The notes under the pieces: generated by a model
What the model saw: only the letters and a program-made list of their open reading frames with translations
What the model was told of the DNA's origin: nothing
The model's database searches: none
Shown here: piece after piece, positions 1 to 64,000 of the stretch
Layout: each line of letters opens with the position of its first letter
Position numbering within the stretch: the first letter of the stretch is position 1
NCBI GenBank assembly: GCA_043733905.1
Contig: JAYTGA010000299.1
Coordinates: 85 to 64,084 of the forward strand
Direction of reading: 5' to 3'
DNA length: 64,000 nucleotides
Source: Segetibacter sp.
GTDB lineage: Bacteria > Bacteroidota > Bacteroidia > Chitinophagales > Chitinophagaceae
Translations under genes and position numbers: made by a program

Positions 1-229
1 CGGAGTATTGTTAAAGTTTAATTTAGAATATTGAATTTGCTATTGAATCCGAATATTAAAAAACGTTTTTGGTATTTGAAAATGTATGTGTTAACAAATT
101 ATATTTTTGGGAAAAATTGTACCAATTTGAGAAAATAGAAATTCTATACAGAGACTCAAGCCGCCGGGCTTCGTTGATGCAACGGAGCAGGTACTACTCT
201 TAACAATTTAAAAATCAAATGCAAAACCG

Positions 230-420
230 TGCGATTGTTTCATTTATTTTTAACGAACAACATTATACTTGGCAATGCACAAATATTGAACTCTAAGAAA
301 AGCGAAATACCCGTTGTAAAACAATTATTAGAATCATTGGGACTGTAGGGAGGGACTTGCGGTTTAAATGCGTTTCATTGCCAAAAATCTTCAAATAGAT
401 TTAGCTAATTTTTTGTTCTT
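230..420 (+). pseudogene. ISAs1-family transposase remnant
   Basis: Translates to IILGNAQILNSKKSEIPVVKQLLESLGL*GGTCGLNAFHCQK. This resembles the ISAs1 motif K.NEIP...LL..L.L.G...T.DALHCQK, with an in-frame TAG at 346-348. Confidence 0.6.
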
Positions 421-556
421 TCAAAAAACTAAAATGAACCGCAACGGCGTTTCAGGCAGCAGAAGAACAGTTTTAAACTTTACTATTAACATTTCTTAAA
501 AACCAGTTTACAATTTAAAAGATAGTTTTACACGGTATAATATTCTTACAAACTAT

Positions 557-2041
557 ATGAAGCGATATTTATTGACTACCCTTGCTTTCGCCATCACCCT
601 TTTTGGCATAGCACAAACGGATGCTAAAGGCAAAACCGCACACCATGAATCCGATGGTTACAATATCCCTATTACCTTAAAGCCCTACAAGAACACTTGG
701 GTTTATCTGGGTTGCTATTTTGGTAAATATAAAAACCTGGCAGACTCTGCATTTCTCGACGAAAAAAGTGAAGGCGTTTTTAAAGGCGGCAAAAAACTGC
801 CCCGGGGCATTTACTTTGCCGTGTCGCCGCAAAAGTTTTTGTTGTTCGAGTTCCTCATGGACAAAGACCAGCATTTTTCTGTGAAAGGAGACACGACCAA
901 ACTGGCAGAATACACTGTGACGGGTTCACACGAGAACGATTTGTTTTTAGACTATACAAGGTATCTGGCTAAAAAAGCTCCGGCTCTCAATGCTTTGCAA
1001 CAGCAGCTTGCATCTGCAAAAAACAAAAAAGATTCCGCTGACACCAGGGCAAAACTGGTGAATGGCAACAAAGAACTGGACGATTATCGCGATGGAGTTA
1101 TTAAAACAAATCCCACCTCGCTGCTGGCTAAATTTTTCTATACCATGAAGCGGCCCGAAGTGCCGGCTGTTCCCGTTGTGAAAGGCAAGCCAGATTCAGC
1201 TTATCCTTATCATTTTGTAAAAGACAACTGGTGGGACCAGGTTCCTTTTGATGAAGAGGCACTTGTAAGAACTCCCTTCTTTGAGCCAAAGCTTGACGAA
1301 TACCTGAAGTATTATGTCATTCCCGATGTTGACTCTACCATCAGTGATATTAATTACCTGCTGCTCATTTCCCGTGAAAACAAAGAAATGTTTCAATACC
1401 TGCTGGGCAAGTTTACCGACAAATACATTAACCCTGAATTTATGGGGCAGGACAAAGTATTTCTGTTTCTCTTCGATAAATATTACAGCAAGGGAGACAC
1501 ACTCTGGCTCAATGAAAAGCAGCGCAAATACATTTTTGACCGTGCCTACAGCCTGATGGCCAACCAACTGGGCGAGCAGGCCGCCGATCTGCAAATGCTG
1601 GATACAAGTAGCAAGTCTGTGTCGCTTTACGGCATCAATGCGCCTTATACTTTTGTTACTTTCTGGGATCCCAACTGCGGACATTGCAAAGAAACAGTGC
1701 CACGTGTGGACAGCATGTACCAGGCCAAGTGGAAGGCGCAGGGTGTAAAACTGGTTGGTGTAAATATTGACGAGGCCGCCAACGAAGCCTGGAAAAAATT
1801 CATTGTTGACCACAAGCTCGGCGACTGGATCAACATTTACCAGCCCAAAGCAGTGCGGGATGAAGAAACCAAAAAAGGAGTGGCAAATTTTCGCCAGTTG
1901 TACGATGTTTATAAAACCCCTACTCTATATTTGCTGGATAGCCAGAAACGCATCATTGGCAAAATGCTGACCATTGAACAGTTTGATGATGTACTCCAGG
2001 CAAAAATCAAAAAAACAGCGACACCTAATCCGTCAAAATAA
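557..2041 (+). CDS. Secreted thioredoxin-like (TlpA/AhpC-TSA) protein with DUF5106-type middle domain
   Basis: Signal peptide; C-terminal thioredoxin fold with WDPNCGHC (CxxC); length typical of the Bacteroidota family. Confidence 0.8.
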   Translation: MKRYLLTTLAFAITLFGIAQTDAKGKTAHHESDGYNIPITLKPYKNTWVYLGCYFGKYKNLADSAFLDEKSEGVFKGGKKLPRGIYFAVSPQKFLLFEFLMDKDQHFSVKGDTTKLAEYTVTGSHENDLFLDYTRYLAKKAPALNALQQQLASAKNKKDSADTRAKLVNGNKELDDYRDGVIKTNPTSLLAKFFYTMKRPEVPAVPVVKGKPDSAYPYHFVKDNWWDQVPFDEEALVRTPFFEPKLDEYLKYYVIPDVDSTISDINYLLLISRENKEMFQYLLGKFTDKYINPEFMGQDKVFLFLFDKYYSKGDTLWLNEKQRKYIFDRAYSLMANQLGEQAADLQMLDTSSKSVSLYGINAPYTFVTFWDPNCGHCKETVPRVDSMYQAKWKAQGVKLVGVNIDEAANEAWKKFIVDHKLGDWINIYQPKAVRDEETKKGVANFRQLYDVYKTPTLYLLDSQKRIIGKMLTIEQFDDVLQAKIKKTATPNPSK

Positions 2042-2053
2042 CCAAAAACTAAG

Positions 2054-3976
2054 ATGAAGAAACTTGCATTGGCTTTCATTGGCATTGCCTCCGTGGCTGC
2101 CTCGTATGCTCAAACTGTTTTTACTTTTGGTAAAAACGCAGTGTCTAAAGATGAGTTCGTGAGGGCTTTTAATAAAAACCCAAACATCAGCGGCGACCGC
2201 AAAAAAGCACTCAGGGAATACCTTGATCTTTACACCAACTTTAAACTAAAAGTGCAGGCCGCCTACGACGAAGGATTGGACAAAGATGCTACCCAACAAT
2301 ACGAGCTGCAAAATTTTAAACGACAGATTGCAGACAACATCATAAACGATCAGGCCAATGTGAAGCAACTGGTGAAAGAAGCATTTGACCGCAGCCAGAA
2401 AGACATTCATGTTGCACAAATCTTTGTGGAAGTCGGCCCTGACGAAGATTCTGCTGCGGCCTTCAAAACAATTAACACTGCCTGGAAAGAGTTGAAAGAA
2501 GGAAAAGATTTTGGCGAAGCCTCTGCATCTTACTCCACTGAAGAAAGTGTGAGGCAGTCAAAAGGTGACCTGGGCAAGATCACTGTTTTCACCCTTCCTT
2601 ACGAAATAGAAAACATAATCTACAGCCTGAAGCCGGGAACTTATTCTGCACCATTTCGTTCCAAAATCGGCTACCATATTTTTAAGAACATTAGCGAAAG
2701 CAAATCGCAGGGTTCGCGCCGTGTGGCGCAAATATTAATTGCTATGCCGCCCAACCCCACAGAAGAGCAAAAAGCTGCAGCTTCAAGAAAGGCAGACAGC
2801 GTTTATCAATTGGTTACCGGCAAAGAAAATTTTTCATCAGTTGTAGCTACGCTTAGCAATGATCTCAGCAGCAGCCCAACTAAAGGTGAACTGCCTGAAT
2901 TTACAATTGGCACCTACAATTCAACCTTTGAAAATGTTGCTTTTTCCCTCAGCAAACCCGGCGACATTTCAAAACCGTTTGCAACCAATCACGGCTACCA
3001 CATCATCAAGCTGCTGGAAGCAAAACCCGCCGCTGCCGACCTCAACGACGGATCGGTATATGCCGGTTTGCAGGATAAAGTATCAAAAGACAGCAGGCTC
3101 GAAAAATCAAAAAATGAGTTGATTGAAAAGCACCTGGCTCTCATTAAATACAAGCCTGCTGCTGTGAAAGAAAGCGAGCTGTTTGTTTATACAGACAGTG
3201 CCGTGCATAACAAGGGTGTCACAGGTTTTAAAACTATCAACGAAAACACAGTGTTATTTTCATTTGCGAAGCAAAATATTAAAGTTGCGGATTGGGTAAA
3301 ATACATCAAAGCCTCGCAGCAGAACAATGAAGAAGGCATCAAAAATTATTCGCCGTTTTACAAAAAATTCATCCGCACCTCAGCCGACGATTATTACCGC
3401 ACCAACCTGGGCGATTACAACGACGACTACACAAGACAAGTGAAGGAGTTTAAAGAAGCTAATCTGCTCTTTGGCATCATGGAAAAAAACGTGTGGGGAA
3501 AGGCTAATACGGATTCATTGGGGTTGCTGGCTTACTACAACCAGCATAAAGAAAAATACATGTGGCCTGCGAGTGCCAATGCCATTATAATAACTTGCAA
3601 CACTGAAAAACTGGCAGAAGAAATAGCGCAAAAAATAAAAGCAAACCCTTCAGACTGGAGGCAGATAACGGCAAACAATGGTTCAGATGTCATTGCCGAC
3701 AGCAGCCGCTACGAACTGTCTCAGTTACCCGTGCAGGAGCATACAGATTTTACAGAAAACCTGGTCACCATCCCGGTAAAAAACAAACAGGACGAATCTT
3801 ATACCTTCAACAATGTGTTGAAGGTGTATAAAGAACCGGGACAAAGAAATTTTGAAGATGCCCGTGGCATGGTCATCAGCGATTATCAGCAAGTTCTGGA
3901 AGCAAAATGGATAGAATCGCTGAGAAAGAAATATCCAGTTAAGGTAAATGAACAAGTGTTTGATACAATTAAATAG
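2054..3976 (+). CDS. Periplasmic parvulin-type peptidyl-prolyl isomerase (SurA/PpiC-like, two rotamase domains)
   Basis: Signal peptide; rotamase motifs SKGDLG...GYHIFK and GELPEF...GYHIIKL. Confidence 0.85.
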   Translation: MKKLALAFIGIASVAASYAQTVFTFGKNAVSKDEFVRAFNKNPNISGDRKKALREYLDLYTNFKLKVQAAYDEGLDKDATQQYELQNFKRQIADNIINDQANVKQLVKEAFDRSQKDIHVAQIFVEVGPDEDSAAAFKTINTAWKELKEGKDFGEASASYSTEESVRQSKGDLGKITVFTLPYEIENIIYSLKPGTYSAPFRSKIGYHIFKNISESKSQGSRRVAQILIAMPPNPTEEQKAAASRKADSVYQLVTGKENFSSVVATLSNDLSSSPTKGELPEFTIGTYNSTFENVAFSLSKPGDISKPFATNHGYHIIKLLEAKPAAADLNDGSVYAGLQDKVSKDSRLEKSKNELIEKHLALIKYKPAAVKESELFVYTDSAVHNKGVTGFKTINENTVLFSFAKQNIKVADWVKYIKASQQNNEEGIKNYSPFYKKFIRTSADDYYRTNLGDYNDDYTRQVKEFKEANLLFGIMEKNVWGKANTDSLGLLAYYNQHKEKYMWPASANAIIITCNTEKLAEEIAQKIKANPSDWRQITANNGSDVIADSSRYELSQLPVQEHTDFTENLVTIPVKNKQDESYTFNNVLKVYKEPGQRNFEDARGMVISDYQQVLEAKWIESLRKKYPVKVNEQVFDTIK

Positions 3977-4102
3977 GTTTTGGTTTCTCTGAAACCACGT
4001 TATGACTTTGCTAAAGTGGCTCATTCTTAAAAGAGTGAGCCACTTTTTTTTTGACAGGCTAATTTTCTTTGCGACCCACTTCCCGACTACCTTTGCTACA
4101 CC

Positions 4103-5230
4103 ATGCTTATTGCAGTTGATACTAGGTTTTTATTCGCTTCGCAAATGGCGGAATATCATGCTTTCACACAGGAAGTGTTTTTTCGCCTGGCTCAGTTGCA
4201 GCCAAATCATCGGTTCATTTTCTTTGTTGATAAATTGCCCATTGTTTCTTTTGAGCTTCCGCCAAATGTTTCTGTCATTACCATTACTCCAAAGCCTAAA
4301 AATTTTATTTCCTACAAGTGGTGGTACAATGTGAAACTGGCACTCGCATTACGAAAGCACAAACCCGATGTATTCATTGGCAGTTATGGTTTGTGCAGCA
4401 CAACCACATCCGTTCCACAGTTGTTGATTGTTCATGACCTCTCTTTTCTCCATAAGCAATCTGCACATCCGAAGCACAGCAGTTTGTTTTATAAAAAATC
4501 AACAAGAAACTGCCTGAACAAAGCTTCTGCTGTTGCAACGGTTTCGCAAAGTGTGAAAGATGAAATTGTATCAGCTTATCATTTTCCCGGAAACAAAATA
4601 ACCGTTTGCGGCAGCGCAGGCAGAACAGCTTTTGCGCCTGTGGAATGGGCAGAAAAAGAAGCTACTAAAGAGCGATACACTCATGGTTATGAATACTTCG
4701 TTTATCATGTAACAGACAATTCTGCTACGCAATTCATTCATGTGTTGAAAGCATTTTCCCTGTTCAAAAAATGGCAGCGAAGCAATATGAAACTGGTCGT
4801 CGCTGGTTATTCATTTAACCACATAAAACAAGAACAGCAACAGCTGGAAACTTACAAGTTCAGAAGCGATGTCATCCTGCTGGAACATTTGCCGCAGGCG
4901 GAAATGGCATTGCTGACCGGTTCTGCTTATGCCGCTGTTTACCCGGTTTTATATGAAGGATTTAGCCAACTAGCTTTGGAATGTTTGACCATGCAGGTTC
5001 CGGTGATTGCCTACGATATTCCCGTGGTGAAAGAGATATGTGGCGATGCAGCTTTGTATGTATATCCCGGCAATGAGTCACAACTGGCCGACCAATTGAA
5101 GTTGCTGTATAAAGACGAAAATCGCCGCAATCAACTGATTGAAAAAGGAGTTGAAAAAGCCAAGGAATATAGCTGGGATAAAACTGTGAGTGTGATTTTG
5201 GAAATGGTGAAAGACATTGAGCCAAAATGA
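4103..5230 (+). CDS. Glycosyltransferase family 4 (GT-B)
   Basis: MLIAVDTRFL N-terminus, VHDLSF, and YEGFSQLALE plus YSWDKT motifs of GT4. Confidence 0.85.
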   Translation: MLIAVDTRFLFASQMAEYHAFTQEVFFRLAQLQPNHRFIFFVDKLPIVSFELPPNVSVITITPKPKNFISYKWWYNVKLALALRKHKPDVFIGSYGLCSTTTSVPQLLIVHDLSFLHKQSAHPKHSSLFYKKSTRNCLNKASAVATVSQSVKDEIVSAYHFPGNKITVCGSAGRTAFAPVEWAEKEATKERYTHGYEYFVYHVTDNSATQFIHVLKAFSLFKKWQRSNMKLVVAGYSFNHIKQEQQQLETYKFRSDVILLEHLPQAEMALLTGSAYAAVYPVLYEGFSQLALECLTMQVPVIAYDIPVVKEICGDAALYVYPGNESQLADQLKLLYKDENRRNQLIEKGVEKAKEYSWDKTVSVILEMVKDIEPK

Positions 5231-5314
5231 TTTTTTAATACCCAACCTTACGAAACTTATTGCTTTAGAGTCTTTATGGTTTGTTTATTTTTGCCCCCTC
5301 ATCAATTTATAAAA

Positions 5315-5665
5315 ATGCAAACAAGTACAATTACCATTGACATACAATTAGATCACGAAAAAGTGCCTCAACAAATATCGTGGAAAGCCAGTGACAGCAG
5401 TGCAGACATGGCGCAAAAGGCCAAAGCATTTATGCTTGCTTTTTGGGATGGCGCAGACAAGTCGGCAATGCGCATTGACCTCTGGACAAAAGAAATGATG
5501 GTGGACGAAATGGCTGACTTTTTTTATCAGACTTTCATGACAATGGCCGACACTTACAACCGTGCCACAAAGCACACAGAACTAACCAACGACATAAAAG
5601 AGTTTGCAAAGAATTTCTATGAAAAATTTAAGGCTTCGCAAATGGAAACGAATAAGCTGCAGTAG
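5315..5665 (+). CDS. gldC: Gliding motility protein GldC
   Basis: Motifs ITIDIQLD.EKVP..I.W.A and MRIDLWTKEMMVDEM.DFFYQT are characteristic of GldC; start refined to ATG 5315. Confidence 0.9.
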   Translation: MQTSTITIDIQLDHEKVPQQISWKASDSSADMAQKAKAFMLAFWDGADKSAMRIDLWTKEMMVDEMADFFYQTFMTMADTYNRATKHTELTNDIKEFAKNFYEKFKASQMETNKLQ

Positions 5666-5670
5666 GAAAA

Positions 5671-5730
5671 GATGTTAGTATTTAGATGTCAGTATTTAGA
5701 CAAAACAAAGAACTACAAACAAAGAACTTC
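5671..5730. repeat. Two adjacent 14-bp tandem duplications (GATGTYAGTATTTA x2; AAACAAAGAACTWC x2)
   Basis: Read directly at 5671-5698 and 5703-5730, between gldC and yqeY. Confidence 0.8.
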
Positions 5731-5749
5731 ACTAAAACACAAACAAATC

Positions 5750-6202
5750 ATGAATCTGGAACAACGAGTAATGGCAGAAATGAAAGATGCTATGAAAAGC
5801 AAGAACGAAGCTGCTTTGCGTGGACTGCGAGCCATTAAAGCAGCCATCATTATCGCCAAAACTGCTGAAGGCGCAGGTGGCGAACTAAAGGCCGAAGACG
5901 AAACCAAACTGGTGCAAAAACTGGTGAAGCAACGCAAAGACAGCCTGGAGATTTACGAAAAACAAAACCGGGAAGACCTGGCTAAAACTGAGCGGGAAGA
6001 AATCAGCATTTTAGAAAAATTTCTACCAGAACAAATGACCGATGAAGAACTGCGAAGTCAATTAGCGGTACTGATTGCAGAGTTGGGAGCTACATCTCCA
6101 GCCGACATGGGCAAAGTGATGGGAGCAGCTACCAAACATTTTGCCGGAAAGGCAGAAGGCAAAGCCATTTCAGCAGCAGTAAAAGATTTGCTGAACAAAT
6201 AA
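5750..6202 (+). CDS. GatB/YqeY domain protein
   Basis: MKDAMKSK...LRAIKAAI...KQRKDS...E..ILEKFLPEQM...DMGKVMG pattern; start refined to ATG 5750. Confidence 0.9.
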   Translation: MNLEQRVMAEMKDAMKSKNEAALRGLRAIKAAIIIAKTAEGAGGELKAEDETKLVQKLVKQRKDSLEIYEKQNREDLAKTEREEISILEKFLPEQMTDEELRSQLAVLIAELGATSPADMGKVMGAATKHFAGKAEGKAISAAVKDLLNK

Positions 6203-6247
6203 TCATATGGTTTTGCTCAGCAATCCACTTTTGAATTGTAAAACAAA

Positions 6248-6733
6248 ATGAAGAAAATAAAACCATTAAAAATCTTTGATGGAAATTTTGGAGAATTTGT
6301 TCAATATGTTTTCAATGAAAAAAAACCTGACAATACAGTTATCATTATTGGCAACATTAAAGATGTTATCAAAAAAGACCTTGAAAGCAACGGAACGGAA
6401 TTGCGGTCGAATGTAATTGTCATATCTGACAAGAAACTGCTCCGTGCGGTGAGAGATGCAAAAATGAGCAGAGGCAAATCCATAGCCATTGAAAGGCTCC
6501 ATGAAATTGTGGAGGCAATAGAAAATCCGCTGGCAATTTTGAAAGATAAAAGAGGCGGACAACTGGTTTACATTTATGCAAATCAGTATAATGAACTGAT
6601 TGTTAAGATAGTGATGGAGCCCAATACTAATATGGATGGCAACATCATTAATCTGGCAAAATCTATTGGCATTGTCGAGAAAAGAGTGCTGACCGATACA
6701 AACACATACGACGTGATTTTTGGCAAAATATAA
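6248..6733 (+). CDS. Putative phage BECR-fold (Barnase/EndoU/colicin E5-D/RelE-like, PBECR/MuF C-terminal type) ribonuclease
   Basis: 161 aa, visibly AT-rich. The pattern IVISDKKL...K..RG...ENPLAILKDK...LVYIY...KIVMEPN...N...SIGIV...IFGKI recalls C-terminal toxin domains of phage MuF head proteins (by eye). Confidence 0.5.
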   Translation: MKKIKPLKIFDGNFGEFVQYVFNEKKPDNTVIIIGNIKDVIKKDLESNGTELRSNVIVISDKKLLRAVRDAKMSRGKSIAIERLHEIVEAIENPLAILKDKRGGQLVYIYANQYNELIVKIVMEPNTNMDGNIINLAKSIGIVEKRVLTDTNTYDVIFGKI

Positions 6734-6754
6734 AGGCATCCGAAGATGCCTTTA
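6731..6754 (-). terminator. Intrinsic terminator hairpin TAAAGGCATC-CGAA-GATGCCTTTA
   Basis: Perfect 10-bp inverted repeat. On the minus strand the loop is cUUCGg followed by UUUAUAUUUU. Confidence 0.75.
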
Positions 6755-6755
6755 T

Positions 6756-6842
6756 GAGTTGGAGAGCCGCTTACCTTCTCATGACATAGCACTTTATGGG
6801 TGGCATGTAACTGGCCGAAGCGAAATTTCCAGTTGTCAACTC
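6756..6842 (-). ncRNA. Candidate ~87-nt cloverleaf (four-way junction) small RNA
   Basis: Minus strand: closing stem GAGUUG/CAACUC plus arms AACUGG/CCAGUU, ACAUGCCAC/GUGCUAUGU (7-nt loop) and GAGA/UCUC. It lies between a TATCTTTA promoter-like box and the UUCG terminator. Confidence 0.55.
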
Positions 6843-6846
6843 GCTG

Positions 6847-6854
6847 TAAAGATA
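6847..6854 (-). promoter_or_regulatory. Bacteroidota -7-like box TATCTTTA(CAGC) for the candidate sRNA
   Basis: One mismatch to TAnnTTTG, placed 4 nt before the 5' end of the closing stem. Confidence 0.5.
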
Positions 6855-6895
6855 CTGAATTTTATAAACCTCAATAACAACCCATTTCCCCAAAA

Positions 6896-7435
6896 ATGAT
6901 TATTGACCTCATTTGCCTCATTTTGCTGGTGCTGGCTATTTTCAAAGGAATGAGCAGGGGATTTATTGTGGCTGTTTTTTCTTTCGTTGCCTTCTTGGGG
7001 GGCATGGCAGCAGCCTTGAAGCTGTCGGCGACTGTGGCAGAAAGGCTCCATCAAAAAATGAATTTATCGGGCTACTGGTTGCCCATTCTTTCTTTCATGC
7101 TTGTGTTCACAGCGGTTGCTTTTGCCATCAGGTTCGGGGCAAAACTGGTGAAGAAAGTGGCAGGCATCTTTTTTCTCGGCTGGTTAGATTCGCTGCTGGG
7201 TGTGGTCTTATATGCAGCCATGTACCTTATGGTTTATAGTGTTATTTTGTTTTTTGCAACACGCATTTACCTGGTTTCCAACGAGGCCAGGCACTCATCT
7301 AAAACCTACAGTTACATTGCTCCTTTTGGGCCGAAAGTCATAGGAGGCATTGGCAAAGTTGTTCCTTTTTTCAGCCACATATTTTCCGATCTTGGCAGTT
7401 ATTTTGAAACAGTTACAAAAAAGCAACGTACTTGA
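6896..7435 (+). CDS. cvpA: CvpA (colicin V production) family membrane protein
   Basis: MIIDLICLILLVLAIFKGMSRGF...LGWLDSLLG pattern; hydrophobic; follows yqeY. Confidence 0.85.
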   Translation: MIIDLICLILLVLAIFKGMSRGFIVAVFSFVAFLGGMAAALKLSATVAERLHQKMNLSGYWLPILSFMLVFTAVAFAIRFGAKLVKKVAGIFFLGWLDSLLGVVLYAAMYLMVYSVILFFATRIYLVSNEARHSSKTYSYIAPFGPKVIGGIGKVVPFFSHIFSDLGSYFETVTKKQRT

Positions 7436-7582
7436 AAAACACATTGTGCAACTTTTCATTTACTTTAGCAGTGTAATGATGCGCCATGATAAAAAGTCAA
7501 ACAACTATTATTTAAAAAAATAGTTTAATTACGATTGGTTTTGCCTGCTTTTCATTTACAGCGTCATAAGAATGTACCCGAG

Positions 7583-8362
7583 ATGAATTACGAAATTAAA
7601 CAACTGGACAAATTTAAATACATTGAAACAGGAAGCGGCGAACCGCTGGTTTTGCTTCATGGTTTGTTTGGTGCATTAAGCAATTTTAAAGACCTGATAG
7701 ACCATTTTAGTAAAAGCTATACAGTTGTAGTACCCATGCTGCCTTTGTTTGAATTGGATATTTTTCACACAACGGTAGGTGGTCTTGCCAAATATGTTCA
7801 TCGGTTTATTGAAGCCAGAGGTTTTAACAATGTGCATCTTATGGGCAATTCCCTGGGTGGTCATGTAGCCTTGGTTCATATTTTAAAACATCCGGAAAGA
7901 ATAAAAACCCTGACTCTCACCGGCAGTTCGGGACTGTTTGAAAGCGGCATGGGAGACAGCTATCCAAAACGGGGCGATAAAGATTACATCCGCAAAAAGA
8001 CAGAACTTACCTTTTTTGACCCGGCCATGGCAACTGAAGAGTTGGTGAATGAAGTCTTTGAAATCACCAACAACCGCATTAAAGTCATTAAAATTATAGC
8101 ATTGGCTAAGAGTGCCATCCGCAACAACCTGGGCGAAGAACTGAAGAATGTGAAGCAGCCAACCTGCCTCATTTGGGGAAACAACGATACCATCACTCCG
8201 CCATTTGTTGCAGAAGAATTTCAAAAACTGATCCCTAACAGTGAGTTGCATCTGATAGACAAATGTGGCCACGCACCCATGATGGAAGTGCCGGGAGAAT
8301 TCAATCTTATTTTAGAACAATTTCTAAGCAAGCATAAACAGGCTGCTACTACGTTGGCTTAG
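7583..8362 (+). CDS. Alpha/beta fold hydrolase
   Basis: LHGLFG, GNSLGG nucleophile elbow, and GHAPMME catalytic His; start refined to ATG 7583. Confidence 0.9.
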   Translation: MNYEIKQLDKFKYIETGSGEPLVLLHGLFGALSNFKDLIDHFSKSYTVVVPMLPLFELDIFHTTVGGLAKYVHRFIEARGFNNVHLMGNSLGGHVALVHILKHPERIKTLTLTGSSGLFESGMGDSYPKRGDKDYIRKKTELTFFDPAMATEELVNEVFEITNNRIKVIKIIALAKSAIRNNLGEELKNVKQPTCLIWGNNDTITPPFVAEEFQKLIPNSELHLIDKCGHAPMMEVPGEFNLILEQFLSKHKQAATTLA

Positions 8363-8409
8363 TATTTGTCAAAAAATAAATCAATGGCTTCAACAGGCCA
8401 TTACCCAAC

Positions 8410-9069
8410 ATGTTAGCAAATCAACTGATAACCACTCATTACCCAACAACAGAACCCGACGACAAAGTGCTGCGGGCTTTGCAATTGATGGATGATTTTG
8501 ACATACTTCACATTCCTGTGCTTGAGCAAAACAAATACCTCGGCATCATTAGCAAAGATGATTTGCTGGATGTGGAAGAAGATGCGCCTGTGAAGGCAGC
8601 CATGTCTTCCATGCTAACGAAAGCAATAAAGGCGGATGAATTTTTTTTAGCCGGTCTTAAATTGGCTTCGCAAAATGGTCTGACAATGGTGCCGGTGGTG
8701 GACAACCAACATGATTGGGTAGGTGCAATCACCTGCACTGACTTGCTCAAGACTCTTTCCAAATTTTTAGGAGCTGAAGACCCGGGTGCCGTCATTGTTT
8801 TAGAAATGGAACACAAGAGTTATTCCTTTGGCGAAATAAGCCGTTTGGTAGAAACAAACGATGCCTACATTACACAGTTCAATACCACAACAGAATCCGA
8901 AACAGGACTGCTGATTGTGACACTTAAAATTAACAAGACTGAAATCTCGGACATTTTAGCCACCTTTCAGAGATATGAATACAGCATTCGCTATTTCATT
9001 GGTGAAGAGCAATATGAAAACGAACTTCGTTACAACTATGACCACCTGATGTCTTATTTAAAAGTATAA
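8410..9069 (+). CDS. CBS domain-containing protein (AcuB-like)
   Basis: Tandem CBS pair followed by an ACT-like C-terminus (SLSEI-like YSFGEISRLVETND). Confidence 0.85.
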   Translation: MLANQLITTHYPTTEPDDKVLRALQLMDDFDILHIPVLEQNKYLGIISKDDLLDVEEDAPVKAAMSSMLTKAIKADEFFLAGLKLASQNGLTMVPVVDNQHDWVGAITCTDLLKTLSKFLGAEDPGAVIVLEMEHKSYSFGEISRLVETNDAYITQFNTTTESETGLLIVTLKINKTEISDILATFQRYEYSIRYFIGEEQYENELRYNYDHLMSYLKV

Positions 9070-9080
9070 ATCAAGAATTT

Positions 9081-9133
9081 ATAAAAACAGGAAAGCCGAT
9101 GATTGAATCAATCATCGGCTTTCCTGTTTTTAT
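9081..9133. terminator. Bidirectional intrinsic terminator
   Basis: 24-25 bp perfect inverted repeat ATAAAAACAGGAAAGCCGATGATT / AATCATCGGCTTTCCTGTTTTTAT between convergent genes. Confidence 0.85.
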
Positions 9134-9147
9134 GAAAATCTTCCACC

Positions 9148-11634
9148 CTAATTTTTCAGCACCTTATCCATGAAGTCAATCTTATCCATCAAATCTTTTG
9201 ATTTGCTGACCATTCTTTTGCTTTCCATTTTTGTTTTTAAGTCCAGGAGTTTTTCATTAACCTCGGTTTTAAATTCAGGTGCAAAACCGCCTATCAAATT
9301 TCGAAGGGCGACAATTTTATTGATGCCTTTTTTGAAGTTTTCAAAATTGGATATTTTGCCAAGATATTTCAGGTAAGGTTCATAATCCTGTGCTTTTTGA
9401 AAAGCATTTTTTCTATCGTATCGGGCAGTCAGCGTATCAAAGTCAGCATCTGTTTTTTTCAACATTTCCACACCTTCAACAGCAGATCCGAGGCGGCCTT
9501 TTTTGTCATTTTGCAAAGAAGGCAATAAGGCTAAAGCAGCCTGCTCATCAAGGGAAGAGAGTGCATCTAAACCCGCACCGGCAACCGAGTATGAAGAATC
9601 TTTGGCGGCAGCCATAAAGATTGACTGATAAGATTGGTTATTCATCTGTGCCAACAAGTCAATTGCATCTGTTCTAACCAATCTTTTCTGATCGTTTTTG
9701 GCAATGTTTTCTATTTTCTTAATGGCCGTTTCGTTTAGCATACCCGGTTTCAGTTTTTGCAATGCCAGTTGCCTGATGTTATAAAACGGATCACTCAATG
9801 CCTCTGTGATCAGTTGAACGGCGGCAGGCTGGTCTGTGTGATCATGTGCATATTCGACAGCTTCTCTGCGGTCAGTATATTTTGCTGCGTGGTGATACTG
9901 GAAAGCATATTCCTCCATCGTTTTGTTTTCTTCTTTTTCCAGAAGCAAATATTTATCGCCGTCAAAGTTGATGAGGTCCGGTTTTGCAGATGCTGCAAAT
10001 GAAAAAGTGTCCGCTTTGTTTTCTAACCACACATTGTATCTCTTCTTGCTTGCTCCATTGTATATGTCTATTGCCACAGGCATTCTAAATGGTTTGTCGC
10101 TCTCCTGTTTTTGCTTTACAATTACAGTCGCTTTTTTGGAAGAATCGTTGTAGCCATAAGTAATGGCCAGCTTGGGGTGGCCGCTCCCATAATACCATTG
10201 GTTCCAGAACCAGTTCATGTCTTTACCTGTGATTTCTTCAAATGCCAACCTTAGTTGATGCGCTTCCCCGTTTTTAAACTGGTTGGTGGTCAGGTAGAGG
10301 TTGAGTGATTTATAAAAAGCACTGTCGCCCACAATATTGCGAAGCATGTACAATATTCTGCCACCCTTTTCATAAGTCACTTTGTCAAACATGTCTTCTT
10401 TGTCGCGGTAATAAAAACGAACAAGATTCTTGTTTTCTCCGCCACTGTTCAGGTAATCTCTCATGTCGCGGTTGTTTCTCCAATCGGCCATTTCACGTCC
10501 ATACTTCCATTCGTCCCAGATGATTTCGCCAAAGTTGGCCATGCTTTCGTTCACGGTCAGGTTGCTCCAGCTTTCAGCAGTCACCAGGTCACCAAACCAT
10601 TGGTGAAACAGTTCGTGAGACACATACTCTTCGTATTTATTTCCATCGGTCAGTTGTCTTGCATTCTGCTGCAGGGCTTCGGTGTGCAGTGTGGCGGAAG
10701 TATTTTCCATAGCACCGCTTACATAATCACGCCCTACCATTTGCGAATATTTTGGCCAGGGATAATCTACACCGAGACGGGTAGAAAAACAAGTGATCAT
10801 TTCCGGTGTAAGACCAAATATTTTGCGGGCAACTTTTTCAAAATCTTTCTCTACATAGTAGTTCACTTCTTTGTTTTTGTAATGGTCTTTTACAATCGAA
10901 AACTCACCCACGCCCATAAAGAAAAGATAGGGAGAGTGAGGTAGATCCATCTTCCAGTTGTCTGTGCGGGTACCGTCTGCATTTTTCTTTTGAGAAATGA
11001 GTAACCCGTTTGACAGTGTCACATATTTTGCAGGAACAGTCATGCTGATTTCCTCTGTCGTTTTTTGGTTGGGTTTGTCAATGGTCGGAAACCATGCAGA
11101 CGAAGCCTCCGTTTCGCCCTGTGTCCAGATCTGTGTCGGCTTGTTTTTATCTATTCCTTTCGGGTTAATGAAGTACAATCCCTTGGCATCCCTGATGGCT
11201 GCGCTGCCTTTGGCTTTCAGATCATCGGGCTTGGCGATATAGTCTATGTAAATGGTATATTTTTCTGTGTTTTTATAAACCCTTCCCAGTTGAATGACCA
11301 ACTGCGCATTGTCCTCATAAGTATATTGAAGAGGTAAGTTTTTGCCATTGCCCATCATCGCCACTTCTTTGATCTCCATTCCTTTTGCATCCAGGCGAAG
11401 GCTATCCGTACTGTAAAAGTGAGGCTTTAGCGTAATCCACGCTTTGCCGTACATGTAGGACTTGTCATAGTCAAACTTCACATCCAGGCGGGTATGCACA
11501 AGGTCGTTGATCTTGTCGGCAGAGGCACGATAGATTTTTTTTGCATTGTCATTCAAAGGCAAACCTTTAAACTGTGCTTTGCTGTCCGCAAAGGATAGAA
11601 GTAGCATAGAAAGAGCGATGGCAACTTTGTTCAT
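9148..11634 (-). CDS. M1 family aminopeptidase with C-terminal HEAT repeats
   Basis: GAMEN exopeptidase motif and HELFH(18x)E zinc motif; signal peptide from ATG 11634. Confidence 0.92.
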   Translation of the reverse strand: MNKVAIALSMLLLSFADSKAQFKGLPLNDNAKKIYRASADKINDLVHTRLDVKFDYDKSYMYGKAWITLKPHFYSTDSLRLDAKGMEIKEVAMMGNGKNLPLQYTYEDNAQLVIQLGRVYKNTEKYTIYIDYIAKPDDLKAKGSAAIRDAKGLYFINPKGIDKNKPTQIWTQGETEASSAWFPTIDKPNQKTTEEISMTVPAKYVTLSNGLLISQKKNADGTRTDNWKMDLPHSPYLFFMGVGEFSIVKDHYKNKEVNYYVEKDFEKVARKIFGLTPEMITCFSTRLGVDYPWPKYSQMVGRDYVSGAMENTSATLHTEALQQNARQLTDGNKYEEYVSHELFHQWFGDLVTAESWSNLTVNESMANFGEIIWDEWKYGREMADWRNNRDMRDYLNSGGENKNLVRFYYRDKEDMFDKVTYEKGGRILYMLRNIVGDSAFYKSLNLYLTTNQFKNGEAHQLRLAFEEITGKDMNWFWNQWYYGSGHPKLAITYGYNDSSKKATVIVKQKQESDKPFRMPVAIDIYNGASKKRYNVWLENKADTFSFAASAKPDLINFDGDKYLLLEKEENKTMEEYAFQYHHAAKYTDRREAVEYAHDHTDQPAAVQLITEALSDPFYNIRQLALQKLKPGMLNETAIKKIENIAKNDQKRLVRTDAIDLLAQMNNQSYQSIFMAAAKDSSYSVAGAGLDALSSLDEQAALALLPSLQNDKKGRLGSAVEGVEMLKKTDADFDTLTARYDRKNAFQKAQDYEPYLKYLGKISNFENFKKGINKIVALRNLIGGFAPEFKTEVNEKLLDLKTKMESKRMVSKSKDLMDKIDFMDKVLKN

Positions 11635-11849
11635 GAAATAGTTTTTCTTTTTTGAAATAGGAGCAAATTTAATCGGTATTGCTTTGCGGATATTACCGCT
11701 TATCAATTATTGAGATTTTTATCAATTGCTCTATATAATATGGAGACAGAGCCAGGTAAAACACGATGAAGTTTGAAGAAACTTTCCTCTACCAGGTTAT
11801 ATAGAGTTGGGGTGGCGAAAACCTTACAAGTTTAATGTGGTATTTAGCA

Positions 11850-11959
11850 GTAGAAATGGCAAAATACTTCTCCGGAGTGGTTTCTAACTTGTAGAAATGG
11901 CAAAATACTTTTCCGGAGTGGTTTCTAACTTGTAGAAATGACAAAATACTTTTCCGAAG
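11850..11959. repeat. 41-bp tandem repeat, ~2.7 copies
   Basis: GTAGAAATGGCAAAATACTTYTCCGGAGTGGTTTCTAACTT starts at 11850, 11891 and 11932 (the last is partial). Confidence 0.9.
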
Positions 11960-12168
11960 CCATTTCCTGACGGGTAAATCATTTCATGATAGAAAAAAGG
12001 GGTGGGAGAAGTGATATAAAACTCAACCATGGGTTCAAACTTCCCAACGGTATTAAATGTAGGAATAGAAACACTGTTTTAACTCTTTACTTTTTGTTTT
12101 TTTTGTGGTTAAAATAGTCTTTTTTCCACCGAAAATAGAGGTAAAAATCATTCATTTCAATCAATTTC

Positions 12169-13344
12169 TTAAACCCTGATATAAATCTTCTTTTTATCCA
12201 GCAAAAAGACAAACAGCCAGTAAAACACAATCATGCAAAACGCATAAATGAGCGAACCTGTTCTTTGATCGCTGCCCACATGTTTGCAAACATGCTCATA
12301 AAACCAAGTGAGTAAAGAAGTGTAAACCGGTTTTCCTTTTTCGTCAAAATGATCGACCCAACGGAGCAATGCCTGCAAACGCTGGAAAAAGAAACTGAAT
12401 GCAAAAATGAACAAAGCATTTTTGCCAAACACATCCAGAAAGCGGCTCCACCGACCCTGGGCCTGCTTAAACTCCAACAGGTAAATCAATGTTCCAATCA
12501 CCATGAGTGCCAGGCCGGTGGTGTAAACAACATAGCTGCTGGTCCATATTTTTTTGTTGATGGGGAAAACCATGTCCCAGCAAAACCCAACGAAAATGAG
12601 GAGACTTCCTGCAATGAAGAGGTGCGACAACATATCCCAGGCATGTCCCGCAGAAGGCGGGGTTTTCCCTTTTTCACGAATATATTTTCCTGCAAAAAAC
12701 CCACCCACCACCTGCACAATTGCTGACAGACTACTGGTAATTCCTTCGGGGTCAAAAGGAACGCCTTCGCCTTTGTACAAATGATTTTCGCCCAAAATGG
12801 CCTTGTCCCAGGCCGTGCCGAAATAACCCGAAAAGCTGTAGGGATTGCCATGGTGGCCGAGTGTATAGCAAAGCATCCAGTAAACCAGGAGGATGACGAA
12901 GCTAATGATGAAAGCCATTTTCGGCTTAAAAAAATAAACAATCAGCGAAGCAAAAAAATAGCAAACTGCAATCCGCTGAAGCACACCAAAAATTCTGATA
13001 TTTCCCCATTGCTTAAGAATCAAATGGTTGTTTTCATCCCATTTCACAAACGGATGCCAGTTGAGAAACAAGCCGATCAAAAAAATAAGAGCGGTGCGGA
13101 TGATTATTTTTTTAAGAAAATAAGCGTTCCCTTTTTCTATGAGCCTTGGCATTACAAACGCCATTGCATTACCCACAGCAAAGAGGAAGAATGGAAAAAC
13201 CAGATCAGTTGGTGTGCAGCCGTGCCACTCTGCATGTTCAAAAGGCGTGTAAATGTGCGACCAGCTACCCGGATTGTTGACCAATATCATGAGTGCGACC
13301 GTTGCACCCCTGAACACATCAAGAGAATAGTATCGGTTATTCAT
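12169..13344 (-). CDS. Heparan-alpha-glucosaminide N-acetyltransferase-like membrane acyltransferase (DUF5009/DUF1624)
   Basis: SLDVFRG.TVALMILVNNPG, HAEWHGCTPTDLVFPFFLF, GVLQRI, FDPEG and PINKKIWTSSYV motifs. Confidence 0.9.
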   Translation of the reverse strand: MNNRYYSLDVFRGATVALMILVNNPGSWSHIYTPFEHAEWHGCTPTDLVFPFFLFAVGNAMAFVMPRLIEKGNAYFLKKIIIRTALIFLIGLFLNWHPFVKWDENNHLILKQWGNIRIFGVLQRIAVCYFFASLIVYFFKPKMAFIISFVILLVYWMLCYTLGHHGNPYSFSGYFGTAWDKAILGENHLYKGEGVPFDPEGITSSLSAIVQVVGGFFAGKYIREKGKTPPSAGHAWDMLSHLFIAGSLLIFVGFCWDMVFPINKKIWTSSYVVYTTGLALMVIGTLIYLLEFKQAQGRWSRFLDVFGKNALFIFAFSFFFQRLQALLRWVDHFDEKGKPVYTSLLTWFYEHVCKHVGSDQRTGSLIYAFCMIVFYWLFVFLLDKKKIYIRV

Positions 13345-13634
13345 TTTAGTTTGATAAGGTGGGACTGTAAGAAAAGTTTTGCGTTAAAGTAAATGAATGT
13401 CTGCTTCAAAACTGAGGTTGAATATAAAACAGATAATTGAAGTTAAAGACTAAAGTTGAAAGTCGTTTTGACATGTCCTTTTCTGCTTTCATTATGCAGC
13501 TGATTTTGAGTTTATCAAACCTTACTTTTGTTTCTTGATAGATATTTTTACAACCAATTGTTGGCGGGAAAAACAATTTGCCCTAATTTGTCACGGCAAT
13601 AAAAAAACATTTTCTTGAAAACTAAAAGACAACT

Positions 13635-14366
13635 ATGAGAAGAGAACTCACTTCGTGGTACAGCCCGGCACTTAACAAAGAAATGCCGATCGCATCTTAT
13701 GGTCATTTCGGGTTTGCAGTGCTGCTCATTCCGACGGCGGCGGCGGACTACCTGGAGTACGAACGTTTCCAATTGCTTGACTGCCTTGCACCCATGATTG
13801 ACAGCGGAAAATTTCGTGTATTCAGTATTGATAGTATCAACAAGGAAAGCTGGATGAACAATAATATGGAACCATCTCATAAAGCCATCAGGCAAAACCA
13901 GTTCAACGAATATGTGTTTAACGAAGTCATTCCTTTCATCAGGAATGCCACCAGCAGCGATACGTTTATTTACACATCAGGAGCATCTTTTGGTGCGCTA
14001 CATTCCATGAATTTATTTTTGAAAAGACCTGATATTATTAACGGAGCTATTTCAATGAGTGGTGTTTATAACCTGGCAGAATACACCAAAGGTTTTTGGG
14101 ACGACCAGGTTTACTTCAACAGCCCCGAACACTACATTGCCAATCTGAGCGATCATTTTCATCTTGAAAAAATAAGGGCAAGCCATCACATACACATTTA
14201 CACAGGCAGCGGCGATTATGAAGACCCGGATGCCTCCAGAAGATTTGCCAAACTTTTGTTTGACAAAGGCATCTGGTGCGATCTTGATGTGTGGGGACAA
14301 GACATTAAACACGACTGGGAAACCTGGCGTAAAATGCTGCCTTACATTTTGGCAAATAAGTTTTAA
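13635..14366 (+). CDS. Putative esterase (alpha/beta hydrolase-fold)
   Basis: YGHFG..LL.PTA, GASFGALH nucleophile and HDW catalytic His motifs. Confidence 0.85.
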   Translation: MRRELTSWYSPALNKEMPIASYGHFGFAVLLIPTAAADYLEYERFQLLDCLAPMIDSGKFRVFSIDSINKESWMNNNMEPSHKAIRQNQFNEYVFNEVIPFIRNATSSDTFIYTSGASFGALHSMNLFLKRPDIINGAISMSGVYNLAEYTKGFWDDQVYFNSPEHYIANLSDHFHLEKIRASHHIHIYTGSGDYEDPDASRRFAKLLFDKGIWCDLDVWGQDIKHDWETWRKMLPYILANKF

Positions 14367-14371
14367 TTAAA

Positions 14372-14400
14372 AAAAGTCCCGTCTACTCAGCGGGACTTTT
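14372..14400 (+). terminator. Intrinsic terminator
   Basis: AAAAGTCCCG-N9-CGGGACTTTT just downstream of the esterase. Confidence 0.75.
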
Positions 14401-14443
14401 CCTTTCAGAAAATTTTGTTTAAAATTGATTTCTAATTTCATTT

Positions 14444-15274
14444 ATGCTACCGTTCTTTTCATTCAGCACCATACTGATCATCATGAACATTATCACGTCG
14501 TACCGTGGTTTTAAAGATCCGTTTTTCTACGACAGGTTTTCGTTTAGGGTAGATGCTGTTTTAGTTCAGAAAGACTATAAAAGGCTGGTGACTTCTGGGT
14601 TTCTGCATGTGAACTGGACACATCTTGTATTCAACATGCTGGCCTTATTTTTTTTTAGCGGCAGCGTGGAGAGTTACCTCGGTCCGCTGAAATTTTTATT
14701 GATTTATGCAGCAGGCCTGGCCGGGGGAAATTTGCTCAGTCTGTTCATTCACCGGTTTTCCGGCGACTACAGTTCTGTAGGTGCTTCAGGTGCCATCAAT
14801 GCGGTCATGTTTGCTGCCATTGCTTTGTTCCCGGGTATGAGCATTGGCTTGTTCTTTTTACCCGCCATACCAGGCTGGCTTTTTGGACTTGTTTATGTCA
14901 TCATTTCCATTTACGGAATCCGCTCCCGCAGCGAGAACATTGGCCACGATGCTCACCTCGGCGGTGGACTGACGGGTGTGTTGGTTGCCATTCTTTTTTC
15001 GCCATCCATCCTGCTCACCAACACTTTCACCATTCTCATTATTGCCGTTCCGGCAATCGCTTTTATCGCTTTCATCTTTTACAAACCACAGGCACTTCTC
15101 ATTGACAACTTGTTTTTTAAAAACCACCAAAACTACACAGTAGAGGACAGGTATAACGCACAAAAGCGGGACAGGCAAAAGGAACTGGACAGGCTGTTGG
15201 AAAAAATTCACAATAGGGGAATCAACAGCCTTTCTAAAAAGGAAAGGGAAACGTTGGAAGAATATTCGAGATAG
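14444..15274 (+). CDS. Rhomboid intramembrane serine protease with C-terminal DUF6576-like tail
   Basis: GFLH.N.THL.FNM, GASGA and GHDAHLGG motifs; tail LDRLLEKIH..G..SLS..E. Confidence 0.9.
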   Translation: MLPFFSFSTILIIMNIITSYRGFKDPFFYDRFSFRVDAVLVQKDYKRLVTSGFLHVNWTHLVFNMLALFFFSGSVESYLGPLKFLLIYAAGLAGGNLLSLFIHRFSGDYSSVGASGAINAVMFAAIALFPGMSIGLFFLPAIPGWLFGLVYVIISIYGIRSRSENIGHDAHLGGGLTGVLVAILFSPSILLTNTFTILIIAVPAIAFIAFIFYKPQALLIDNLFFKNHQNYTVEDRYNAQKRDRQKELDRLLEKIHNRGINSLSKKERETLEEYSR

Positions 15275-15277
15275 AAA

Positions 15278-15421
15278 TCAGGATGTGCTGTTCAACAAAA
15301 TGTAAAGACTGAAAGCACCCAATAATAACACAGCAAGAATGACCAGGTAAAGGACTGAATTTTTCTTGCCAATTTCAACACCTGCAACCATCGTTTCCAG
15401 CCAATTCGATACCATTTTCAT
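15278..15421 (-). CDS. Small single-pass membrane protein (47 aa), missed by the ORF track
   Basis: MKMVSNWLETMVAGVEIGKKNSVLYLVILAVLLLGAFSLYILLNSTS*, with one clear hydrophobic helix. Confidence 0.4.
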   Translation of the reverse strand: MKMVSNWLETMVAGVEIGKKNSVLYLVILAVLLLGAFSLYILLNSTS

Positions 15422-15586
15422 ACAGAAGCAGTTTTTTCTCTACTAAATGTAGAGCGTAATGTTCTGCTGGTTGTGTAGTGTGCAGTTCTTTTGTAAAGTG
15501 GTTTGGCTTTTCAACATATAAATACGAAGAGAAATTTGCACTGAGACAAAATCTGGTGGAAAATAGATTTCAATCAATTCGGCTCT

Positions 15587-18500
15587 TTACATACTCCTCC
15601 TATACTGCCCACCCACTTCATACAAGGCATTGGTGATCTGACCAAGCGAGCAGTGTTTGACCGTTTCCATCAGTTCCGCAAACAGGTTGCCGTTGTTGAT
15701 GGCCGTTGTGCGGAGCCTTTGCAACATGGCGGCACTGTTGGCTTCGTTGCGTTGCTTAAAGGCGGTTAAGTTTTGAATCTGTAGTTCCTTTTCTTCGGTC
15801 GTGCTGCGGATGACTTCGCCTGGCAATACTGTTGGGCTACCGTTTTTATTAAGAAATGTATTGACACCTATTAGAGGCAATTCTCCGGTGTGTTTTTGAT
15901 GCTCGTAATAGAGGCTTTCTTCCTGAATTTTATTACGCTGATACATTCGTTCCATTGCACCCAACACACCGCCTCTCTCGTTGATGCGGTCAAACTCTGC
16001 CAGCACCGCCTGCTCAACCAGGTCGGTCAGTTCTTCTATCAGAAAACTGCCCTGGTTGGGGTTTTCGTTTTTGGCTGTTCCCAGCTCACGGTTAATGATT
16101 AACTGGATGGCCATGGCACGGCGCACACTTTCTTCGGTTGGTGTGGTAATGGCCTCATCGTAGGCATTGGTGTGCAGGCTGTTGCAATTATCATAAATGG
16201 CATAAAGAGCCTGCAAAGTTGTGCGAATGTCGTTGAAATCTATCTCCTGTGCATGAAGGCTGCGGCCACTGGTTTGAATATGGTATTTCAGCATCTGGCT
16301 GCGCTTGTTCGCCTTGTATTTATATTTCATTGCCTTGGCCCAAATGCGCCTTGCTACACGGCCTATCACACTGTACTCCGGATCCATACCATTGCTAAAA
16401 AAGAAAGAAAGATTAGGTGCAAAATCGTCTATGCTCATGCCACGGCTCATGTAGTATTCCACATAAGTAAAACCGTTTGACAATGTAAAGGCAAGTTGGG
16501 TAATGGGGTTGGCTCCCGCCTCGGCAATGTGGTAGCCGCTGATGCTGACGCTATAGAAATTTCTGACCTTATTTTCTATAAAATACTCCTGCACATCGCC
16601 CATCAATTTCAGCGCAAATTCAGTGCTGAAAATGCAGGTGTTCTGCGCCTGGTCTTCTTTCAGAATATCTGCCTGCACAGTTCCCCTCACCTGGCTCAAC
16701 GCTTCGGCTTTGAGGGTTGCATACACATCAGCAGGCAATATTTCATCGCCGGATAATCCCAATAATTTTAAGCCCAGCCCATTGTTTCCTTCCGGCAATC
16801 CATTTGGAAAAGATTTGTTGAAATAAATAGGTTTTTTTGTGGAAGAATATTTTTCGTGAAAGCATTTTTCAACCAATTCCCACTGATTATTTTCTGTGAT
16901 CCATTTCTCACACAACTGGTCAATGGCTGCATTCATGAAGAAAGCCAGCAGCATAGGCGCCGGTCCATTAATGGTCATGCTGACGGAGGTAAGAGGGTTG
17001 CAGAGGTCAAAGCCACTGTATAGTTTTTTGGCATCATCCACGTTGGCAATACTCACACCGCTATTACCTATTTTGCCATAAATATCTGGACGAATTGCCG
17101 GGTCTTCGCCATAGAGGGTCACACTATCAAAAGCGGTACTCAACCTTTTGGCAGGTTGCCCCAGCGACACATAGTGAAACCTCCGGTTGGTGCGTTCTGG
17201 ACCTCCTTCGCCTGCAAACATGCGGGTAGGGTCTTCGCCTTCTCTTTTTAATGGAAACACACCTGCGGTAAATGGGAAGTGACCCGGTGCATTTTCCTGG
17301 CCCTGCCAGGTGAGCAGATCGCCCCAATCTTTATAGGTTGGCAGCAATACTTTGGGTATACGGGTTCCGCTAAGGCTGGTGGAAAACATTTCCTGTTTAA
17401 TCACCTTGTTGCGCACATTGTATTCGTAAAAGTCTTTGCTGTATTCTTTTACTTTCAGCGGCCAGTTGGTGACCAGTTTTTTAGCAACGGGTGTCAGTTG
17501 ATTGGTGTAAAAATCAAGCTGCTGCTGAATGGCTGCCATTACTTCATCTTTGTTGTCCAGGGTTGAAACCTGCAAAGTCTGCATAGTTCCATTCAGTTGA
17601 TACAAACGCGAAGCAATGGCTGATTGATCTTTCACAAGCTGGTCATATTCGCTGATGGCAGCAGATATTTCACCAAGGTAGCGAACCCTTCCGCTAGGGA
17701 TGATGGCTGTGGAAACTTTGGCGGTCACGCCGACAGTATAAGAGCCAAAATCAACACCTGTTTTAGCAGTCACCGTTTGCATTATTTTTTCAAATAAATG
17801 GTTGACGCCTTCATCGTTGAACTTGCTTGCAATGGAACCAACAACGGGCAGTTCTTCATTTTTGGCAGCAAAGAGTTTGTGGTTTCGTTTGTATTGTTTG
17901 CACACATCGTTGTAGGCATCCATGGCTCCAGCTTTGTCAAACTTGTTGATGCAAATAACGTCTGCATAGTCCAGCATGTTGATTTTTTCCAGTTGTGATG
18001 CTGCGCCATATTCGGGGGTCATGACATACATGCTCACATCGCAAAAGTCGAGGATGCTGGCATCACTTTGTCCCACACCGGCACTTTCCAAAATGATGAA
18101 ATCATAGTGCTGGCTTTGCACAATATCAATTGCTTCCTGAACATATTTGCTGAGTGCAACATCACTTTCACGGGTGGCAAGGCTGCGCATGTATGCTCGT
18201 GGGTGGTGGATAGAGTTCATCCGTATTCTGTCACCAAGCAATGCACCGCCGGTTTTCTTTTTACTTGGATCCACGGAAATGACTGCAATTGTTTTATCGG
18301 TAAAAGAATGCAAATATCTCCGTACGATTTCGTCAGTCACGGATGATTTCCCTGCACCACCGGTACCGGTGATGCCGAGCACTGGGCTGTGTGAAACAGC
18401 GGCTGTTTCTTGTTTTATTTGATGAAGAAGGTTCTCATAACTTTCACTTGCCTCAGCAAGTGTGATAGCCCTTGCAATTCTTCTGATGTCTCTTGCTTCG

Positions 18501-19000
18501 CCGAGTGGCAGTTTCCCATTCCATGTTTCAGCAGCCTTCCAGAAATGTGCGGTTGCAGGATTGTTATTATCAGGCGCAGAAATGCTGCAACGGTTAATCA
18601 CATCTTCAATCATTCCCTCAAGCCCCATGTGACGGCCATCGTCAGGACTATAAATGCGGGTGATACCATAGTCCTGCAGTTCCTTTATTTCCGCCGGAAG
18701 AATAGTGCCGCCGCCGCCACCAAATATTTTGATGTGGCCGCAACCGTTTTCATTCAGCAGGTCTTTCATGTACTTAAAAAACTCAACGTGGCCGCCCTGG
18801 TAGCTGGTAATGGCAATGCCCTGCGCATCTTCTTCAATGGCACATTCTACTATTTCTGCCACGCTGCGGTTATGCCCCAGGTGTATGATTTCAGCACCCA
18901 TAGACTGCATAATGCGGCGCATCACATTGATGGCTGCATCGTGTCCATCGAAAAGAGAAGCTGCGGTGACTATTCTTACTTTATGGGTGGTGGGGGTCAT
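15587..19000 (-). CDS. icmF: Fused isobutyryl-CoA mutase / MeaB-like GTPase (IcmF-type methylmalonyl-CoA mutase family)
   Basis: N-terminal B12-binding [10 protein letters not shown]-loop GTGGAGKSS, and C-terminal mutase barrel ([17 protein letters not shown]). Confidence 0.92.
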
Positions 19001-19098
19001 ATTTGTGCTTTTGAAACGATTTCTGAAAAACTAAGCATTGCACAATCAGAGGCCATTTTCATTCTGAGAAAAATTGACCCAATATTGGCAGGCAGGTG

Positions 19099-19106
19099 CA
19101 AAATTA
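19099..19106 (-). promoter_or_regulatory. Bacteroidota -7 promoter box TAATTTTG upstream of icmF
   Basis: Exact TAnnTTTG(CA) about 100 nt upstream of the start. Confidence 0.55.
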
Positions 19107-19454
19107 AGGTGTTTTGGGAAGGGATTGGGAGGGAGAAAGTAAATTGGAAAGGAGAACTATAGAATGTGAATAGAATTTTGTGTTGAACTTTGGTAATAAA
19201 GGCAGGAAAACGAGTTGCGACCAAAAATAGTGTGCTATTGCATTTACAAATTGAGAAACAAAGATTGGTAATTTCATGCCTCAAATCCAAAGAGTATTCT
19301 GAATAGTTACGTTCAACAAAGGAGTTGAAATAAAATTGATTGAAAAATTAGCATTTTAAATAAACTAACCTAAAATGAATAGTTAGACCTATTCACTTTA
19401 TATTGCTACCGATATGCTTTTTGTCAATACTGCAAAGACAAATTAAAATTATAA

Positions 19455-22400
19455 ATGACATCAAACTTTTTTACAAACCAAGGTGAGAATACTCTCTACA
19501 AAAAATTTGTAGGGGTGTTTGCACACATGCAAAACATAGAATACTTCAAATCAGTTATCGGTTATTTCAGAGCATCGGGATATTTCGCCATACGCAAACA
19601 TTTTCCAAACGACTTGAAAGTAAAAATTATTGCAGGAATAAATGTTGACCCTTTCATTGCTTTGGCTCAAAAGCAAGGGTTGCTTTTTAACCTCAATGCA
19701 AAAGACACCAAAGAAACTTTTATTGAATCTATACAAGACGACATTTTCAGTGCGAAGTATGGAAAGGAAATTGAAGAAGGAATTCTTCAACTCATAAGCG
19801 ACATTGCAGACGGTAAAATTGAAATCAGAGCACACAACTCAAAGAAGCTTCATTCCAAGTTTTACATTTTCCTTTCTCCAAACTTCAACGAACACAATCC
19901 AAACGGAATGGTGATAATGGGTTCTTCAAATCTATCTGCACAAGGTTTAGGTTTAGAAGATGTTCAACACAATTACGAAATGAATGTGGAGTTGAGAGAT
20001 TATGAGAATGTAAAATTTGCCGACACAGAGTTTGAAAAACTTTGGGAACAAGGCACAGCGATACTTCCAGTTGATGCACCTGCATTGATTAAGAAAACTT
20101 ATTTGGATGCTACTCCTACTCCCTTTGAATTATTCGTAAAATTTCTGATTGAGTTTTTTGGAAAGAACATTGAGTATGACCCCGACAGTATCAGCGATAT
20201 TCCGTTGAAGAAGTTTAAAAAGTTGAGTTACCAAATTGATGCAGTCAATCAAGGTTATGAATTGCTTTTGAAATACAACGGTTTCTTTTTAGCTGATGTA
20301 GTAGGAACTGGAAAAACAGTAATGGCTGCTTTGCTTGCTAAGAAATTCATCATCCAAAACGGACCAAAAACAAAAGTGTTGGTGGTTTACCCGCCAACAC
20401 TTGAGAAGAACTGGAAAAGCACTTTTAAAGAATTTAGGATTGACGACAAGTGCCACTTCATTGCAAACGGAAGTTTGAATAAAATTGTGGAAGGCGACCA
20501 TAACTATGCAGACAAAGAACGATACGATTTAATTCTTGTGGACGAAGCCCACAAGTTTAGAAATCACAGAAGCCAACAGTTTGAAAACCTGCAAGTGATT
20601 TGCAAAAGCGGCAGAGAAAATATTGGAGCTGTTGAAGGCTATGAAAAAAAGATTGTGCTGATTTCAGCAACTCCTTTGAACAACAAACCCGAAGACATTT
20701 ATTATCTCATTTCACTTTTTCAAGACATACGCAACAGCAATTTGGGTGAACCCAATTTGCAGCGTTATTTCTATCCTCACATCATTCGTTACAAAACTTT
20801 GATTCAGCAAACTCCTTTGGACTTAGCGGCAATCCAAGACATCTTTAATGACATCAGAGATAAAGTTGTAAAGGATATTACCATAAGAAGAACCCGAACT
20901 GACTTAAAGAAAAATGAACGCTATGCAAAGGACTTGATAGCCCAGGGAATTACATTTCCAAAGGTTGCCGATCCTTTTGCAAACGAATACGAATTACCAG
21001 ACGATTTAGCAGCCCTATTTATAGAAACATCAAACTGTTTAATTGACAGCAACAGAATTGATTTTTTCCGCTATCAGGCAATTGCTTACTTGACAGACGA
21101 AGCCAACAATGGTGTGTATCAAAATGCTCAAACCATTTCCCGTTCATTGGCTTTTATCATGCAAACGCAACTGATAAAAAGATTGGAGAGTAGTTTTTTC
21201 GCTTTCAAAAAATCATTGAACAAAATCACTATTTCAACTTTGCAAATGATTGAAATGTTTGAGAGAGACAATATTTTTATTGCTCCCGACCTTGACATTA
21301 CTGATTTGCTTAACCAAGGAAAGAGTGATGAAGAAATTGAAATTGAGATTCTGAAAATTGATGATGAAAAACCAAAGAACAAAAAATTCAAACAATCAGA
21401 TTTCAAAAACGGATTCATAGAAGGTTTAAGAACTGACTATGAAAATTTAAAATCGCTAAATGATAAATGGCAAGCTGTTGACGAAGAACACAACGACCCG
21501 AAGTGGAATGTATTTATTGACTTGTTGAAAAACGAATATTTCAATAAAAACAAAAACGAATTAGGCAAGTTGGTAATCTTCACAGAATCGGTTGACACTT
21601 TAAATTACTTAACAAAGCGACTGACAAAGGAAACTGACTACAAAATTTTAAGCATCACTTCAGAAAACAGAAACAAAGAATTTGAAACCATCCGTGAAAA
21701 TTTTGATGCGAATTACGAAGGCACTTTCAGACATGACTTTGACATCATTCTAACAACCGATGTATTAGCAGAGGGAATAAACTTGCACAGAGCCAATGTA
21801 ATTGTAAACTATGATACGCCTTGGAATCCAACCCGGCTAATCCAGCGACTTGGACGGATAAACCGAATTGGAACAAAAGCAAATTTCATTTACAACTACA
21901 ATTTTTATCCTTCGCAACATGGCGACATGGTTATTAATTTGAAAGAACGCAGCGAAGCAAAACTGCAAAGCAGCCACACAGCTTATGGTGAGGACAGCAG
22001 AATTTATTCGTTGAGAGAAATCATTGACCAGTGGGCAATGTTTGAAGAAAAAGAAGAAGAAACCGATTTGAGAACAGAATGGTTGGAGTGGTTGCGGAAA
22101 TACAGAGAACAAAACGAAGAACACTTTAATGCCATTCGAAAAATGCCTTTGAAAGTTCGGTGCATTAGGGAATTAAAAATTAAAAATGAAGAATTAAAAA
22201 TCAAAGAACCCAATTTTTTACTTTTCACTTTTCATTCTTCATTTAGTGTTGCCTTTGTAAAAAATGGTGATTACAAAAACATTTATGTTCATGTAAACGG
22301 AAAATCGTTTGCACTTCCATTTGAAAAAGCAGTAAAGATTTTTGAAGCGCAAAAATCAGAGCAAGGAATTTTACCCGTGCCTGATGTGCATTACGACCAA

Positions 22401-22772
22401 ATCAATGCAATCATTGAACAGTTTGAAAGAGACATTACAACTCCCGAAATGATTGGCGGAAACAATGACAAATTAGATGTGCGTTCAAACAAAGCATTGA
22501 ACGATTTGAATAATTGGTTGGCAAACCAAATTCTTTCTTCGCCTGATGCCATTGAAGCAGGAACAAATCTTTTGCCTCTATTGAAACACGGCACTTATGC
22601 AAACTTGACAAACGAAGTTTATAAATTGAGAAACGAAACCAATGCAATAAAATTAGAAATAGAGTTGATAAAACTTTCACGGAAATACACTTCTAAAATA
22701 AAGCGACAAGCAAAAAAAGAAGTAGAGCCATTGAATCCAAAAATTATCATCTCTGAAACTTTTGTATCATAA
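19455..22772 (+). CDS. PLD-nuclease / SF2 (SNF2-like) helicase fusion
   Basis: N-terminal HSKFYIF...GSSNLS (HxK PLD), LADVVGTGKT (Walker A), VDEAH, ISATP, TDVLAEGINL and QRLGRINR. Confidence 0.9.
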   Translation: MTSNFFTNQGENTLYKKFVGVFAHMQNIEYFKSVIGYFRASGYFAIRKHFPNDLKVKIIAGINVDPFIALAQKQGLLFNLNAKDTKETFIESIQDDIFSAKYGKEIEEGILQLISDIADGKIEIRAHNSKKLHSKFYIFLSPNFNEHNPNGMVIMGSSNLSAQGLGLEDVQHNYEMNVELRDYENVKFADTEFEKLWEQGTAILPVDAPALIKKTYLDATPTPFELFVKFLIEFFGKNIEYDPDSISDIPLKKFKKLSYQIDAVNQGYELLLKYNGFFLADVVGTGKTVMAALLAKKFIIQNGPKTKVLVVYPPTLEKNWKSTFKEFRIDDKCHFIANGSLNKIVEGDHNYADKERYDLILVDEAHKFRNHRSQQFENLQVICKSGRENIGAVEGYEKKIVLISATPLNNKPEDIYYLISLFQDIRNSNLGEPNLQRYFYPHIIRYKTLIQQTPLDLAAIQDIFNDIRDKVVKDITIRRTRTDLKKNERYAKDLIAQGITFPKVADPFANEYELPDDLAALFIETSNCLIDSNRIDFFRYQAIAYLTDEANNGVYQNAQTISRSLAFIMQTQLIKRLESSFFAFKKSLNKITISTLQMIEMFERDNIFIAPDLDITDLLNQGKSDEEIEIEILKIDDEKPKNKKFKQSDFKNGFIEGLRTDYENLKSLNDKWQAVDEEHNDPKWNVFIDLLKNEYFNKNKNELGKLVIFTESVDTLNYLTKRLTKETDYKILSITSENRNKEFETIRENFDANYEGTFRHDFDIILTTDVLAEGINLHRANVIVNYDTPWNPTRLIQRLGRINRIGTKANFIYNYNFYPSQHGDMVINLKERSEAKLQSSHTAYGEDSRIYSLREIIDQWAMFEEKEEETDLRTEWLEWLRKYREQNEEHFNAIRKMPLKVRCIRELKIKNEELKIKEPNFLLFTFHSSFSVAFVKNGDYKNIYVHVNGKSFALPFEKAVKIFEAQKSEQGILPVPDVHYDQINAIIEQFERDITTPEMIGGNNDKLDVRSNKALNDLNNWLANQILSSPDAIEAGTNLLPLLKHGTYANLTNEVYKLRNETNAIKLEIELIKLSRKYTSKIKRQAKKEVEPLNPKIIISETFVS

Positions 22773-22773
22773 T

Positions 22774-23826
22774 ATGAGCAAACTTAAAATTGATAAGAAC
22801 GCTGATTTTGAACAAGTTCTTTTACTTATTCAAGAAGCCCGTAGCAGAGTTTTCAGCAAAGCAAATGCTGAATTAGTGATGCTATATTTTAATGTAGGCA
22901 AAATGGTTTCTCAAAAAGTAAGTCAAGGAATTTGGGGAGAATCTGTTGTTGATGAACTGGCTAATCACATTGAAATACGTCTACCAGAACTTACAGGATT
23001 TAACCGTAGAGGGCTTTATAGAATGAAGCAATTCTTTGAAACCTATTCTAATCCGCTATTTGCGTCAACAGTGATGACACAAATAGAAATTGCTGAAAAT
23101 GAAGCCGAAAAATTTGTGACAACAGCGTTGACACAAATACAATGGAGTGCCCACCTGCACATTCTCAACAAAACAAAAACGGTAGAGGAAAAATTGTTTT
23201 ATATCCAATTAGCTATTAACGAAAAGTTATCAGTTCGGGAATTAGAAAGGCAATTGAACACTGCTGTTTATGAAAGGACAATGTTGAGTAATAAAATTGT
23301 GCCGCAGCCCGTGGCACAATTACCCCCAAACCTTTTTAAAGACCCATACATTTTTGAATTCCTTGATTTACCCGATATCCATTCAGAAAAAGATTTAGAA
23401 AAAGCACTTATTCAAAATCTTCAAAAATTTATATTGGAAGTGGGCAAAGGCTTCACTTACATGGGCAACCAATACCGCTTGCAGGTAGGCAATAAAGATT
23501 ACTACACCGACCTACTGTTTTACCACCGAGACCTGCAATGCCTTGTTTTATTTGAACTGAAAATTGAAGATTTTGCTCCTGAATTTTTGGGCAAACTCAA
23601 TTTCTATTTAGAGGCGTTGGATAGAGATGTAAAAAGACCAAACGAAAAGCCAAGCATAGGTATTCTGCTTTGCAAAGGAAAAGATACAGAAGTGGTAGAA
23701 TACGCTATGGCAAGAAATACCAGCCCTGCTGTAATAGCAGATTATGAAACCAAACTGATTGACAAAAAAGTATTAGCACAAAAACTTCATCAGCTTTCAG
23801 AGCTATTTAAAAAAGACATTGATTAA
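22774..23826 (+). CDS. DUF1016 / YhcG PD-(D/E)XK nuclease domain protein
   Basis: WSAH, KDPYIFEFL, GFTYMGNQYRL, YTDLLFYHR.L.CLVLFELK and PSIGILLC motifs. Confidence 0.92.
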   Translation: MSKLKIDKNADFEQVLLLIQEARSRVFSKANAELVMLYFNVGKMVSQKVSQGIWGESVVDELANHIEIRLPELTGFNRRGLYRMKQFFETYSNPLFASTVMTQIEIAENEAEKFVTTALTQIQWSAHLHILNKTKTVEEKLFYIQLAINEKLSVRELERQLNTAVYERTMLSNKIVPQPVAQLPPNLFKDPYIFEFLDLPDIHSEKDLEKALIQNLQKFILEVGKGFTYMGNQYRLQVGNKDYYTDLLFYHRDLQCLVLFELKIEDFAPEFLGKLNFYLEALDRDVKRPNEKPSIGILLCKGKDTEVVEYAMARNTSPAVIADYETKLIDKKVLAQKLHQLSELFKKDID

Positions 23827-26800
23827 TGACAATCACTGAAATACGAAGCATATTAGAAAGCCCTTACGACAGGAAGGTTTGGAAAGCTTTTATCCAAACC
23901 CAGTTCACCAACAACAAACTGAATGTTGAGGACAGAGCCATTTCTTTATCTGATAAAACTTTGAGCAAGCAATGTTTGGCATTGGGAAATTATGAAGTGG
24001 ATGAATACACCAAGATTGGAATCTTTGAAGTAGAGCTGAATGAGAAAGTAAACATCACAAGAAACAGAGTTGTCTTACGCAACCTCATTAAAGACATTAC
24101 CAAACAAGTTTCGGGTGCAATGGTGGTGTTTGTGCAAGGCGACAAGTGGCGTTTCAGCTACATCAGCAAACGAAAAATAAAAAACAAAGACACCAACGAA
24201 ATACAAGACAAAGAAACAGCCCCGAAGCGTTACACTTATTTGTTTGGTAAAAATGAAAAAGCCAAAACTGCCGCTGATAGATTTGATAAGCTAATAAAAA
24301 AGCAACAAGGAAATATTTTTCAGTTCTTAACGCTGAATGATTTTGAAGAAGCATTCTCTGTAGAAAAATTGAGCAAAGAGTTTTTCAAAAACTATAAAGA
24401 CACTTATGAAGATTTTGTGCAGTTCATCACAGGCAAGCGTTACGGCAAGCAAGGCAACAAGTATGTGGAACAGGTAATACACAAACCCAACTGGCAACTT
24501 ACTTCCTTGTTTGGCAAAGACGAAAAGCAAGCCCGTGATTTTTGCAAACGCATGATGGGTAGAATTGTGTTTCTCTATTTCATACAAAAGAAAGGTTGGC
24601 TTTCTTGTCCAATGGTTAATGGTCAATTATCAATTGTTAATTGGGGTGCAGGAGACCCTGACTATCTTTATAATTTATTCAATAACTCAAATAGTAAGGA
24701 TGACTTTTATAGCACTGAATTAGTAAATCTATTTTTCAAAACATTAAACAACCCAGATTCGGAAAAACCAATTAACCATTTACCATTAACAATTAATAAT
24801 TTCAAAGCTTTTCCGTATTTGAATGGTGGTTTGTTTGACGATAGCCACGATAAGAAATACAACAAATTGCATTTGCCCGAAACGGTTTTCAAAACACTTT
24901 TTGAAACATTCAACAACTTCAACTTTACCGTGTATGAAGATGCACCCGATGAACACACCGTAGCGGTTGACCCCGAAATGTTGGGACACATTTTTGAAAA
25001 CCTGTTGGAAGACAACAAAGACAAAGGAGCATTCTATACACCCAAAGAAATTGTGCATTACATGTGCAAGGAAAGTTTGAATGCTTACTTGATTACCAAA
25101 ATGAGTGAGGATGCTTCTGCTCCCCTCTCCTTTGGAGAGGGGCTGGGGGTGAGGTGCATTGAGCATATTATTCAGCAACAGGAATTGAGCAGCGATGAAA
25201 AACAATATGCCGAAAAGAACGCTTACAAAATAATTGATGCTTTAGAGAAGGTAAAAATTTGCGACCCTGCTATAGGTTCGGGTGCATTCCCAATGGGTTT
25301 GTTGCAGGAAATTTTTAATGCCCAGATTTATTTGCAGGAGTTGAAAGGATTTAAAAAAGGAATTACTGATGCACAAATAAAAAAGCACATCATTGAAGAA
25401 AGCATTTACGGAGTTGACATTGATGCAGGGGCCGTTGACATTGCACGGCTTCGCTTTTGGTTGAGCTTGGTAGTGGACGAACAAGTGCCGCAACCATTGC
25501 CCAACCTTGACTTTAAGATTGTTTGTGCCAATACATTGATAACTACAGGTTATGACAAGTTTGTTGAATTAGCAGAGAAAACGCAAACACCTACTTTGCT
25601 TAGAATGGATGGAGAAATTCAAAAACTCCAATCTATCAGAGACAAATATTTTGATGAAAGTAATAAAGCCAAAAAGGAGAATTTAAAAGTTGAGTTTGTT
25701 CAAACAAGAGATTACATTCTTGCTGAATTTCAGAGTTTGAAAAAAAATTATGCTCTTGGTGATTTTTTAGATAAAATTTCTGAGTGGCATCCTTTTGAAG
25801 AAACATCTTGTTCTTGGTTTGATGCACAATGGATGTTTGGTATTAAAGAAGGGTTTGATATTGTGATTGGTAATCCGCCTTATGTAAACATTGCGAACAT
25901 TAAGGATGAAAAATATAGAAGTACTTTAAAATCAATATTCTATTCAGCAAGGAATAAATCAGATTTATACGCATTCTTTTTAGAGAAAGGATTTAACCTT
26001 TTGAAGCCAAAAGGAACATTGAGTTACATTATACCGCAAACATGGAAAGCAACCGACAGCTTTATGAAATTAAGAGAAATCATATTTAAAGATAAGTCTG
26101 TTTTAAAGTTGATTGATTTAGATTTTGGAGTTTTTGATGCCATCGTAAAACCTATGGTGGTATTAATTTCAAATGAGAAAAACAAGAATAGTTCCTTTGA
26201 TATTTTAGACAGTTCATTCACAATAAAATCAAATGTTCGTGTTGCAGATATTTTGAATGATAAAGCGTTAACTTTAAATACAAACTTTGATGAAAATCAA
26301 AAGGAGCTTTTTAAGATTATTGAGTTAGGTAGTTCGTCTCTAATCAATTTTATAAAATTCTCAAGAGGTATTAAAACGAGTGATGATGGCAGATTTATTC
26401 AAACTGAAAAAATAAATGATGATTATAAAAAAATTTATCGTGGTAAAAACATTAAGGCTTATCAATTAAATTGGAATGAAGAATTTATTTGGTATAGACC
26501 AGATTTGATGAAAGAAAAGGTAGGCTCTGTTTCCTATACTAAAAGTTTTTTTGAAGTTCCCGAAAAGTTGATTACTCAAAGAGTAAACAGTTCAATGCAA
26601 CTTCTATGTGCATATGATAATGAACAAAACTATTTTTTAGATACAACTAATGTTTCCCGTTTTGATAGTTGGGACAAAAAAACTTCTCTCAAATTATTGT
26701 GTGGACTTTTAAACTCAAAAGTCTTGAATTATTGGTATTGCAATAAATATTTGATGCCAACTATTGGCATTTATGAATTACATACAGTTCCAATTAAAAT

Positions 26801-27170
26801 ACCTTCTAACTCTTTCCCATTCATAAATCTTGTTGATTATTTATTATATCTAAACAATAAAAAATCGAAAACTATCCTCTCCCACACTGAAAATCTGCGT
26901 TTAGCTTCTCACTTACAAGAAGTACTAAACATGATGGTTTATGAACTGTATTTTGAAAAGCACATGAAACAAAACGGCATTGATGTATTGCAGTTTATCA
27001 ATCCAAAACCAATTGCAGAAATAAAAGGAGAAAAGGAAAAAGCCGAAGTAATCAAAGATTTTTATTTGTGGTATCAAAAACCCGAAAACCCTGTAAGGCA
27101 ACGAATGCTTTTAGTAGAAACACGAAGCAAAGACAAAATTGCTTTAATCAATAAAAGTATTCAGCAATGA
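23826..27170 (+). CDS. Eco57I-like (type IIG/TaqI-like) N6-adenine DNA methyltransferase with target-recognition C-terminus
   Basis: YLNGGLF, GAFYTPKEIV, DPAIGSGAF (SAM binding) and FDIVIGNPPY (catalytic) motifs; TaqI-C-like TRD. Confidence 0.9.
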   Translation: MTITEIRSILESPYDRKVWKAFIQTQFTNNKLNVEDRAISLSDKTLSKQCLALGNYEVDEYTKIGIFEVELNEKVNITRNRVVLRNLIKDITKQVSGAMVVFVQGDKWRFSYISKRKIKNKDTNEIQDKETAPKRYTYLFGKNEKAKTAADRFDKLIKKQQGNIFQFLTLNDFEEAFSVEKLSKEFFKNYKDTYEDFVQFITGKRYGKQGNKYVEQVIHKPNWQLTSLFGKDEKQARDFCKRMMGRIVFLYFIQKKGWLSCPMVNGQLSIVNWGAGDPDYLYNLFNNSNSKDDFYSTELVNLFFKTLNNPDSEKPINHLPLTINNFKAFPYLNGGLFDDSHDKKYNKLHLPETVFKTLFETFNNFNFTVYEDAPDEHTVAVDPEMLGHIFENLLEDNKDKGAFYTPKEIVHYMCKESLNAYLITKMSEDASAPLSFGEGLGVRCIEHIIQQQELSSDEKQYAEKNAYKIIDALEKVKICDPAIGSGAFPMGLLQEIFNAQIYLQELKGFKKGITDAQIKKHIIEESIYGVDIDAGAVDIARLRFWLSLVVDEQVPQPLPNLDFKIVCANTLITTGYDKFVELAEKTQTPTLLRMDGEIQKLQSIRDKYFDESNKAKKENLKVEFVQTRDYILAEFQSLKKNYALGDFLDKISEWHPFEETSCSWFDAQWMFGIKEGFDIVIGNPPYVNIANIKDEKYRSTLKSIFYSARNKSDLYAFFLEKGFNLLKPKGTLSYIIPQTWKATDSFMKLREIIFKDKSVLKLIDLDFGVFDAIVKPMVVLISNEKNKNSSFDILDSSFTIKSNVRVADILNDKALTLNTNFDENQKELFKIIELGSSSLINFIKFSRGIKTSDDGRFIQTEKINDDYKKIYRGKNIKAYQLNWNEEFIWYRPDLMKEKVGSVSYTKSFFEVPEKLITQRVNSSMQLLCAYDNEQNYFLDTTNVSRFDSWDKKTSLKLLCGLLNSKVLNYWYCNKYLMPTIGIYELHTVPIKIPSNSFPFINLVDYLLYLNNKKSKTILSHTENLRLASHLQEVLNMMVYELYFEKHMKQNGIDVLQFINPKPIAEIKGEKEKAEVIKDFYLWYQKPENPVRQRMLLVETRSKDKIALINKSIQQ

Positions 27171-27472
27171 GTAGAATAAAATCCATACACATAAACAACT
27201 TCAAATTTTTTGATGAGCAACCACCAATTGAGTTGGGTGAAACGGGAAAACATTTGTTGTTATTTGGCGAAAATGGAAGCGGTAAGAGTTCGGTGTATTG
27301 GGCTTTATACACTTTGTTTGAGTGTGCCGCTAAAGATGATATAGAGGAAGGGATAAAAAAGTATTTCAAAGATGTAGAGAGCCATAACGAATCATTGGTT
27401 AACATCCCCTCGCTGGTTTCAGCCTTGCGAAGCAGACTGAAATCTAAAAAGAAAACAAAGATCTCCCGATGA
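27167..27472 (+). pseudogene. Truncated AAA/ABC-type ATPase (N-terminal Walker A only)
   Basis: RIKSIHINNFKFF...LLLFGENGSGKSS. The last ~22 codons are read-through into repeat copy 1 starting near 27406. Confidence 0.8.
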
Positions 27473-27520
27473 AAAATCAGGACGGGTTTCGACCGGTAAA
27501 AATTGAACAAGCTAAAAGAA
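27406..27520 (+). repeat. Cassette-boundary repeat copy 1
   Basis: CCCCTCGCTGGTTTCAGCCTTGCGAAGCAGACTGAAATCTAAAA...CGACCGGTAAAAATTGAAC. Confidence 0.9.
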
Positions 27521-27634
27521 AATGACCAATCATAAGGTCGTGATATTTTCGATTAAATTTGTAAAAACGAATGAGTACTGTACATAACTATAAAAGAGAT
27601 TTATGAATCAGGCAAAGTGATGCTTTCAGAAGAA

Positions 27635-27748
27635 CCGCCGCTGGTTTCAATTTTGCGAAACGGACTGAAATCTAAAATGGAATGTAGGTTTCCAGATGAA
27701 AAATCGGGAGAGGTTGCGACAGGTAAAAATTGAACAATTTAAAAGAAG
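27635..27748 (+). repeat. Cassette-boundary repeat copy 2
   Basis: CCGCCGCTGGTTTCAATTTTGCGAAACGGACTGAAATCTAAAA...GCGACAGGTAAAAATTGAAC. Confidence 0.85.
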
Positions 27749-27784
27749 GTAAACTAAAACCTCAAAAACTCATAATTTTGAAGT

Positions 27785-28027
27785 ATGACAAGCACTTATC
27801 GTTTAAATGTCAATGAGCTATCAATGGACTTGCTTAGTTCCATCAGGGCAGCTTTTAAGGATAAAGAGGTAGAAATCACTGTGACAGAAGCAATAGATGA
27901 AACCGATTATTTATTGTCCTCCGAAAAAAACAAGTCAAACCTTCACGAATCACTTCATTCATTGCAAGAAGGGAAAGGGGTTACATTCACTATACAGGAA
28001 TTGGAAGAAAAGTATGGTGCAAAATGA
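27785..28027 (+). CDS. Putative antitoxin cognate to YoeB (non-Phd-like N-terminus, YefM-like C-terminal DETDYLLSS..N..NL..S)
   Basis: 80 aa acidic protein, overlapping yoeB (ATGA); TAATTTTG box at 27773-27780. Confidence 0.7.
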   Translation: MTSTYRLNVNELSMDLLSSIRAAFKDKEVEITVTEAIDETDYLLSSEKNKSNLHESLHSLQEGKGVTFTIQELEEKYGAK

Positions 28028-28284
28028 AAACCATTACTTTAAGCCCTCAAGCTTTGGAGCACCTGGACGATTGGAAAAAGTCTGATCCCAAGGCACTTGC
28101 AAAAATTATTTCCCTGATTGTTGAAACCGCTTCCAATCCTTTTGCCGGCACAGGAAAGCCTGAACCTTTAAAACATTCACTAAAAGGAAAGTGGTCAAGA
28201 AGAATTACACAGGAACATAGGTTAGTGTACGAAGTGAAAGAAGAAACTATATGGATAGTATCATGCAGATTTCATTATGATTGA
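28024..28284 (+). CDS. yoeB: Txe/YoeB family toxin
   Basis: PFAGTGKPEPLKHSLKGKWSRRITQEHRLVY...CRFHY. Confidence 0.93.
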   Translation: MKTITLSPQALEHLDDWKKSDPKALAKIISLIVETASNPFAGTGKPEPLKHSLKGKWSRRITQEHRLVYEVKEETIWIVSCRFHYD

Positions 28285-28307
28285 TTAAAGTCCCTCCTGT
28301 TTTCAGT

Positions 28308-28423
28308 CCCCCCGCTGGTGTCAGTCTTGCGAAGCAGACTGAAATCTAAAAAGAAAACAAAGGTCTCCCGATGAAAAATCAGGACGGGTTTCGACCGATA
28401 AAAATTGAACAGGCTAAAAGAAA
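28308..28423 (+). repeat. Cassette-boundary repeat copy 3
   Basis: Near-identical to copy 1; preceded by a partial extra start CCCTCCTGTTTTCAGTC at about 28292-28308. Confidence 0.9.
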
Positions 28424-28478
28424 TGAGTAACAGTTCGGTCGTGCAAATTTCGAGTAAATTTGTATAAACGAATCAGCA

Positions 28479-28681
28479 ATGTACACAACCATAAAAGGGG
28501 TTTATGAAGCAGGCAAAGTGATGCTTTCAGAAGAGCCGCTGGTAAATGAGCAATCGGATGTGACGGTTACATTTTTGCTGAATGAGGTCAAGCCAATGAA
28601 TAAACCCAAACGAATATTGAGAGGATTATAAGGAAAATCAATACCCCTGATGATTTTAATGAGCCATTGGAAGAAAAGTAG
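28479..28681 (+). pseudogene. Degraded VapB-like (DUF104/DUF2281-type) antitoxin
   Basis: MYTTIKGVYEAGKVMLSEEP...GL* followed by a frameshifted GK(I)NTPDDFNEPLEE. An interrupted second copy of its 5' end lies at about 27580-27640. Confidence 0.65.
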
Positions 28682-28796
28682 GGTGCAAAATGAAAAATTT
28701 GAAACTGCAACAATTCAATGCCTAAAATAGCAATATACAAGTTCCTTACTTTTTACATTTTTTGCTTATGACGTTTAAATGAACCACCTCATTTGC

Positions 28797-28997
28797 ATGT
28801 CGCCAAAGAAAAAGGTAAACCGGCAGCGTTCTGCAAAAATCTGGCTACAAACATTTGAGATTGCAGAGAAAGGAAGTTTGACTGATCGCGATGTAAACCA
28901 AGCACTAAAATTGATAAAAAATAATCAGCAAATTTTAATGGTTGCCTTTAACAAGGTTAAAGCAGGACAAAAAATAACCACCATAAAATTGAAATAG
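28797..28997 (+). CDS. Small basic hypothetical protein, probable TA partner of DUF2442
   Basis: 66 aa from ATG 28797; ends 2 nt before the DUF2442 gene. Confidence 0.55.
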   Translation: MSPKKKVNRQRSAKIWLQTFEIAEKGSLTDRDVNQALKLIKNNQQILMVAFNKVKAGQKITTIKLK

Positions 28998-28999
28998 TC

Positions 29000-29260
29000 A
29001 TGGCAGATTTATTGAAAAACAAAACAATGAGTATTGAAAAAATCCTTTTTGACACTCCTGGAAAAATAACGATAAAGTTAGAAGATGGAAGAATGTTTAT
29101 CAGCCCGCTTAAATATTTCCCGGAACTAAAAAAATTAAAAATGGATGAGCGTAAGAAATACACGATTGTGGACGATAGAACAATTTTATTTTCATTTTCC
29201 AACTCCATTTACCATTTGGAGGATTTTGTGGGCTTGGAAAGCAAATGGAGAGAGCGGTAG
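29000..29260 (+). CDS. DUF2442 domain protein
   Basis: I.IKLEDGR.F..PL.YFPEL...ER.KY.I pattern of DUF2442. Confidence 0.75.
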   Translation: MADLLKNKTMSIEKILFDTPGKITIKLEDGRMFISPLKYFPELKKLKMDERKKYTIVDDRTILFSFSNSIYHLEDFVGLESKWRER

Positions 29261-29275
29261 TACCGTATAAATTTT

Positions 29276-29375
29276 CCCCTGCTGATTTTGGTGTTATGGT
29301 CTGTTTTAAGTTTTAGCGAAGCGAATTAAATCTAAAAGGAAAAACAACGTTTGCGATGGGTAAAATCGAATAAGC
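29276..29375 (+). repeat. Cassette-boundary repeat copy 4 (degenerate)
   Basis: CCCCTGCTG...TTTTAAGTTTTAGCGAAGCGAATTAAATCTAAAAG...TTGCGATGGGTAAAATCGAA. Confidence 0.6.
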
Positions 29376-29422
29376 CTGAATGAAAAATGAACGATGTTTT
29401 GGGCTATCAAAAAACAAATCAA

Positions 29423-29656
29423 ATGAAAACCACTCAAAATTTTACGGCAATTATTGAAAAAGAAGACGAAAGCTATGTGGCCTTATGTCCCGAATTGGAT
29501 ATTGCAAGCCAGGGAGAAACAATAGAAGAAGCCAAGCGCAACCTCCACGAAGCTATTGAGCTTTTCTTTGAGTTTGCTTCTAAAGACGAGATAACCCATA
29601 GACTAAAAAGCAAGATTTTCATTACAAACATGCAGGTAGCAGTGGAGTATGCTTAG
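29423..29656 (+). CDS. hicB: HicB family antitoxin
   Basis: FTAIIEKEDESYVALCPELDIASQGETIEEAKRNLHEAIELF. Confidence 0.9.
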   Translation: MKTTQNFTAIIEKEDESYVALCPELDIASQGETIEEAKRNLHEAIELFFEFASKDEITHRLKSKIFITNMQVAVEYA

Positions 29657-29864
29657 AATTCTGTCGGGCAAAGAGGTTTGTAAAATCCTTGCCAATCATG
29701 GATTTGCAGAGGTTCGTCAGAAAGGAAGCCATATTATCATGCAAAAAAGGACGGGCAACACGACGATAACAGTACCTGTACCAAATCATCTGAAATTAAA
29801 ATTGGTACCCTGCTTCCATCAAACGCCAATCGGATATCTTAAAAGACTTTTTGAAACGAAATAA
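29649..29864 (+). pseudogene. hicA: HicA toxin, frameshifted
   Basis: LSGKEVCKIL..HGF.EVRQKGSHIIM...VPVPNH. Adding one base near 29790 and one near 29815 restores EIKIGTLL-SIKRQS, the HicA C-terminal pattern. Confidence 0.8.
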
Positions 29865-29865
29865 A

Positions 29866-29988
29866 ATGAACGAACATATTTTGTCGGAAGATGACAAGGA
29901 AGATATAGTTTTAGGCCGGCTAATGGAAGAAACCGATACCAATGAAAGAATTGATACCAGTGCTTTTCTTAAAAAACTAAGGAGTTAA
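29866..29988 (+). CDS. Small acidic putative antitoxin (40 aa), missed by the ORF track
   Basis: MNEHILSEDDKEDIVLGRLMEETDTNERIDTSAFLKKLRS*, with a TAATG overlap into the RelE-like gene. Confidence 0.6.
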   Translation: MNEHILSEDDKEDIVLGRLMEETDTNERIDTSAFLKKLRS

Positions 29989-30254
29989 TGCAGGTTATTG
30001 TCATAAAACAGTTTGAAAAAGATATGCATAAAGAACTGAATAAATAATTGCAAATTAAGTTGGCTGAAATTGTAGAAAGCCTGCAAAGTGTTACTTCTTT
30101 ACAAGATTTCCCAAGTTTGAAAAAGCTAAAAGGCTATAGAAACTATTACAGTATCAAGCTCAATGATTATCGCATTGGTTTTGCTCTTGAATCAAACGAG
30201 ATAATTCTGAACAGAGTAATGCACCGTAAAGAAATTTACCGATATTTTCCTTAG
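29988..30254 (+). pseudogene. RelE/ParE family toxin with nonsense codon
   Basis: MQVIVIKQFEKDM...K*LQIKL...LKKLKGYRNYYSIKLNDYRIG...HRKEIYRYFP; in-frame TAA at 30045-30047. Confidence 0.8.
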
Positions 30255-30264
30255 TTGTGCTATT

Positions 30265-30334
30265 CCTCCGCTGGTTTCAGTCTTGCGAGCGGACTGAAAT
30301 CTGAAATGTGTAGGTCTGCGACCGGTAAAAATTT
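30265..30334 (+). repeat. Cassette-boundary repeat copy 5 (short form, no internal palindrome)
   Basis: CCTCCGCTGGTTTCAGTCTTGCGAGCGGACTGAAATCTGAAATGTGTAGGTCTGCGACCGGTAAAAATTT. Confidence 0.85.
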
Positions 30335-30616
30335 AAGTAAAATAATAGACTAAGCAAATAGGTTGACTTATACCTAAGTTATATTCAACTTATACTGTAT
30401 TTATAATGAATCTATTATATATCTACCGTATTGTAACCCTATAGATGCCTTATGTGTAGTGTAGTCAATACTCATGGTTATTTTTGAAAACAAGTTGTAA
30501 GCAGTAACAATGAGCAGCTTATTAGTACTGCAAATGTCTCCCCTGCTGTTTTCTTTGTTTTGGCACTGCTTTACGTTTTAACCAAACAAACCCAAATTAG
30601 CCATTTCTAAAAATTA

Positions 30617-30645
30617 AAAAGGCCGCCTTTTCAGGACAGCCTTTT
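30617..30645 (-). terminator. Intrinsic terminator after the 1027-aa T9SS gene
   Basis: Minus strand GGCUGUCCU-GAAA-AGGCGGCC followed by a U tract. Confidence 0.65.
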
Positions 30646-30666
30646 CAATTTTGTAATCAGTAAAAA

Positions 30667-33600
30667 CTATTTGGCCACGACAAACTTTTGTGTGGTCGTT
30701 TTGCCATTGTTATCAATGACCATGACATAGGCACCGTTGGGCAAAGTGCTTACATCCATTGAGTATTTGGCGGAAGCTTTTATGCCGGAAGTAAATTGTT
30801 TACTTACCAGTTTGCGACCCTGCATGTCCTGAATGTTTACCTGCACGGGGCTGTTGTTTTGCGTAGCATACTCCAATGTAATTGTTGAACCGCTTACAGG
30901 GTTTGGCATGATGCGGACATTCAATTCATTTTCTTTGAGTTGATTTGAAGTCACAGCTACTTCACGTTTAAGTTCGCTTGATGGGCCTTTTTCAGTTTCC
31001 ACGATCACCTTGTTTCCTTTGCAGGAAGGACACATGGAAATAGTTTTGACAACTGTATCACTCTTGGTGATGCCGCAGTTGTTGGTACTGCTCAGTATGT
31101 GGCGGAAACGATAGCGCTGCCCTACGGCAAAAGATGCAGGTGTGGGTGTATTTGTTTCGGTAATAGGACCAGCCGTTCCGTTGTAGCCACCAAATTGTGT
31201 TGTGCTTGCAATTGCCCAAACACTGCCTGAAGTGCCGCTCGGAATGCTTGTGTAAATGGTGCCTGCAATATCAGGATAAGAAGGGCCAACCAAAGATGTG
31301 CGGCTGACAATCCATTGTGAATTGGGTGAGGTGCTAAAACTGTTTGCAAGTATCTGGAAGTATGCAGGGTTGCCGGTTGGCAGATAGCCAAGGAGGGCAA
31401 AGTCTGCATTCAATTTGGCAGTGTCGCTTTCGCAAGGGTTTGTACATTGTGTGCCGCCATTGGTGCCGGTGCAATTTATAGGGAAGTAGTTCACCGAATC
31501 TTTCATCCGGATGTCAACATTGATTACGACATCTGCCACGTCAAACTTGATGTCTTTTACTTCAACTTTTTGAACGGCTGCGCATGTTGTGTCCATTGTT
31601 CCGTCAAACAAAGGCAATTTAACGATTACTCCCTCTTTCAACAATGTTGAAGGATTTATTTTGTAGCCTACAGCAAAAATATTGCTGCCTTCCACAACAA
31701 ATGCCGCGTTGTGAGTAGTACCGTTTACCCATACATTTCTTACACGTCTGCTCCATACTGCATTACCTGATTTGTCGGTACGCAACAGAAACATTTCACC
31801 CAAAGCTCCATTATCTATCGTGGATCGGGAAACGTTGTCAAACCAGTTGCCCTCGGCCACATAGCCAGTCGGATCGGAAGCGACTTTGTTGAAAAATTTA
31901 CGGGTTGTTGTCGTTGCAGGGGCAGGTGTTAGCGTATATTCCCTCTGCCAGTTGGGCACTAAAGTTCCAGCATTGAATGAGGCGATGCCTGTGTTGATAC
32001 CAATATCAGAAGTTGCCGACCAGTCTCCGTGCCATGCATACAAAATATCTTTTTGGTCATTGATAAGGCTGCTGCTATACAACCTTCCTTTAACAGATTC
32101 ATCCTGGATGTATCTCCTGCCTCTCACAAAATCAAGATTCTTATCGTGCATATTATTCCATGGCCTCATGGTTGTTGTGCCTACATGACTAAGCCTTCCT
32201 GTTGCTATCAAATTGCTGTTGCTATCAACATTGCCAGGAGCAAAAACCAATGCATCGTAGCCGTCTTCACCTGCGTGTTGGCTTTTAATGGAAATGATAT
32301 TGCCGGTATTTCTATCCACCTTCAACAACAATACATCTGCCGATGATTGTGTAGTAGATCTGCGTACTGTACCGCTTATATAATACTGTCCACTTGCTTT
32401 ATTATCTTTTACGTCCAGAAAATAAGCTTGGTTGCTACCAGTAATCAACAGGTTTTGATAAGTGCGGTGAAGCAATATGCTCAATGCCGGGCTTAGTTTC
32501 ATTACAAATGAGCGAACCGGCGTGGTTGCTGTGGCTGCCAAATCCATTGAACCTACAATGACAATGTTGCCATCATCGTCTGTTATCATGCTGCGCAGGC
32601 TATATGTTTTGCTGCTGACTCCAACTAATTTTTGCTGAAGCACAACGCCGAGTGCATCCACTTCTGCTACATAAACAGAGCTGTCCTGCACACCAGCCAC
32701 ATAGAATGTAGCAGCAGTCTTTTTAGACCTGGTGATGGAATTGAAAATAAGGTTGCCTGCCCGGCTGGTGTCGTTGCTGCAAGGGCTGGCCGCACCATAA
32801 GTGTTCACAAACCGTTGTTCAGCAGGTGAGCAGGTGAGGTTTAAAATGATCTTGCAGGAATCGCAAATGTTGTTTCCTTTTCCATAATAATAAGTAATCG
32901 TGTACATGCCGGGAGTAGCACCTGCGGGTATAGCAAGTGTGGTACTGGCTGATGACGATGCGATGAAAGAAGCGGCCCAGGCGGGTGTGTTGTTAAAGTT
33001 GTCTTTAAGCGTAGTGCCTTTGAAGGTGGTGGTGCCGCAGCTTGTAGTGGACTGGCAAGCTATGCGCCGGTTGAAGGTGTAATCGGCATTGCACTTAACA
33101 TTATAGGTGCTTCCACAGGCATAATTTTTTGGGCTTATTTGCGGCACATTTACAAGAACTGTACAGCTTTTGTCGCAGCAGTTTGGCTCGCCGTAATTGA
33201 TGTAGCCTGAAAGCATAAAGGCGCCTAGTACATCATAGTAAAAAACCTTTACCCTTATGCGCCAGGTGCCGGCAGCAGGGCAAGATATTTTGTACACAAT
33301 CGGTGATTGCAAAAAACGGCTGTGAGGTGGTCTCGGCAATACTGTGATCACGCCGCTTGGAGAAACCAACTCCACTGATTGAAGTGTGTCATCAATAGCT
33401 ACGCTGAAGTTGGTAACAAAACTGTCCGTGCAAGGGGCAATTGTAAATGGCCTCTCAAAAGTGTAAGTACCCGTATCGTTCACGAACCGTTGAGGAACGG
33501 GGTTTAGCCAACCTGCATTAGTACCTGTCACGGGGCTTGGCTCCCAATAAGGCAGATAAGCACTAACAACAAATGGTGTGTTGCTGGCAACGTTTCCATT

Positions 33601-33750
33601 GGCTGCTGAAACCTTCCAAAAAGGATCGGGTGTGGGATTGCTTAACGCCCCTCCTGAACTACTGGTTGCTGTACTCACATTGATAGTTCCGGCAATGCTG
33701 TAGAGTGCCATGAAGCACAGCATGATGGTGAGATAAAAAATCTTTTTCAT
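30667..33750 (-). CDS. Large T9SS-secreted protein (Cys-rich beta-sandwich modules, beta-propeller, type A CTD)
   Basis: Signal peptide; C-terminal I.PNPV...DMQGRKL...LPNGAYVM...TQKFVVAK T9SS sorting domain. Confidence 0.8.
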   Translation of the reverse strand: MKKIFYLTIMLCFMALYSIAGTINVSTATSSSGGALSNPTPDPFWKVSAANGNVASNTPFVVSAYLPYWEPSPVTGTNAGWLNPVPQRFVNDTGTYTFERPFTIAPCTDSFVTNFSVAIDDTLQSVELVSPSGVITVLPRPPHSRFLQSPIVYKISCPAAGTWRIRVKVFYYDVLGAFMLSGYINYGEPNCCDKSCTVLVNVPQISPKNYACGSTYNVKCNADYTFNRRIACQSTTSCGTTTFKGTTLKDNFNNTPAWAASFIASSSASTTLAIPAGATPGMYTITYYYGKGNNICDSCKIILNLTCSPAEQRFVNTYGAASPCSNDTSRAGNLIFNSITRSKKTAATFYVAGVQDSSVYVAEVDALGVVLQQKLVGVSSKTYSLRSMITDDDGNIVIVGSMDLAATATTPVRSFVMKLSPALSILLHRTYQNLLITGSNQAYFLDVKDNKASGQYYISGTVRRSTTQSSADVLLLKVDRNTGNIISIKSQHAGEDGYDALVFAPGNVDSNSNLIATGRLSHVGTTTMRPWNNMHDKNLDFVRGRRYIQDESVKGRLYSSSLINDQKDILYAWHGDWSATSDIGINTGIASFNAGTLVPNWQREYTLTPAPATTTTRKFFNKVASDPTGYVAEGNWFDNVSRSTIDNGALGEMFLLRTDKSGNAVWSRRVRNVWVNGTTHNAAFVVEGSNIFAVGYKINPSTLLKEGVIVKLPLFDGTMDTTCAAVQKVEVKDIKFDVADVVINVDIRMKDSVNYFPINCTGTNGGTQCTNPCESDTAKLNADFALLGYLPTGNPAYFQILANSFSTSPNSQWIVSRTSLVGPSYPDIAGTIYTSIPSGTSGSVWAIASTTQFGGYNGTAGPITETNTPTPASFAVGQRYRFRHILSSTNNCGITKSDTVVKTISMCPSCKGNKVIVETEKGPSSELKREVAVTSNQLKENELNVRIMPNPVSGSTITLEYATQNNSPVQVNIQDMQGRKLVSKQFTSGIKASAKYSMDVSTLPNGAYVMVIDNNGKTTTQKFVVAK

Positions 33751-33770
33751 AAAAAATAGTTTTTTGATTG

Positions 33771-33802
33771 TGCCTACTCTATGCAGTTTTCGGCATCGCT
33801 GG
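33771..33802 (-). promoter_or_regulatory. Conserved 32-nt 5'-leader element, copy A
   Basis: CCAGCGATGCCGAAAACTGCATAGAGTAGGCA, 20 nt before ATG 33750; identical to 37654-37685. Confidence 0.6.
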
Positions 33803-33914
33803 GTTTTTTTAGGAAATGCAGGACTTTAAATGGTGTTGTATTTTAGATAAACTTTACACTGCAAGAAGGGTAAATAGCAGGACTGCAGCCATTGCGTAAA
33901 TCACTAAAAGAAGG

Positions 33915-33948
33915 AAATAAACAACGGTTGTTTTTCCGTTGTTTATTT
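33915..33948. promoter_or_regulatory. 13-bp perfect inverted repeat (terminator and/or ACGG-N8-CCGT operator)
   Basis: AAATAAACAACGG-TTGTTTTT-CCGTTGTTTATTT. Confidence 0.6.
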
Positions 33949-33981
33949 AAATATGCAAAGGGTTTTTAATTAGCTGCTGTC

Positions 33982-35616
33982 TTACTGTTTCATCACTTTA
34001 CCTGCCATTTTACCATCTGCACGCAACAGATAAATGCCCGAAGGATATGCTCCCAAATCTATTTCGGCAGAGGTCGTTTTTACTTCACGAATAGTTTGCA
34101 GCAGCAAGCCATTGGCGTTGTAAACCTGTAGCAGTTTAATAGGGCTTTGGTGTTGCACAGTTATCCTGCCTTTGGTTGGATTGGGATATACCTTGATGGC
34201 ATCATCCAGTTTCGCCAGGTCTTGATGGCCGTTGCCCAAAAGCGATTGTGCAGCTCTTGTGATTGAGTGCGATTGCCTTGACGGAATGCCTGAGCCACAT
34301 CCATCCAATGCCTGCGCTATGAACAATGCTCCAGGTTGTGTTTCAAAACCGGGATTTAATTCTACATAACCATTTACCGGATCGGCATCCAGCTTAACTA
34401 TAGCGGTGGCCGGGATAATGGTGACTGCATTGCTTTTAATCCACGTTTGCGATTCCGTGAGTGGGGTGGTGTATGTGCCTGTGATGGTTACATTAATTGG
34501 GCATGGAGGTGTACAGGAAAAGGTCTGGCTATAAGTTTCGCCGTCTAACTGGCTTGGCAATGAGTAATAGTTAATAGTCAGATAGGCAGCCTTGCTGATA
34601 ACGGGCATGGTAACAAAGACAGTTGCAATTGATACCGGATCTATGCCCATCAACTTTGTAGCTGAGGCGGCATAAATTTTTCCATCCAGCGACATTTCCA
34701 ACTGGCTTTTTGCAAACAAAGAATCAACAATGACCTGGTTGGAAACACTGGTTGATAAATCGGCTTTGTAAATGCCCCCGGCGGAACCAATGCCTGCTGA
34801 TACCAGTACCTGTGTGTTGTTGAAAAATTCAAGACCTGATGATTGATCAGCACCCAAAGAAACGGGAAACTGGAAGAAGCTTACAAAGTCTCCACTTGCA
34901 TCCAGGTTCATGTACCTGATTCCATTATTTGTGTTGGCATCGGACCAGGCCGCCTTATCGCCGCTTGGCGACACTTCCAGATCAGTAGGGCGACTGTCGT
35001 AGCCCGTTGTGTAACTGAGTGGCAGGCTGATGCCTGTTGGGCTAATGACGTACTTAAAAATACTTTTGTCGCCTGCCACATACAAGTAGCGGTTGCCGCT
35101 GCTCAATGGTTTGGAAACAGCCATGCTGACATACAAATTGCACTGGCTAACGCTGTTGACAAAAGCACTGGAAGAGTAATTGTGCACTATTGTTAAGCTG
35201 CTGCCGGATATTACAACACGGGTGCATCTTACATAGGTGACATGATAACAAGATGTAGAACCACCCACTATTATATCGCCCCCTGTATGGAATATGAGCC
35301 TTGCATTACAGTTGCCCGGGTCGGGTACAATGATGATCTTTTTCCCATTGTAGCCAAGTGACGGTGTCAGGCTTCCTGTGAAGGTGCCGGCGGCGTTGTA
35401 AATGCTGCCGTCCACTACATAAAACGCTATGTTGCCACTGTTGTCATAGGCGCAGTTGGCTGCATAGTATGGTGTTGTGCTGTATGTGCCGGGCAGTGGC
35501 GTGACCGTGTTGGCAGGTGTAGCAAGGTTATTGGGTACCACTGTCCAATCCGGGCTTTGCGCCTGTGCCATCGCAAACTGCAACAGTATTGCGATCAGTA
35601 AATAAATTGGTTTCAT
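33982..35616 (-). CDS. T9SS-secreted beta-propeller protein with 3-coathanger-like domain and type A CTD
   Basis: Signal peptide from ATG 35616; VELNPGFETQPGALFIA; C-terminal VYPNPTKG...YPSGIYLL. Confidence 0.8.
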   Translation of the reverse strand: MKPIYLLIAILLQFAMAQAQSPDWTVVPNNLATPANTVTPLPGTYSTTPYYAANCAYDNSGNIAFYVVDGSIYNAAGTFTGSLTPSLGYNGKKIIIVPDPGNCNARLIFHTGGDIIVGGSTSCYHVTYVRCTRVVISGSSLTIVHNYSSSAFVNSVSQCNLYVSMAVSKPLSSGNRYLYVAGDKSIFKYVISPTGISLPLSYTTGYDSRPTDLEVSPSGDKAAWSDANTNNGIRYMNLDASGDFVSFFQFPVSLGADQSSGLEFFNNTQVLVSAGIGSAGGIYKADLSTSVSNQVIVDSLFAKSQLEMSLDGKIYAASATKLMGIDPVSIATVFVTMPVISKAAYLTINYYSLPSQLDGETYSQTFSCTPPCPINVTITGTYTTPLTESQTWIKSNAVTIIPATAIVKLDADPVNGYVELNPGFETQPGALFIAQALDGCGSGIPSRQSHSITRAAQSLLGNGHQDLAKLDDAIKVYPNPTKGRITVQHQSPIKLLQVYNANGLLLQTIREVKTTSAEIDLGAYPSGIYLLRADGKMAGKVMKQ

Positions 35617-35620
35617 GGTT

Positions 35621-37633
35621 TTAGTTTTTAGAAGGTGAAACAATAGATGACTTCAATCCTGCATTTTCATTTTTCAAAGCCGTGATTTCTTTCTTCATCT
35701 CTATCATGTAAAGTGTCAGCTCTTCTATCTTTTCCATTTGTTTGGCAAACATCTGGCTCACATCTATGCCGCCATCTTTCACCAATTCGCTGGCAGACTG
35801 CACGCCTGGCAGGTGCTTGTTGGCTTTGGTAAATGCTTCTACTTCATCCAGGCTTTTCAGTTTATATTCAGGTGCAAAAACGTAGTCGGCCCAGTTGGTG
35901 CTATTGTATACTGCCACTTTTACTTTAGTCGTAATAATGCCGCCGCCACCTACATACAATTTATAGTTGCCTGCAAACGCTGTTGGAGAATAATTTGGGT
36001 CTGAGCTTTCATCAGTAACTCCCATACCTACTTTGCCATCGTTTCTTATAAAAATATTATAATTTCCTGCGGTTCCTCCTGGGGATGGTGTCCAGAAATT
36101 GAGACCTCCCACAGTTGGTGCGCTTGTATATTCAATAGCCCAGCGTCCATTAGGGTTGGTGGTCAGGTTGTCACTGAATAACAACTGCGGGCCGCCAAAA
36201 CCTGCTACAGCACCAGATAACATGAGTGCGCCATTGTCTATATGCACTTTGTGAAGAGGATTAGTAGTACCGATGCCTACATTTCCATTGTCATAAATGC
36301 TGCCACAACCAAGGTTACCACTCGCATCAATCACCTTTGGAACCTGGTTGATGCTGATGCAAGAATTGGTAATGCCAGCACTTGGCAGAGAAGCAATGTT
36401 TCGTGTATGCAACACACCTGTTGCATCTACAGTTACCAGGTTGTTGTCTGTAGCAGCGTTGAGTGTTTCAATGCGGACAGGATCCACATTTGCACCATTT
36501 ACAATGTTGGACTTTATGTGAAACAAATGTGTTGGTTGTGTGCTAATAGTGGGATTGGCAGTGTTGATGCCTACGAAGCCATTTTGGTTAATGCGCATTC
36601 TTTCTACATTGGTTGTCCAGTCCCAAAATAATAGATGACCCGGACCTTGCACATTGCCGGTTCCGGAGGAGTGGAATGCCCACCTTTTGCCACTTGCACT
36701 TCCTCCTGTTAAAGATAGTGTAGCAGCAGTCGTTCCCGTTTGCGTTACCCTGATACCATCGTTGGAACTTGGTGTGTTGATGTCCAACTTGAGTTGTGGC
36801 AAGGTGGTCAGGGAATTGTTGTCACCAATGCCTACGTTACCATTCGATCCTTTTACAAAAAAACGATAAAGGCTGGTAGTGTTGTCATAAAAAAACAAGT
36901 GCCCCGGACCAGGACCGTTTAACAAGCCCGATGATTGCAATGACCAGTCGTGACCACCGGATGAAGCTGCTTTGAGGCGCAGCATAGCAGAATAGTTGCC
37001 CGTGTTTGTAATTCTGAGACCGTCATTGGTGCCGCTACCCGGTGTTGTAATATCCATTTTATAAACCGGGTTTGTCATGCCAAAACCCAATTTCGCATTG
37101 CCAAAGGCGGTGGTGGTAGGAGTAATTGTCATTAGGGGTGTGGAGTAGTTGTTCCATTGAAACAATGGCCTGTTAACGATTGCTGTAGCCGGTACGGTCG
37201 GCGTTTCCTGGGAACTTCTGGACACATAATCTCTCATAACTGAAAATAACATGGCAGGCGAGGTGTTGACTACATCATTAGCTGTCGTAATATTCGCTCC
37301 CATGTGAATTGCAGAAGTAGCTGCATCTGTAGTGACTGAACCGAAGAGCCAGGGAGCAAATGTTCCACCCGCACTACCCTTATTATTCATCAATCGAAAG
37401 TAATCTCCGGGTGCTTTGGCTGTTTCACAAAAAAGCAAGGATTGGCCATTGTGTGAAATAAAATTTAGGTTGTCGTCTGCCTTAATGTGCAAGGCGGCAT
37501 CGGAAAAGTTGGGGCCAACCGGCACACCAATGCCGAAACCGTTGGGATAGCTATTTAAGATGCTGGGTGCCTGTGCCATTGTCACCTGTGCAGTCAGCAG
37601 TGCTGCTGCAAAAAATAAAAATACCCTTTTCAT
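35621..37633 (-). CDS. Secreted tail-fibre-like beta-repeat protein with C-terminal coiled coil
   Basis: Signal peptide from ATG 37633; repeated GNVGIG/GFVGIN motifs; WADYVF...HLPG...KIEELTLYMIE chaperone-like end. Confidence 0.8.
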   Translation of the reverse strand: MKRVFLFFAAALLTAQVTMAQAPSILNSYPNGFGIGVPVGPNFSDAALHIKADDNLNFISHNGQSLLFCETAKAPGDYFRLMNNKGSAGGTFAPWLFGSVTTDAATSAIHMGANITTANDVVNTSPAMLFSVMRDYVSRSSQETPTVPATAIVNRPLFQWNNYSTPLMTITPTTTAFGNAKLGFGMTNPVYKMDITTPGSGTNDGLRITNTGNYSAMLRLKAASSGGHDWSLQSSGLLNGPGPGHLFFYDNTTSLYRFFVKGSNGNVGIGDNNSLTTLPQLKLDINTPSSNDGIRVTQTGTTAATLSLTGGSASGKRWAFHSSGTGNVQGPGHLLFWDWTTNVERMRINQNGFVGINTANPTISTQPTHLFHIKSNIVNGANVDPVRIETLNAATDNNLVTVDATGVLHTRNIASLPSAGITNSCISINQVPKVIDASGNLGCGSIYDNGNVGIGTTNPLHKVHIDNGALMLSGAVAGFGGPQLLFSDNLTTNPNGRWAIEYTSAPTVGGLNFWTPSPGGTAGNYNIFIRNDGKVGMGVTDESSDPNYSPTAFAGNYKLYVGGGGIITTKVKVAVYNSTNWADYVFAPEYKLKSLDEVEAFTKANKHLPGVQSASELVKDGGIDVSQMFAKQMEKIEELTLYMIEMKKEITALKNENAGLKSSIVSPSKN

Positions 37634-37653
37634 AAAAATAATTTTTTGTGGTT

Positions 37654-37685
37654 TGCCTACTCTATGCAGTTTTCGGCATCGCTGG
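37654..37685 (-). promoter_or_regulatory. Conserved 32-nt 5'-leader element, copy B
   Basis: Identical to 33771-33802; 20 nt before ATG 37633. Confidence 0.6.
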
Positions 37686-37819
37686 ATTTTTTGATAGGAC
37701 ATGTTGGACTTTAAAATGGTGTTGTGTTTACATAAATTCAACAGTGCAAAAATGGAAAACAGCCGTGCTGTAAACAATGTGTGAATGACTAAAACCTTTT
37801 GATAAAAGACGGAATTTGC

Positions 37820-37837
37820 TTACCGTCATTTAACGGG
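37820..37837. promoter_or_regulatory. Candidate response-regulator box TTACCGTCATTTAACGGG
   Basis: Exact 18-mer repeated at 42611-42628; CCGT-N6-ACGG dyad. Confidence 0.5.
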
Positions 37838-38054
37838 GTAGGTGCACATTCAGGGGTTATTTTACCATAGAAAAAGGCCAGCGGTCCTAAACGGAAGAAA
37901 CACAGAGAAGTCCATTTTCATTTTTGTCCTTAGTGAAAAACTTTGTGTCTTTGTAGCTGTAAATGCTTACAAAATCCGGTTTGTTGCTTCAATCATTTGC
38001 TACACAAAAATGGGTATAGAAAGCAGGGCGCAAATCCCTAATTGTAGTGAAATG

Positions 38055-38681
38055 TCAGGGCTGCTTAATGTGTTGGTAGTAATAAGCGATTGCTTCGCCG
38101 AGGGAAGAAATGTGGAGCTTGATGTAGATGTTTTTGGTGTGGGTGTTCACAGTGCTGTAGCTGACACATAGCTGGTCTGCTATCATCTTATAACTCAAAC
38201 CTTTTGCCAGCAGTGCAAGCACATCGTTTTCGCGTTGGCTCAGGTTGTTTTCGGGTGGTTGGGGTTTAAAATATTCCAGCACTTTGCTGGCTATGCCGGG
38301 GTTGATGGCTGCACCGCCTTCATACACTTCCTGTATGGCCTGGCACAGGCGGGCTACGCTGTCTTTCTTTAGTATGTAGCCATTGGCGCCATTGCGCAGG
38401 CTGGTAAATATTCTTTCGGTATCCTCAAACGCTGTCTGCATCAGCACTTTGACAGATGGATATGTTTTCTTGATAAGCTCCAGGCCAATCAACCCGTTGA
38501 CCAATGGCATGTTGATGTCCATGAGTACCACATCGGGATAATAAGCTTCCATGTCTTCCAAAACATGGCTGCAGTCCGGCGCATCACCCACCCATTCCAG
38601 TTCCTGGCTCAGGTTGATCAATGCCCGCAGACTGTCGCGGTGGGTCATGTTGTCTTCATAAATAAATACGCGGATTGACAT
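38055..38681 (-). CDS. NarL/LuxR family response regulator
   Basis: REC domain (YED...DVVLMDINMP...GANGYILK) plus HTH LSQRE...KGLSYKMIA; start refined to ATG 38681. Confidence 0.92.
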   Translation of the reverse strand: MSIRVFIYEDNMTHRDSLRALINLSQELEWVGDAPDCSHVLEDMEAYYPDVVLMDINMPLVNGLIGLELIKKTYPSVKVLMQTAFEDTERIFTSLRNGANGYILKKDSVARLCQAIQEVYEGGAAINPGIASKVLEYFKPQPPENNLSQRENDVLALLAKGLSYKMIADQLCVSYSTVNTHTKNIYIKLHISSLGEAIAYYYQHIKQP

Positions 38682-38903
38682 TTTGTAAAAGTAAAAAGAT
38701 TGGCAGTTGGTGAAACTCACTAAATATAGGGAGATGCACCTAAATCCCAAATCTCCTGAAAGATAGTTTTTAAGACTTTCATCTGGTGTTACTTCTGTTT
38801 CTTAGCCTTTGAAGTTTCATTATCCCGTAGAAAAAATAAAATTTCATCAGAAAAACTTGTGAATATACCAATAATTGGTATTTTTGAATTAAAATAAATT
38901 AGC

Positions 38904-39146
38904 ATGGCAAAAAATACATCCGTTCTTCTTGGAGATCATTTTGAAAAATTTATTGTCAACGAGGTGTCTTCTGGTAAGTACAGTTCTGCAAGTGAAGTTG
39001 TAAGAACTGCATTGCGGATGCTTGAGTCAGAGGAAGAAAAAAAGTCTGCATTGTTAAAAGCGTTGATTCGTGGAGAAAAATCTAAAAGAGTTGAAAATTT
39101 TGACCCCGAAGCACATTTAGCAAACCTTCATAAGAAGCACTTATGA
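38904..39146 (+). CDS. parD: ParD family antitoxin (RHH)
   Basis: NTSVLLGDHFEKFI...SGKYSSASEVVRTALRMLE. Confidence 0.9.
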   Translation: MAKNTSVLLGDHFEKFIVNEVSSGKYSSASEVVRTALRMLESEEEKKSALLKALIRGEKSKRVENFDPEAHLANLHKKHL

Positions 39147-39451
39147 GGAAACTAAAGATTGTTTTCCATAAAAGAGCAATAGAGGATTTAGAGGAAATCT
39201 GGTTATATACCGTTCAAAATTGGTCACTTGAGCAGGCTGACAGATACCACCGTTTGATTTATAACGAAGTTGAATTTTTAGCTTTTAAACCTGAATCCGG
39301 GAAGGATTTTAACCATCTTAGAAAAGGCTATAGAGCTTCTAAAGTAAAATCTCATTTTATCTTTTACAAATGTTCTTCGTCCGAAATTGAAATCATTAGA
39401 ATTTTACACGAGAATATGGATATTCTGAATCGTTTGAGTGATTCGCTATAA
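39143..39451 (+). CDS. parE: ParE family toxin
   Basis: AIEDLEEIWLYT..NWS.EQADRY...GYRASKVKSHFIFY...IIRILHE.MD. Confidence 0.9.
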   Translation: MRKLKIVFHKRAIEDLEEIWLYTVQNWSLEQADRYHRLIYNEVEFLAFKPESGKDFNHLRKGYRASKVKSHFIFYKCSSSEIEIIRILHENMDILNRLSDSL

Positions 39452-39471
39452 TGCTCAAGCCATAAAATGTC

Positions 39472-42447
39472 TCATTGTTCCTTCTCCCAATCCGTCAAAG
39501 GAATGCGGGCAAGAATGCAGGTTCCTTTGCCAAATTTGGAATCTATTTCCATTGTACCTTTTAACTCTTCTGCCCGTTTGTTCATATTCTGCAGTCCATT
39601 TCCCATGGTGCTTTTGCTTTCATTGAATCCTATGCCGTTGTCGTTTATTTCCAACAGCACTTCATCGTTTTCAATACGCATGTTGATGCTGATAGTGGTG
39701 GCTTTGCTATACTTCACAGCATTGTTGACTGCTTCTTTCACAATCAGCAATGCGTTCTTTCGCAGCCGCACATCTTTCAGGTCGTTGATGCTTTGGGCAA
39801 TGTTTATTTGGTAGTCCATATTGGAGGCACCAAGCACATCGCTTACATAGTTTTTGATGCGGCTTTCAATGTTGACAAACTGGTCTTTGCCCGTCTTTAA
39901 ACTCCAGATAATTTCACCCAGGTTTTCGAGCATTAACTTTGTTTGCAAGGATAGTTTGCCCAGTATTTCTTTGGTTTTGCCAGGGTCTGTTTCTATCAAT
40001 TGACCTGCAATATTGCTGTAGATATTAATACTGCTGAGTGTGGTGCCAATATCATCGTGCAGGTCGGCGGTTATTCGGTTGCCCGCCCTTTCGAGGGCTA
40101 ATTGTTTTTCAAAATCAGCTTTCAAAATTTGCTGCCTCCGGTTAAATAAATACCACAACAGCAAGCCGGGGAAAAGCAAAGCGACAAGGGTGATAAACCA
40201 CCATTGCTGGTAAAAAGGAGTGGCGATGGTAAAGGTTAATTGCAGCACTGTTTTACTGATGTGGTTGTTTACATCTACCGCCCTTATTTTGATGCGGTGG
40301 TGACCACTGTAGAGTTGTGTGTTTAGTGTGTTGCCTTGCAGGTCGTTCCACAGCGTATCGTTGTCAGTGGCGTATTGTAGTTTTAGAAAATGACCCGTTA
40401 AGTCTACTCCTGCAAATGTGAGTGCTATATTGTTTTGGTTGGCAGCCAGGCTGAAATGATTGCCTATTAATAGAGGCTTTTGGTTCACCCGCACCTCCGT
40501 AAGCCGTGGTACGATGTCGGCCTGGAAAGAAGCAAAGTTGAAAGGGATTTTGGCAATGCCATTTTCAGTAGCAGCATAGACTGTATCGTTGAAGAAAGCA
40601 AAATCGTTGATTGCATTGCTTGGTAGGCCATCGGTTTTGGAAATGTTGCTGATGGAGTAATCAAGCCCTTTATTTTTCCAGGAATAATGAATGACCGAAA
40701 TGCCCGTTTTGCTGCCCACCCACACTTTGTTTTTAAACACATTCATGCACACAATGTTTTGCGGCAACCCTGCTCTGTTGCGGATGTTGGCCACGCATTG
40801 GTCATTTTTTAAAACCAGTATTTTCCCGGTGGTGGTGGCTGCCCACAGTGTGCTGTCCGGGGCAGATGCGAGTGCAGATAGTTTGCTGTTTTCAAGATAA
40901 TGATTGAGAGAAATGTGCATTTCAATGTTCTTATCAAAATCATATTCATAAAGTCCGTCTGCACTTATGTAATAAACTAAATTTCCCATTCCTTTTACCA
41001 GGCTTAGTGTTCGGCGCTGAATGCTATTGACAAGCAAATATGCCCTTGTGTTGATGTTTAATTTTACTAAACCTTCGTGAGTGCCGATTATGACAATGGA
41101 ATCATTCAAAATAGCCGCAGATTTTAAAGAGTAAATCCATCCTTTGGGCTTATTTTCAATGATGATTTTGTGCTTAAAATCAATTCCGCAGAAGTAATCA
41201 CTCAACGTAATGACTTTGCTGTTTACACAAAATGTTTTCCTTAACCAAAACCCTTTTGAAGAAATCGAAACCTGGTGGCTGATAAAACGATTGCTGACTA
41301 TCTGCAACAACCATCCATAATAATTGCCTGCCAATATTTCCCCTTTGGGTGATGCAGCAATACTTAGGAAATTGGTCTTAATAAGATTGGGTGGTATTGC
41401 CTTTCGCTGCACAACACCTTTTCGGTAATGTACCAATCCTTTGTCTAAAGTGCCGACCCACAAACCATTGTTTTTATCAATGAAAGCAGTATTGGCATCG
41501 CTTACATTTTCAATAGAATCCTCTATCGAAAATTTATTTTCATCTAACAAATAAATCATTTTGCTACTAATGACAACAAACTTCTGATTGCATACCGGGA
41601 AAATGCGTGATACAGGAAAATGAAAAGAAATAGAATCAACGGTGTAAATAATCGGCAGAATATTTTTTACAGTAATTTTTTTAACACAATTGTCGTTCAT
41701 TTCATAAAATTTGCCATTATAGGTGAAATAGACCGATAAAGGTGTTGTAGGAATATTAAAACTATCAACTATTTTTTCAACGGTATAGATATTTATTCCA
41801 TAAACTTTATTACCAATCCTTCCTCTGCCAATAAAATATTGTTGATTTCCTATTGATACTGTTTCTTTTGACCGTAGTAAAATAAGTGACTCGCCTTTTT
41901 TATCCAATCTCTTCAATAAAAAAGAAGCAATACCGTTACCTGGTTGAAAAAATAAGTTACCGTCGTTATTTAGAGATAACAAGTAAAAAACTTTTGCAAT
42001 CATTTCTACATCTTCATTTCCCTTCAATAAAACAAAACGGTTGGTGAGGTTGTCAAAATAAGAAACGTGTTCCTTGTAACAGTTTACCCAAATGGTGCCG
42101 CTGCCATCCTTTACCACTTGCACAGCATCGTTGTTTGGCAGCCCGTCATTCACCGAAAAGTTTTGGAAATATTTGCCGTCGAAACGGCTGACACCATTGT
42201 TGGTGGCTATCCACAGAAAACCCTGGTTGTCTTCGGTCATGTCATAGATGTGGTTGCTGGGCAGGCCGTTGTCTGTGGTAAATGTGTTGACGTAGTTGTA
42301 CTTTTGAGACCATCCATTGTTACACATCAACAGCAGCATCGCAAACAGCCAGGTAGCCATACGGTCATTTTTGGGGTTGCATCCAAACATTCGATGAACT
42401 GTGTTTTGAAGTGTGGTTAAAGATAATATAAAAAAATAGAATGACAA
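39472..42447 (-). CDS. Membrane-anchored sensor histidine kinase with periplasmic beta-propeller/Y_Y_Y sensor and HisKA_3
   Basis: GLPSNHIYD...WIAT..G.SRFDG propeller repeats; TM helix; RITADLHDDIG, EAVNNAVKYS, DNGIGF and GNGL..M motifs. The true start may be about 42360-42390. Confidence 0.9.
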   Translation of the reverse strand: MSFYFFILSLTTLQNTVHRMFGCNPKNDRMATWLFAMLLLMCNNGWSQKYNYVNTFTTDNGLPSNHIYDMTEDNQGFLWIATNNGVSRFDGKYFQNFSVNDGLPNNDAVQVVKDGSGTIWVNCYKEHVSYFDNLTNRFVLLKGNEDVEMIAKVFYLLSLNNDGNLFFQPGNGIASFLLKRLDKKGESLILLRSKETVSIGNQQYFIGRGRIGNKVYGINIYTVEKIVDSFNIPTTPLSVYFTYNGKFYEMNDNCVKKITVKNILPIIYTVDSISFHFPVSRIFPVCNQKFVVISSKMIYLLDENKFSIEDSIENVSDANTAFIDKNNGLWVGTLDKGLVHYRKGVVQRKAIPPNLIKTNFLSIAASPKGEILAGNYYGWLLQIVSNRFISHQVSISSKGFWLRKTFCVNSKVITLSDYFCGIDFKHKIIIENKPKGWIYSLKSAAILNDSIVIIGTHEGLVKLNINTRAYLLVNSIQRRTLSLVKGMGNLVYYISADGLYEYDFDKNIEMHISLNHYLENSKLSALASAPDSTLWAATTTGKILVLKNDQCVANIRNRAGLPQNIVCMNVFKNKVWVGSKTGISVIHYSWKNKGLDYSISNISKTDGLPSNAINDFAFFNDTVYAATENGIAKIPFNFASFQADIVPRLTEVRVNQKPLLIGNHFSLAANQNNIALTFAGVDLTGHFLKLQYATDNDTLWNDLQGNTLNTQLYSGHHRIKIRAVDVNNHISKTVLQLTFTIATPFYQQWWFITLVALLFPGLLLWYLFNRRQQILKADFEKQLALERAGNRITADLHDDIGTTLSSINIYSNIAGQLIETDPGKTKEILGKLSLQTKLMLENLGEIIWSLKTGKDQFVNIESRIKNYVSDVLGASNMDYQINIAQSINDLKDVRLRKNALLIVKEAVNNAVKYSKATTISINMRIENDEVLLEINDNGIGFNESKSTMGNGLQNMNKRAEELKGTMEIDSKFGKGTCILARIPLTDWEKEQ

Positions 42448-42610
42448 GATGCTATTTTACGAATGATCATTTCTAATGACCAAGTCATCAAGCAATATGA
42501 ATGAATTGTTGCTGATTAATAAAACTCAAAGCCCCACACAAAACTGCATTGCCAAAAGGCCATAAGCAATGCTCCAACAACGGAAAAAAAGAATGAAACA
42601 ACGGTTTGTT

Positions 42611-42628
42611 TTACCGTCATTTAACGGG
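42611..42628. promoter_or_regulatory. Candidate response-regulator box TTACCGTCATTTAACGGG
   Basis: Exact copy of 37820-37837; AACAACGG also at 42576-42583 and 42597-42604. Confidence 0.5.
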
Positions 42629-42719
42629 TGAAGAAATGTTTGAAACACTATTTGAAAAACCGGGATTGGTTGGTTACTTTGTGGTTATAAAAATTTATAC
42701 AAACCTTAAAACAACTTTT

Positions 42720-43541
42720 ATGAAAAAGATTCTTTTGGTTACTAATGTCCTCACACTCATTTTTCTTTATTTCCAATCGTGTGAAACAATCGGTGGCGTA
42801 ACCGATGGTAATGGAAGCTTTCACTTAAACAAAGAACCTATGTATTCTTCCTGTTACAATTGCGTAACTGATGATATACATGGTGAAACTGCTTCTGAAT
42901 TTACCGATGTGACCGCCAGATACCGGTACACACACCAAAGGGTTTACAATGCTTATGTAACAAACCAACTTACCGCCATGACGACAAGTTATGCAGTTGA
43001 CAAAGAGTTTAAAGATGCCAGAAGTTGCTGGTATTCAGTAGATACTCTCAAAAAATTCATTTGCCTGTTGGAAAAATATGCAGGAAAGGTTGATCTCAAA
43101 TCATCTCAATTAGGAGTCAGGTTTTACTATGCGAACTATCCAATAACTTATAAACGTGATGAGTTATCGCAAATACATCATACCTTGTTTTTGACAGCTA
43201 CTTATGCAAACGACAATGGCTTAAACGTGGACTTTGAACCAAGGGTAAGTGCAGCTACAGGTAAAGTGACAGATTTGGGAGATTTAATGAAAGAACAATG
43301 GAAAAGCCGGGATGTTACTCAAACGAACCCCAAACCTGATTTTTTCAATAAGTCTTTATTCATGATTGCAGGAACTACTTCCCCGCTTCATTACAGAAGT
43401 GCAGGTGCTGGCAGTGGGTCCGGAACGGGTGGTACATCAGGCATTGTTTCTATGAACCAGGGCGATTTGTGTCCGCCAAGCTCAGACTGTAATGGAACCT
43501 TAGATGCTGTAGATGGCTTCAGTCCTGATCCACAACCTTAA
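42720..43541 (+). CDS. Hypothetical lipoprotein with Gly/Ser linker and NQGDLCPP tail
   Basis: Lipobox FQSC at residue 21 from ATG 42720; first gene of a tightly packed four-gene unit. Confidence 0.7.
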   Translation: MKKILLVTNVLTLIFLYFQSCETIGGVTDGNGSFHLNKEPMYSSCYNCVTDDIHGETASEFTDVTARYRYTHQRVYNAYVTNQLTAMTTSYAVDKEFKDARSCWYSVDTLKKFICLLEKYAGKVDLKSSQLGVRFYYANYPITYKRDELSQIHHTLFLTATYANDNGLNVDFEPRVSAATGKVTDLGDLMKEQWKSRDVTQTNPKPDFFNKSLFMIAGTTSPLHYRSAGAGSGSGTGGTSGIVSMNQGDLCPPSSDCNGTLDAVDGFSPDPQP

Positions 43542-43555
43542 ATACGACAATTATT

Positions 43556-44212
43556 ATGTCTATAGAGCATCTGTTAAAATGGGTCTTAAATGTGTTTGAA
43601 CTGACCGCTGCCTGCACAGGGTTCTATTATTGGAACAAATGGAAGCATACTTATTGGAAATGGTTTACAATCTTTTTGTTTTTTATTTTCCTCACGGAAA
43701 TGGTAGGAAAATATTTAGCCACTTACGTGCCTGGAACCAATGTTCGCTGGTACCGTTATGTCAATATTCCTGTTTACTTTTTATTCCTTTTATGGCTGTT
43801 AGGCAAACCCTTTCAAACAAAGAGAATGTTATCCATCAGCCAGTTTTTCATGATTGGATACATAGCTTTGTTCCTGGCAGAAGAGTTGTTATTGAGTGGG
43901 TCAAATGTAAAATATAGTATCCTTTCTTATCAGTTTGGCTCGGTTGCAATACTGGTTTTGTCCATAAAATATTTCATTAGGCTCGTGCAAAAAGACAGCA
44001 TCCTTTTTTTTAAAAGCGATATACATTTTTGGGTATCATCAGGGCTAATCATTTACATGATCATTATGCTTCCTTTCAGGTCATTGTACAATATTTTGGA
44101 TACACATAATTATCATAGCATTGCCACGGGTTATTGGTACCTGTCATTTCTTTTTAATTACAACATGTACACTTTTTTTACACTCGGTTTAATATGGGGA
44201 AAAGCGAAATAA
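43556..44212 (+). CDS. Seven-TM hypothetical membrane protein (putative receptor)
   Basis: About 7 hydrophobic helices; HFWVSSGL.IY motif; overlaps the kinase start. Confidence 0.75.
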   Translation: MSIEHLLKWVLNVFELTAACTGFYYWNKWKHTYWKWFTIFLFFIFLTEMVGKYLATYVPGTNVRWYRYVNIPVYFLFLLWLLGKPFQTKRMLSISQFFMIGYIALFLAEELLLSGSNVKYSILSYQFGSVAILVLSIKYFIRLVQKDSILFFKSDIHFWVSSGLIIYMIIMLPFRSLYNILDTHNYHSIATGYWYLSFLFNYNMYTFFTLGLIWGKAK

Positions 44213-44970
44213 TTATAGCACTTATTACTTCAACTATAGGTTTTGCAATTCTGATTGCAGGCATACTCATCTTCATTATCCAATACCGAAAAAGAAAACT
44301 TGAACATCAAAAAGAAACCATCATGCTGAATGAAAAACACACACAGGAACTGTTGGAAAAACAGCTGGACACCCAGCAGCAAACCATGCAACACATAGGC
44401 AGGGAGATACATGATAATGTGGGTCAAAAGCTCACATTGGCTTCATTATACACCAAACAGCTTTCCATAAAAACCACACAAAACCTGGACGAAAAAATAG
44501 TTGCCATCAGTACTATCATAGATGAATCGCTGAGTGAATTGCGGCAGTTGAGCAAGACACTGACCAACCCGCAACTGGCCAATGCAAACCTTCTATTTTT
44601 GCTGAAAGAAGAAGCCAAACGCATCAATGTGTCCGGTGTGTGCCATGTATCCGTTATCAGTCATGAAAACGAAATCACATTGCCACAGGCAACTAAAAAT
44701 GTTTTGTTCCGGCTGCTGCAGGAGTTTATTCAAAACAGCCTGAAACACGCTGGTTGCAGAAAGATAACGATCACCCTTGGCATCCAAAACAACCAACTAA
44801 ACATTACTGCAACCGACGATGGCAAAGGCTTTGACACCAACATAACATCCAACGGCATTGGCCTGCAAAACATGCAACGACGGGCTGAAGAACTAGGAGC
44901 GGTTTATGAATTAAAAAGCAAACAGGGAAATGGTACAACCCTAAGCATTTCAATCCCAATAACCCAATAA
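44194..44970 (+). CDS. Single-TM HisKA_3 sensor histidine kinase
   Basis: IGREIHDNVGQKL, QEFIQNSLKHA, DDGKGFD and GIGLQNM motifs; one N-terminal TM and no sensor domain. Confidence 0.9.
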   Translation: MGKSEIIIALITSTIGFAILIAGILIFIIQYRKRKLEHQKETIMLNEKHTQELLEKQLDTQQQTMQHIGREIHDNVGQKLTLASLYTKQLSIKTTQNLDEKIVAISTIIDESLSELRQLSKTLTNPQLANANLLFLLKEEAKRINVSGVCHVSVISHENEITLPQATKNVLFRLLQEFIQNSLKHAGCRKITITLGIQNNQLNITATDDGKGFDTNITSNGIGLQNMQRRAEELGAVYELKSKQGNGTTLSISIPITQ

Positions 44971-45001
44971 ACCAATTAACCAATAAACCAATCAACAAAT
45001 C

Positions 45002-45649
45002 TTGAAACACACAATAGCCATAGCCGACGACCACCTGCTGATCGCCAAAGCACTAAGCGGCATTATTGAAAGTTTTCAAAACTTTGAAGTGCTGTACGAA
45101 GTTGAAAACGGAAAGGTTTTGCAGGAGAAATTTGCACTCGCTAAAAACATTCCGGACATTGTTTTGCTTGACATTAGTATGCCGGTGATGGACGGATTTG
45201 CAACCGCGAGTTGGTTAAAGGAGCACCACCCTGCGGTGCTTGTCATGGCACTCAGTATGCAGGATGATGATGAGTCACTCATTAAAATGATCAGGGCCGG
45301 AGCCCGTGGCTACCTTCACAAAAATGTTCACCCGACTGAGCTGGAAAAGGCGTTGGAAGCCATTGTTAGCCGGGGCATGTACTACCCCGATTGGGCTGCC
45401 AGCAAAGTGTTTTCCGCCATGGCGGGCAGCGATAAGACACCTGAAAACAACATCCACCTCACGGAACGTGAAACAGAATTTCTCCAATACGCCGCCACCG
45501 AATTGACCTACAAAGAAATTGGCGATAAAATGTTTTGCAGCCCCCGAACCGTGGAAAGCTACCGTGATACTTTGTTTGAAAAAACAGGTTTACGAACCCG
45601 TGTGGGACTGGTCGTGTTCGCTATCAAGCATGGTATCTGCAAGGTCTAA
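45002..45649 (+). CDS. NarL/LuxR family response regulator
   Basis: IADDH...LLDISMP...GARGYL.K; LTERE...SPRTVESYR; TTG start. Confidence 0.92.
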   Translation: MKHTIAIADDHLLIAKALSGIIESFQNFEVLYEVENGKVLQEKFALAKNIPDIVLLDISMPVMDGFATASWLKEHHPAVLVMALSMQDDDESLIKMIRAGARGYLHKNVHPTELEKALEAIVSRGMYYPDWAASKVFSAMAGSDKTPENNIHLTERETEFLQYAATELTYKEIGDKMFCSPRTVESYRDTLFEKTGLRTRVGLVVFAIKHGICKV

Positions 45650-45665
45650 ACCAGCATCTCTTCTT

Positions 45666-48107
45666 CTACACCCCCTTTCGCCGTTTGTGAATACTCAAAT
45701 AATCTAAGTAGTAAATAACCCGAAGCGAAAAACTGTTGGCCTGTGGCTCTTTCCAGGTGTTGCTAAAGTTTTTAAAATAACGTGGTTGCACCTCATGGTC
45801 AAATAGTTCCGAGGCATCTTTCCACACAATATTAATGAAACTGCCCTGGGCAAATTGCCAGGTATAGGTCATGTCTATGTTGAAGAAATTAACATTGTCA
45901 TTCGGGTTATTCTTTTCTGTTGGAATAAAGTTGTAGGGAACCAGTTCGCTCTTTTCATCCAGCAGAAAATAGTCTTTGTAAGTCACCTTGCTCCAGTAGT
46001 GTCTTGCCCTGAAGCTGAGCCCCATTTTGTTGTTGAAATTGTATTTGACGGTCAGCAGGTTCTCTATTGTTCGTCTGTCTCTAAGCCCTATTAGGGTCTG
46101 CTTGTCGTCGTCAATAGTGGTGGCAAAACCCATATTCCGGTTTCCATAGTTTGCATAAACCGATGTACTGATGGTCAGCTTATTATTGAACCTGTATTGC
46201 TGGCTGATGTTAAAGTCCAACGCCTTGCTGTCATACTGCGGAAGGTAGGCGACGTAAAAGGTAACAGAGGCTGAATACTTCTTGGCAGAGTTGGTATTAA
46301 TCCAAAATCCGGGGTTAAAATTGTAAGGTCTGATGAAGTTGAAACCGGGGACACGGGGTTCATAAAAATCGTTCTCTTTTCCACTCCAGTTAAACTCTGC
46401 ACCCACATTCCACAGGTTTTTCAGTTGCCCGTTCACGTTGGCATTGATCCACACATTCTGAAATGTGCGGGGAACGAAACGCTGGTTAAGCCCTGTATTG
46501 AAATTGAAGTAGAGGTTTTGATAAAAACTCTTTGGCTTCAGTAGTTTGTAGCCAATCCATGCGCTATAGTTTTGGTAGTTGCTGTTGGTAAAATAACCCA
46601 GGTCACGTTGGTCGTATTTGTCATCTGCCAGGTTCTGGCTCACCACCCAGTTAAAGACACCTTTTGTTTTTCCAAAGTTAATGTCGAAGATGGAACCGTT
46701 CTGATTTTTATGATCGGGTAAATAACCCACCAGCACACTCCGGCCAACTCTTCCAAAGAAATTGTACTTCACGTTTTTGTCGTACACATCCCACAACGCA
46801 GCGGTCACATTGGCATCATAGTCCTGCCCGCTGCGCCACACACTTGTGTTAATGAGCGATACGCTGCTGTTGTGTTTCAGCGCCTGGTCAAACACCACAA
46901 TGTTGTAGTTGGTCAGTGGGTTGGTCTCCACTTTTCTTTGTTTGCCGGTGCTATCTTCTATCACCGAATGTTGCGGTGCGGTAATGGCATTCAACACACC
47001 CACACCAAACCCCGAAGATGTGCGGCCACTCACCTTAATAGCATTGATCAATTTGGTTTCCGAAGGATCTAAAATCACCTTTTCACCACTTTGCAAATCG
47101 CCATAACCATGAATGGGTGCACCACCAATCCTTCGACTATAAAAAAGATTTCCTTTACTGAACAAGTCTGTTCCTTCGGTAAAAAAAGTGCGGTATTCAT
47201 TGTATTTCACTTCAAACGGCGTCAGGTTCAGCACATGGTTGTCGCTCTGCACCTGCCCAAAATCGGGTATCAGCGTGGCATCCAGCGTAAACGATTGGTT
47301 GATGCCATACTTCACATCCATGCCACCGCTCAAAGACGAACTCCAGTTTTTGACACCGGCCTCGTTGTAAGGATAGTGATTGAAATAAGTAGAAAAATAG
47401 GGCGAAAAAGACAACCTCACCGGCACTTTTATGTTTTCCACCCCAGTCCATTCACCTGCCTGTGTAAACAAACCATTGATCTTCGGATCTAAAGGGTTCC
47501 AAAAAAACTGCTGCCCGGTTTTCTTTCTTCTGCGGGTAATGTTCAGCCCCCAGTTTTGTTTTCCCTTGCTCGAAAAACGGATGGCGGAGTAAGGGATTCT
47601 CATTTCAAATGTCCATCCATCGTTCACTATTTTAGCCACAGAGGTGTACACACTATTCCAGCTTCCGTCCTCACCTTGCGAAGAATATTTGGCATCATAC
47701 TGCTCCCCCAGCGGCGTTACATAATAGCCAAAGCCATTTATTTTGTCATGATAAGTGTCGAACAACACACCGACAAAATCGTTAGAGCCAACCATATCAC
47801 GGCCCACCAGATCCGTGCTAATGCTATCTTTTGTTTCGTGACAGAATCCGGCAACATAGATCGCCTGATCGTCGTAAAGCAACTTAATTTCAGTCCGGCT
47901 TTTATAATTTTCTTTTGCGCCAAAGTTGGGTCTGTTCTCAAAAAAATCAGTTGCCACAGGGGCATTTTTCCAGGCACTGTCTTTCAGATCGCCGTCAATG
48001 ATGATCATCTGATTTGTGCGCACAGCAGCCAGTGTGCGCACAGGTTCCTGTGCAAAAACAGAACTGGAGAAGCAGAAAAAAATAACAGAAAGTAGTAGCA
48101 GTTTCAT
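45666..48107 (-). CDS. DUF5916 / CBM9-like domain outer-membrane protein
   Basis: IDGDL.DSAW..AP CBM9-like N-terminus; PDFGQV.SD..VLNL.PFE...E.R.FF.EG motif. Confidence 0.85.
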   Translation of the reverse strand: MKLLLLSVIFFCFSSSVFAQEPVRTLAAVRTNQMIIIDGDLKDSAWKNAPVATDFFENRPNFGAKENYKSRTEIKLLYDDQAIYVAGFCHETKDSISTDLVGRDMVGSNDFVGVLFDTYHDKINGFGYYVTPLGEQYDAKYSSQGEDGSWNSVYTSVAKIVNDGWTFEMRIPYSAIRFSSKGKQNWGLNITRRRKKTGQQFFWNPLDPKINGLFTQAGEWTGVENIKVPVRLSFSPYFSTYFNHYPYNEAGVKNWSSSLSGGMDVKYGINQSFTLDATLIPDFGQVQSDNHVLNLTPFEVKYNEYRTFFTEGTDLFSKGNLFYSRRIGGAPIHGYGDLQSGEKVILDPSETKLINAIKVSGRTSSGFGVGVLNAITAPQHSVIEDSTGKQRKVETNPLTNYNIVVFDQALKHNSSVSLINTSVWRSGQDYDANVTAALWDVYDKNVKYNFFGRVGRSVLVGYLPDHKNQNGSIFDINFGKTKGVFNWVVSQNLADDKYDQRDLGYFTNSNYQNYSAWIGYKLLKPKSFYQNLYFNFNTGLNQRFVPRTFQNVWINANVNGQLKNLWNVGAEFNWSGKENDFYEPRVPGFNFIRPYNFNPGFWINTNSAKKYSASVTFYVAYLPQYDSKALDFNISQQYRFNNKLTISTSVYANYGNRNMGFATTIDDDKQTLIGLRDRRTIENLLTVKYNFNNKMGLSFRARHYWSKVTYKDYFLLDEKSELVPYNFIPTEKNNPNDNVNFFNIDMTYTWQFAQGSFINIVWKDASELFDHEVQPRYFKNFSNTWKEPQANSFSLRVIYYLDYLSIHKRRKGV

Positions 48108-48303
48108 ACCTAAAAAATATAGTCTAATCCTCAAAACGATTTTCAAAAGATAAAGTTACAGTCCTTAACAAGAGTTCAAATTAGCATGATGGATAAATGG
48201 ACGTTTCATGATTTGAGTGGCAATGCAAGCACTAAAAACCTTTCATTTTTTCAGGCAGGCAACTGTTATATTTGTATTGACAAAAAAAATAAATCCCACC
48301 GTT

Positions 48304-48690
48304 ATGAAATACATGATGCTCATTGTTGCCGTTGCAGCTTCCTCGTTTGCCTGTCACCGCAAAGTGGTGGCTGCACCCGACACAACCGTTCAAACCGGTT
48401 CCGGCTATGGCATACCCACTTGCCTTCAGCAGCAGATAGACAGCATCAAAAAGCTACCCATGTGGAACCCCCCGGCCACCGTAGAACAATACGAATACAA
48501 TGGCAAAACGGTTTTTCTCATGTCCGCCAACTGCTGCGATTTTTTCGCCACCGCCATTGATGAAAACTGCAATTACGTCTGCGCCCCCTCCGGCGGCTTC
48601 ACCGGCAGAGGCGATGGCAAATGCACCGATTTCAACGACAAAGCCAAACTGATCAAACTCGTTTGGAAAGACGAGAGAGCCAAAAATTAA
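48304..48690 (+). CDS. Small Cys-rich lipoprotein (DUF6970-like)
   Basis: Lipobox FAC; P.C...Y.YNGKTVF...CCDFF...DENCNYVC...GG..G.GDGKC. Confidence 0.7.
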   Translation: MKYMMLIVAVAASSFACHRKVVAAPDTTVQTGSGYGIPTCLQQQIDSIKKLPMWNPPATVEQYEYNGKTVFLMSANCCDFFATAIDENCNYVCAPSGGFTGRGDGKCTDFNDKAKLIKLVWKDERAKN

Positions 48691-48970
48691 TTGCCTTGCA
48701 GAGTGGTTTTTTTGCCCCGGCATTAGTTCTTTACTCAGCTCCGGTTGTGTCACTCACTTTTACCGCATTGCTTTATTCAGCTTTTTCCATGTTTTGCTAC
48801 TTATGATAGTCGTCATTTACCAACGACCTTCATATTGTCCAACTTTGCATGTAACAAAACCTTAGAATTCTATTCAGCACAATGTTTTTTATGAGAAAAG
48901 AGGTATCAGACCCAAAAGATGCTTAGGAAATGTAGGAGTTATGTTATTTTTATTTCAAAAATGAAATTGT

Positions 48971-49930
48971 ATGAAAGTCGTAATAATAATTCTAATGATT
49001 ATGGTATTTTTTGCGGGGTGCAGTGGATTTATAGGTTCTAATTCTGAGAAGGAATTGCTATTGATTAGGGAAATGAACAGGAGTTTGGAAAATTCTAACA
49101 GAACGATTGAACGATCAAACACAATGTATTTGATGTCGCTTGAGTCAAAGCTATATCCGTGGTGGTCTAAAAGTAGGGCTAAAATTTGGAAGTCAAAAGC
49201 AGATACCATACAAAGTCTATCTAACAATTTATATCAGTATATAGAAGCTTTAAAAAGTGAAATCGTAGCGTTTAATGAACACCGAGTTGCCGGAAATACT
49301 TCTGATGAAAATAATAATACTGCAACCGAAGTAATTTTGATTAAAAAAGGAAAGGCAAAAGAATTATTTGAAAGAATAAATGAGTACAAACTATGTCTCA
49401 CAGAGGTTGACACTTTAATAGAGAAAGAATTTCAAAATAAAACGGTACTTGATTCTTCTCTGCAGATTTTTTTATTCAATAAAGACAAATCTTTCGATCA
49501 ATCTTTCAACAATTTGTCTGCGATTGAAACAATTTATAAGTTAACAAGATTTCAAAATGATATAAAAAATACAGAAGCCTCTATTTTGGAATTCTGCGAT
49601 AGAAGAGTTTCAAACATTCATGAAAGTTTCGACGAGTACTTGTCATTCACGGGGATCAATTCCCAATATTTGAAGCCTGGCCAGGAATTAATAATAACTG
49701 CTGGAATGCTTGATCTTAGCATTGCTTTGGACCCAAGAATTAAAATAGACGGAAAGTATATTAAGTTGTCTTCGAGTTTTCTTGCGGAATATAAAACGAA
49801 GGTGTATAAGCCAGGCAAGTATTCAAAGGACGTGGAAGTTAGTTTTATTAAACCCGATGGGACGCCAAGTTCTATAACCAAAAGAGTCAGCTACGAGGTC
49901 GCCAACTGTCCTGGCATGAATAAACCTTAG
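48971..49930 (+). CDS. Orphan GldM N-terminal-like protein
   Basis: INRSLENSN, SKADTIQSLS...YIEALK, LTRFQNDIKNTE and a final Ig-like segment recall the GldM/PorM N-terminal helical and D2 region; visibly AT-rich. Confidence 0.6.
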   Translation: MKVVIIILMIMVFFAGCSGFIGSNSEKELLLIREMNRSLENSNRTIERSNTMYLMSLESKLYPWWSKSRAKIWKSKADTIQSLSNNLYQYIEALKSEIVAFNEHRVAGNTSDENNNTATEVILIKKGKAKELFERINEYKLCLTEVDTLIEKEFQNKTVLDSSLQIFLFNKDKSFDQSFNNLSAIETIYKLTRFQNDIKNTEASILEFCDRRVSNIHESFDEYLSFTGINSQYLKPGQELIITAGMLDLSIALDPRIKIDGKYIKLSSSFLAEYKTKVYKPGKYSKDVEVSFIKPDGTPSSITKRVSYEVANCPGMNKP

Positions 49931-50370
49931 GGTGGTATTGTTACCACAATTTTATTTTAACACTGTAGACAAAAGCATCCGCACCTCAACACCAGTTGTT
50001 GCATAAGGAGCCTTATTCTCTTGGGTGTCCAGCGCAGCGCAGACATTCTGAAACATGCGTCACTCGTCGCCTCATACCTTGAGTCTTTCAGTTTAATCAC
50101 AGCACCCGCTATCGCCACACCCTTGCTATCCTTCTACACCCTCACCCCGCCCACCCCCACACTCCGTATCCCATAATTCCTCTGCGAAGACTCAAGTTCC
50201 TTCCCTCCATGCAACTCACTTTCAAAAATGCAATCCAGAAATTTGCCGGTACTTTAATAGTAAGTTCGCAAGGGCTGTCTTCGTTGCTGCCAATAGGGTA
50301 CAGTTTGCTGAAAAGTATAAACGCCTAAACTTGCGGGGTAAAGCATTCCCCTGAAGTAAAATCTAATCAC

Positions 50371-51825
50371 CTATCTAACCCCCATACACAAATACTTCAC
50401 CTCCAGATATTCCTCAATTCCATACCTGCTGCCCTCCCGGCCAATGCCACTTTCTTTCACTCCGCCGAATGGTGCCTCGGCATGGGAAATAATCCCTTCG
50501 TTAATGCCTATCATTCCATACTCCAATGCTTCGGCAACACGCCAGATACGGTTGATGTTTTGTGAGAAAAAATAGGCGGCTAAACCATAGCTTGTATTGT
50601 TTGCCATTGCAATGGCCTCCTCTTCTGTTTTGAATGTATAAATTGCAGACACAGGTCCGAAAATTTCTTCTTCGTGCATGTCCATCGTGGCATTACAGTT
50701 CTCAACAATTGTTGGTTGGTAAAACAAACTCCCTTCTTTGATCCGTTTGCCGCCATATGTGATGGTTGCACCTTTTGATACTGCATCGGCAAGCAATCGT
50801 TCTACTTTTTGCACTGCCTTTTCTGTGATCAGCGGGCCTATCTGTATGCCTTTTTCGGTACCTTCTCCTACCACTAAGGCAGTATTTGCGATCCGGTATT
50901 TATCCATAAATTGTGTGTAAATATTTTCCTGCACCAGAATACGGTTGGTGCACACACAGGTCTGTCCGGCATTGCGATATTTACTGGCAATCGTTGCCTT
51001 CACTGCCACGTCAACGTCTGCATCGTCAAAGACGATACTAGGAGCATTTCCACCCAATTCAAACGATACTTTTTTCATGGTAGAAGCACTCTGCGCCATC
51101 AGTTGTTTGCCTACTTCGGTGGAGCCCGTAAAGGATACTTTTCTAACAACCGGATGCTCTGTCATGACCTTCCCGACTTCCTTTGACGAGGCGGTTGTGA
51201 CCATGTTGATGACTCCTTCGGGGAAGCCGGCTTCCAATGCTAGTTGCGCCAAAGCCAACGCACAAAGAGGCGTCTCATGTGGTGGCTTCACCACGACTGT
51301 GCAACCTGCTGCAAGGGCTGGTGAAATTTTCCGGGTGATCATGGACACCGGAAAATTCCAGGGAGTAATGGCTGCCACCACACCTATTGGCTGTTTGATG
51401 GTGAGTATCCTTTTTTCCTTCACCGGACTGGGAATGACATCGCCGTAGGTTCGCCTTGCTTCTTCAGCAAACCATTCTATGAACGATGCGCCATACACAA
51501 TTTCTCCTTTGGCTTCTGCCAATGGTTTTCCCTGTTCTGTTGTCATCAGCAAAGCAAGGTCGTCTGCATTTTGCATAATGAGGTCAAACCATTTTTTCAT
51601 GAAAATTGCTCTTTCTTTTGCTGTTGTCCGGCTCCATGTTTTGAAAGCTTTGTGTGCAGCTTCTATCGCATTATCTGTTTCTTGTTCACCGCAATCGGAC
51701 ACTTCGATTATAAGCTTACCATTAGCCGGATTCGTGACTTGAAAGCGCTTCCCATTTGCCGAAGGCGAAAAAATATTGTTGATGAAAGCGTTGTTTTGTA
51801 GCAGGCTATTGTTGGATAGTTTCAT
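50371..51825 (-). CDS. gabD: NAD(P)-dependent succinate-semialdehyde dehydrogenase
   Basis: ITPWNFP, SFTGSTEVG, ELGGNAP, RNAGQTCVC, EEIFGP and PFGGVKESG motifs. Confidence 0.9.
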   Translation of the reverse strand: MKLSNNSLLQNNAFINNIFSPSANGKRFQVTNPANGKLIIEVSDCGEQETDNAIEAAHKAFKTWSRTTAKERAIFMKKWFDLIMQNADDLALLMTTEQGKPLAEAKGEIVYGASFIEWFAEEARRTYGDVIPSPVKEKRILTIKQPIGVVAAITPWNFPVSMITRKISPALAAGCTVVVKPPHETPLCALALAQLALEAGFPEGVINMVTTASSKEVGKVMTEHPVVRKVSFTGSTEVGKQLMAQSASTMKKVSFELGGNAPSIVFDDADVDVAVKATIASKYRNAGQTCVCTNRILVQENIYTQFMDKYRIANTALVVGEGTEKGIQIGPLITEKAVQKVERLLADAVSKGATITYGGKRIKEGSLFYQPTIVENCNATMDMHEEEIFGPVSAIYTFKTEEEAIAMANNTSYGLAAYFFSQNINRIWRVAEALEYGMIGINEGIISHAEAPFGGVKESGIGREGSRYGIEEYLEVKYLCMGVR

Positions 51826-52057
51826 GATTTAGTTTTTATGAAATAGAAAGATAAGATGAAGTAATCATTTTTATACCCACGTATTTAGTTGGAAAAGCAG
51901 TGGATTTTGATAAAGAAAAAGGTTAGAAAATCACGGATGTAGAAATAGATACTCAATCTTTTATCCAACATTCAATTGAGCGAATAAAATTTATAGAAAA
52001 CAAATTGTTTTGTGTCCGGCTTAATTTTCGTTTTAATAGTTGGATAACAAGCACTTT

Positions 52058-53155
52058 ATGTCAACAAAATCATTTGAAGAAATAGTGGCGGCGATACCAA
52101 AACAACGCATCAAATCTATTTTGAAAGATCCGGCCAGCACGGCCAAGGCCATTCACCTGGAATATGTGAACGACAGTAGCAATGGCATCATAAGAAAGCA
52201 AAAAGTAACTGGCTTTGATTATTTTTTCCAAGGAAAAAAAATAGTGGATGAAAAAACGTTGAAAAGAATCAAAAGCCTTGTAATACCGCCAGCCTGGCAG
52301 GATGTATGGATCTCTGAAAAAGAAAACGCTCATTTGCAGGCAACCGGTCTGGATGCCAAGTCCCGTAAGCAATACAGGTATCACCCCGGATGGAACATGC
52401 TGCGGAATCACACTAAATTTTTCAGGCTCTCTTCGTTTGGAGAAGTGATACCAAAATTGAGACTGCAGGTAGAAAAAGATTTAGACAAAAGTGGTTTGCA
52501 GGTAGAAAAAGTATTAGCAACAGTGGTCAGCCTGATGGAAAGAACAAACATAAGAGTCGGCAATTGTTCTTATGAAAAAGCCAATGGATCTTATGGCATT
52601 ACAACCCTGAAAGACAAGCATGTAAAAATAAATGGTCAGAGCATCAGATTTTCATTTAAGGGTAAAAAAGGAGTTTATCACGACATCAGTATCAAAAACA
52701 AAAAGTTGTCGGCCATTGTCAAGAAGTGCCAGGATATACCTGGCAAAGAATTGTTTCAATATCTGGATGACGAAGGAAACAGAAAGTCAATAGATTCAGG
52801 ACTGGTGAATGACTACATTAAACAACATACTGGCGGAGACTTTACTGCAAAAGATCTGCGTACCTGGTCTGGCACGGTTCAGGCTCTGCTTGCTTTTAAG
52901 GAACTGGGCATGACACAAACGGAGGCAGAGACTAAAAGAAATATATTGGCCGCCCTAGAAAACGTTTCAAAAGCATTGGGAAATACCAGAACGGTTTGCA
53001 AAAAATATTACGTTCACCCGATGCTGATTGCCCTTTATGAAACAAACAGCCTTCATAAATATTTTGATCGGTTGGATCGTGAAGAAAGAAACGATCAAAA
53101 AGCCAATCTTACCAACGAAGAAATGGTACTGATGGAAATTTTAAAATCAAACTAA
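52058..53155 (+). CDS. Bacterial (poxvirus-like) DNA topoisomerase IB
   Basis: IPPAWQDVWI, GRKQY-like SRKQYRYH, IRVGN..Y, FKGK.G, FTAKDLRTW and GNTRTVCKKYY motifs. Confidence 0.92.
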   Translation: MSTKSFEEIVAAIPKQRIKSILKDPASTAKAIHLEYVNDSSNGIIRKQKVTGFDYFFQGKKIVDEKTLKRIKSLVIPPAWQDVWISEKENAHLQATGLDAKSRKQYRYHPGWNMLRNHTKFFRLSSFGEVIPKLRLQVEKDLDKSGLQVEKVLATVVSLMERTNIRVGNCSYEKANGSYGITTLKDKHVKINGQSIRFSFKGKKGVYHDISIKNKKLSAIVKKCQDIPGKELFQYLDDEGNRKSIDSGLVNDYIKQHTGGDFTAKDLRTWSGTVQALLAFKELGMTQTEAETKRNILAALENVSKALGNTRTVCKKYYVHPMLIALYETNSLHKYFDRLDREERNDQKANLTNEEMVLMEILKSN

Positions 53156-53218
53156 ACTTTCCATTTGCCAGTTTCGTTTTTGCTAAAAGTTTTTCTGAAA
53201 ACTATAAATCTGTTGCTG

Positions 53219-54250
53219 CTATAAAGCACCTGTGAACTGCCTCAGAAAACGAATATCGTTTTGAGAATAAAGCCGCAGATCATTGACACGATATTTGAGC
53301 TGGCAAATTCTCTCCACGCCCATGCCAAACGCAAAGCCTGTATATTTTTCAGAGTCAATATCAAAATTGTCGAGCATTTTGGGATGTACCATTCCGCAGC
53401 CTAATATCTCTACCCAACCGGTATGTTTGCAAAGGCTGCATCCCGATCCGCCGCATACTGTGCAGCTAATGTCCATCTCTGCACTCGGCTCGGTAAAGGG
53501 GAAATAGCTTGGGCGAAAACGGATCTTTGCATCCTTGCCAAACATTTCCTGCACAAAGAAATACAGCGTTTGTTTCAGGTCGGCAAAACTTACATTCTCA
53601 TCCACATACAAACCTTCTACCTGGTGGAAAAAACAGTGCGCCCTTGCGCTGATGGTTTCATTTCTATACACACGTCCCGGGCAAATAATGCGGATGGGAG
53701 GCTTTTGATTTTCCATGATCCTTGCCTGCACACTACTGGTGTGGGTGCGCAGCAAAAAGTCGGGATTTTGATTCAGGTAAAATGTATCCTGCATATCCCT
53801 TGCAGGGTGGTTTTCGGGAAGGTTTAGAGCAGTGAAATTGTGCCAGTCATCTTCTATTTCCGGCCCTTCTGCCACGGCAAAACCAAGCCTTTTGAAAATA
53901 GACACCATCTTATTTCTGACAATGGTGAGCGGGTGACGTGTACCTGTGGCAACAGGATCGCCGGGCAACGACAAGTCAATGGAAGATGAAGCTGAAGACT
54001 CTGTATCAGCAAGGCTTTCCTTCAACGATTCATATTTTTCTTCTGCAGCAATTTTGAAGGCATTGAGTACCTGGCCGAATTCTTTTTTGCTTTCGTTTGG
54101 CACGTTGCGCATTTCGCCCATCACATTTTTGACAATGCCTTTGGTACCGAGAAAGCGGATGCGAAAATTTTCAAGTTCCGCAGCATCAGTTGCCTGAAAA
54201 TTTGCTATTTCCTGTTTGTAATTTTCTATTTGCTGCAATAGTTCTTCCAT
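53219..54250 (-). CDS. pheS: Phenylalanine-tRNA ligase alpha subunit
   Basis: HPARDMQDTFY, LRTHTSSVQ, FRPSYFPFTEPS and GFAFGMG motifs; start refined to ATG 54250. Confidence 0.97.
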   Translation of the reverse strand: MEELLQQIENYKQEIANFQATDAAELENFRIRFLGTKGIVKNVMGEMRNVPNESKKEFGQVLNAFKIAAEEKYESLKESLADTESSASSSIDLSLPGDPVATGTRHPLTIVRNKMVSIFKRLGFAVAEGPEIEDDWHNFTALNLPENHPARDMQDTFYLNQNPDFLLRTHTSSVQARIMENQKPPIRIICPGRVYRNETISARAHCFFHQVEGLYVDENVSFADLKQTLYFFVQEMFGKDAKIRFRPSYFPFTEPSAEMDISCTVCGGSGCSLCKHTGWVEILGCGMVHPKMLDNFDIDSEKYTGFAFGMGVERICQLKYRVNDLRLYSQNDIRFLRQFTGAL

Positions 54251-54294
54251 GTGGTGAAGATAAGGTGATGAATATTTTTTGAGAGGAATGGAAC

Positions 54295-56988
54295 TTATTC
54301 CAACACAGGCCGTAGCCATTTTTCTGCTTTTTCCAGGCTCATTCCTTTTCTTTCTGCATAATCGGCCAACTGGTCTTTGTTTATTTTCCCCAAGCCAAAG
54401 TAATGGCTTTTTGGATGTGCAAAATACCAGCCACAAACAGATGCCGGAGGGTTCATGGCCAGGCTTTCTGTCATTTCTATTCCAATGTTTTCCGTCACGT
54501 TCATCAGGTCAAACAGTTTTATTTTCTCCGTGTGGTCGGGACAGGCGGGATAGCCCGGTGCGGGGCGGATGCCTTTGTAGCCTTCTCTTATCAACTCTTC
54601 GTTGGTGAGGGTTTCATTTTTTTCGTAGCCCCAATATTCCTTCCTCACCTGTTGGTGGAGGCACTCGGCAAAGGCTTCTACAAATCGGTCGGCGAGTATC
54701 TGCACCAATATTTTGTTGTACTCATCGTGGTCGGCGGCAAAGCGGTCTATGTGTTCCCTTGCACCGCTAACGGTCACGGCAAAGGCTCCCATGTAATCGG
54801 TTTCGGCACCTTCTGCTTCTTCTGGTTTCACAAAGTCGGCGAGTGAATAACTTGGCTGACCCATTGCCTTTTTCAATTGCTGCCGAAGGCTTTCCAGTTT
54901 CACCGGGCCTTTGTCGGTTTGAATAGTAACGGTATCTCTATTGTTGCTGAGTGCTGGCCAAAATCCAATCACGCCATTGGCACTGTACCATTTTTCAGCA
55001 ATGATTTTTTCGACCATTTTCTGTGCATCGTTGTACAGCCTTGTTGCTTCTTCCCCAAATATTTTATCGGTCAGCACCGCCGGAAAATGACCGGGCATTT
55101 CCCAACCGATGAAGAATGGACCCCAGTCTATGTACTTAGCAATCGTTCCCAAATCAAAATCTTTAAAAACCTTGACACTGTCTATGGCCGGTTTGGTTGG
55201 CTGATAGCCTTTCCAGTCAAAATATTCTTTGGTAATAACAGCCTCTTCGTAAGCAATCAGGTTTTTGTTTCGTTGCTTGTTGGCAAATTGTGTTTGCAGG
55301 TCTGCGTATTCTTTGGTGATTTGTTGCAGAAATGCCGGCTTGGTTTCTTTGTTCAAAAGATTGGTAACCACTGTTACACTTCGGCTTGCATCAAGCACAT
55401 GTACCACGCCGTTGTCATATTGCGGAGCAATTTTTACAGCGGTGTGCATACGGCTTGTGGTGGCTCCGCCAATGAGCAGCGGTTGCTTCATATTCCGGCG
55501 TTTCATTTCGTGGGCTATGTGTACCATTTCATCCAGCGAAGGGGTGATGAGGCCGCTTAGGCCAATCACATCTGCACCTACCTTTTCAGCTTCATCCAGT
55601 ATTTTATCGGCAGGCACCATGACACCCATGTCTATGATGTCGTAGCCATTGCAGCCGAGTACAACACCCACAATATTTTTACCGATGTCGTGAACATCGC
55701 CTTTAACAGTCGCCATCAGTACTTTGGCAGCACCGCCTTGTTTGGCCAATGGGTTATTCTTTTTTTCTTCTTCAATAAAAGGAAAAAGATAGGCAACACT
55801 TTTCTTCATCACCCTTGCACTTTTGACCACCTGCGGCAGAAACATTTTGCCGCTGCCAAACAAGTCGCCAACAATGTTCATGCCGTCCATCAGCGGGCCT
55901 TCTATTACGTCCAATGGTTTGGGATATTTTACCCTTGCCTCTTCGGTATCGGCATCAATGTAATCAGTGATGCCGTTGACCAGTGAATGAGCCAGTCTTT
56001 TTTCAACCGGTTCTTTTCTCCATTCTTCATTTTTGATGTTTTCTTTGCCTTTGGCTTTCACAGTTTCAGCAAAGTTGATGAGTGCTTCGGTGGCTTCGTT
56101 GTTGTCGTTGTTGCGGTTAAGCAAAACATCTTCGCACAGCCGTTTCAGTTCGGGTTCTATTTCATCATAAACAACCAGTTGCCCAGCGTTCACAATGCCC
56201 ATATCCATACCAGCTTTAATAGTATAGTAGAGAAATACGGAGTGCATTGCTTCTCTCACATGGTCATTTCCACGGAAGGAAAAAGAAATATTGCTCACTC
56301 CCCCGCTTATTTTAGTCAGGGGCATCAGCCGCTTGATTTCCCTTGTGGCTTCTATGAAGTCAACTGCATAGTTATTGTGTTCTTCAATGCCTGTTGCGAC
56401 CGCAAAAATGTTTGGGTCGAAAATGATTTCCTGCGGGTCGTAGCCTACTTGTTCGGTCAGGATTTTATAAGCCCTGTGGCAAATTTCTACTTTTCTTTCT
56501 TTGGTGTCAGCTTGTCCTTTTTCGTCAAAAGCCATGACAATAACCGAAGCGCCATAGCTTCTGCAAATGAAGGCCTGCTCTATAAACTTCGCTTCGCCTT
56601 CCTTCATACTGATGGAGTTGACAATGCACTTGCCCTGCACACATTTTAGACCAGCTTCAATGATTTCAAACTTTGAGCTGTCTATCATGACAGGTATCTT
56701 GGCAATGTCCGGCTCGGCCTGCAACAAGTTGAGGAAAGTGGTCATGGCATGAACACCCTCAAGCAGGGCATCGTCCATGTTCACATCCAGTATTTGTGCA
56801 CCGTTTTCTACCTGCTGTCGTGCTACCGACAATGCCTCCTCGTACTGGTTTTCACGAATTAGGCGGGCAAATTTTTTGGAACCGGTTACATTGGTTCTTT
56901 CGCCTACGTTTACAAAATTGGTTTCTGGTCTAATGACCAGTGGTTCGAGACCTGCGAGGCGGAGGTAAGGTTTGATAGTTGAACTCAT
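54295..56988 (-). CDS. metH: B12-dependent methionine synthase, pterin-, cobalamin-binding and activation domains (split metH, part 2)
   Basis: [29 protein letters not shown] and [10 protein letters not shown] motifs; start refined to ATG 56988. Confidence 0.96.
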
Positions 56989-56997
56989 TTCTTTTTG

Positions 56998-57083
56998 TTT
57001 GAACCACGAAGGCACAAAGTGGCACTAAGATTTATTTATTTGTTTGAACCACTAAGGCACGTAGGCGCAAAGAGGCACTAAGA
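56998..57083 (+). repeat. AACCAC-(CACNAAGR)n repeat, two units, left of GxxExxY
   Basis: TTTGAACCACGAAGGCACAAAGTGGCACTAAGA and TTTGAACCACTAAGGCACGTAGGCGCAAAGAGGCACTAAGA. Confidence 0.85.
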
Positions 57084-57084
57084 C

Positions 57085-57480
57085 TTACATGATTATTCGT
57101 TTGATTCCATCTTTCATTAAAGGAACATGGAAGTTTAATAAATAGCCTAAGCGAATTTTAGTGAGTTTTAAATAACTCATTATTTGCGCTTCCCATACAG
57201 CATGATAGTTTTCCTGTGCTTTGAATTCTACAATTACCAACCCATCAACAAAGCAGTCTAATCTAAGACCATCATCAATTTTTAAATCGTTGTAGATTAT
57301 CGGAACACATTTTTCCCTGTCAAAGTTTATTTTTCTTAAAGACAATTCATAATAAAAGCACTTGGCATATACACTTTCTAATAAACCCGGGCCTAACTGT
57401 TTGTGAATTTTAACAGCAATGTCCACTATTTCTTTTCCAATTAATTCTTCCCTATCTGATAATTTTGTGTACATACTCAT
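57085..57480 (-). CDS. GxxExxY protein (PD-(D/E)XK-like)
   Basis: IHKQLGPGLLESVY, RLDCFVDGLVIVEFKA and GYLLNF motifs. Confidence 0.93.
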   Translation of the reverse strand: MSMYTKLSDREELIGKEIVDIAVKIHKQLGPGLLESVYAKCFYYELSLRKINFDREKCVPIIYNDLKIDDGLRLDCFVDGLVIVEFKAQENYHAVWEAQIMSYLKLTKIRLGYLLNFHVPLMKDGIKRIIM

Positions 57481-57493
57481 CTTCTTCTTTCAC

Positions 57494-58069
57494 TTAAACC
57501 TTCGTTTTCCTCCGTGTCTTAGTGTCTTTGTGGTTCTCTCTTCCGGCAAGAAAACCTATTTCAGTACGGGGTTTTTCTTCCTGGGTAATTAATTTTTTTA
57601 AAACTTTAAATATGTGCTGCACTTCATCATCTTTTTGAAGCAATGCCTGTTCTATTTTTTCCAGCTTCATCCATAGGTCTTTGTTGTCCACCAACAACTG
57701 TTTCATTTTAGTGTAAACCCTGATTATCTGGATATTTACCTGGATTGCTCTTTCTGAACGTAAAATAGATGAAAGCATAGCAACACCTTGCTCGGTGAAT
57801 GCATTTGGTAATTTACGAACACCTCCATAACTTGAAGTCACAATTTGTGACTTCAAGTTTCCCCATTCTGCTTCTGATAATTGAAACATAAAATCTTCGG
57901 GGAACCTGTTAATATTTCTTTTTACTGCTTGATTAAGTGCAGCAGTTTCTACATCATACATTTCCGCCAAATCCTTATCCAGCATAACTTTCTGGCCTCT
58001 GACAATATGAATTTTATTGACAATGATTTCATCGTCTATTTTGACGATTTCCAGATTTGCTTTCGCCAT
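57494..58069 (-). CDS. ORF6N domain DNA-binding protein
   Basis: RGQKVMLDKDLAEMY.VET..LNQAVKRN..RFPEDFMFQL...LKSQIVTS...PNAFTEQGVAMLS. Confidence 0.93.
   Translation of the reverse strand: MAKANLEIVKIDDEIIVNKIHIVRGQKVMLDKDLAEMYDVETAALNQAVKRNINRFPEDFMFQLSEAEWGNLKSQIVTSSYGGVRKLPNAFTEQGVAMLSSILRSERAIQVNIQIIRVYTKMKQLLVDNKDLWMKLEKIEQALLQKDDEVQHIFKVLKKLITQEEKPRTEIGFLAGRENHKDTKTRRKTKV
57511..57537 (-). repeat. AACCAC-(CACNAAGR)n repeat, right of GxxExxY, inverted relative to the left copies
   Basis: Minus strand AGAACCACAAAGACACTAAGACACGGA; it forms the last codons of ORF6N. Confidence 0.8.
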
Positions 58070-58098
58070 CCGATTATTTTTACAGTTAGAAAATGTTG

Positions 58099-58376
58099 TT
58101 TGAAGTCACAATTTGTGACTTCAAAATTTTTTGATGAAAAACTCAAACTTGATATCACAATCTGTGATATCAAGTTTGAGTTTTCATCAGGGTTGAAAAG
58201 TAATATTGCTGTTTATCATTTTATTAAGTATAAAAATTGAACCTATTTAATCAAATTTTTCAACTTGATATCACAATCTGTGATATCAAGTTGAAAAATC
58301 ATCTGTTTTCTTAAACTTGAAGTCACAATTTGTGACTTCAAAAGATTCTTAATATTCCATTCTGCGATATCAAGTT
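58099..58376. repeat. Cluster of four full and one half palindromes TTGA(AG/TA)TCACA-ATY-TGTGA(CT/TA)TCAA
   Basis: Copies at 58099-58125, 58132-58189, 58255-58299, 58317-58341 and a half site at 58361-58376. The same palindrome lies inside ORF6N at 57829-57859. Confidence 0.92.
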
Positions 58377-59398
58377 TACACCAATTCCGTTTCCAGAACG
58401 GGCAACCCCCGTGGTTTAAAATTCTTCACCTGTTCTGCAATGTGTTTGATGTGGTCGGGTGTGGTGCCGCAGCAGCCGCCAACTATGTTTACAAAACCTT
58501 CCTGCGCCCACTCTTCGATGATGTGCGCTGTTTCAGATGGCTCTTCGTCATATTCACCAAAGGCGTTGGGCAATCCGGCGTTGGGATAGGCAGAGGTAAA
58601 ACACTCTGCTATCTGGCTCAGTTCCTCAATGTGTGGCCGCATTTGGGTGGCACCCAAAGCACAGTTTAGCCCCACACTCAACGGGTTGGCATGACGAATG
58701 GAATTGTAAAATGCCTCCAGAGTTTGTCCGCTCAGGGTTCTGCCAGATGCATCGGTGATTGTTCCGCTTATCATGATAGGAATTTCCTGTAGTTTGTTTT
58801 CGCGGAAATATTTTTTGATGGCGTAAATGGCCGCTTTTGCATTCAGTGTATCAAAAATGGTTTCAATCAGCAAAATGTCCACACCACCATCCAGCAAGCC
58901 TTTTATTTGTTCAGTATAAGCCGTGGCGACTTCGTCGAAAGTGACGGCGCGATAGCCGGGATTGTTCACATCCGGCGACAGGCTCAGGGTTTTGTTGAGG
59001 GGGCCAATGGCACCCGCCACCCATGCAGCTTTGCGGCCTTTACCTTCTTCCGATGCAAGGAATTTTTTAATTGCATTTCTGGCACATGTTGCCGATACTA
59101 CATTCAGTTCATAAGCCAGCGATTGCATGTCATAATCAGCCTGTGCAATGCTGGTACTGCTGAATGTGTTGGTTTCAATAATATCTGCACCAGCAGATAG
59201 ATATTCGAGGTGAATGCCTTCTATGATAGATGGCTGTGTGATGCTGAGCAAATCATTGTTTCCCTGCACATCCTTATGCCAGTCTTTGAATCTTTCTCCA
59301 CGATAATCCTTTTCCTGCAACTTGTGGCGTTGTATCATTGTGCCCATAGCACCGTCAATAATCAGGATACGCTTTTTTAATTCAGTACGAATGTCCAT
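58376..59398 (-). CDS. metH: Homocysteine S-methyltransferase domain of methionine synthase (split metH, part 1)
   Basis: [37 protein letters not shown] and [12 protein letters not shown] motifs; start refined to ATG 59398. Confidence 0.95.
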
Positions 59399-59729
59399 AT
59401 ACTTTTCATTTAAGGCTGTGCTACACCGGGTAGCGTACAGCATATTATTTAATAAAGTAAAAAATACTTTTCCGCTGCTGCGAAATCCAATCTCCAGTAT
59501 TGTCTTTATTAATTTTTGTAAACGATTAACCCGAAAAAAGAGAAGAGTAGGTCGTTTATTAGTTCATGAAAGACAAAATGCCATGCAGGGTGAACAATAA
59601 ACAAATCCGCCTGCCGACAGTTGCAAAAATATGAAAAAACTGTGAAGAAGTAAAATGAAGTCATTTGATGATGCTGCTGCGGGACATGCAAAGTATGATT
59701 CGACCAAATAATTCTTAGTTTTACGGCCT

Positions 59730-60452
59730 ATGTGGATGATTTGTTTGAAAGAATGGCGACAATTTTTCAGCAGCCTGACGGGTTATATCGCTATCGTATT
59801 GTTCCTCCTGCTGATGGGGTTGTTCCTGTTTGTTTTTCCCGATTCCAGCATTTTGGATTTTGGATATGCTTCGCTGGATAATTTTTTCAGCATTGCACCT
59901 TACATCCTTCTTTTCCTGGTGCCGACCATTACCATGCGCAGCATGGCTGATGAGTATAAAAGCGGCACCTTTGAAATACTGAAAACCCTGCCTGTCAGTT
60001 CTTCAAAAATTGTTTTGGGAAAATATATCGGCTGCCTGCTTGTGGTGGCTGTGGCCCTTATTCCCACAGTGGTTTACGGCATCAGCCTGCAGCAATTGAG
60101 TGCAAAAGGTGGTATAGACATAGGGGCTGCAACAGGCAGCTATCTGGGTTTGATGATGCTGGCCGCTGTTTACACTTCGGTAGGCGTTTGTGCCAGTAGT
60201 TTTACCAACAATACGGTGGTTGCTTTTATAGTGGCAGCTTTCGTTTGCTTCCTGTTTTACAGCGGCTTTGCCGCTATCAGCAAGTTGCCTGTGTTGGCTG
60301 CCGGAGCGGGTTATTATGTGGGAATGTTGGGAATTGATTTTCATTACAAAAGCATTAGCCGCGGCGTGGTGGACACCAGAGATGTTGTTTATTTTTTGGC
60401 GGTGATCTGTTTGTTTTTGATGGTGACGGTTAGGAACGTGGAGAAAAGATAA
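59730..60452 (+). CDS. gldF: Gliding motility ABC transporter permease GldF
   Basis: KEWRQFFSSLTGYIAI, PTITMRSMADE..SGTFEIL.T.P and HYKSISRGVVDTRD motifs. Confidence 0.92.
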   Translation: MWMICLKEWRQFFSSLTGYIAIVLFLLLMGLFLFVFPDSSILDFGYASLDNFFSIAPYILLFLVPTITMRSMADEYKSGTFEILKTLPVSSSKIVLGKYIGCLLVVAVALIPTVVYGISLQQLSAKGGIDIGAATGSYLGLMMLAAVYTSVGVCASSFTNNTVVAFIVAAFVCFLFYSGFAAISKLPVLAAGAGYYVGMLGIDFHYKSISRGVVDTRDVVYFLAVICLFLMVTVRNVEKR

Positions 60453-60501
60453 GTTCACATTTTTATTGAGGAAAACAGTGAGATAATTATTGAAAAATAG
60501 A

Positions 60502-60774
60502 ATGGTTATTTTGGAGCTAAATGATAAAATGATGTCTCTGGCAATTTCAAAAGTCTGGGTTAATAATAGGAATATGCTTGTGTTGGGTTTGAACAATCAA
60601 AATGACATTCAAGTCCCATTGTCTTTGTATCCCCGATTGCAAAATGCCACAGAGCAACAAAGAAATAATTATGAGCTTTGGAATAATGGTAAATGGCTTC
60701 ATTGGGAAGATTTAGATGAAGACTTGTCCCTGGATGGATTTCTAAAATATCAAAACACAGAAAAAGCTGAATAA
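60502..60774 (+). CDS. DUF2442 domain protein (orphan)
   Basis: L.N..DI.VPLSLYPRL.NAT.QQR.NYEL...G..LHWEDLDEDLS.DG. Confidence 0.85.
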   Translation: MVILELNDKMMSLAISKVWVNNRNMLVLGLNNQNDIQVPLSLYPRLQNATEQQRNNYELWNNGKWLHWEDLDEDLSLDGFLKYQNTEKAE

Positions 60775-60784
60775 AATTACCCAA

Positions 60785-60845
60785 AAGTACAAGTGTGCGA
60801 CGCAACGGAAGATTCACAAAGTTGCTTCTTTGCCCGGCTCATAAA
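60785..60845 (+). repeat. REP/MITE-like short element
   Basis: AAGTACAAGTGTGCGACGCAACGGAAG...; shares GAYGCAACGGA with the element at 151-194. Confidence 0.4.
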
Positions 60846-60861
60846 AAATATTGAAGTTTAG

Positions 60862-62583
60862 ATGAACATCACCCAAAAAATACTACATCACAAACTCTGG
60901 TGGCTTTGGCTGCTGCTGCTTTTTGTGGCTGTCATTTATGTGGCTTCGCTGTCGCATTACAGGCTTGACCTTACCAAAGAAAAACGCTTTTCGCTCAGTT
61001 CTTCTACTAAAAAAATTCTAAGCGAACTGACCGATCCCGTGCAGATAGATGTCTATCTGACTGGCGACCTGAGTGCAGGTTTTAAGAAGCTGAATGTGGC
61101 AAGCGATGAACTGCTGAACGAGTTTAAAGAATATGCAAAAGGCAATCTTCAGTTTCGCTTTGTAAGACCCGGCGATGGACTGCCAGACAGCTTGCGATAC
61201 AAGGTCTATGACAGCCTGATTGGAATGGGCATCCGCCAGCCGTTTAACAACCAGATAACGGCTAAAGAAGGCGAAGAAAAAACGGAGCGGCTCATTTTTC
61301 CATCGGCGTTAGTGATGTATGAAAATAGGAAAATTCCCGTAGATCTGATGAGTGGCAAAAGCGGCATGGATGAAGAAAGCAGCCTTAATTATAGTGAGGC
61401 TTTGCTGGAATTTAAATTCGCAGATGCCATTGATAAACTGACACGGCGAAACATTCCTATTGTGGCCTATGCAGCGGGTAATGGAGAGCCACTGCCGCCC
61501 AATAGAACGGTTCAGGATTTGTTTACTCAAATGAGTAAGAATTACAAATTTGGTGTCATAGACATTAACAACGGTAACCTTGATGCCGATACCATCAACG
61601 CCTTGTTGATTGTAAAACCGGCCACCCCATTTAGCGAAGCTGAAAAACTGAAAATAGACCAATACATCATGAACGGCGGCAAGGTGCTGTGGTTTATTGA
61701 CAAGCTCTATGCAGAGTATGACAGCCTTGCAAGGACGCAAACAGAATTTGTTGCCTTTGACAAGAACCTGAACCTCGACGACATTTTGTTTAAGTACGGC
61801 GCAAGGATAAACGGCGACCTGCTGCAAGATAAAAAAAGTGCAAAACAACCAATGGTAGTAGGGATGCAAGGCAACCAGCCGCAAGTGGAGCGGGTGCCGT
61901 TTTACTATTATCCTTTGCTCAGTTCTCCTTCGGAAAATACGATTTCAAAAAACCTGGACGATGTACTGAGCATCTTTCCAGGAAGCATTGATACGGTGAA
62001 AGCGGCTGGAATAAAAAAGACGATTTTGCTGGCAAGCGACACCAACAGCCGCACATTGAGCACGCCTGCAATGGTGAGTTTAAAAAATATTGACCCGCAG
62101 CAAAGCAGCCGGGATTTTCAAAAAAGCTATTTGCCGGTGGCCGTGCTGCTGGAAGGAAAATTTACCTCGTTGTTTGCCAACAGAATGAGCCGCGAAATGC
62201 AGGACACACTTGCCATATATTCTTCCAAACCATTTTTGGCGCAAGGCTCAAAAAATGGTAAGCAAATAGTGGTAAGTGATGCGGACATTGTAACCAATGT
62301 AGTGACTAAAACAGAAGGCGCACTGCCCATGGGCGAGCAACAATATGAAAACTACCAGTTCGCCAACCGCGAATTTTTCATGAACTCTGTTGACTACATG
62401 GTGAACCCAAATGGAGTGCTACTGGCACGCAACAAAGATTTTACACTTCGCCTTTTGGACAAGCAAAAAATCCTTTCGCAAAAGACGTTTTGGCAACTCA
62501 TCAATATTGCGCTGCCAATCGGTTTGGTTATGCTGTTTGGCGGCGTGTACCAATGGTGGCGGAGGCGGAGGTTTGCTTTGTAG
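60862..62583 (+). CDS. gldG: Gliding motility ABC transporter auxiliary component GldG
   Basis: RLDLTKEKRFSLS, LDQ-like IDQYIM.GG, VAVLLEG.F.S.F.NR and N.EF..N.VDY motifs; follows gldF. Confidence 0.92.
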   Translation: MNITQKILHHKLWWLWLLLLFVAVIYVASLSHYRLDLTKEKRFSLSSSTKKILSELTDPVQIDVYLTGDLSAGFKKLNVASDELLNEFKEYAKGNLQFRFVRPGDGLPDSLRYKVYDSLIGMGIRQPFNNQITAKEGEEKTERLIFPSALVMYENRKIPVDLMSGKSGMDEESSLNYSEALLEFKFADAIDKLTRRNIPIVAYAAGNGEPLPPNRTVQDLFTQMSKNYKFGVIDINNGNLDADTINALLIVKPATPFSEAEKLKIDQYIMNGGKVLWFIDKLYAEYDSLARTQTEFVAFDKNLNLDDILFKYGARINGDLLQDKKSAKQPMVVGMQGNQPQVERVPFYYYPLLSSPSENTISKNLDDVLSIFPGSIDTVKAAGIKKTILLASDTNSRTLSTPAMVSLKNIDPQQSSRDFQKSYLPVAVLLEGKFTSLFANRMSREMQDTLAIYSSKPFLAQGSKNGKQIVVSDADIVTNVVTKTEGALPMGEQQYENYQFANREFFMNSVDYMVNPNGVLLARNKDFTLRLLDKQKILSQKTFWQLINIALPIGLVMLFGGVYQWWRRRRFAL

Positions 62584-62698
62584 CTTTTTTTAAAGAAACA
62601 ACTTGCAGCCTGTTAATGTTGCAATATCCTCATCCAACCAACACGTTTATCAACCCTATTTCAACTAATTTTACTTATCAAAAAAAGGGGTACAAGGC

Positions 62699-63667
62699 AT
62701 GTTGAGCAACTACTGGATATATTTCATTTTTGGGACAGTTTTGTTGATAGCCATTACTCTGGATTTGGGATTGCTGAGCAAAAAAAACAAAACTATTACT
62801 ACTAAAAAGGCATTGGTGCAAACAGGCTTTTGGGTAGTTTTATCTTTAGCGTTTGCTATTTTTCTTTGGATCCAGAAAAGCAATCTCGTGGCGATAAAAT
62901 ATACAACTGCTTACCTGATGGAGTGGAGCCTGAGCATTGATAATATTTTTGTCTTCATCCTTATTTTTTCTTTTTTAAAAGTGGAAGAGTCGGATGCAGG
63001 TAGAGCCTTGCTCATCGGCATTCTCCTGGCAATCGTTTTTAGAATCTTGTTCATTTCTGCCGGCATAGAAATCATTGACCGTTTTCATTGGATCATGTAT
63101 TTTTTTGGAGCATTTTTAGTTTTCACAGGTATCAAAATGTTTTTTCAAAAAGAAGAGAAAGAATACGATCCCTCGGCCAGTCGGATATACAAGATCAGCA
63201 AAAAAATATTCCGTCTAACTGATGATCTGCCAAAGGGCAGATTTGTTATCAGAAAAAATGGGGAACTATTTATCACATCCCTCGCTTTGGTTGTGCTAAT
63301 GCTTGGAGCTACCGATGTTGTGTTTGCCTTGGACAGCATTCCCACAGTTGTTTCGCTGGTGAGGCAAAAGGCGAATATTCCTTTTACAGCAGACGAACGA
63401 CTGGTCATTTATTCGTCCAATATATTTGCAGTGTTAGGCCTGAGAAGCTTGTTTTTTTTGCTGCGAAATGCGGTAAATACATTTGCCTATTTGCAGCAAG
63501 GGATAGCGGTTGTGCTTGTTTTCATTGGTGCAAAAATGCTGATAGAATATTTTGGCATTCACTTATCAGTTTATATTTCCCTGGTTGTAATTGTTGTTTG
63601 CCTTGGTGCTTCTATAGCGTTTTCGTTATACAAAAAAAGAGTGGGAAACACCGAAAGGATTGTTTAA
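62699..63667 (+). CDS. TerC/Alx family metal homeostasis membrane protein
   Basis: E.SLSIDNIFVF, DVVFALDSIP and SNIFAVLGLRSLFF motifs. Confidence 0.92.
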   Translation: MLSNYWIYFIFGTVLLIAITLDLGLLSKKNKTITTKKALVQTGFWVVLSLAFAIFLWIQKSNLVAIKYTTAYLMEWSLSIDNIFVFILIFSFLKVEESDAGRALLIGILLAIVFRILFISAGIEIIDRFHWIMYFFGAFLVFTGIKMFFQKEEKEYDPSASRIYKISKKIFRLTDDLPKGRFVIRKNGELFITSLALVVLMLGATDVVFALDSIPTVVSLVRQKANIPFTADERLVIYSSNIFAVLGLRSLFFLLRNAVNTFAYLQQGIAVVLVFIGAKMLIEYFGIHLSVYISLVVIVVCLGASIAFSLYKKRVGNTERIV

Positions 63668-63697
63668 TTTTTATCAAATTTTATTTTCAAAAAAACT

Positions 63698-64000
63698 TTG
63701 AAATATTCAATCTCTGACATTGCTGCTATTATAAAAGGAAAAGAAAGCCTTTGCTTTCCCACCACCGTTATAGAACAACTTTTAATTGATAGCCGCCGGT
63801 TGGTTTCGCCGTCTTCCACCTTTTTTATAGCACTTCAAAGCAGCCGCAGAAATGGGGAAGATTTTGTTTCGGAAATGTATGATGTGGGTGTCCGATGTTT
63901 CATGGTAACAGAAGGTTTTTACACTAAGCCATTTCCAGAAGGGAATTTTATAAAAACCAAAGACCCGCTCAGGGCTTTGCAGGCAATTGCAGCGCATCAC
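63698..64000 (+). CDS. alr: Bifunctional MurF/alanine racemase, N-terminal part (runs off window; missed by the ORF track)
   Basis: TTG start; MKYSISDIAAII...IEQLLIDSRRL.SPSSTFFIAL...NG..F...Y..GVR.F.V...DPLRALQAIAAHH is the Mur-ligase N-terminus of the Bacteroidota MurF-Alr fusion. Confidence 0.8.
   Translation, partial: MKYSISDIAAIIKGKESLCFPTTVIEQLLIDSRRLVSPSSTFFIALQSSRRNGEDFVSEMYDVGVRCFMVTEGFYTKPFPEGNFIKTKDPLRALQAIAAHH

Follow-up and report, generated by a model that had tools for sequence, protein, structure and literature searches.

A convergent gene pair between yqeY and cvpA

The window analysed here is a stretch of 64,000 nucleotides from a Segetibacter genome, in which a gldC-like gene, yqeY, ORF X and cvpA follow one another on the plus strand (5276-7435). 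ORF X (6248-6733, plus strand) encodes a protein of 161 amino acids and is flanked by yqeY (PF09424, E 1e-42) and cvpA (PF02674, E 1e-22). A gene for a small RNA (sRNA) lies on the minus strand, so that the two genes are convergent and meet tail-to-tail. The open reading frame, the hairpin, the RNA and the promoter box of the original prediction were each found in the sequence at their predicted positions. That prediction had also called ORF X an AT-rich gene of 161 residues between yqeY and cvpA; its length and position are as described, while its AT-richness is only mild, the GC content being 35-40% compared with 41-47% in the neighbouring genes. Since the dN/dS of X is 0.13-0.33, X is a functional gene under purifying selection. 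An open reading frame antisense to it (6266-6739, 157 aa) was dismissed as a shadow of X. Close homologs of X are rare: there are four among 5.8 billion proteins, all of them in the gldC-yqeY-X-cvpA context and all accompanied by the RNA.

The stop codon of X overlaps a hairpin terminator (6732-6753, both strands) that is common to the X mRNA and the sRNA. Read from the sequence, it consists of an A-tract, a 9-bp GC-containing stem and a T-tract, the hairpin being AAAGGCATC-CGAA-GATGCCTTT; on the minus strand its loop reads cUUCGg and is followed by UUUAUAUUUU. Since it lies between an A-tract and a T-tract, the hairpin can terminate transcription from both directions. In two related loci (L001 and L002) the hairpin has a wholly different sequence with the A-tract, stem and T-tract form retained, and the terminator is arranged likewise in L066, L005, L067 and L068. 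At the other end of the RNA, a predicted -7 promoter box of the Bacteroidota type, TATCTTTA (6847-6854, minus strand), lies upstream of the closing stem, 4 nt before its first base. The -7 consensus of Bacteroidota, as seen in Bacteroides promoters, is TAnnTTTG, to which the box is close. The equivalent position is occupied by TAACTTTG in L001, L003, L004 and L066, and the boxes TACATTTG, TACCTTTG, TATCTTTG and TATATTTG are found upstream of the phage RNAs described below. The full sRNA transcript probably extends from ~6842 to ~6725, a length of ~118 nt.

The core of the sRNA (87 nt; 6756-6842, minus strand) starts 2 bases beyond the hairpin and, according to its fold and a covariance model, forms a four-way junction shaped like a tRNA. 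It is closed by the stem GAGUUG/CAACUC. Arm 1 (6809-6834, minus strand), in the position of the D-arm, is AACUGG/CCAGUU with a 14-nt loop, AAAUUUCGCUUCGG, and is invariant within the clade. Arm 2 (6784-6808, minus strand), in the position of the anticodon arm, is ACAUGCCAC/GUGCUAUGU with the 7-nt loop CCAUAAA; it is a variable hairpin with covarying pairs, and its strands, ACAUG-C-CAC/GUG-C-UAUGU, contain a single G.U pair and a single, conserved C.C mismatch. Arms 2 and 3 are separated by the three linker nucleotides CAU. Arm 3 (6762-6780, minus strand), in the position of the T-arm, is GAGA/UCUC with an 11-nt loop, AGGUAAGCGGC; it stacks on the closing stem, directly abutting the 3' closing strand. 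A 5-bp loop-loop helix that the original prediction did not contain joins arms 1 and 3, and in this helix CGCUU of loop 1 (6818-6822, minus strand) pairs with AAGCG of loop 3 (6768-6772, minus strand) to form a pseudoknot. This helix occupies the place of the elbow formed by the D-loop and T-loop of tRNA.

The minimum free energy fold of the minus strand (-35.3 kcal/mol, z = -2.4) gives this structure and reproduces every arm of the cloverleaf that had been predicted. Pairing is better on the minus strand, again as predicted: the z-score of the plus strand is -1.9, and three G.U pairs of the minus strand would be A.C oppositions if the plus strand were folded instead. In agreement with the view that the RNA is not a real tRNA, ARAGORN called no tRNA at the RNA locus in the window, and the window RNA matched no Rfam family either at the gathering thresholds or at E up to 10.

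An insertion of ~690 bp (6203-6895), found only in the carrier clade, contains both ORF X and the sRNA gene. In five sister loci (L021-L025), from members of the Chitinophagaceae that are close to the host and to Segetibacter and have a CvpA 78-84% identical, the gap between yqeY and cvpA is 26-29 nt and holds neither X nor the RNA, the latter checked with the covariance model R1. That both are missing from the sister genomes argues that the ~690 bp are one two-gene islet. The carriers of X and the RNA cluster by cvpA nucleotide identity, and the islet was either acquired a single time by the carrier lineage or lost elsewhere in one piece. Its surroundings are bacterial chromosome with no phage genes.

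Conservation of the RNA and its recurrence with the protein

Across five distinct homologous RNAs, which are in effect three lineages, all 26 pairs (21 in stems and five in the loop-loop helix) are 100% paired, and six of them, including one in the pseudoknot, are changed on both sides. When the partners were slid by 1-3 columns as a control, pairing was 29-46% and at most one pair was changed on both sides. The retention of all 26 pairs with six double changes, set against these controls, argues for an RNA structure beyond chance. In four related loci the covariance model R1 scores 103-113 bits, and in the more distant L066 it scores 73 bits (E 1e-16). Although dS between the window and L001 is ~0.8-0.9 in both X and cvpA, the two do not differ in the closing stem, in arm 1 or in the loop cores. 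Arm 3 changes from GAGA/UCUC to GAAG/CUUC in L001 and L002, with two pairs altered on both sides; the base of arm 2 in L001 changes from G.U to U-A so that pairing is kept, and the distal part of arm 2 is replaced in L001 and L002. In L066, a C-G pair of arm 1 becomes U-A (pair 11/32), a U-A pair of arm 2, which there ends in a GUGA tetraloop, becomes C-G, and the loop-loop helix reads CGCUA/UAGCG, with U-A changed to A-U (pair 25/77); the two loops are complementary in all five RNAs. Covariation downstream of the homologs, by which the original prediction was to be judged, is thus found as compensatory changes in three stems and in the loop-loop pseudoknot.

Taken together, the RNA's own -7 box, the terminator conserved in form, the G.U pairs of the minus strand and the changes that keep pairing indicate that the RNA is a minus-strand gene. 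The proposal of a separate minus-strand transcription unit agrees with the presence of its own box and terminator in all carrier loci, which is evidence at the level of sequence. Within the clade there are two alleles, in which the C-terminal third of X, the terminator and arms 2 and 3 of the RNA change together; simple linkage would also account for such co-varying alleles of X and the RNA. A loop-based pattern of the RNA gave 14 matches in 596 Gb of GTDB genomes, which is about the chance expectation, and the sole match in Bacteroidota was rejected as it lies inside an acyl-CoA dehydrogenase gene. Patterns of the window type had no match in IMG/VR.

The pairing of protein and RNA recurs outside the clade. 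For the closest relative of X outside the clade one metagenome locus was found, L066, which encodes a MuF-fused protein, P0006, that is 47% identical to X; the stop codon of P0006 is followed by the terminator, an opposite-strand homolog of the window RNA and the TAACTTTG box. A search of IMG/VR for loci of P0006, P0009 and P0041 found none. Solo homologs from gut phages (~25% identity to X; L005, L027-L063) have the convergent layout as well, the stop codon being followed by a hairpin and by an opposite-strand four-way junction of 70-82 nt behind a TAnnTTTG box. The acceptor stem of these phage RNAs is 7 bp long, and its positions 1-4 and 7 are paired in all 12 distinct RNAs, with 2-4 pair types at each position as counted by script; an alignment by MAFFT and RNAalifold gave the D and T stems only, as the 3' strands of the acceptor were misaligned. 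The D-arm is UCGC...GG...GCGA and the T-loop is UUCRANU, while the anticodon arm, a short hairpin capped by GAAA, UUCG, GUGA or similar, contains a pyrimidine.C mismatch. ARAGORN calls none of the phage RNAs, and their best Rfam match is a weak one to tRNA-Sec (E 1.4, L005). By these features the gut-phage RNAs are unmistakably tRNA-derived. The window-type and phage-type RNAs are proposed to be homologous because they agree in architecture and position and share the C.C mismatch; sequence plays no part in this argument.

The pair is also found in L067, where a solo gene and its RNA adjoin type I restriction-modification genes; in L068, the sole locus with a duplication, where the RNA is present in two tandem units; in L070 and L072; and in L107, where the partner is a fused protein of 298 aa. 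L112, a locus cut by the end of its contig, probably carries it too. A search of IMG/VR by RNA pattern only gave 43 sites. At 40 of these (40 of the 42 that are informative) an ORF of the family is convergent with the RNA, its stop codon 35-44 nt away; one site is cut by a contig end, and two, in one contig, are without the ORF (RNA copies without a protein gene are L083 and L089). Many of the 40 paired sites come from closely related phages, and the independent lineages number about ten. Constant convergent orientation, another expectation of the original prediction, is kept in these roughly ten divergent lineages, some of which have an RNA with a real T-loop and D-loop. As the convergent pairing recurs in many Bacteroidota phages, the two almost certainly work together, and that the protein and RNA genes form a functional pair is well supported by comparison of sequences.

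These observations bear on whether the two genes are neighbours by accident. The RNA could in principle be a degenerate tRNA gene, the remnant of an attachment site or a plus-strand cis element such as a riboswitch or a cvpA leader, with its tRNA-like connectivity and its place just upstream of cvpA as the reasons to think so. We consider this very improbable. Conservation of the RNA is far above the neutral expectation and includes compensatory changes, and the G.U pairs and the promoter box indicate the minus strand. Moreover, the RNA is missing in sister genomes whose cvpA is intact, and the phage RNA lies inside the genome by a homologous gene rather than at a prophage end, with no integrase nearby. 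Incidental adjacency or a plus-strand cis element is thus essentially excluded.

The tail-to-tail layout also raises the question of whether the sRNA is a type I-like regulator of X or cvpA that acts by antisense pairing or transcriptional interference, in which convergent transcription with overlapping 3' ends would lead to cleavage of the duplex or to collision of polymerases. No lineage departs from the convergent layout with its shared hairpin and an overlap of ~25-30 nt, in which the stop codon of X lies, and the spacing of 35-44 nt is fixed, as regulation of this kind would have it. However, a four-way junction, a covarying pseudoknot and a T-loop and D-loop are unnecessary for an antisense role; shuffled RNA gives predicted duplexes with the mRNA of X or the leader of cvpA that are as good as those of the RNA core; and X is a soluble domain of 161 aa, not a small membrane peptide. 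We therefore regard an antisense role as improbable.

The protein family and its catalytic residues

MuF-C domains were assigned by Iyer et al. (2017) to the PBECR (phage BECR) clade of predicted RNases, the endoribonuclease activity of PBECR domains being a prediction in the literature (PMC5512222). Up to 26% of phage polyvalent proteins are reported to carry such domains (PMC5512222), and a MuF-C/PBECR domain forms the tail of the classic F protein of phage Mu. X matches the Pfam family MuF_C (PF18819) with E 2.8e-4 and 21.4 bits, which is below the cut-off of 27.6 bits. MuF_C is matched by 15 of 40 aligned relatives of X (best 1.2e-7), PBECR2 by one and PBECR3 by one, and there is a match to phrog_220 (minor head protein, C-terminal part) with E 2e-4. 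An exhaustive HMMER search found 138 relatives. The domain of ~155 aa is found at the C-terminus of proteins of 400-570 aa, some of which have Phage_Mu_F or minor-capsid matches in their N-terminal part, and also as solo proteins of ~165 aa with the source label Caudoviricetes. X is most closely related to C-terminal tails of head proteins of the MuF type, in line with the predicted derivation from a phage MuF toxin tail. These matches support the assignment of X as a stand-alone MuF C-terminal (MuF_C, PBECR-clade) domain protein that would have originated from a MuF tail.

The AlphaFold2 model of X has a pLDDT of 89.5 when built from a 40-sequence alignment and of 45 from a 5-sequence alignment. 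It has helices at residues 61-67, 70-74 and 85-92 and strands at 96-100, 106-114, 117-129 and 132-144, with a further strand at 154-159; the modelled fold is thus a helix and a core of four to five strands, as described for MuF_C/PBECR. Foldseek searches of BFVD with the model matched viral proteins annotated as MuF C-terminal domain, polyvalent protein or nuclease (E 1e-11 to 1e-4). Against the PDB nothing significant was found by Foldseek (best E 0.12; best BECR-related entry a CDI toxin complex, E 0.83), and sequence searches of the PDB gave no match. PADLOC and NCBIfam assigned X to no family, and tblastn of X and P0205 against GenBank phages found no match. The prediction that X is a BECR-fold RNase is thus supported as to the clade, MuF_C/PBECR by sequence, but not by any significant structural match in the PDB.

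Whether X is active is made uncertain by its residues. X retains K72, D100, Y108, K120, N135 and S139, the last of which is the conserved Ser/Thr of strand 4 (Ser in 65 and Thr in 41 of 108 relatives). The usual His of the family, which belongs to the N-terminal helix, is replaced by R66 and D70: His is at position 66 in 57 and at position 70 in 39 of the 108 relatives, one of the two in 96 of them, and 11 have R66 like X. With this His replaced, RNase activity of X is uncertain, and X may be catalytically dead. The full set of catalytic-type residues is found in most family members, and an Arg variant at the His position is reported for one PBECR family (PMC5512222).

The missing His brings up the possibility that X and the RNA are a ribonucleoprotein with no toxin-antitoxin relation, in which the RNA is the working part and the protein is its dedicated binder, chaperone or processor. 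In variants of this idea, the protein would trim the 3' trailer, separate the tandem units, or load a tRNA-like decoy, delivered or expressed by phages, against host defences that target tRNA. RNA binding was predicted by Iyer et al. for the inactive MuF-C of phage Mu (PMC5512222), the pair in phages adjoins packaging genes as well as ParB-like and LPD3 genes of the polyvalent counter-defence repertoire, and the tandem RNA units in L068 and the RNA copies without protein in one contig point the same way. Against it, most family members have the full catalytic-type residues, and a chromosomal islet that retains X and the RNA only, under purifying selection in a non-phage setting, is more easily explained by a self-maintaining or defensive pair. 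We consider the ribonucleoprotein rather unlikely, although less so than an antisense role.

A possible mechanism and its relation to known systems

The functional statements made here derive from comparative genomics. We propose that X and the minus-strand sRNA are a two-gene module captured from phage, X being the effector domain from the C-terminus of a MuF-type head protein, now encoded alone. As a predicted member of the PBECR clade, X would be a metal-independent RNase. The sRNA would be transcribed from its own strong predicted promoter, with the closing stem at its very 5' end, and would end at the shared terminator. It could then bind X as a mimic of the tRNA body and, owing to its capped or altered anticodon arm, would be uncleavable, occupy the enzyme and keep X inactive. 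The RNA would thus act as an antitoxin or immunity factor, type III-like in its logic. A drop in its synthesis or stability, upon host shut-off during infection or loss of the locus, would leave free X to attack cellular tRNA or other RNA. In phages, the producing cell or lysogen would be shielded by the RNA against the effector, be it MuF-borne or solo.

Colicins D and E5 are BECR-fold toxins that cut tRNA. More generally, BECR-fold toxins commonly cut tRNA (PMC5512222), and a tRNA body with a capped anticodon arm is as expected of an uncleavable competitive ligand. Judged by its features, an RNA antitoxin that acts as a substrate mimic is plausible, and of the roles considered for the RNA, holding the protein in check is the likeliest. 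The persistence of the islet without phage genes, the duplication in L068 and the restriction-modification neighbours in L067 fit a toxin/antitoxin or abortive-infection pair; that X and the RNA form a self-contained pair of this kind is a substantial possibility, if slightly less than an even one. More tentatively still, modules of two components, a MuF-C/PBECR effector and an immunity RNA that is tRNA-like but lacks the anticodon loop, might be widespread in phages of Bacteroidota, in defence islands and in islets.

The target and regulation of MuF-C/PBECR domains have so far only been predicted, and the RNA partner provides a testable hypothesis, namely that these domains recognise the shape of tRNA and that the RNA is their cognate ligand or inhibitor. 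Should the protein be neutralised by it, the pair would represent a new architecture of RNA-based toxin control, with RNA immunity to a phage-delivered effector, and would offer a natural tRNA scaffold whose elbow is rebuilt from Watson-Crick loop-loop pairs. Gut phage genomes also gain an RNA family that was overlooked by Rfam and by tRNA finders.

X is a new solo, chromosomal member of the known MuF_C/PBECR family. It resembles that family (PMC5512222, PF18819) in the helix and four-strand core of its model and in the Ser/Thr of strand 4, and solo and MuF-fused forms occur in the same kind of phages. It differs in having Arg and Asp for His and in being chromosomal without phage genes, and no RNA partner has been described for the family. 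A full-text literature search of incomplete coverage turned up no account of a tRNA-like RNA as the partner of a MuF-C/PBECR domain. In MuF polymorphic toxins (Jamet et al. 2017, PMC5576092), a MuF N-terminal module is likewise joined to a variable C-terminal effector with a protective factor immediately downstream; the immunity factors there are proteins, whereas here the factor would be an RNA gene on the opposite strand.

Among RNAs, the closest in form are tRNA-like non-coding RNAs, such as Y-RNA/YrlA with Rsr, viral tRNA-like structures and phage tRNAs, which share an acceptor-like stem, a stacked T-arm and an elbow contact. The RNAs described here have no anticodon loop and no encoded CCA, the elbow of the window RNA is made by Watson-Crick loop-loop pairing, and the Ro/Rsr partner of Y-RNA/YrlA is unrelated to the family of X. 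The pRNA of phi29-like phages is a three-way junction whose loops pair between molecules; complementary loops and proximity to phage packaging genes are the sole traits shared with it, and neither the window RNA nor the phage RNAs have a match to it in Rfam at E up to 10. Type I toxin-antitoxin systems differ in that X is no small hydrophobic peptide and that the overlap with the RNA is confined to the shared terminator, without excess complementarity.

The immunity protein of colicin D was reportedly described by Graille and colleagues in 2004 as a mimic of the tRNA substrate. The colicin D and E5 systems would thus share with the pair proposed here a BECR-fold, tRNA-recognising enzyme that is blocked by a substrate mimic, with the difference that the mimic there is a protein and that cleavage of tRNA by X is only putative. 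Type III systems (ToxIN, CptIN and TenpIN) have in common with our proposal its logic, a structured RNA that neutralises an endoribonuclease, as well as a link to phages and abortive infection and, in L068, tandem RNA units. A type III antitoxin consists of tandem short pseudoknot repeats upstream of the toxin in one operon, with a terminator between them, and is cut by the toxin. In contrast, the RNA here is a single tRNA-shaped unit (two in L068) that lies downstream, is convergent and has its own promoter, and type III toxins have the ToxN/AbiQ fold, while X belongs to the MuF_C/PBECR family and had no match in PADLOC. Of the two-part toxin and RNA module that was originally predicted, the gene unit therefore stands, being absent as a whole from sister genomes and recurrent elsewhere, whereas its layout is unlike that of type III. 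If our proposal is true, it would be the first RNA immunity factor or antitoxin for a BECR-fold nuclease, organised unlike any known type of toxin-antitoxin system.

Mosaic alleles and rearrangement around X

Comparison of the window with the carrier loci of close relatives (L001-L004) over window positions 6580-6810 shows that the carrier strains are mosaic. Two old alleles are present, one shared by the window, L003 and L004 and the other by L001 and L002, and the segment that distinguishes them covers the last ~50 codons of X, the stand-alone MuF_C gene, together with the terminator and arms 2 and 3 of the RNA. Across these five loci, the segment has a recombination history separate from that of the N-terminal portion of X and from that of the RNA's promoter flank. 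In L004 (1040-1552), X is frameshifted because the A-run at nucleotide 21 is longer by one base. The rest of the frame is undisturbed, as is the RNA; X has either become a pseudogene recently in L004 or been misassembled there.

A 157-aa ORF on the minus strand of the window (6266-6739) is antisense to nearly all of X. Since F, I, N, C and H are abundant in its translation and its start falls within the terminator hairpin, we rejected it as a gene and regard it as resembling a shadow ORF. At the related locus L020 (1637-3537; CvpA 83% identical), gldC-yqeY is replaced upstream of cvpA by a divergent glycosyltransferase gene, which indicates that the locus has been rearranged in this lineage.

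Variation in RNA architecture

Arm 2 of the RNA (window 6784-6808) carries one internal pyrimidine.C mismatch, which recurs in the RNA of the metagenome locus L066 and in the phage RNAs and is common to both RNA classes, mostly as C.C. The sequence around it is unrelated between window-type and phage-type RNAs. This mismatch may mark where the RNA is recognised or cleaved.

On the minus strand of the phage-type locus L068 (3012-3170), two tRNA-like units lie in tandem behind one TAACTTTG box. That they share this box and have unlike acceptor stems (GUGAAAU/AUUUCAC versus CCAAAAU/AUUUUGG) suggests a precursor that requires processing.

Two further copies of the phage-type tRNA-like RNA, L083:588-640 and L089:10981-11039, both come from IMGVR_UViG_646564560_000001. 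Their acceptor stems are lengthened to ~12 bp, and both are bordered by a repeated non-coding sequence common to the two sites. Neither has a MuF_C-family ORF nearby or a terminator hairpin on its 3' side; a 510-aa ORF lies ~430 nt from the L089 copy.

Phage gene neighbourhoods

Close to the MuF gene of L066, the minus strand encodes a 96-aa ORF (2766-3056), adjoined by an MT-A70 methylase. The ORF has a sub-threshold match (25.6 bits; cut-off 27) to the Acb2/Tad1 hairpin domain, which is present in anti-CBASS and anti-Thoeris sponge proteins.

In phages, ParB-like and LPD3-domain genes accompany the solo gene (L005:4766-5521; L068:66-938; L112:697-1038). Polyvalent proteins carry both domains joined to PBECR, so their repertoire appears to be split at these loci into separate genes directly upstream of terS/terL/portal.

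What the first reader, a model, noticed from the sequence alone, without database searches (positions are those of the whole stretch)
27406..30334. Array of toxin-antitoxin cassettes separated by a non-attC hairpin repeat (integron-like architecture without integron signatures)
Seen: five same-orientation copies (27406, 27635, 28308, 29276 degenerate, 30265) of a 70-115 bp element. It starts C(C/T)GCTGG, has the hairpin TTTCAGTC-TTGCGAAGCA-GACTGAAA and ends CGACCGGTAAAAATT. Copies 2-5 bracket units of small genes: antitoxin-yoeB, VapB-like remnant with unknown-DUF2442, and hicBA with antitoxin-relE. TAnnTTTG boxes follow three copies (27554, 27773, 28455). Copy 1 cuts an AAA ATPase gene and copy 2 cuts an antitoxin gene. 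There are no RYYYAAC/GTTRRRY ends, no uniform spacers and no recombinase in the window. Inference: a repeat-mediated cassette-accretion system (a new recombination-site family or MITE/REP-like element) that stockpiles TA and defence genes at the end of an RM island.
Basis: partly seen in the sequence, partly recalled or inferred. Interest (0 to 1): 0.85.

Follow-up and report, generated by a model that had tools for sequence, protein, structure and literature searches.

The report
Repeat-separated toxin-antitoxin module array
At the end of a foreign, low-GC defence island in a Chitinophagaceae-like soil bacterium, decaying toxin-antitoxin gene pairs are separated by same-direction copies of a 76-117-base hairpin repeat that is not an integron site; it looks like a cassette-stacking system of an undescribed type, but an ordinary intergenic repeat family is not excluded.

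Summary
Five same-strand copies of a 76-117-nt repeat, plus a sixth degenerate one, lie in window 27405-30620. None lies elsewhere in the 64 kb. They separate small, self-promoted toxin-antitoxin (TA) modules, most now pseudogenes.

The repeat is not an attC: no R boxes, no end-to-end hairpin. It is not a MITE (no TIR or TSD), matches no Rfam family, and no recombinase is in the window.

New evidence:
- Homology of the yefM-yoeB module to other genomes stops at the repeat borders.
- The repeat's C-rich left end (TCCCCNGCTGG) is fused to truncated genes three times: twice here, once in another metagenomic genome that carries the same repeat.
- Two inserts are flanked by long, diverged duplications of their target.
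- Related Chitinophagaceae contigs hold the same modules between three unrelated repeat families. One family ends in the same CCCCNGCT motif.

Best reading (about 0.4): a fossil accretion array of "repeat + TA module" units joined at the repeat's left end by a recombinase encoded elsewhere. Main rival (about 0.35): a REP/BIME/BOX-like intergenic repeat family plus homologous or illegitimate recombination.

Exact-pattern scans of 185,579 genomes and the JGI metagenomes found no copy. Enzyme and genome-wide distribution remain untested.

The parts
19000..30660 (.). Low-GC island (about 36% GC against 44-47% in the flanks). It holds a PLD-SNF2 helicase, a DUF1016/YhcG protein, an Eco57I/MmeI-type methyltransferase-endonuclease, then the TA array.
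   Evidence: composition; Pfam of called genes
27167..27410 (+). N-terminal fragment (about 80 aa) of an AAA_15/AAA_23 ATPase. It overlaps the methyltransferase stop codon and is cut off at the left end of c1.
   Evidence: only profile positions 1-68 of 201 and 3-55 of 374 are matched
27405..27521 (+). Repeat copy c1, long form, 95% identical to c3.
27522..27638 (+). Promoter box (TAAATTTG, 27554-27561) and 5' remnant of the 50-aa ORF. It duplicates 28424-28539 (81%) and ends at CCGCCGCTGG, where c2 begins.
   Evidence: (family D4)
27633..27747 (+). Repeat copy c2, long form, about 83% identical to c1 and c3. Its left end is fused to the truncated 50-aa ORF.
27748..28291 (+). yefM-yoeB module. 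Promoter box TAATTTTG at 27773-27780, YefM-like antitoxin at 27785-28027, YoeB toxin at 28024-28284. The only apparently intact module.
   Evidence: Homology to L014, L026, L027 and L035 begins at 27723-27761 and ends at 28285-28291
28307..28423 (+). Repeat copy c3, long form. Its hairpin loop contains GCGAAGC.
28424..28631 (+). Promoter box (28455-28462) and a 50-aa ORF (28479-28631) with no family. It contains GAGCCGCTGGTA, the sequence at which its truncated twin is joined to c2.
28662..28696 (+). 35-nt relic of a second yefM/yoeB junction. It is 97% identical to 28000-28030 and 91% to L014.
   Evidence: (family D9)
28722..29260 (+). DUF4160 (frameshifted; ORF 28779-28997) and DUF2442 (29000-29260) pair.
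29275..29375 (+). Repeat copy c4, degenerate. It has a c6-like left end with about 19 extra nt, then a c1-like body containing AGCGAAGCG.
   Evidence: (families D1, D12)
29387..30254 (+). hicB (29387-29656), hicA (29649-29864; C-terminus looks frameshifted), RelB-like ORF (29851-29988), and a ParE/RelE-like pseudogene (29988-30254; in-frame TAA at codon 20).
30263..30339 (+). Repeat copy c5, short form. It has the left end, a perfect 8-bp hairpin and the right end, but no middle module.
30340..30537 (+). AT-rich spacer with no gene family. It holds a TAnnTTTG box at 30479 and a 23-codon hydrophobic ORF (30510-30581) that runs into c6.
30538..30620 (+). Probable sixth, very degenerate copy, c6. 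It lies next to the terminator of the convergent T9SS-cargo gene (30667-33750, minus strand).
   Evidence: (family D12)

Best explanation
The region is a fossil accretion array. It is a head-to-tail stack of small units. Each unit is one copy of a lineage-specific 76-117-nt repeat followed by a self-promoted toxin-antitoxin module.

The repeat has four parts:
- a C-rich left end (TCCCCNGCTGG);
- a hairpin whose loop in three copies is GCGAAGC, the very stable single-stranded-DNA mini-hairpin;
- an optional middle module;
- an A/T-rich right end (GGTAAAAATTGAAC).

Proposed mechanism: a unit, sometimes with extra flanking DNA, is cut out as a circle. The breaks are at the repeat's left end and at a second site. 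That second site is either another repeat or a look-alike sequence inside a gene. The circle is then joined in again at the left end of a resident repeat or at such a look-alike site. The enzyme would be encoded elsewhere in the genome. The array therefore grows by stacking. Off-target events leave truncated genes fused to the left end, and long duplications of the target around the insert.

Shown: the anatomy, clustering and orientation, the module borders, the three truncated-gene junctions, the two flanking duplications, and the shared terminal motif with an unrelated repeat family.

Inferred: the circles, the enzyme, its single-strand or double-strand mode, and the direction of growth.

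Most genes and several repeats are now degraded, so the array is probably no longer active.
For: 1. Distribution. Six same-strand copies lie in 3.2 kb and none in the other 60.8 kb. If orientation were random, six copies would all share one orientation with probability about 0.03 (my calculation).

2. Modules are discrete. Window-to-L014 homology (88%) spans 27745-28291, from the right border of c2 to 16 nt before c3. Homology to L026, L027, L035, L016 and L024 starts at 27723-27772 and ends at 28280-28291.

3. The repeat travels with the downstream module. A degenerate long-form copy lies directly upstream of yefM-yoeB in L027 and L034, in continuous homology with c2 plus the module. c1 and c3 are each followed by the same small ORF.

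4. Truncated ORFs abut the left end three times:
- the AAA ATPase at c1;
- the 50-aa ORF at c2, at a CCGCTGG that the intact copy also has;
- a response-regulator 3' fragment at r1 (repeat copy 1) of L027 and L034.
The missing gene halves do not follow the repeats, so these are not simple insertions.

5. Both inserts are flanked by long, diverged direct duplications of the target. In the window these are 27405-27638 and 28307-28539 (81-95%). In L027 they are 861-970 and 1847-1956 (89%). A circle carrying a piece of flank, re-integrated, would give this.

6. Repeats are better conserved than adjacent DNA: c1/c3 95% against 81%.

7. Terminal motif.
- All four exact CCYCNGCTG matches in 64 kb are the left ends of c3-c6.
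- In the unrelated L016 repeat family, all six CCCCNGCT matches are on one strand, five of them at repeat ends.
- Three strains diverge within about 20 nt of that end.
- In L035 a truncated DUF2442 is fused to the terminal piece of that module at a microhomology.

8. The same modules (yefM-yoeB, hicAB, DUF2442) lie between four unrelated direct-repeat families in four contig groups. This parallels species-specific attC families.

9. GCGNAGC is a documented, extraordinarily stable DNA mini-hairpin (PMC13037366).
Against: - No recombinase lies in the window or in any of the related loci.
- No circle or alternative module order was seen for this family. Three or four samples share the same order.
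- The hairpin shows no compensatory changes; substitutions simply break it.
- Whole-repeat folds are no better than shuffles.
- In L016 and L024 the ancestral hicA-yefM spacer holds unrelated repeats while the flanking modules are 75-80% identical. This fits repeats invading spacers better than repeats travelling with cassettes.
- L024 repeats lie between ordinary genes and in both orientations.
- Divergence 'at the end of a repeat' is also what homologous recombination between copies would give.
- The family is rare. Exact-pattern scans of GTDB genomes and JGI metagenomes gave only chance hits. The sample is therefore 6+4 copies.
Confidence: 0.4

Rival explanations
1. The repeat is a REP/BIME/BOX-like mosaic intergenic repeat family. 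It may be moved in trans by a single-strand (HUH-type) transposase whose strand preference follows replication. It colonised the spacers of a tolerant TA island. The truncated genes, duplications and strain differences come from homologous or microhomology-mediated recombination between copies, not from a cassette system.
For: - It has modular long and short forms.
- It has subterminal hairpins with single-stranded-DNA-type loops and no TIR or TSD.
- Orientation is uniform.
- L024 carries several mosaic repeat families between ordinary genes, some inverted.
- The L016-type repeat also lies next to non-TA genes.
- The orthologous hicA-yefM spacer is filled by unrelated repeats in L016 and L024.
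- The hairpin decays without compensation.
- No local recombinase was found.
Against: - There is no copy in the other 60.8 kb of the window, across about 35 intergenic regions.
- The window genome lacks the GCAGAACGGAAC-type repeats of its relatives.
- The missing halves of the three truncated genes are absent.
- Repeat and downstream module stay linked across genomes.
- No copy was found in GTDB species genomes or JGI metagenomes by exact pattern.
Confidence: 0.35
2. The repeats are att-site scars. Larger integrative elements inserted one after another at the same attachment site. Deletions then removed integrases and cargo, but addictive TA modules and att repeats survived (accretion and decay, as for CIME-type elements).
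For: - The array sits at the end of a low-GC island.
- In L027 the insert replaces and duplicates the 3' end of a response-regulator gene. This is the usual signature of integrases that target gene ends.
- Genes show heavy decay and there is a 35-nt module relic.
Against: - The units are only 0.2-1 kb.
- No integrase remnant was found by ORF or Pfam inspection.
- The other two junctions cut genes in their 5' parts, not at gene ends.
- Relatives of L027 have the TA module at the same place without repeat or duplication.
Confidence: 0.1
3. The array is purely local history. Tandem duplication and unequal crossing-over of one ancestral 'repeat + module' unit were followed by replacement and decay of the genes. 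No specific mechanism attaches to the repeat.
For: - c1 plus its flank and c3 plus its flank are a 235-nt duplication.
- All copies are direct and adjacent.
- The c2 junction lies at a 7-nt microhomology.
Against: - The modules between the repeats are unrelated gene families.
- The same repeat occurs at a different locus in another organism.
- Parallel arrays with other repeat families exist.
Confidence: 0.08
4. The repeat is a structured RNA element, such as an sRNA, a 5'-UTR regulator, or an antisense terminator insulating neighbouring TA operons.
For: On the minus strand, c1 and c3 carry a terminator-like hairpin plus T-run. The repeats lie between transcription units.
Against: - There is no Rfam match, even at E up to 10.
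- Fold z-scores range from -1.5 to +1.4, no better than shuffles.
- There is no covariation.
- The terminator-like part is missing from c4, c5 and c6.
- Promoter boxes belong to the modules, not to the repeat.
Confidence: 0.04

Closest known systems
Sedentary chromosomal integron arrays / CALINs (clusters of attC sites lacking an integrase)
   Same: - Same-orientation repeats of about 60-140 nt separate cassettes of about 0.3-1 kb.
- The arrays are rich in TA modules with their own promoters.
- Repeats are highly similar within an array but differ between lineages.
- There is no adjacent integrase, as in a CALIN.
- Junctions form with look-alike secondary sites.
   Different: - There are no RYYYAAC/GTTRRRY boxes.
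- The two ends do not pair into one long hairpin.
- The junction lies at the end of the repeat that faces the preceding module, so almost the whole repeat sits upstream of its module.
- Integrons are almost unknown in Bacteroidetes: one complete integron in IntegronFinder 2.0 (PMC9024848).
REP/BIME elements of Enterobacteria and Pseudomonas, and BOX elements of Streptococcus pneumoniae (from my own knowledge of these families)
   Same: - They are short, hairpin-bearing, modular intergenic repeats with long and short forms.
- They lack TIRs and TSDs.
- No enzyme is encoded nearby.
- Related genomes here show mosaic intergenic repeats.
   Different: - Those families are dispersed genome-wide in tens to hundreds of copies, often as inverted pairs.
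- This one has six direct copies in 3.2 kb and none in the other 60.8 kb.
- This one is fused to truncated genes.
IS200/IS605-derived palindrome-associated elements (PATEs) and other HUH single-strand transposon ends (from my own knowledge)
   Same: - There are no inverted terminal repeats and no target duplication.
- There are hairpins near the ends with stable single-stranded-DNA loops.
- A conserved sequence lies at the left boundary.
- Copies are in a uniform orientation.
   Different: - The conserved left motif is about 10 nt, longer than the 4-5-nt targets of that family.
- Interrupted genes lack their second halves.
- The elements sit with cargo modules in tandem.
- No TnpA was seen, and the whole genome could not be searched.
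pdif (XerC/XerD) modules of Acinetobacter plasmids (from my own knowledge)
   Same: Small modules, often TA pairs, are bounded by short recombination sites and act through a recombinase encoded elsewhere.
   Different: - pdif sites are 28-bp 11-6-11 sites that alternate in orientation.
- Here the repeats are 76-117 nt, all direct, and without an 11-6-11 core.
- The location is chromosomal.

Membership tests
Integron attC / CALIN | R'' (RYYYAAC) and R' (GTTRRRY) boxes at the two ends of each site | tested here: not met
   No R''...R' pair 50-150 nt apart lies on either strand of 27300-30700. Only one R'' and one R' match were found in all.
Integron attC / CALIN | The two ends of the site pair, so the single strand folds into one long imperfect hairpin with extrahelical bases | tested here: not met
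   Single-stranded-DNA folds of both strands of all six copies give only local hairpins, with z from -1.5 to +1.4.
Integron attC / CALIN | At least 2 sites in the same orientation, spaced by cassette-sized intervals | tested here: met
   Six direct copies with start-to-start spacing of 228-986 nt.
Integron attC / CALIN | Match to the attC covariance model of IntegronFinder | not testable with these tools
   The model is not available here. A negative result is expected, given the two unmet features above.
Complete integron | An IntI tyrosine recombinase adjacent to the array | tested here: not met
   Pfam on 20 ORFs of 176-405 aa, plus precomputed Pfam for 18-29 kb, found no Phage_integrase.
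MITE | Terminal inverted repeats and target-site duplications | tested here: not met
   Read directly from the sequence. The left end TCCCCCCGCTGG has no inverted match at the right end ...AAAAATTGAAC. The flanks of c1-c5 share no duplicated k-mer. Inspection by eye only.
REP/BIME/BOX-type dispersed repeats | Many copies dispersed through the genome's intergenic regions | tested here: inconclusive
   None was found outside the array in 64 kb. The rest of the genome is not available. The source species was not hit in GTDB or JGI by exact pattern.
IS200/IS605-type PATE | Subterminal hairpins at both ends, and a short conserved target immediately 5' of the left end | tested here: inconclusive
   Hairpin 1 starts about 10 nt from the left end. 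Only weak small hairpins lie near the right end. The conserved left motif is about 10 nt.
IS200/IS605-type PATE | A cognate Y1 transposase in the same genome | not testable with these tools
   Only 64 kb of the source genome is available.
CRISPR array | Short identical repeats with uniform-length spacers | tested here: not met
   Repeats are 76-117 nt and 60-95% identical. Spacers run from about 110 to about 890 nt and contain genes.
Known RNA families (Rfam 15) | Score at or above a family's gathering threshold | tested here: not met
   No match in the window or in L016, L022, L024 or L027. At E up to 10 only chance-level hits appear, and none sits on the repeats in a consistent way.

The most novel reading that the evidence does not exclude
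Chitinophagaceae carry an integron-like gene-cassette platform of a new type. TA and other small modules would be stacked and exchanged at lineage-specific hairpin repeats. These repeats share only a short C-rich core (CCCCNGCT) with each other and share nothing with attC. The recombinase would be unknown, acting in trans, and possibly single-strand-specific.
Probability: 0.25. Interest if true: 0.85.

Novelty: new variant of a known kind. Interest (0 to 1): 0.55.

Why it matters
Integrons are the only well-understood platform that stacks promoter-bearing or promoter-less gene cassettes. They are almost absent from Bacteroidota.

If these repeat-bounded TA arrays are made by a dedicated recombination system, that would be a second, independent invention of cassette stacking in a large soil phylum. 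It would bring a new site type and a new enzyme to find. It would also help explain how TA and defence modules move between genomes without a visible mobile element.

If the repeats are instead a REP/BOX-like family, the locus is still a clear example of small repeats remodelling a defence island: gene truncations, 110-235-nt duplications, and strain-specific neighbours. It would also be a first description of such repeat families in Chitinophagaceae.

Tried and rejected
- **Known RNA or known site.** Rfam at gathering and at E up to 10 gave nothing. The attC box and fold tests were negative.

- **More copies by DNA pattern.** One genome-contig scan gave 6 chance hits in Streptococcus and other taxa. 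One metagenome scan gave 3 hits, read and rejected as chance. Four viral scans gave none. Plasmid blastn gave none. They needed exact matches at 20-22 positions, so diverged relatives would be missed.

- **Protein search with the repeat's open minus-strand frame.** The aim was to catch spurious ORFs called over similar repeats elsewhere. No candidate was found.

- **Homologues of the 50-aa ORF.** Only the ORF itself was found, so the idea that 'repeat + this ORF' is a unit elsewhere could not be tested.

- **Homology between the four repeat families.** None was found in either orientation against shuffles. Only the short terminal motif is shared.

- **SEC-C protein next to the L016 array as a candidate recombinase.** Rejected. 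It is an acidic protein with a C-terminal SEC-C metal-binding motif only.

- **The repeat as the coding C-terminus of upstream genes.** c1 and c2 are read in the same frame by the truncated ORFs, and c3 and c4 are in frame after stop codons. However, c1 against c3 shows 3 non-synonymous changes to 1 synonymous, and c5 is out of frame. Treated as coincidence.

- **Cassette variation between L016 and L018/L020 upstream of yefM.** This was only a difference in gene calling.

Full report
**1. What is there**

Window 27405-30620 holds six same-strand copies of one repeat.
- c1 (27405-27521), c2 (27633-27747) and c3 (28307-28423) are the long form, about 117 nt.
- c5 (30263-30339) is a short form without the middle part.
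- c4 (29275-~29375) is degenerate.
- c6 (30538-30620) is barely recognisable, but shares its first 25 nt with c4 and has the A/T-rich end.

A profile built from four copies finds nothing else in the 64 kb. The 34-nt core is expected 0.00 times by chance.

The repeat consists of:
- a C-rich left end, TCCCCNGCTGG;
- a hairpin, TTTCAGTC-loop-GACTGAAA;
- a stretch ATCTAAAA;
- an optional middle module with a second small hairpin;
- the end CGACCGGTAAAAATTGAAC.

In c1, c3 and c4 the loop is GCGAAGC, a documented, unusually stable DNA mini-hairpin (PMC13037366).

**2. The genes between the copies**

The genes are:
- the N-terminal roughly 80 aa of an AAA_15/AAA_23 ATPase, cut at c1;
- a promoter plus 5' remnant of a 50-aa ORF, cut at c2;
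- an apparently intact YefM-like/YoeB pair;
- the full 50-aa ORF, which has no family or homologue;
- a 35-nt relic of another yefM/yoeB junction;
- a frameshifted DUF4160 with DUF2442;
- hicB with a probably frameshifted hicA;
- a RelB-like ORF with a ParE/RelE gene that carries an in-frame stop.

The three TAnnTTTG boxes are real and lie just before start codons. The motif is depleted in the window overall, 47 against 80 expected. This fits its known role as the Bacteroidetes -7 promoter element (my own knowledge).

The array ends a low-GC island, 19.0-30.7 kb at about 36% GC against 44-47% in the flanks. The island begins with a PLD-SNF2 helicase, a DUF1016 protein and an Eco57I/MmeI-type enzyme.

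The source is a metagenome (BUSI22-1 samples). YoeB relatives are labelled Hanamia and Ginsengibacter, both Chitinophagaceae.

**3. What it is not**

- Not an attC. No R''/R' box pair lies on either strand. Neither strand folds end to end, and fold energies equal those of shuffles.
- Not a MITE. No terminal inverted repeats or target duplications are visible.
- Not a known RNA.
- Not a CRISPR array.
- No integrase, resolvase or transposase lies in the window.

The hairpin is real in the consensus: 83% of pair cells are paired, against 23-38% for slid controls. It has no compensatory changes, and mutations simply break it.

**4. Evidence from elsewhere**

Exact-pattern scans of 185,579 species genomes and of the JGI metagenomes returned only chance matches. 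The family is therefore rare or narrowly distributed.

Through YoeB homologues I fetched 20 contexts. These gave five results.

(a) The yefM-yoeB module is a discrete unit. Its homology to L014 (88%) runs from 27745 to 28291, that is, from the right border of c2 to just before c3. L014 has no repeat.

(b) The window-type repeat exists in another organism. L027 and its strain variant L034 carry a short-form copy (r1). They also carry a degenerate long-form copy (r2) directly upstream of yefM-yoeB, in continuous homology with c2 plus the module.

(c) In L027 the segment with r1, r2 and yefM-yoeB lies inside the 3' end of a response-regulator gene.
- It is flanked by a 110-nt direct duplication of that gene end, 89% identical.
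- The truncated copy abuts the repeat's left end.
- Relatives (L029-L033) have the module at the same place without the repeat or the duplication.

(d) The window shows the same topology. c1 plus the 5' part of the 50-aa ORF (27405-27638) and c3 plus the same ORF (28307-28539) are a 235-nt diverged duplication flanking c2-yefM-yoeB. The junction into c2 lies at a CCGCTGG that the intact ORF also contains.

(e) Three other, unrelated direct-repeat families surround the same kinds of modules.
- These are the L016 type, the L024 type and the L035 type.
- The L016 family has at least 9 co-oriented copies over 9 kb.
- Its G-rich end reads CCCCNGCT on the other strand, the same motif as the window repeat's left end.
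- Three strains diverge within about 20 nt of that end.
- In L035 a truncated DUF2442 is fused at a microhomology to the terminal piece of that module.

**5. Interpretation**

Several facts fit movement of 'repeat + module' units through circular intermediates, joined at the repeat's left end. This is integron-like logic with a different site and an enzyme encoded elsewhere. The facts are:
- tight clustering and uniform orientation;
- module borders that coincide with the repeats;
- three truncated genes fused to one end, without their other halves;
- long diverged duplications flanking two inserts;
- a repeat that stays with its downstream module in two organisms;
- a terminal motif shared with an unrelated family.

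I put this reading at about 0.4.

The main rival, at about 0.35, is a REP/BIME/BOX-like intergenic repeat family plus homologous or illegitimate recombination. The evidence for it:
- L024 has mosaic repeats between ordinary genes, some inverted.
- L016 repeats also flank non-TA genes.
- The ancestral hicA-yefM spacer holds unrelated repeats in L016 and L024, while the flanking modules are 75-80% identical.
- Divergence at the end of a repeat is also what recombination between copies would produce.

Lesser rivals are att-site scars of serially integrated elements, purely local duplication, and an RNA element.

The array is largely pseudogenes and is the same in three or four samples. Whatever built it is probably no longer acting on it.

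**6. Novelty**

Nothing in the literature searches describes such arrays in Bacteroidota. IntegronFinder 2.0 reports a single complete integron in the phylum (PMC9024848).

I file this as a new variant of a known kind: a cassette-like array, or a dispersed hairpin repeat, with sites of a new type. It is not established as a new system.

The decisive data are a genome-wide census of the repeats, read-level evidence for circles, and a co-occurring enzyme.

Noticed in passing
window 19000-30700: A sharp low-GC island (about 36% against 44-47%) lies between a fused MeaB/methylmalonyl-CoA-mutase gene and a T9SS-cargo gene. It holds a PLD-SNF2 helicase, DUF1016/YhcG, an Eco57I/MmeI-type enzyme and the truncated AAA_15 ATPase. 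It looks like one horizontally acquired defence system whose last gene was destroyed by the array.
   Followed up: partly
window 30479-30581: A TAnnTTTG box at 30479 is followed by a 23-codon hydrophobic ORF (MSSLLVLQMSPLLFSLFWHCFTF). The ORF runs into c6. c4 encodes a similar peptide (FPLLILVLWSVLSF) in the matching frame. This could be a type-I-toxin-like peptide or a coincidence.
   Followed up: no
window 27400-29300 (c1-c4): The repeat is read in one and the same frame by the truncated AAA ORF (c1) and by the truncated 50-aa ORF (c2). It is in frame after the stop codons of yoeB (c3) and DUF2442 (c4), but not after relE (c5). The chance of this is about 0.05 by my estimate. There is no sign of coding constraint.
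   Followed up: partly
window ~29294 (inside c4): The ENA contig BUSI22-1 scaffold_4510 ends here, although no repeat of 31 nt or more in the window explains an assembly break. This may reflect strain heterogeneity at this repeat. Logan contigs start at about 28368, which the near-identical c1 and c3 cores do explain.
   Followed up: no
window 57813-58376: A cluster of about five copies of a 28-31-nt perfect palindrome (AACTTGAAGTCACAATTTGTGACTTCAAGTT and an ATATC variant). It lies partly inside and mostly just upstream of an ORF6N (KilA-N-like) gene at 57494-58069.
   Followed up: no
window 11850-11972: Three tandem copies of a 41-nt unit (GTAGAAATGGCAAAATACTT...), next to the start of the 852-aa gene at 9148-11706.
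   Followed up: no
window 52040-53155: A bacterial type IB topoisomerase (Topoisom_I plus Top1B_N_bact). This is uncommon in bacteria and is unrelated to the array by position.
   Followed up: no
window 33735-33809 and 37618-37692: A 75-nt direct repeat (84%) covers the upstream regions and first codons of two neighbouring large secreted-protein genes. These are probably paralogous promoter and leader regions.
   Followed up: no
L016 8950-18250 (and L017-L023, L028): A separate array holds at least 9 co-oriented copies of an unrelated repeat of about 110-160 nt, with C-GCA-G triloop hairpins. The repeat ends in GCAGAACGGAACAC-N-GAGAGCTGGGG. It lies between hicAB, yefM-yoeB, two DUF433/DUF5615-PIN pairs and several non-TA genes. 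Three strains have three different continuations after the copy at 11206-11318.
   Followed up: partly
L024 4380-16640: Several mosaic intergenic repeat families lie between ordinary genes, in direct and inverted orientation. Some share the GCAGAACGGAACA...CTGGGG piece with L016. Chitinophagaceae genomes from this habitat appear rich in undescribed small repeats.
   Followed up: partly
L035 385-1290: A fourth repeat family (about 100 nt, a 15-bp hairpin, and a left end TTTCCCCCCG in one of its two copies) flanks a yefM-yoeB pseudogene. After it, a DUF2442 5' fragment is fused to CTTACAACTGGGG, the terminal piece of the L016/L024-type module.
   Followed up: partly
L027 744-1956 compared with L029-L033: There is a presence/absence polymorphism of about 500 nt between a histidine-kinase gene and the TA module. 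The segment holds a response-regulator 3' fragment, two repeat copies and 117 nt of unique sequence. The left half of r1 is far more diverged between L027 and L034 than the 88% average, which suggests conversion from other copies.
   Followed up: partly

Follow-up and report, generated by a model that had tools for sequence, protein, structure and literature searches.

The window, that is the whole 64-kb stretch of DNA analysed here, carries metH as two genes on the minus strand: an N-terminal gene for the homocysteine S-methyltransferase domain (58376..59443; PF02574, 2e-99; metH model 6-342 of 1234) and a C-terminal gene for the pterin-binding, B12-binding and activation domains (54295..56988; four Pfam domains; metH model 339-1229), which form the upstream and downstream flanks, respectively, of two small genes on the same strand. 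The first of these encodes an ORF6N-domain protein (57494..58069; PF10543, 5e-35; PADLOC PDC-S05, 2e-60) and is preceded by the leader of the ORF6N insertion (58100..58341), in which two palindromes of 25-27 nt each occur twice: TTGAAGTCACAAATTGTGACTTCAA at 58341-58317 and 58124-58100, with a further copy inside the ORF6N reading frame at 57857-57831, and CTTGATATCACAGATTGTGATATCAAG at 58290-58264 and within 58184-58136. The leader palindromes are also found past the metH-N stop codon in the ORF6N-filled loci L095, L100, L122 and L123. ORF6N alone fills the metH junction in nine readable relatives, ORF6N similarity lies downstream of metH-N in four further truncated loci, and the gene is absent from all 38 of the 38 GxxExxY-filled genome loci. 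The ORF6N gene is a second, independent small insertion at the metH junction. That the element itself had split metH found no support, as metH consists of two genes, with spacers down to 4-17 nt, in element-free relatives as well.

The second small gene encodes a GxxExxY (PDDEXK_3) protein of 131 aa (57085..57480, minus strand), the true start of which is probably the second ATG (57474) by homology. Profile matches to PF13366 (1e-35; 123 bits, cut-off 22) and TIGR04256 (4e-37; 127.2 bits, cut-off 35) bear out the family identity given in an earlier note on this DNA, and PDDEXK_3 is the sole Pfam domain in the protein. The eponymous motif reads GPGLLESVY (G32-L-L-E35-S-V-Y38), and its residues, together with D75, E85 and K87 of the D...ExK signature, are invariant among 35 homologues. 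The AF2 model (pLDDT 90) displays an alpha/beta nuclease-like core with the expected order of elements. Foldseek against the PDB returned weak, generic PD-(D/E)XK matches (lambda exonuclease, the DrdV nuclease domain, Cas4 SSO0001 and Hjc; best E 0.03), with no significant match of the model to solved homing enzymes; a PDB sequence search gave no relative, and the protein was unmatched in PADLOC and PHROGs. No strand-transfer transposase of the DDE, HUH, serine or tyrosine type is encoded in the cassette, including an HUH/Y1 enzyme resembling IS200/IS605 TnpA. The PF13366/TIGR04256 family comprises 13,103 clusters at 50% identity, and in the only survey found to include it, the function is entered as 'Unknown' (PMC3424549). 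Flanking arms are not described in the papers found that mention GxxExxY or PDDEXK_3.

Such arms were apparent on both sides of the gene. The window contains an AACCAC-(NAAGRCAC)n arm three times, each time at the GxxExxY gene; in gene sense the layout is a single 5' arm before the start codon and two tandem, inverted 3' arms past the stop codon; TTGAACCAC...GTGGTTCAA and the inverted unit arrays thereby form terminal inverted repeats. The 5' arm (57499..57536, minus strand; GAACCAC-AAAG-ACAC-TAAG-ACAC-GGAG-GAAAAC-GAAG) contains GAACCACAAAGACACTAAGACACGGAGG (57536-57509, minus strand), with the exact pattern at 57522-57535. The proximal 3' arm (57043..57083), which reads TCTTAGTGCC-TCTTTGCGCC-TACGTGCC-TTAGTGGTTCAAA in gene sense on the minus strand, corresponds to TTTGAACCACTAAGGCACGTAGGCGCAAAGAGGCACTAAGA on the plus strand (57043-57083), and the distal one (56998..57031, likewise minus in gene sense), one unit shorter, to TTTGAACCACGAAGGCACAAAGTGGCACTAAGA (56998-57030, plus strand). 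The earlier note had described inward-facing arrays around the gene, and the sequence bears this out. Its further observation that the left array adjoins both the GxxExxY stop and the metH start region also holds, given that the proximal 3' arm begins 1 nt past the TAA (57085-57087) and the ATG of the metH C-part (56988) lies 13 nt from the end of the distal arm; the right array does supply the last ORF6N codons, the ORF6N frame running into the 5' arm and ending ...ENHKDTKTRRKTKV*. In two respects the window departs from its relatives: the gap from the 5' arm to the start codon is ~20-26 nt, compared with 0-5 nt in most of them, and two 3' arms are present where there is usually one, although nhmmer also found tandem extra 3' arms in L013, L027, L031 and L054.

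Chance low-complexity sequence or coding remnants with no functional element can be given almost no credence as an explanation for the arms. It draws on the fact that a reading frame (NHKDTK...) runs through the 5' arm, which some annotations count as part of the protein. However, exact AACCACNAAGRCAC matches number three in 64 kb, all at the GxxExxY locus, against ~0.004 expected from pattern length. Allowing up to two mismatches brings the number to 13, where 3.0 would be expected and 0 of 100 shuffles reached 13. A repeat search recovered one direct pair with 45-nt spacing and three inverted pairings with 82-88% complementarity. An nhmmer model built on the arms of GxxExxY homologues matched the window solely at 57005-57029 (+), 57047-57082 (+; E 3e-6) and 57501-57535 (-; E 2e-4), with no gene-less or further arm copies in the 64 kb. 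The arms, inverted and on both sides of the gene, are out of frame at many loci, and they are conserved across phyla despite saturated synonymous sites. The chance reading was rejected on these pattern statistics together with the arm matches at homologues and the loci from other phyla.

Homologues lacking such flanks would have spoken against the earlier note, but nhmmer located a forward arm upstream in 76 and an inverted arm downstream in 77 of 80 homologous loci; at 49 loci there are exactly two arm matches per 6.4 kb, adjoining the start and stop codons. The full frame also occurs in Baaleninema (a cyanobacterium), Wenzhouxiangella and Thiohalocapsa (gammaproteobacteria) and Bacteroides finegoldii, while a Terriglobales (acidobacterium) locus has a clear 3' arm and a degenerate 5' arm. 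In distant homologues the annotated protein frequently begins with an extension such as NHEDTK, HHKDTK or NHRGTE, which is the translated 5' arm; many database proteins carry false N-termini of this kind. Sequence comparison thus marks the arms as a hallmark of the GxxExxY family, with the frame in at least four bacterial phyla. Within the arms, CAC and AAG are near-invariant and the N and R positions are free. The units are uniform over both arms of a locus, being all of AAG type, of GAG/ATG type or of ACG type, and this unit type tracks the protein clade; likewise, GxxExxY subfamilies at 38-46% identity each have their own arm variant. GC content was rejected as the cause of AAG versus GAG types (means 0.416 and 0.437, with overlapping ranges). 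Such concerted change of the units with the protein clade fits recognition of the arms by the encoded protein.

Both neighbours are co-directional with the gene in 63 of the 80 loci, and GxxExxY positions are conserved across genera in metH, rhamnose and LigT/radical-SAM operons. At L005, low-depth contigs of an estuary metatranscriptome cross both junctions, which weakly suggests co-transcription of the arms with the operon. One rival reading is an RNA device, in which the arms pair within the polycistronic mRNA as a long-range stem around the ORF, either for RNase III processing or as insulation that brings the flanking cistrons together, in the manner of the stems of 23S rRNA intervening sequences. 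The arms do pair well, with a mean cofold energy of -35 kcal/mol compared with -17 for shuffled partners (-29.6 and -23.6 in the window), and an operon that is probably needed survives the insertion. Nevertheless, the variable positions show no compensation (arm-to-arm identity 47 versus 47.3 expected, p=0.56), an arm's own partner barely beats a foreign one (-35.3 versus -33.4), and where two arms differ, the change is mostly a transversion or leaves an A-C mismatch in the sense RNA, G-U accounting for only 18 of 116; the helix reading was negative in all three comparisons. Pairing would also leave the repeated-unit build and the conservation of the units across phyla unexplained. The arms belong to no Rfam family: an Rfam scan of 56500-58500 with E up to 10 gave spurious miRNA- or sRNA-like matches on the ORF6N palindromes and none on the arms. 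We therefore regard an RNA device as improbable.

The earlier note had proposed a comparison of filled and empty sites at the metH junction in relatives, where empty, filled, decayed and arm-only states proved to coexist. Among 63 readable metH junctions, 36 have a short spacer (under 170 nt), 13 are filled by GxxExxY, nine by ORF6N and five otherwise. Four of the 36 short-spacer junctions retain arm remnants (L092, L108, L128 and L083), and pseudogenes occupy four of the 13 GxxExxY-filled ones (L089, L131, L140 and L156), one more being present in a truncated locus. The 13 genes fall into three subfamilies that differ in their arm variant. Turnover at the site is further illustrated by L009 and L073, in which metH-N is 87% identical, GxxExxY is 57% identical only and the unit type differs, and by a Spearman correlation of only 0.26. 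Removal of the AACCAC...GTGGTT unit from L084 leaves a 14-nt spacer resembling that of short-spacer relatives. Filled and empty loci share at most 84.5% flank identity, so that presence and absence are seen between genera only and polymorphism at the population level was not observed; no clean empty allele was found in the contigs of the source metagenomes. The window itself comes from a sediment metagenome. Inspection of the flanks by eye revealed no target-site duplication at any boundary.

These states bear on the possibility that the cassette is a domesticated and immobile operon resident, whose arms act as operators or as translation or RNA-stability elements that let the protein control its own gene and possibly the cistrons on either side, and whose nuclease works for the cell, for example in repair or RNA processing. 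Selection on the GxxExxY gene is strongly purifying, with dN/dS ~0.07 across saturated synonymous divergence at one locus, its operon positions are those kept across genera, and its sense orientation is strict. Homologues were detected on 6-8 of 72,556 plasmid records, all of them large non-mobilizable replicons, and on none of the phage records. A solo arm of the 3' type directly precedes the metH-N start codon in three genera, and the 5' arm forms a CA-rich leader to the ORF. On the other side, the short, gene-free spacer at 36 of 63 junctions means that the cassette is dispensable for metH, pseudogenes and arm-only remnants are frequent, the same spot is taken by unrelated subfamilies and by ORF6N genes, and units with other cargo between the arms multiply. 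A host-serving resident is, in our judgement, rather unlikely, although the long vertical retention under purifying selection also fits a host-useful role.

Arms also occur apart from the gene. Hairpin doublets lie next to the gene at about 20 loci (nhmmer), and others are distant from any gene copy, in virus-labelled contigs. An arm-first scan yielded 36 arm-carrying loci at which up to 14 kb of sequence held no GxxExxY gene; the arms therefore do not depend on the gene in cis, and their partner could be another factor. In L195, two arm-bounded copies have a mean column identity of 85% along their alignment; the resemblance is clearly closer from arm to arm, with the internal cargo, and is bounded by AACCAC and GTGGTTC. 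A hairpin family with a conserved loop recurs in several contigs, and Pfam assigned no family to two arm-framed ORFs other than GxxExxY. These arm-bounded units are, to judge from their alignments, discrete multi-copy repeats with sharp ends at AACCAC/GTGGTT.

The gene-less hairpins L063, L077, L038 and L040, in which the arms are 1-7 nt apart at the position where the ORF sits in filled copies, would be the target of a homing-type selfish nuclease. In that scheme a dimer cuts the centre of an intact palindrome, with the 5' arm abutting the 3' arm, and repair templated by a copy with the gene inserts the ORF between the half-sites, thereby splitting and protecting the target. The scheme agrees with the arms adjoining the ORF start and stop, with the side-by-side occurrence, as a homing cycle would produce it, of sites that are empty, intact, decayed or lost, with the use of one junction by different lineages and with the missing target-site duplication; the symmetry of the site also suits a homodimeric PD-(D/E)XK enzyme. 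It is harder to reconcile with the type-B loci (L037, L038, L042, L063, L064 and L077), where the gene lies between two complete hairpins rather than inside one, with arms of ~35 bp with free positions, which offer poor homology for recombinational copying, and with true empty metH junctions, from which the hairpin target is absent. Homing of this type is therefore possible but unlikely.

Taken together, the GxxExxY gene and its two arrays stand out as a discrete unit conserved across phyla. Our main reading, to which we assign a probability of about one half, is that the GxxExxY locus of the window is a resident member of a widespread class of very small chromosomal cassettes, REPIN/RAYT- or MITE-like, whose arms are iterated sites for their own PD-(D/E)XK nuclease. 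The cassette consists of a promoter-less gene for this minimal nuclease between two inverted arms, in each of which a CCAC/GTGG terminus precedes three or four 8-nt CAC-N-AAG-R units. The arms would be the cis-acting ends of the unit and presumably serve as serial sites at which nuclease oligomers bind double-strand DNA; the nuclease may pair and/or cut the ends. Copies carrying the gene are framed by arms, with gene-less hairpins and units with other cargo as their non-autonomous derivatives. Residing inside operons in sense orientation, the cassette would be transcribed along with the host genes. The metH copy appears to be old and mostly vertically inherited, with slow turnover through gain, replacement, decay and loss, and spread may proceed by excision and reinsertion or by break-induced copying. 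A PD-(D/E)XK hydrolase lacks strand-transfer chemistry, so that a complete transposition pathway is missing. Of the minimal selfish element proposed in the earlier note, the discrete unit between co-directional operon genes stands, while several findings speak against a simple active transposon: the lack of visible target-site duplication, the age of the metH copy and the strong purifying selection on it, the near absence of plasmid and phage copies, the arms distant from any GxxExxY gene and the flank identity of no more than 84.5% in the nearest filled/empty pair.

This kind of selfish cassette is apparently new to the literature. More tentatively, GxxExxY genes and their arms might constitute an unrecognised, cross-phylum class of genomic replicator, specialised for operon spacers and run by a minimal PD-(D/E)XK nuclease alone, which would read an 8-nt code at both ends in a REPIN/RAYT-like partnership with other chemistry. 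If so, a family of >13,000 sequence clusters would gain a function, and gene-less hairpin repeats in bacterial and virus-labelled contigs would be explained. With the arms as a conserved cis partner, an uncharacterised nuclease gains a defined candidate substrate and can be tested as a system, and the AAG, GAG and ACG types are natural specificity variants that can be used for swaps. Operon junctions, the one between metH-N and metH-C among them, come into view as places where small selfish genes land repeatedly.

Several known systems resemble the cassette in part. Type III toxin-antitoxin loci (ToxIN) also have a short-repeat array directly upstream of a nuclease gene; however, the ToxI repeats, direct and in tandem at about 34-36 nt each, function as RNA and are separated by a terminator from the gene of the endoRNase toxin, whereas the GxxExxY units are of 8 nt, inverted and on both sides of the gene, which does not fit this group. 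ORF-bearing intervening sequences of 23S rRNA share the small ORF of a highly paralogous family, the surrounding inverted repeats and the location inside a transcribed essential unit, but the GxxExxY host is an mRNA operon and the arms lack helix covariation; a structured RNA stem does not fit either, as base pairs are not kept through compensatory changes.

The phage T4 seg/mob genes are free-standing homing endonuclease genes between conserved genes, and I-Ssp6803I is a PD-(D/E)XK homing enzyme. Like free-standing homing genes, GxxExxY is a small nuclease ORF in a short spacer of conserved, co-transcribed genes, patchy among relatives and found in intact, decayed and absent states. Homing genes, in contrast, lack conserved inverted arrays, and the conserved partner of GxxExxY is the arrays rather than the host flanks. 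With TIR transposons and MITEs, including elements whose ends carry several subterminal transposase sites (Tn7, Mu and plant hAT/CACTA elements), the cassette shares terminal inverted repeats of iterated short motifs, ends retained in gene-less derivatives (L092, L108 and L128) and sharp-edged multi-copy units (the L195 copies and the hairpin family), the window holding a single copy. It differs in its size of ~0.5 kb with no target-site duplication seen, in having neither a DDE nor any other strand-transfer enzyme and in being nearly absent from plasmids and phages.

The REP/REPIN-RAYT system also combines a single small gene with short inverted repeats that are found as gene-less intergenic doublets, and type-B loci resemble a RAYT flanked by REPINs. 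A chromosomal location, vertical inheritance, purifying selection and rarity on plasmids are properties of GxxExxY that are reported for RAYTs as well. The differences lie in the enzyme, a PD-(D/E)XK nuclease instead of an HUH/Y1 transposase; in the arm, an array of 8-nt units instead of a single short palindrome with a GTAG head; and in the distribution, with GxxExxY at many sites in many lineages and no gene-less copies in the window, as opposed to one RAYT gene with hundreds of REPINs. By its enzyme the cassette falls outside the REP/RAYT group, while a gene flanked by repeats that also occur as gene-less doublets does hold for both. If the arms are the nuclease's sites, GxxExxY cassettes would represent a class of elements, mobile now or in the past, that is driven by a PD-(D/E)XK hydrolase, in parallel to REPIN/RAYT.

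metH is divided in the window into an N-terminal gene (59443-58376, minus strand), encoding the homocysteine S-methyltransferase domain (metH model positions 6-342), and a C-terminal gene (56988-54295, minus strand), encoding the pterin-binding, B12-binding and activation domains (positions 339-1229). Between them lie, on the same strand, an ORF6N-domain gene (58069-57494), separated from metH-N by a palindrome-rich leader of 306 nt, and a GxxExxY/PDDEXK_3 gene (57480-57085; Pfam 1e-35, TIGR04256 4e-37), and no further gene of either family was found in the 64-kb window. The earlier note had described repeat arrays facing each other across the GxxExxY gene, which the positions of the arms (an AACCAC/GTGGTT terminus followed by 8-nt units) confirm: a 5' arm at 57536-57499 (minus strand; in gene sense GAACCAC-AAAG-ACAC-TAAG-ACAC-GGAG...) and two 3' arms in tandem at 57083-57043 and 57031-56998 (minus strand; ...CTTAGTGCC-NCTTTG-GCC-...GTGGTTCAAA). 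Its further observations also held, in that the right array, read in the ORF6N frame, supplies the last ORF6N codons, while the left array adjoins both the GxxExxY stop codon and metH, the first 3' arm beginning 1 base past the stop codon and the second stopping 13 nt short of the metH-C start codon.

The arm matches in the window are far beyond chance. Exact AACCACNAAGRCAC occurs in three copies in 64 kb, every one at the GxxExxY gene, and at ≤2 mismatches 13 matches were observed vs 3.0 expected, a number that none of 100 shuffles reached; a profile built from the arms of homologues matches the window at these three arms only. The window copy has its 3' arm twice, and its 5' arm has a degenerate fourth unit and a gap to the start codon ~20 nt wider than that of relatives. 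In a contig of a related freshwater-sediment population (run X6), the proximal 3' arm is shorter at ~57050 by exactly 8 nt, the length of one unit, which suggests that the unit number varies by slippage. The whole-window tandem-repeat scan also returned a 41-nt repeat at 11850-11956 (2.6 copies, 96% matches), unrelated to the cassette.

A scan of the genome collection gave 80 loci with homologues of 57-81% identity, mostly from Chitinophagaceae and Cyclobacteriaceae. In nearly all of them TGAACCAC-NAAG-RCAC-NAAG-GCAC-NAAG-AAACAC-AAAG stands immediately 5' of the ATG, and CTTAGTGCC-N-CTTTGTGCC-TTNGTGCC-TTNGTGGTTCAA follows the stop codon. An nhmmer arm model placed a forward arm upstream in 76 of the 80 loci and an inverted arm downstream in 77, so that the arrays first noted at this one gene do flank its homologues; in 49 loci these two are the only arm matches within 6.4 kb, at 0-5 nt from the start codon and 2-5 nt from the stop codon. 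The arms are a hallmark of the GxxExxY gene family, which comprises 13,103 clusters at 50% identity. The over-long N-termini of annotated homologues (MNHEGTKKHKA, MNHQDTKAQRNTKV and similar) are the translated 5' arm, and distant representatives (40-50% identity) have N-terminal extensions such as NHEDTK, HHKDTK, PRHQDTK, NHRGTE and TEGTEDTE. Likewise, the first 10-20 residues (NHEGTK, NHKDTK, NHRGTE etc.) of early-start entries P0012, P0022, P0028-P0030, P0041, P0064, P0152, P0157, P0170, P0177, P0194 and others are translated 5' arm, and such starts are a systematic annotation artefact affecting many database proteins. Some members of ~275-295 aa (P0121, P0124-P0129 and others) show two matched stretches and represent either double GxxExxY proteins in tandem or two neighbouring genes that annotation has fused.

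Distant members were examined at the DNA level in the cyanobacterium Baaleninema, in Thiohalocapsa, in a Terriglobales MAG, in Wenzhouxiangella, where the gene lies between two genes for nuo-type antiporter subunits, and in Bacteroides finegoldii, where radA and a gene for an FAD protein flank it. They display the frame TTCACCAC-(AGAGRCAC)n ... gene ... (GTGYCTCT)n-GTGGTGAA, with a clear 3' arm and a degenerate 5' arm in Terriglobales; the architecture therefore crosses phyla. In the literature searched, the papers that mention GxxExxY or PDDEXK_3 do not describe these flanks.

PDDEXK_3 has been listed with function 'Unknown' (PMC3424549). G32xxE35xxY38, D75, E85 and K87 are invariant among homologues, and the AF2 model (pLDDT 90) has the element order expected for a minimal PD-(D/E)XK core, with weak, generic structural neighbours. 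Sequence search found no solved relative, and neither PADLOC nor PHROG gave a match for the protein.

In 25 loci where the spacing is canonical, AACCAC hardly varies, nor do the CAC and AAG triplets, and the N positions of the units are nearly random. Of the functional readings, an RNA stem formed by the two arms is the weakest: the computed pairing energy is -35 kcal/mol vs -17 for shuffled partners, yet an arm's own partner is scarcely better than that of another locus (-35.3 vs -33.4 kcal/mol), arm-to-arm likeness at variable positions is no greater within than between loci (47 identities vs 47.3 expected, p=0.56), and the 116 arm-to-arm differences in sense RNA comprise 18 G-U, 34 A-C and 64 transversions. 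Variable-position identity, pairing energies and the low G-U share thus disfavour a selected RNA helix. What the units do show is concerted evolution. Where the protein is ≥67% identical to the query, virtually all of the six scored units have AAG, unit types overlap at 63%-66% identity (L050 and L079, GAG/ATG-type; L044, L041 and L048, AAG-type), both arms carry GAG, ATG, GTG or GCG in a more distant clade (ACG in both arms of L061), and subfamilies at 38-46% identity have further variants. GC content does not account for AAG vs other types. The repeated motif, its inverted copy, its cross-phylum conservation and its change with the protein point to a factor that would read sequence and bind repeatedly, and the inverted equivalence of the arms suggests double-stranded DNA as the bound form; the only conserved candidate for this factor is the encoded GxxExxY protein.

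The split of metH does not depend on any element: in every relative sampled (L081-L160) it forms two genes at the homocysteine/pterin domain boundary, with spacers down to 4 nt. This junction accounts for 38 of the 80 genome loci, with an ORF6N gene in none. As the earlier proposal of a mobile element between operon genes anticipated, empty and filled junctions both exist in relatives: among 63 readable junctions from a metH-N metagenome scan, 36 have spacers <170 nt (minimum 4 nt) and 13 hold GxxExxY (five of window type with these arms, eight of other subfamilies with their own), with ORF6N alone at nine and something else at five. Both neighbours are co-directional with the gene in 63/80 loci, again in line with that proposal; other conserved positions are rhaM-rhaI and between a LigT-like and a radical-SAM gene. 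The metH spacer has been colonised repeatedly, by three GxxExxY subfamilies, by ORF6N genes and by no fewer than five further inserts (210-440 nt; L112, L115, L117, L119, L129).

Decay is also seen: of the 36 short-spacer junctions, four hold nothing but remnants of arms. Both arms persist around ~90 nt in L092 and L108 (the L092 core still resembling the last GxxExxY codons), L128 is a 59-nt hairpin and L083 a 3' remnant. Filled junctions include pseudogenes (L089, L131, L140, L156), and a truncated gene occurs at L121, a locus cut by the contig end. If AACCAC...GTGGTT is taken out of L084, what is left is an A-rich spacer of 14 nt, similar to the spacers of short-spacer relatives. No target-site duplication was visible at the boundaries inspected, and the 5' terminus commonly overlaps the upstream stop codon (TAA|CCAC or TGA|ACCAC).

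Both small genes share one metH junction in the window only, among the loci sampled. Here ORF6N represents another small insertion, independent of the first, which lies with its leader (57494-58375, minus strand) downstream of metH-N and upstream of the GxxExxY 5' arm; its reading frame extends into that arm. The leader palindromes TTGAAGTCACAAATTGTGACTTCAA and CTTGATATCACAGATTGTGATATCAAG occur in two copies each, with a third copy of TTGAAGTCACAAATTGTGACTTCAA within the ORF, coding for LKSQIVTS, and the ORF6N-alone relatives L095, L100, L122 and L123 have a matching layout after the metH-N stop. The protein matches PADLOC defence candidate PDC-S05 (2e-60) and PHROG anti-repressors. Contigs from the source metagenomes (runs X1, X2) end at these palindromes (57858-57873, 58147-58175, 58263-58291), breaks which suggest that further copies of them exist in the genome or the community.

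Arms also occur apart from the gene. Around 20 of the 80 loci have extra arms beside it, including complete hairpins on both sides (L037, L038, L042, L063, L064, L077), six hairpins upstream at L042 and tandem arrays with a 45-48-nt period (five forward arms at L029, 48 nt; seven inverted downstream at L031, ~45 nt); arms and hairpins can thus amplify into tandem arrays beside the gene. In several genera a solitary 3'-type arm stands just 5' of the metH-N start, at L050 (1891-1926), L073 (1887-1920) and L079 (1891-1925), and likewise upstream of metH-N at L081 and L082. It has neither a partner arm nor a gene close by, and is either left over from an older cassette or kept for its own effect on the downstream gene. 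Hairpin arms abut within 1-7 nt, at the exact place of the ORF in filled copies. A serious alternative is a homing-type variant, with the hairpin as target and the ORF splitting it; most of its predictions are those of the selfish-cassette reading too.

An arm-first pattern scan of viral contigs gave 36 loci (GC 0.46-0.72), none with a GxxExxY gene in the flanking DNA examined; they are mostly hairpins with loops of 6-130 nt, and some enclose other cargo. At L176 (3031-3477) the arms enclose a 130-aa ORF with no Pfam match, and at L195 a GC-rich 120-nt segment, twice (396-571 and 1291-1464). The L195 copies lie 900 nt apart. Their mean column identity is 85% over the stretch that aligns; the part between the arms, including the cargo, is clearly more alike, and the similarity is bounded by AACCAC and GTGGTTC. 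As one hairpin family with a conserved loop also recurs in several contigs, arm-bounded units behave as discrete, multiplied repeats, and the arms would be the part needed in cis. From plasmids and phages GxxExxY genes are almost absent: 6-8 plasmid records out of 72,556 carry one, each of them large and non-mobilizable, and none of 50,697 phage records does, in collections where carrier taxa are under-represented.

Copies at the metH junction are under strong purifying selection (median pN 0.16 vs pS 0.82; dN/dS ~0.07 where dS is finite). No population-level presence/absence was seen there, the closest filled/empty pair having 84.5% flank identity, and no clean empty allele was found in the source-metagenome contigs. 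At L005, weak metatranscriptome contigs cross both junctions, which fits co-transcription with metH. A domesticated regulatory role fits in part, agreeing with the selection and stability but at odds with the dispensability, the decay and the multiplication of arm-bounded units. Pairwise identities of GxxExxY and metH-N are weakly correlated (Spearman 0.26), and L009 and L073 share 87% identity in metH-N vs 57% in GxxExxY, with different unit types; a single site has therefore seen lineages exchanged or replaced.

The evidence best supports a cassette that is, or once was, selfish, with the arms as its presumed ends and, as its only gene, one for a putative nuclease that would read them. Among known systems its logic is closest to that of a RAYT gene with its REP/REPIN repeats, and close also to that of an autonomous transposon with its MITE derivatives. 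The cassette belongs to neither family, differing in enzyme class and repeat structure and lacking target duplications and a strand-transfer enzyme.
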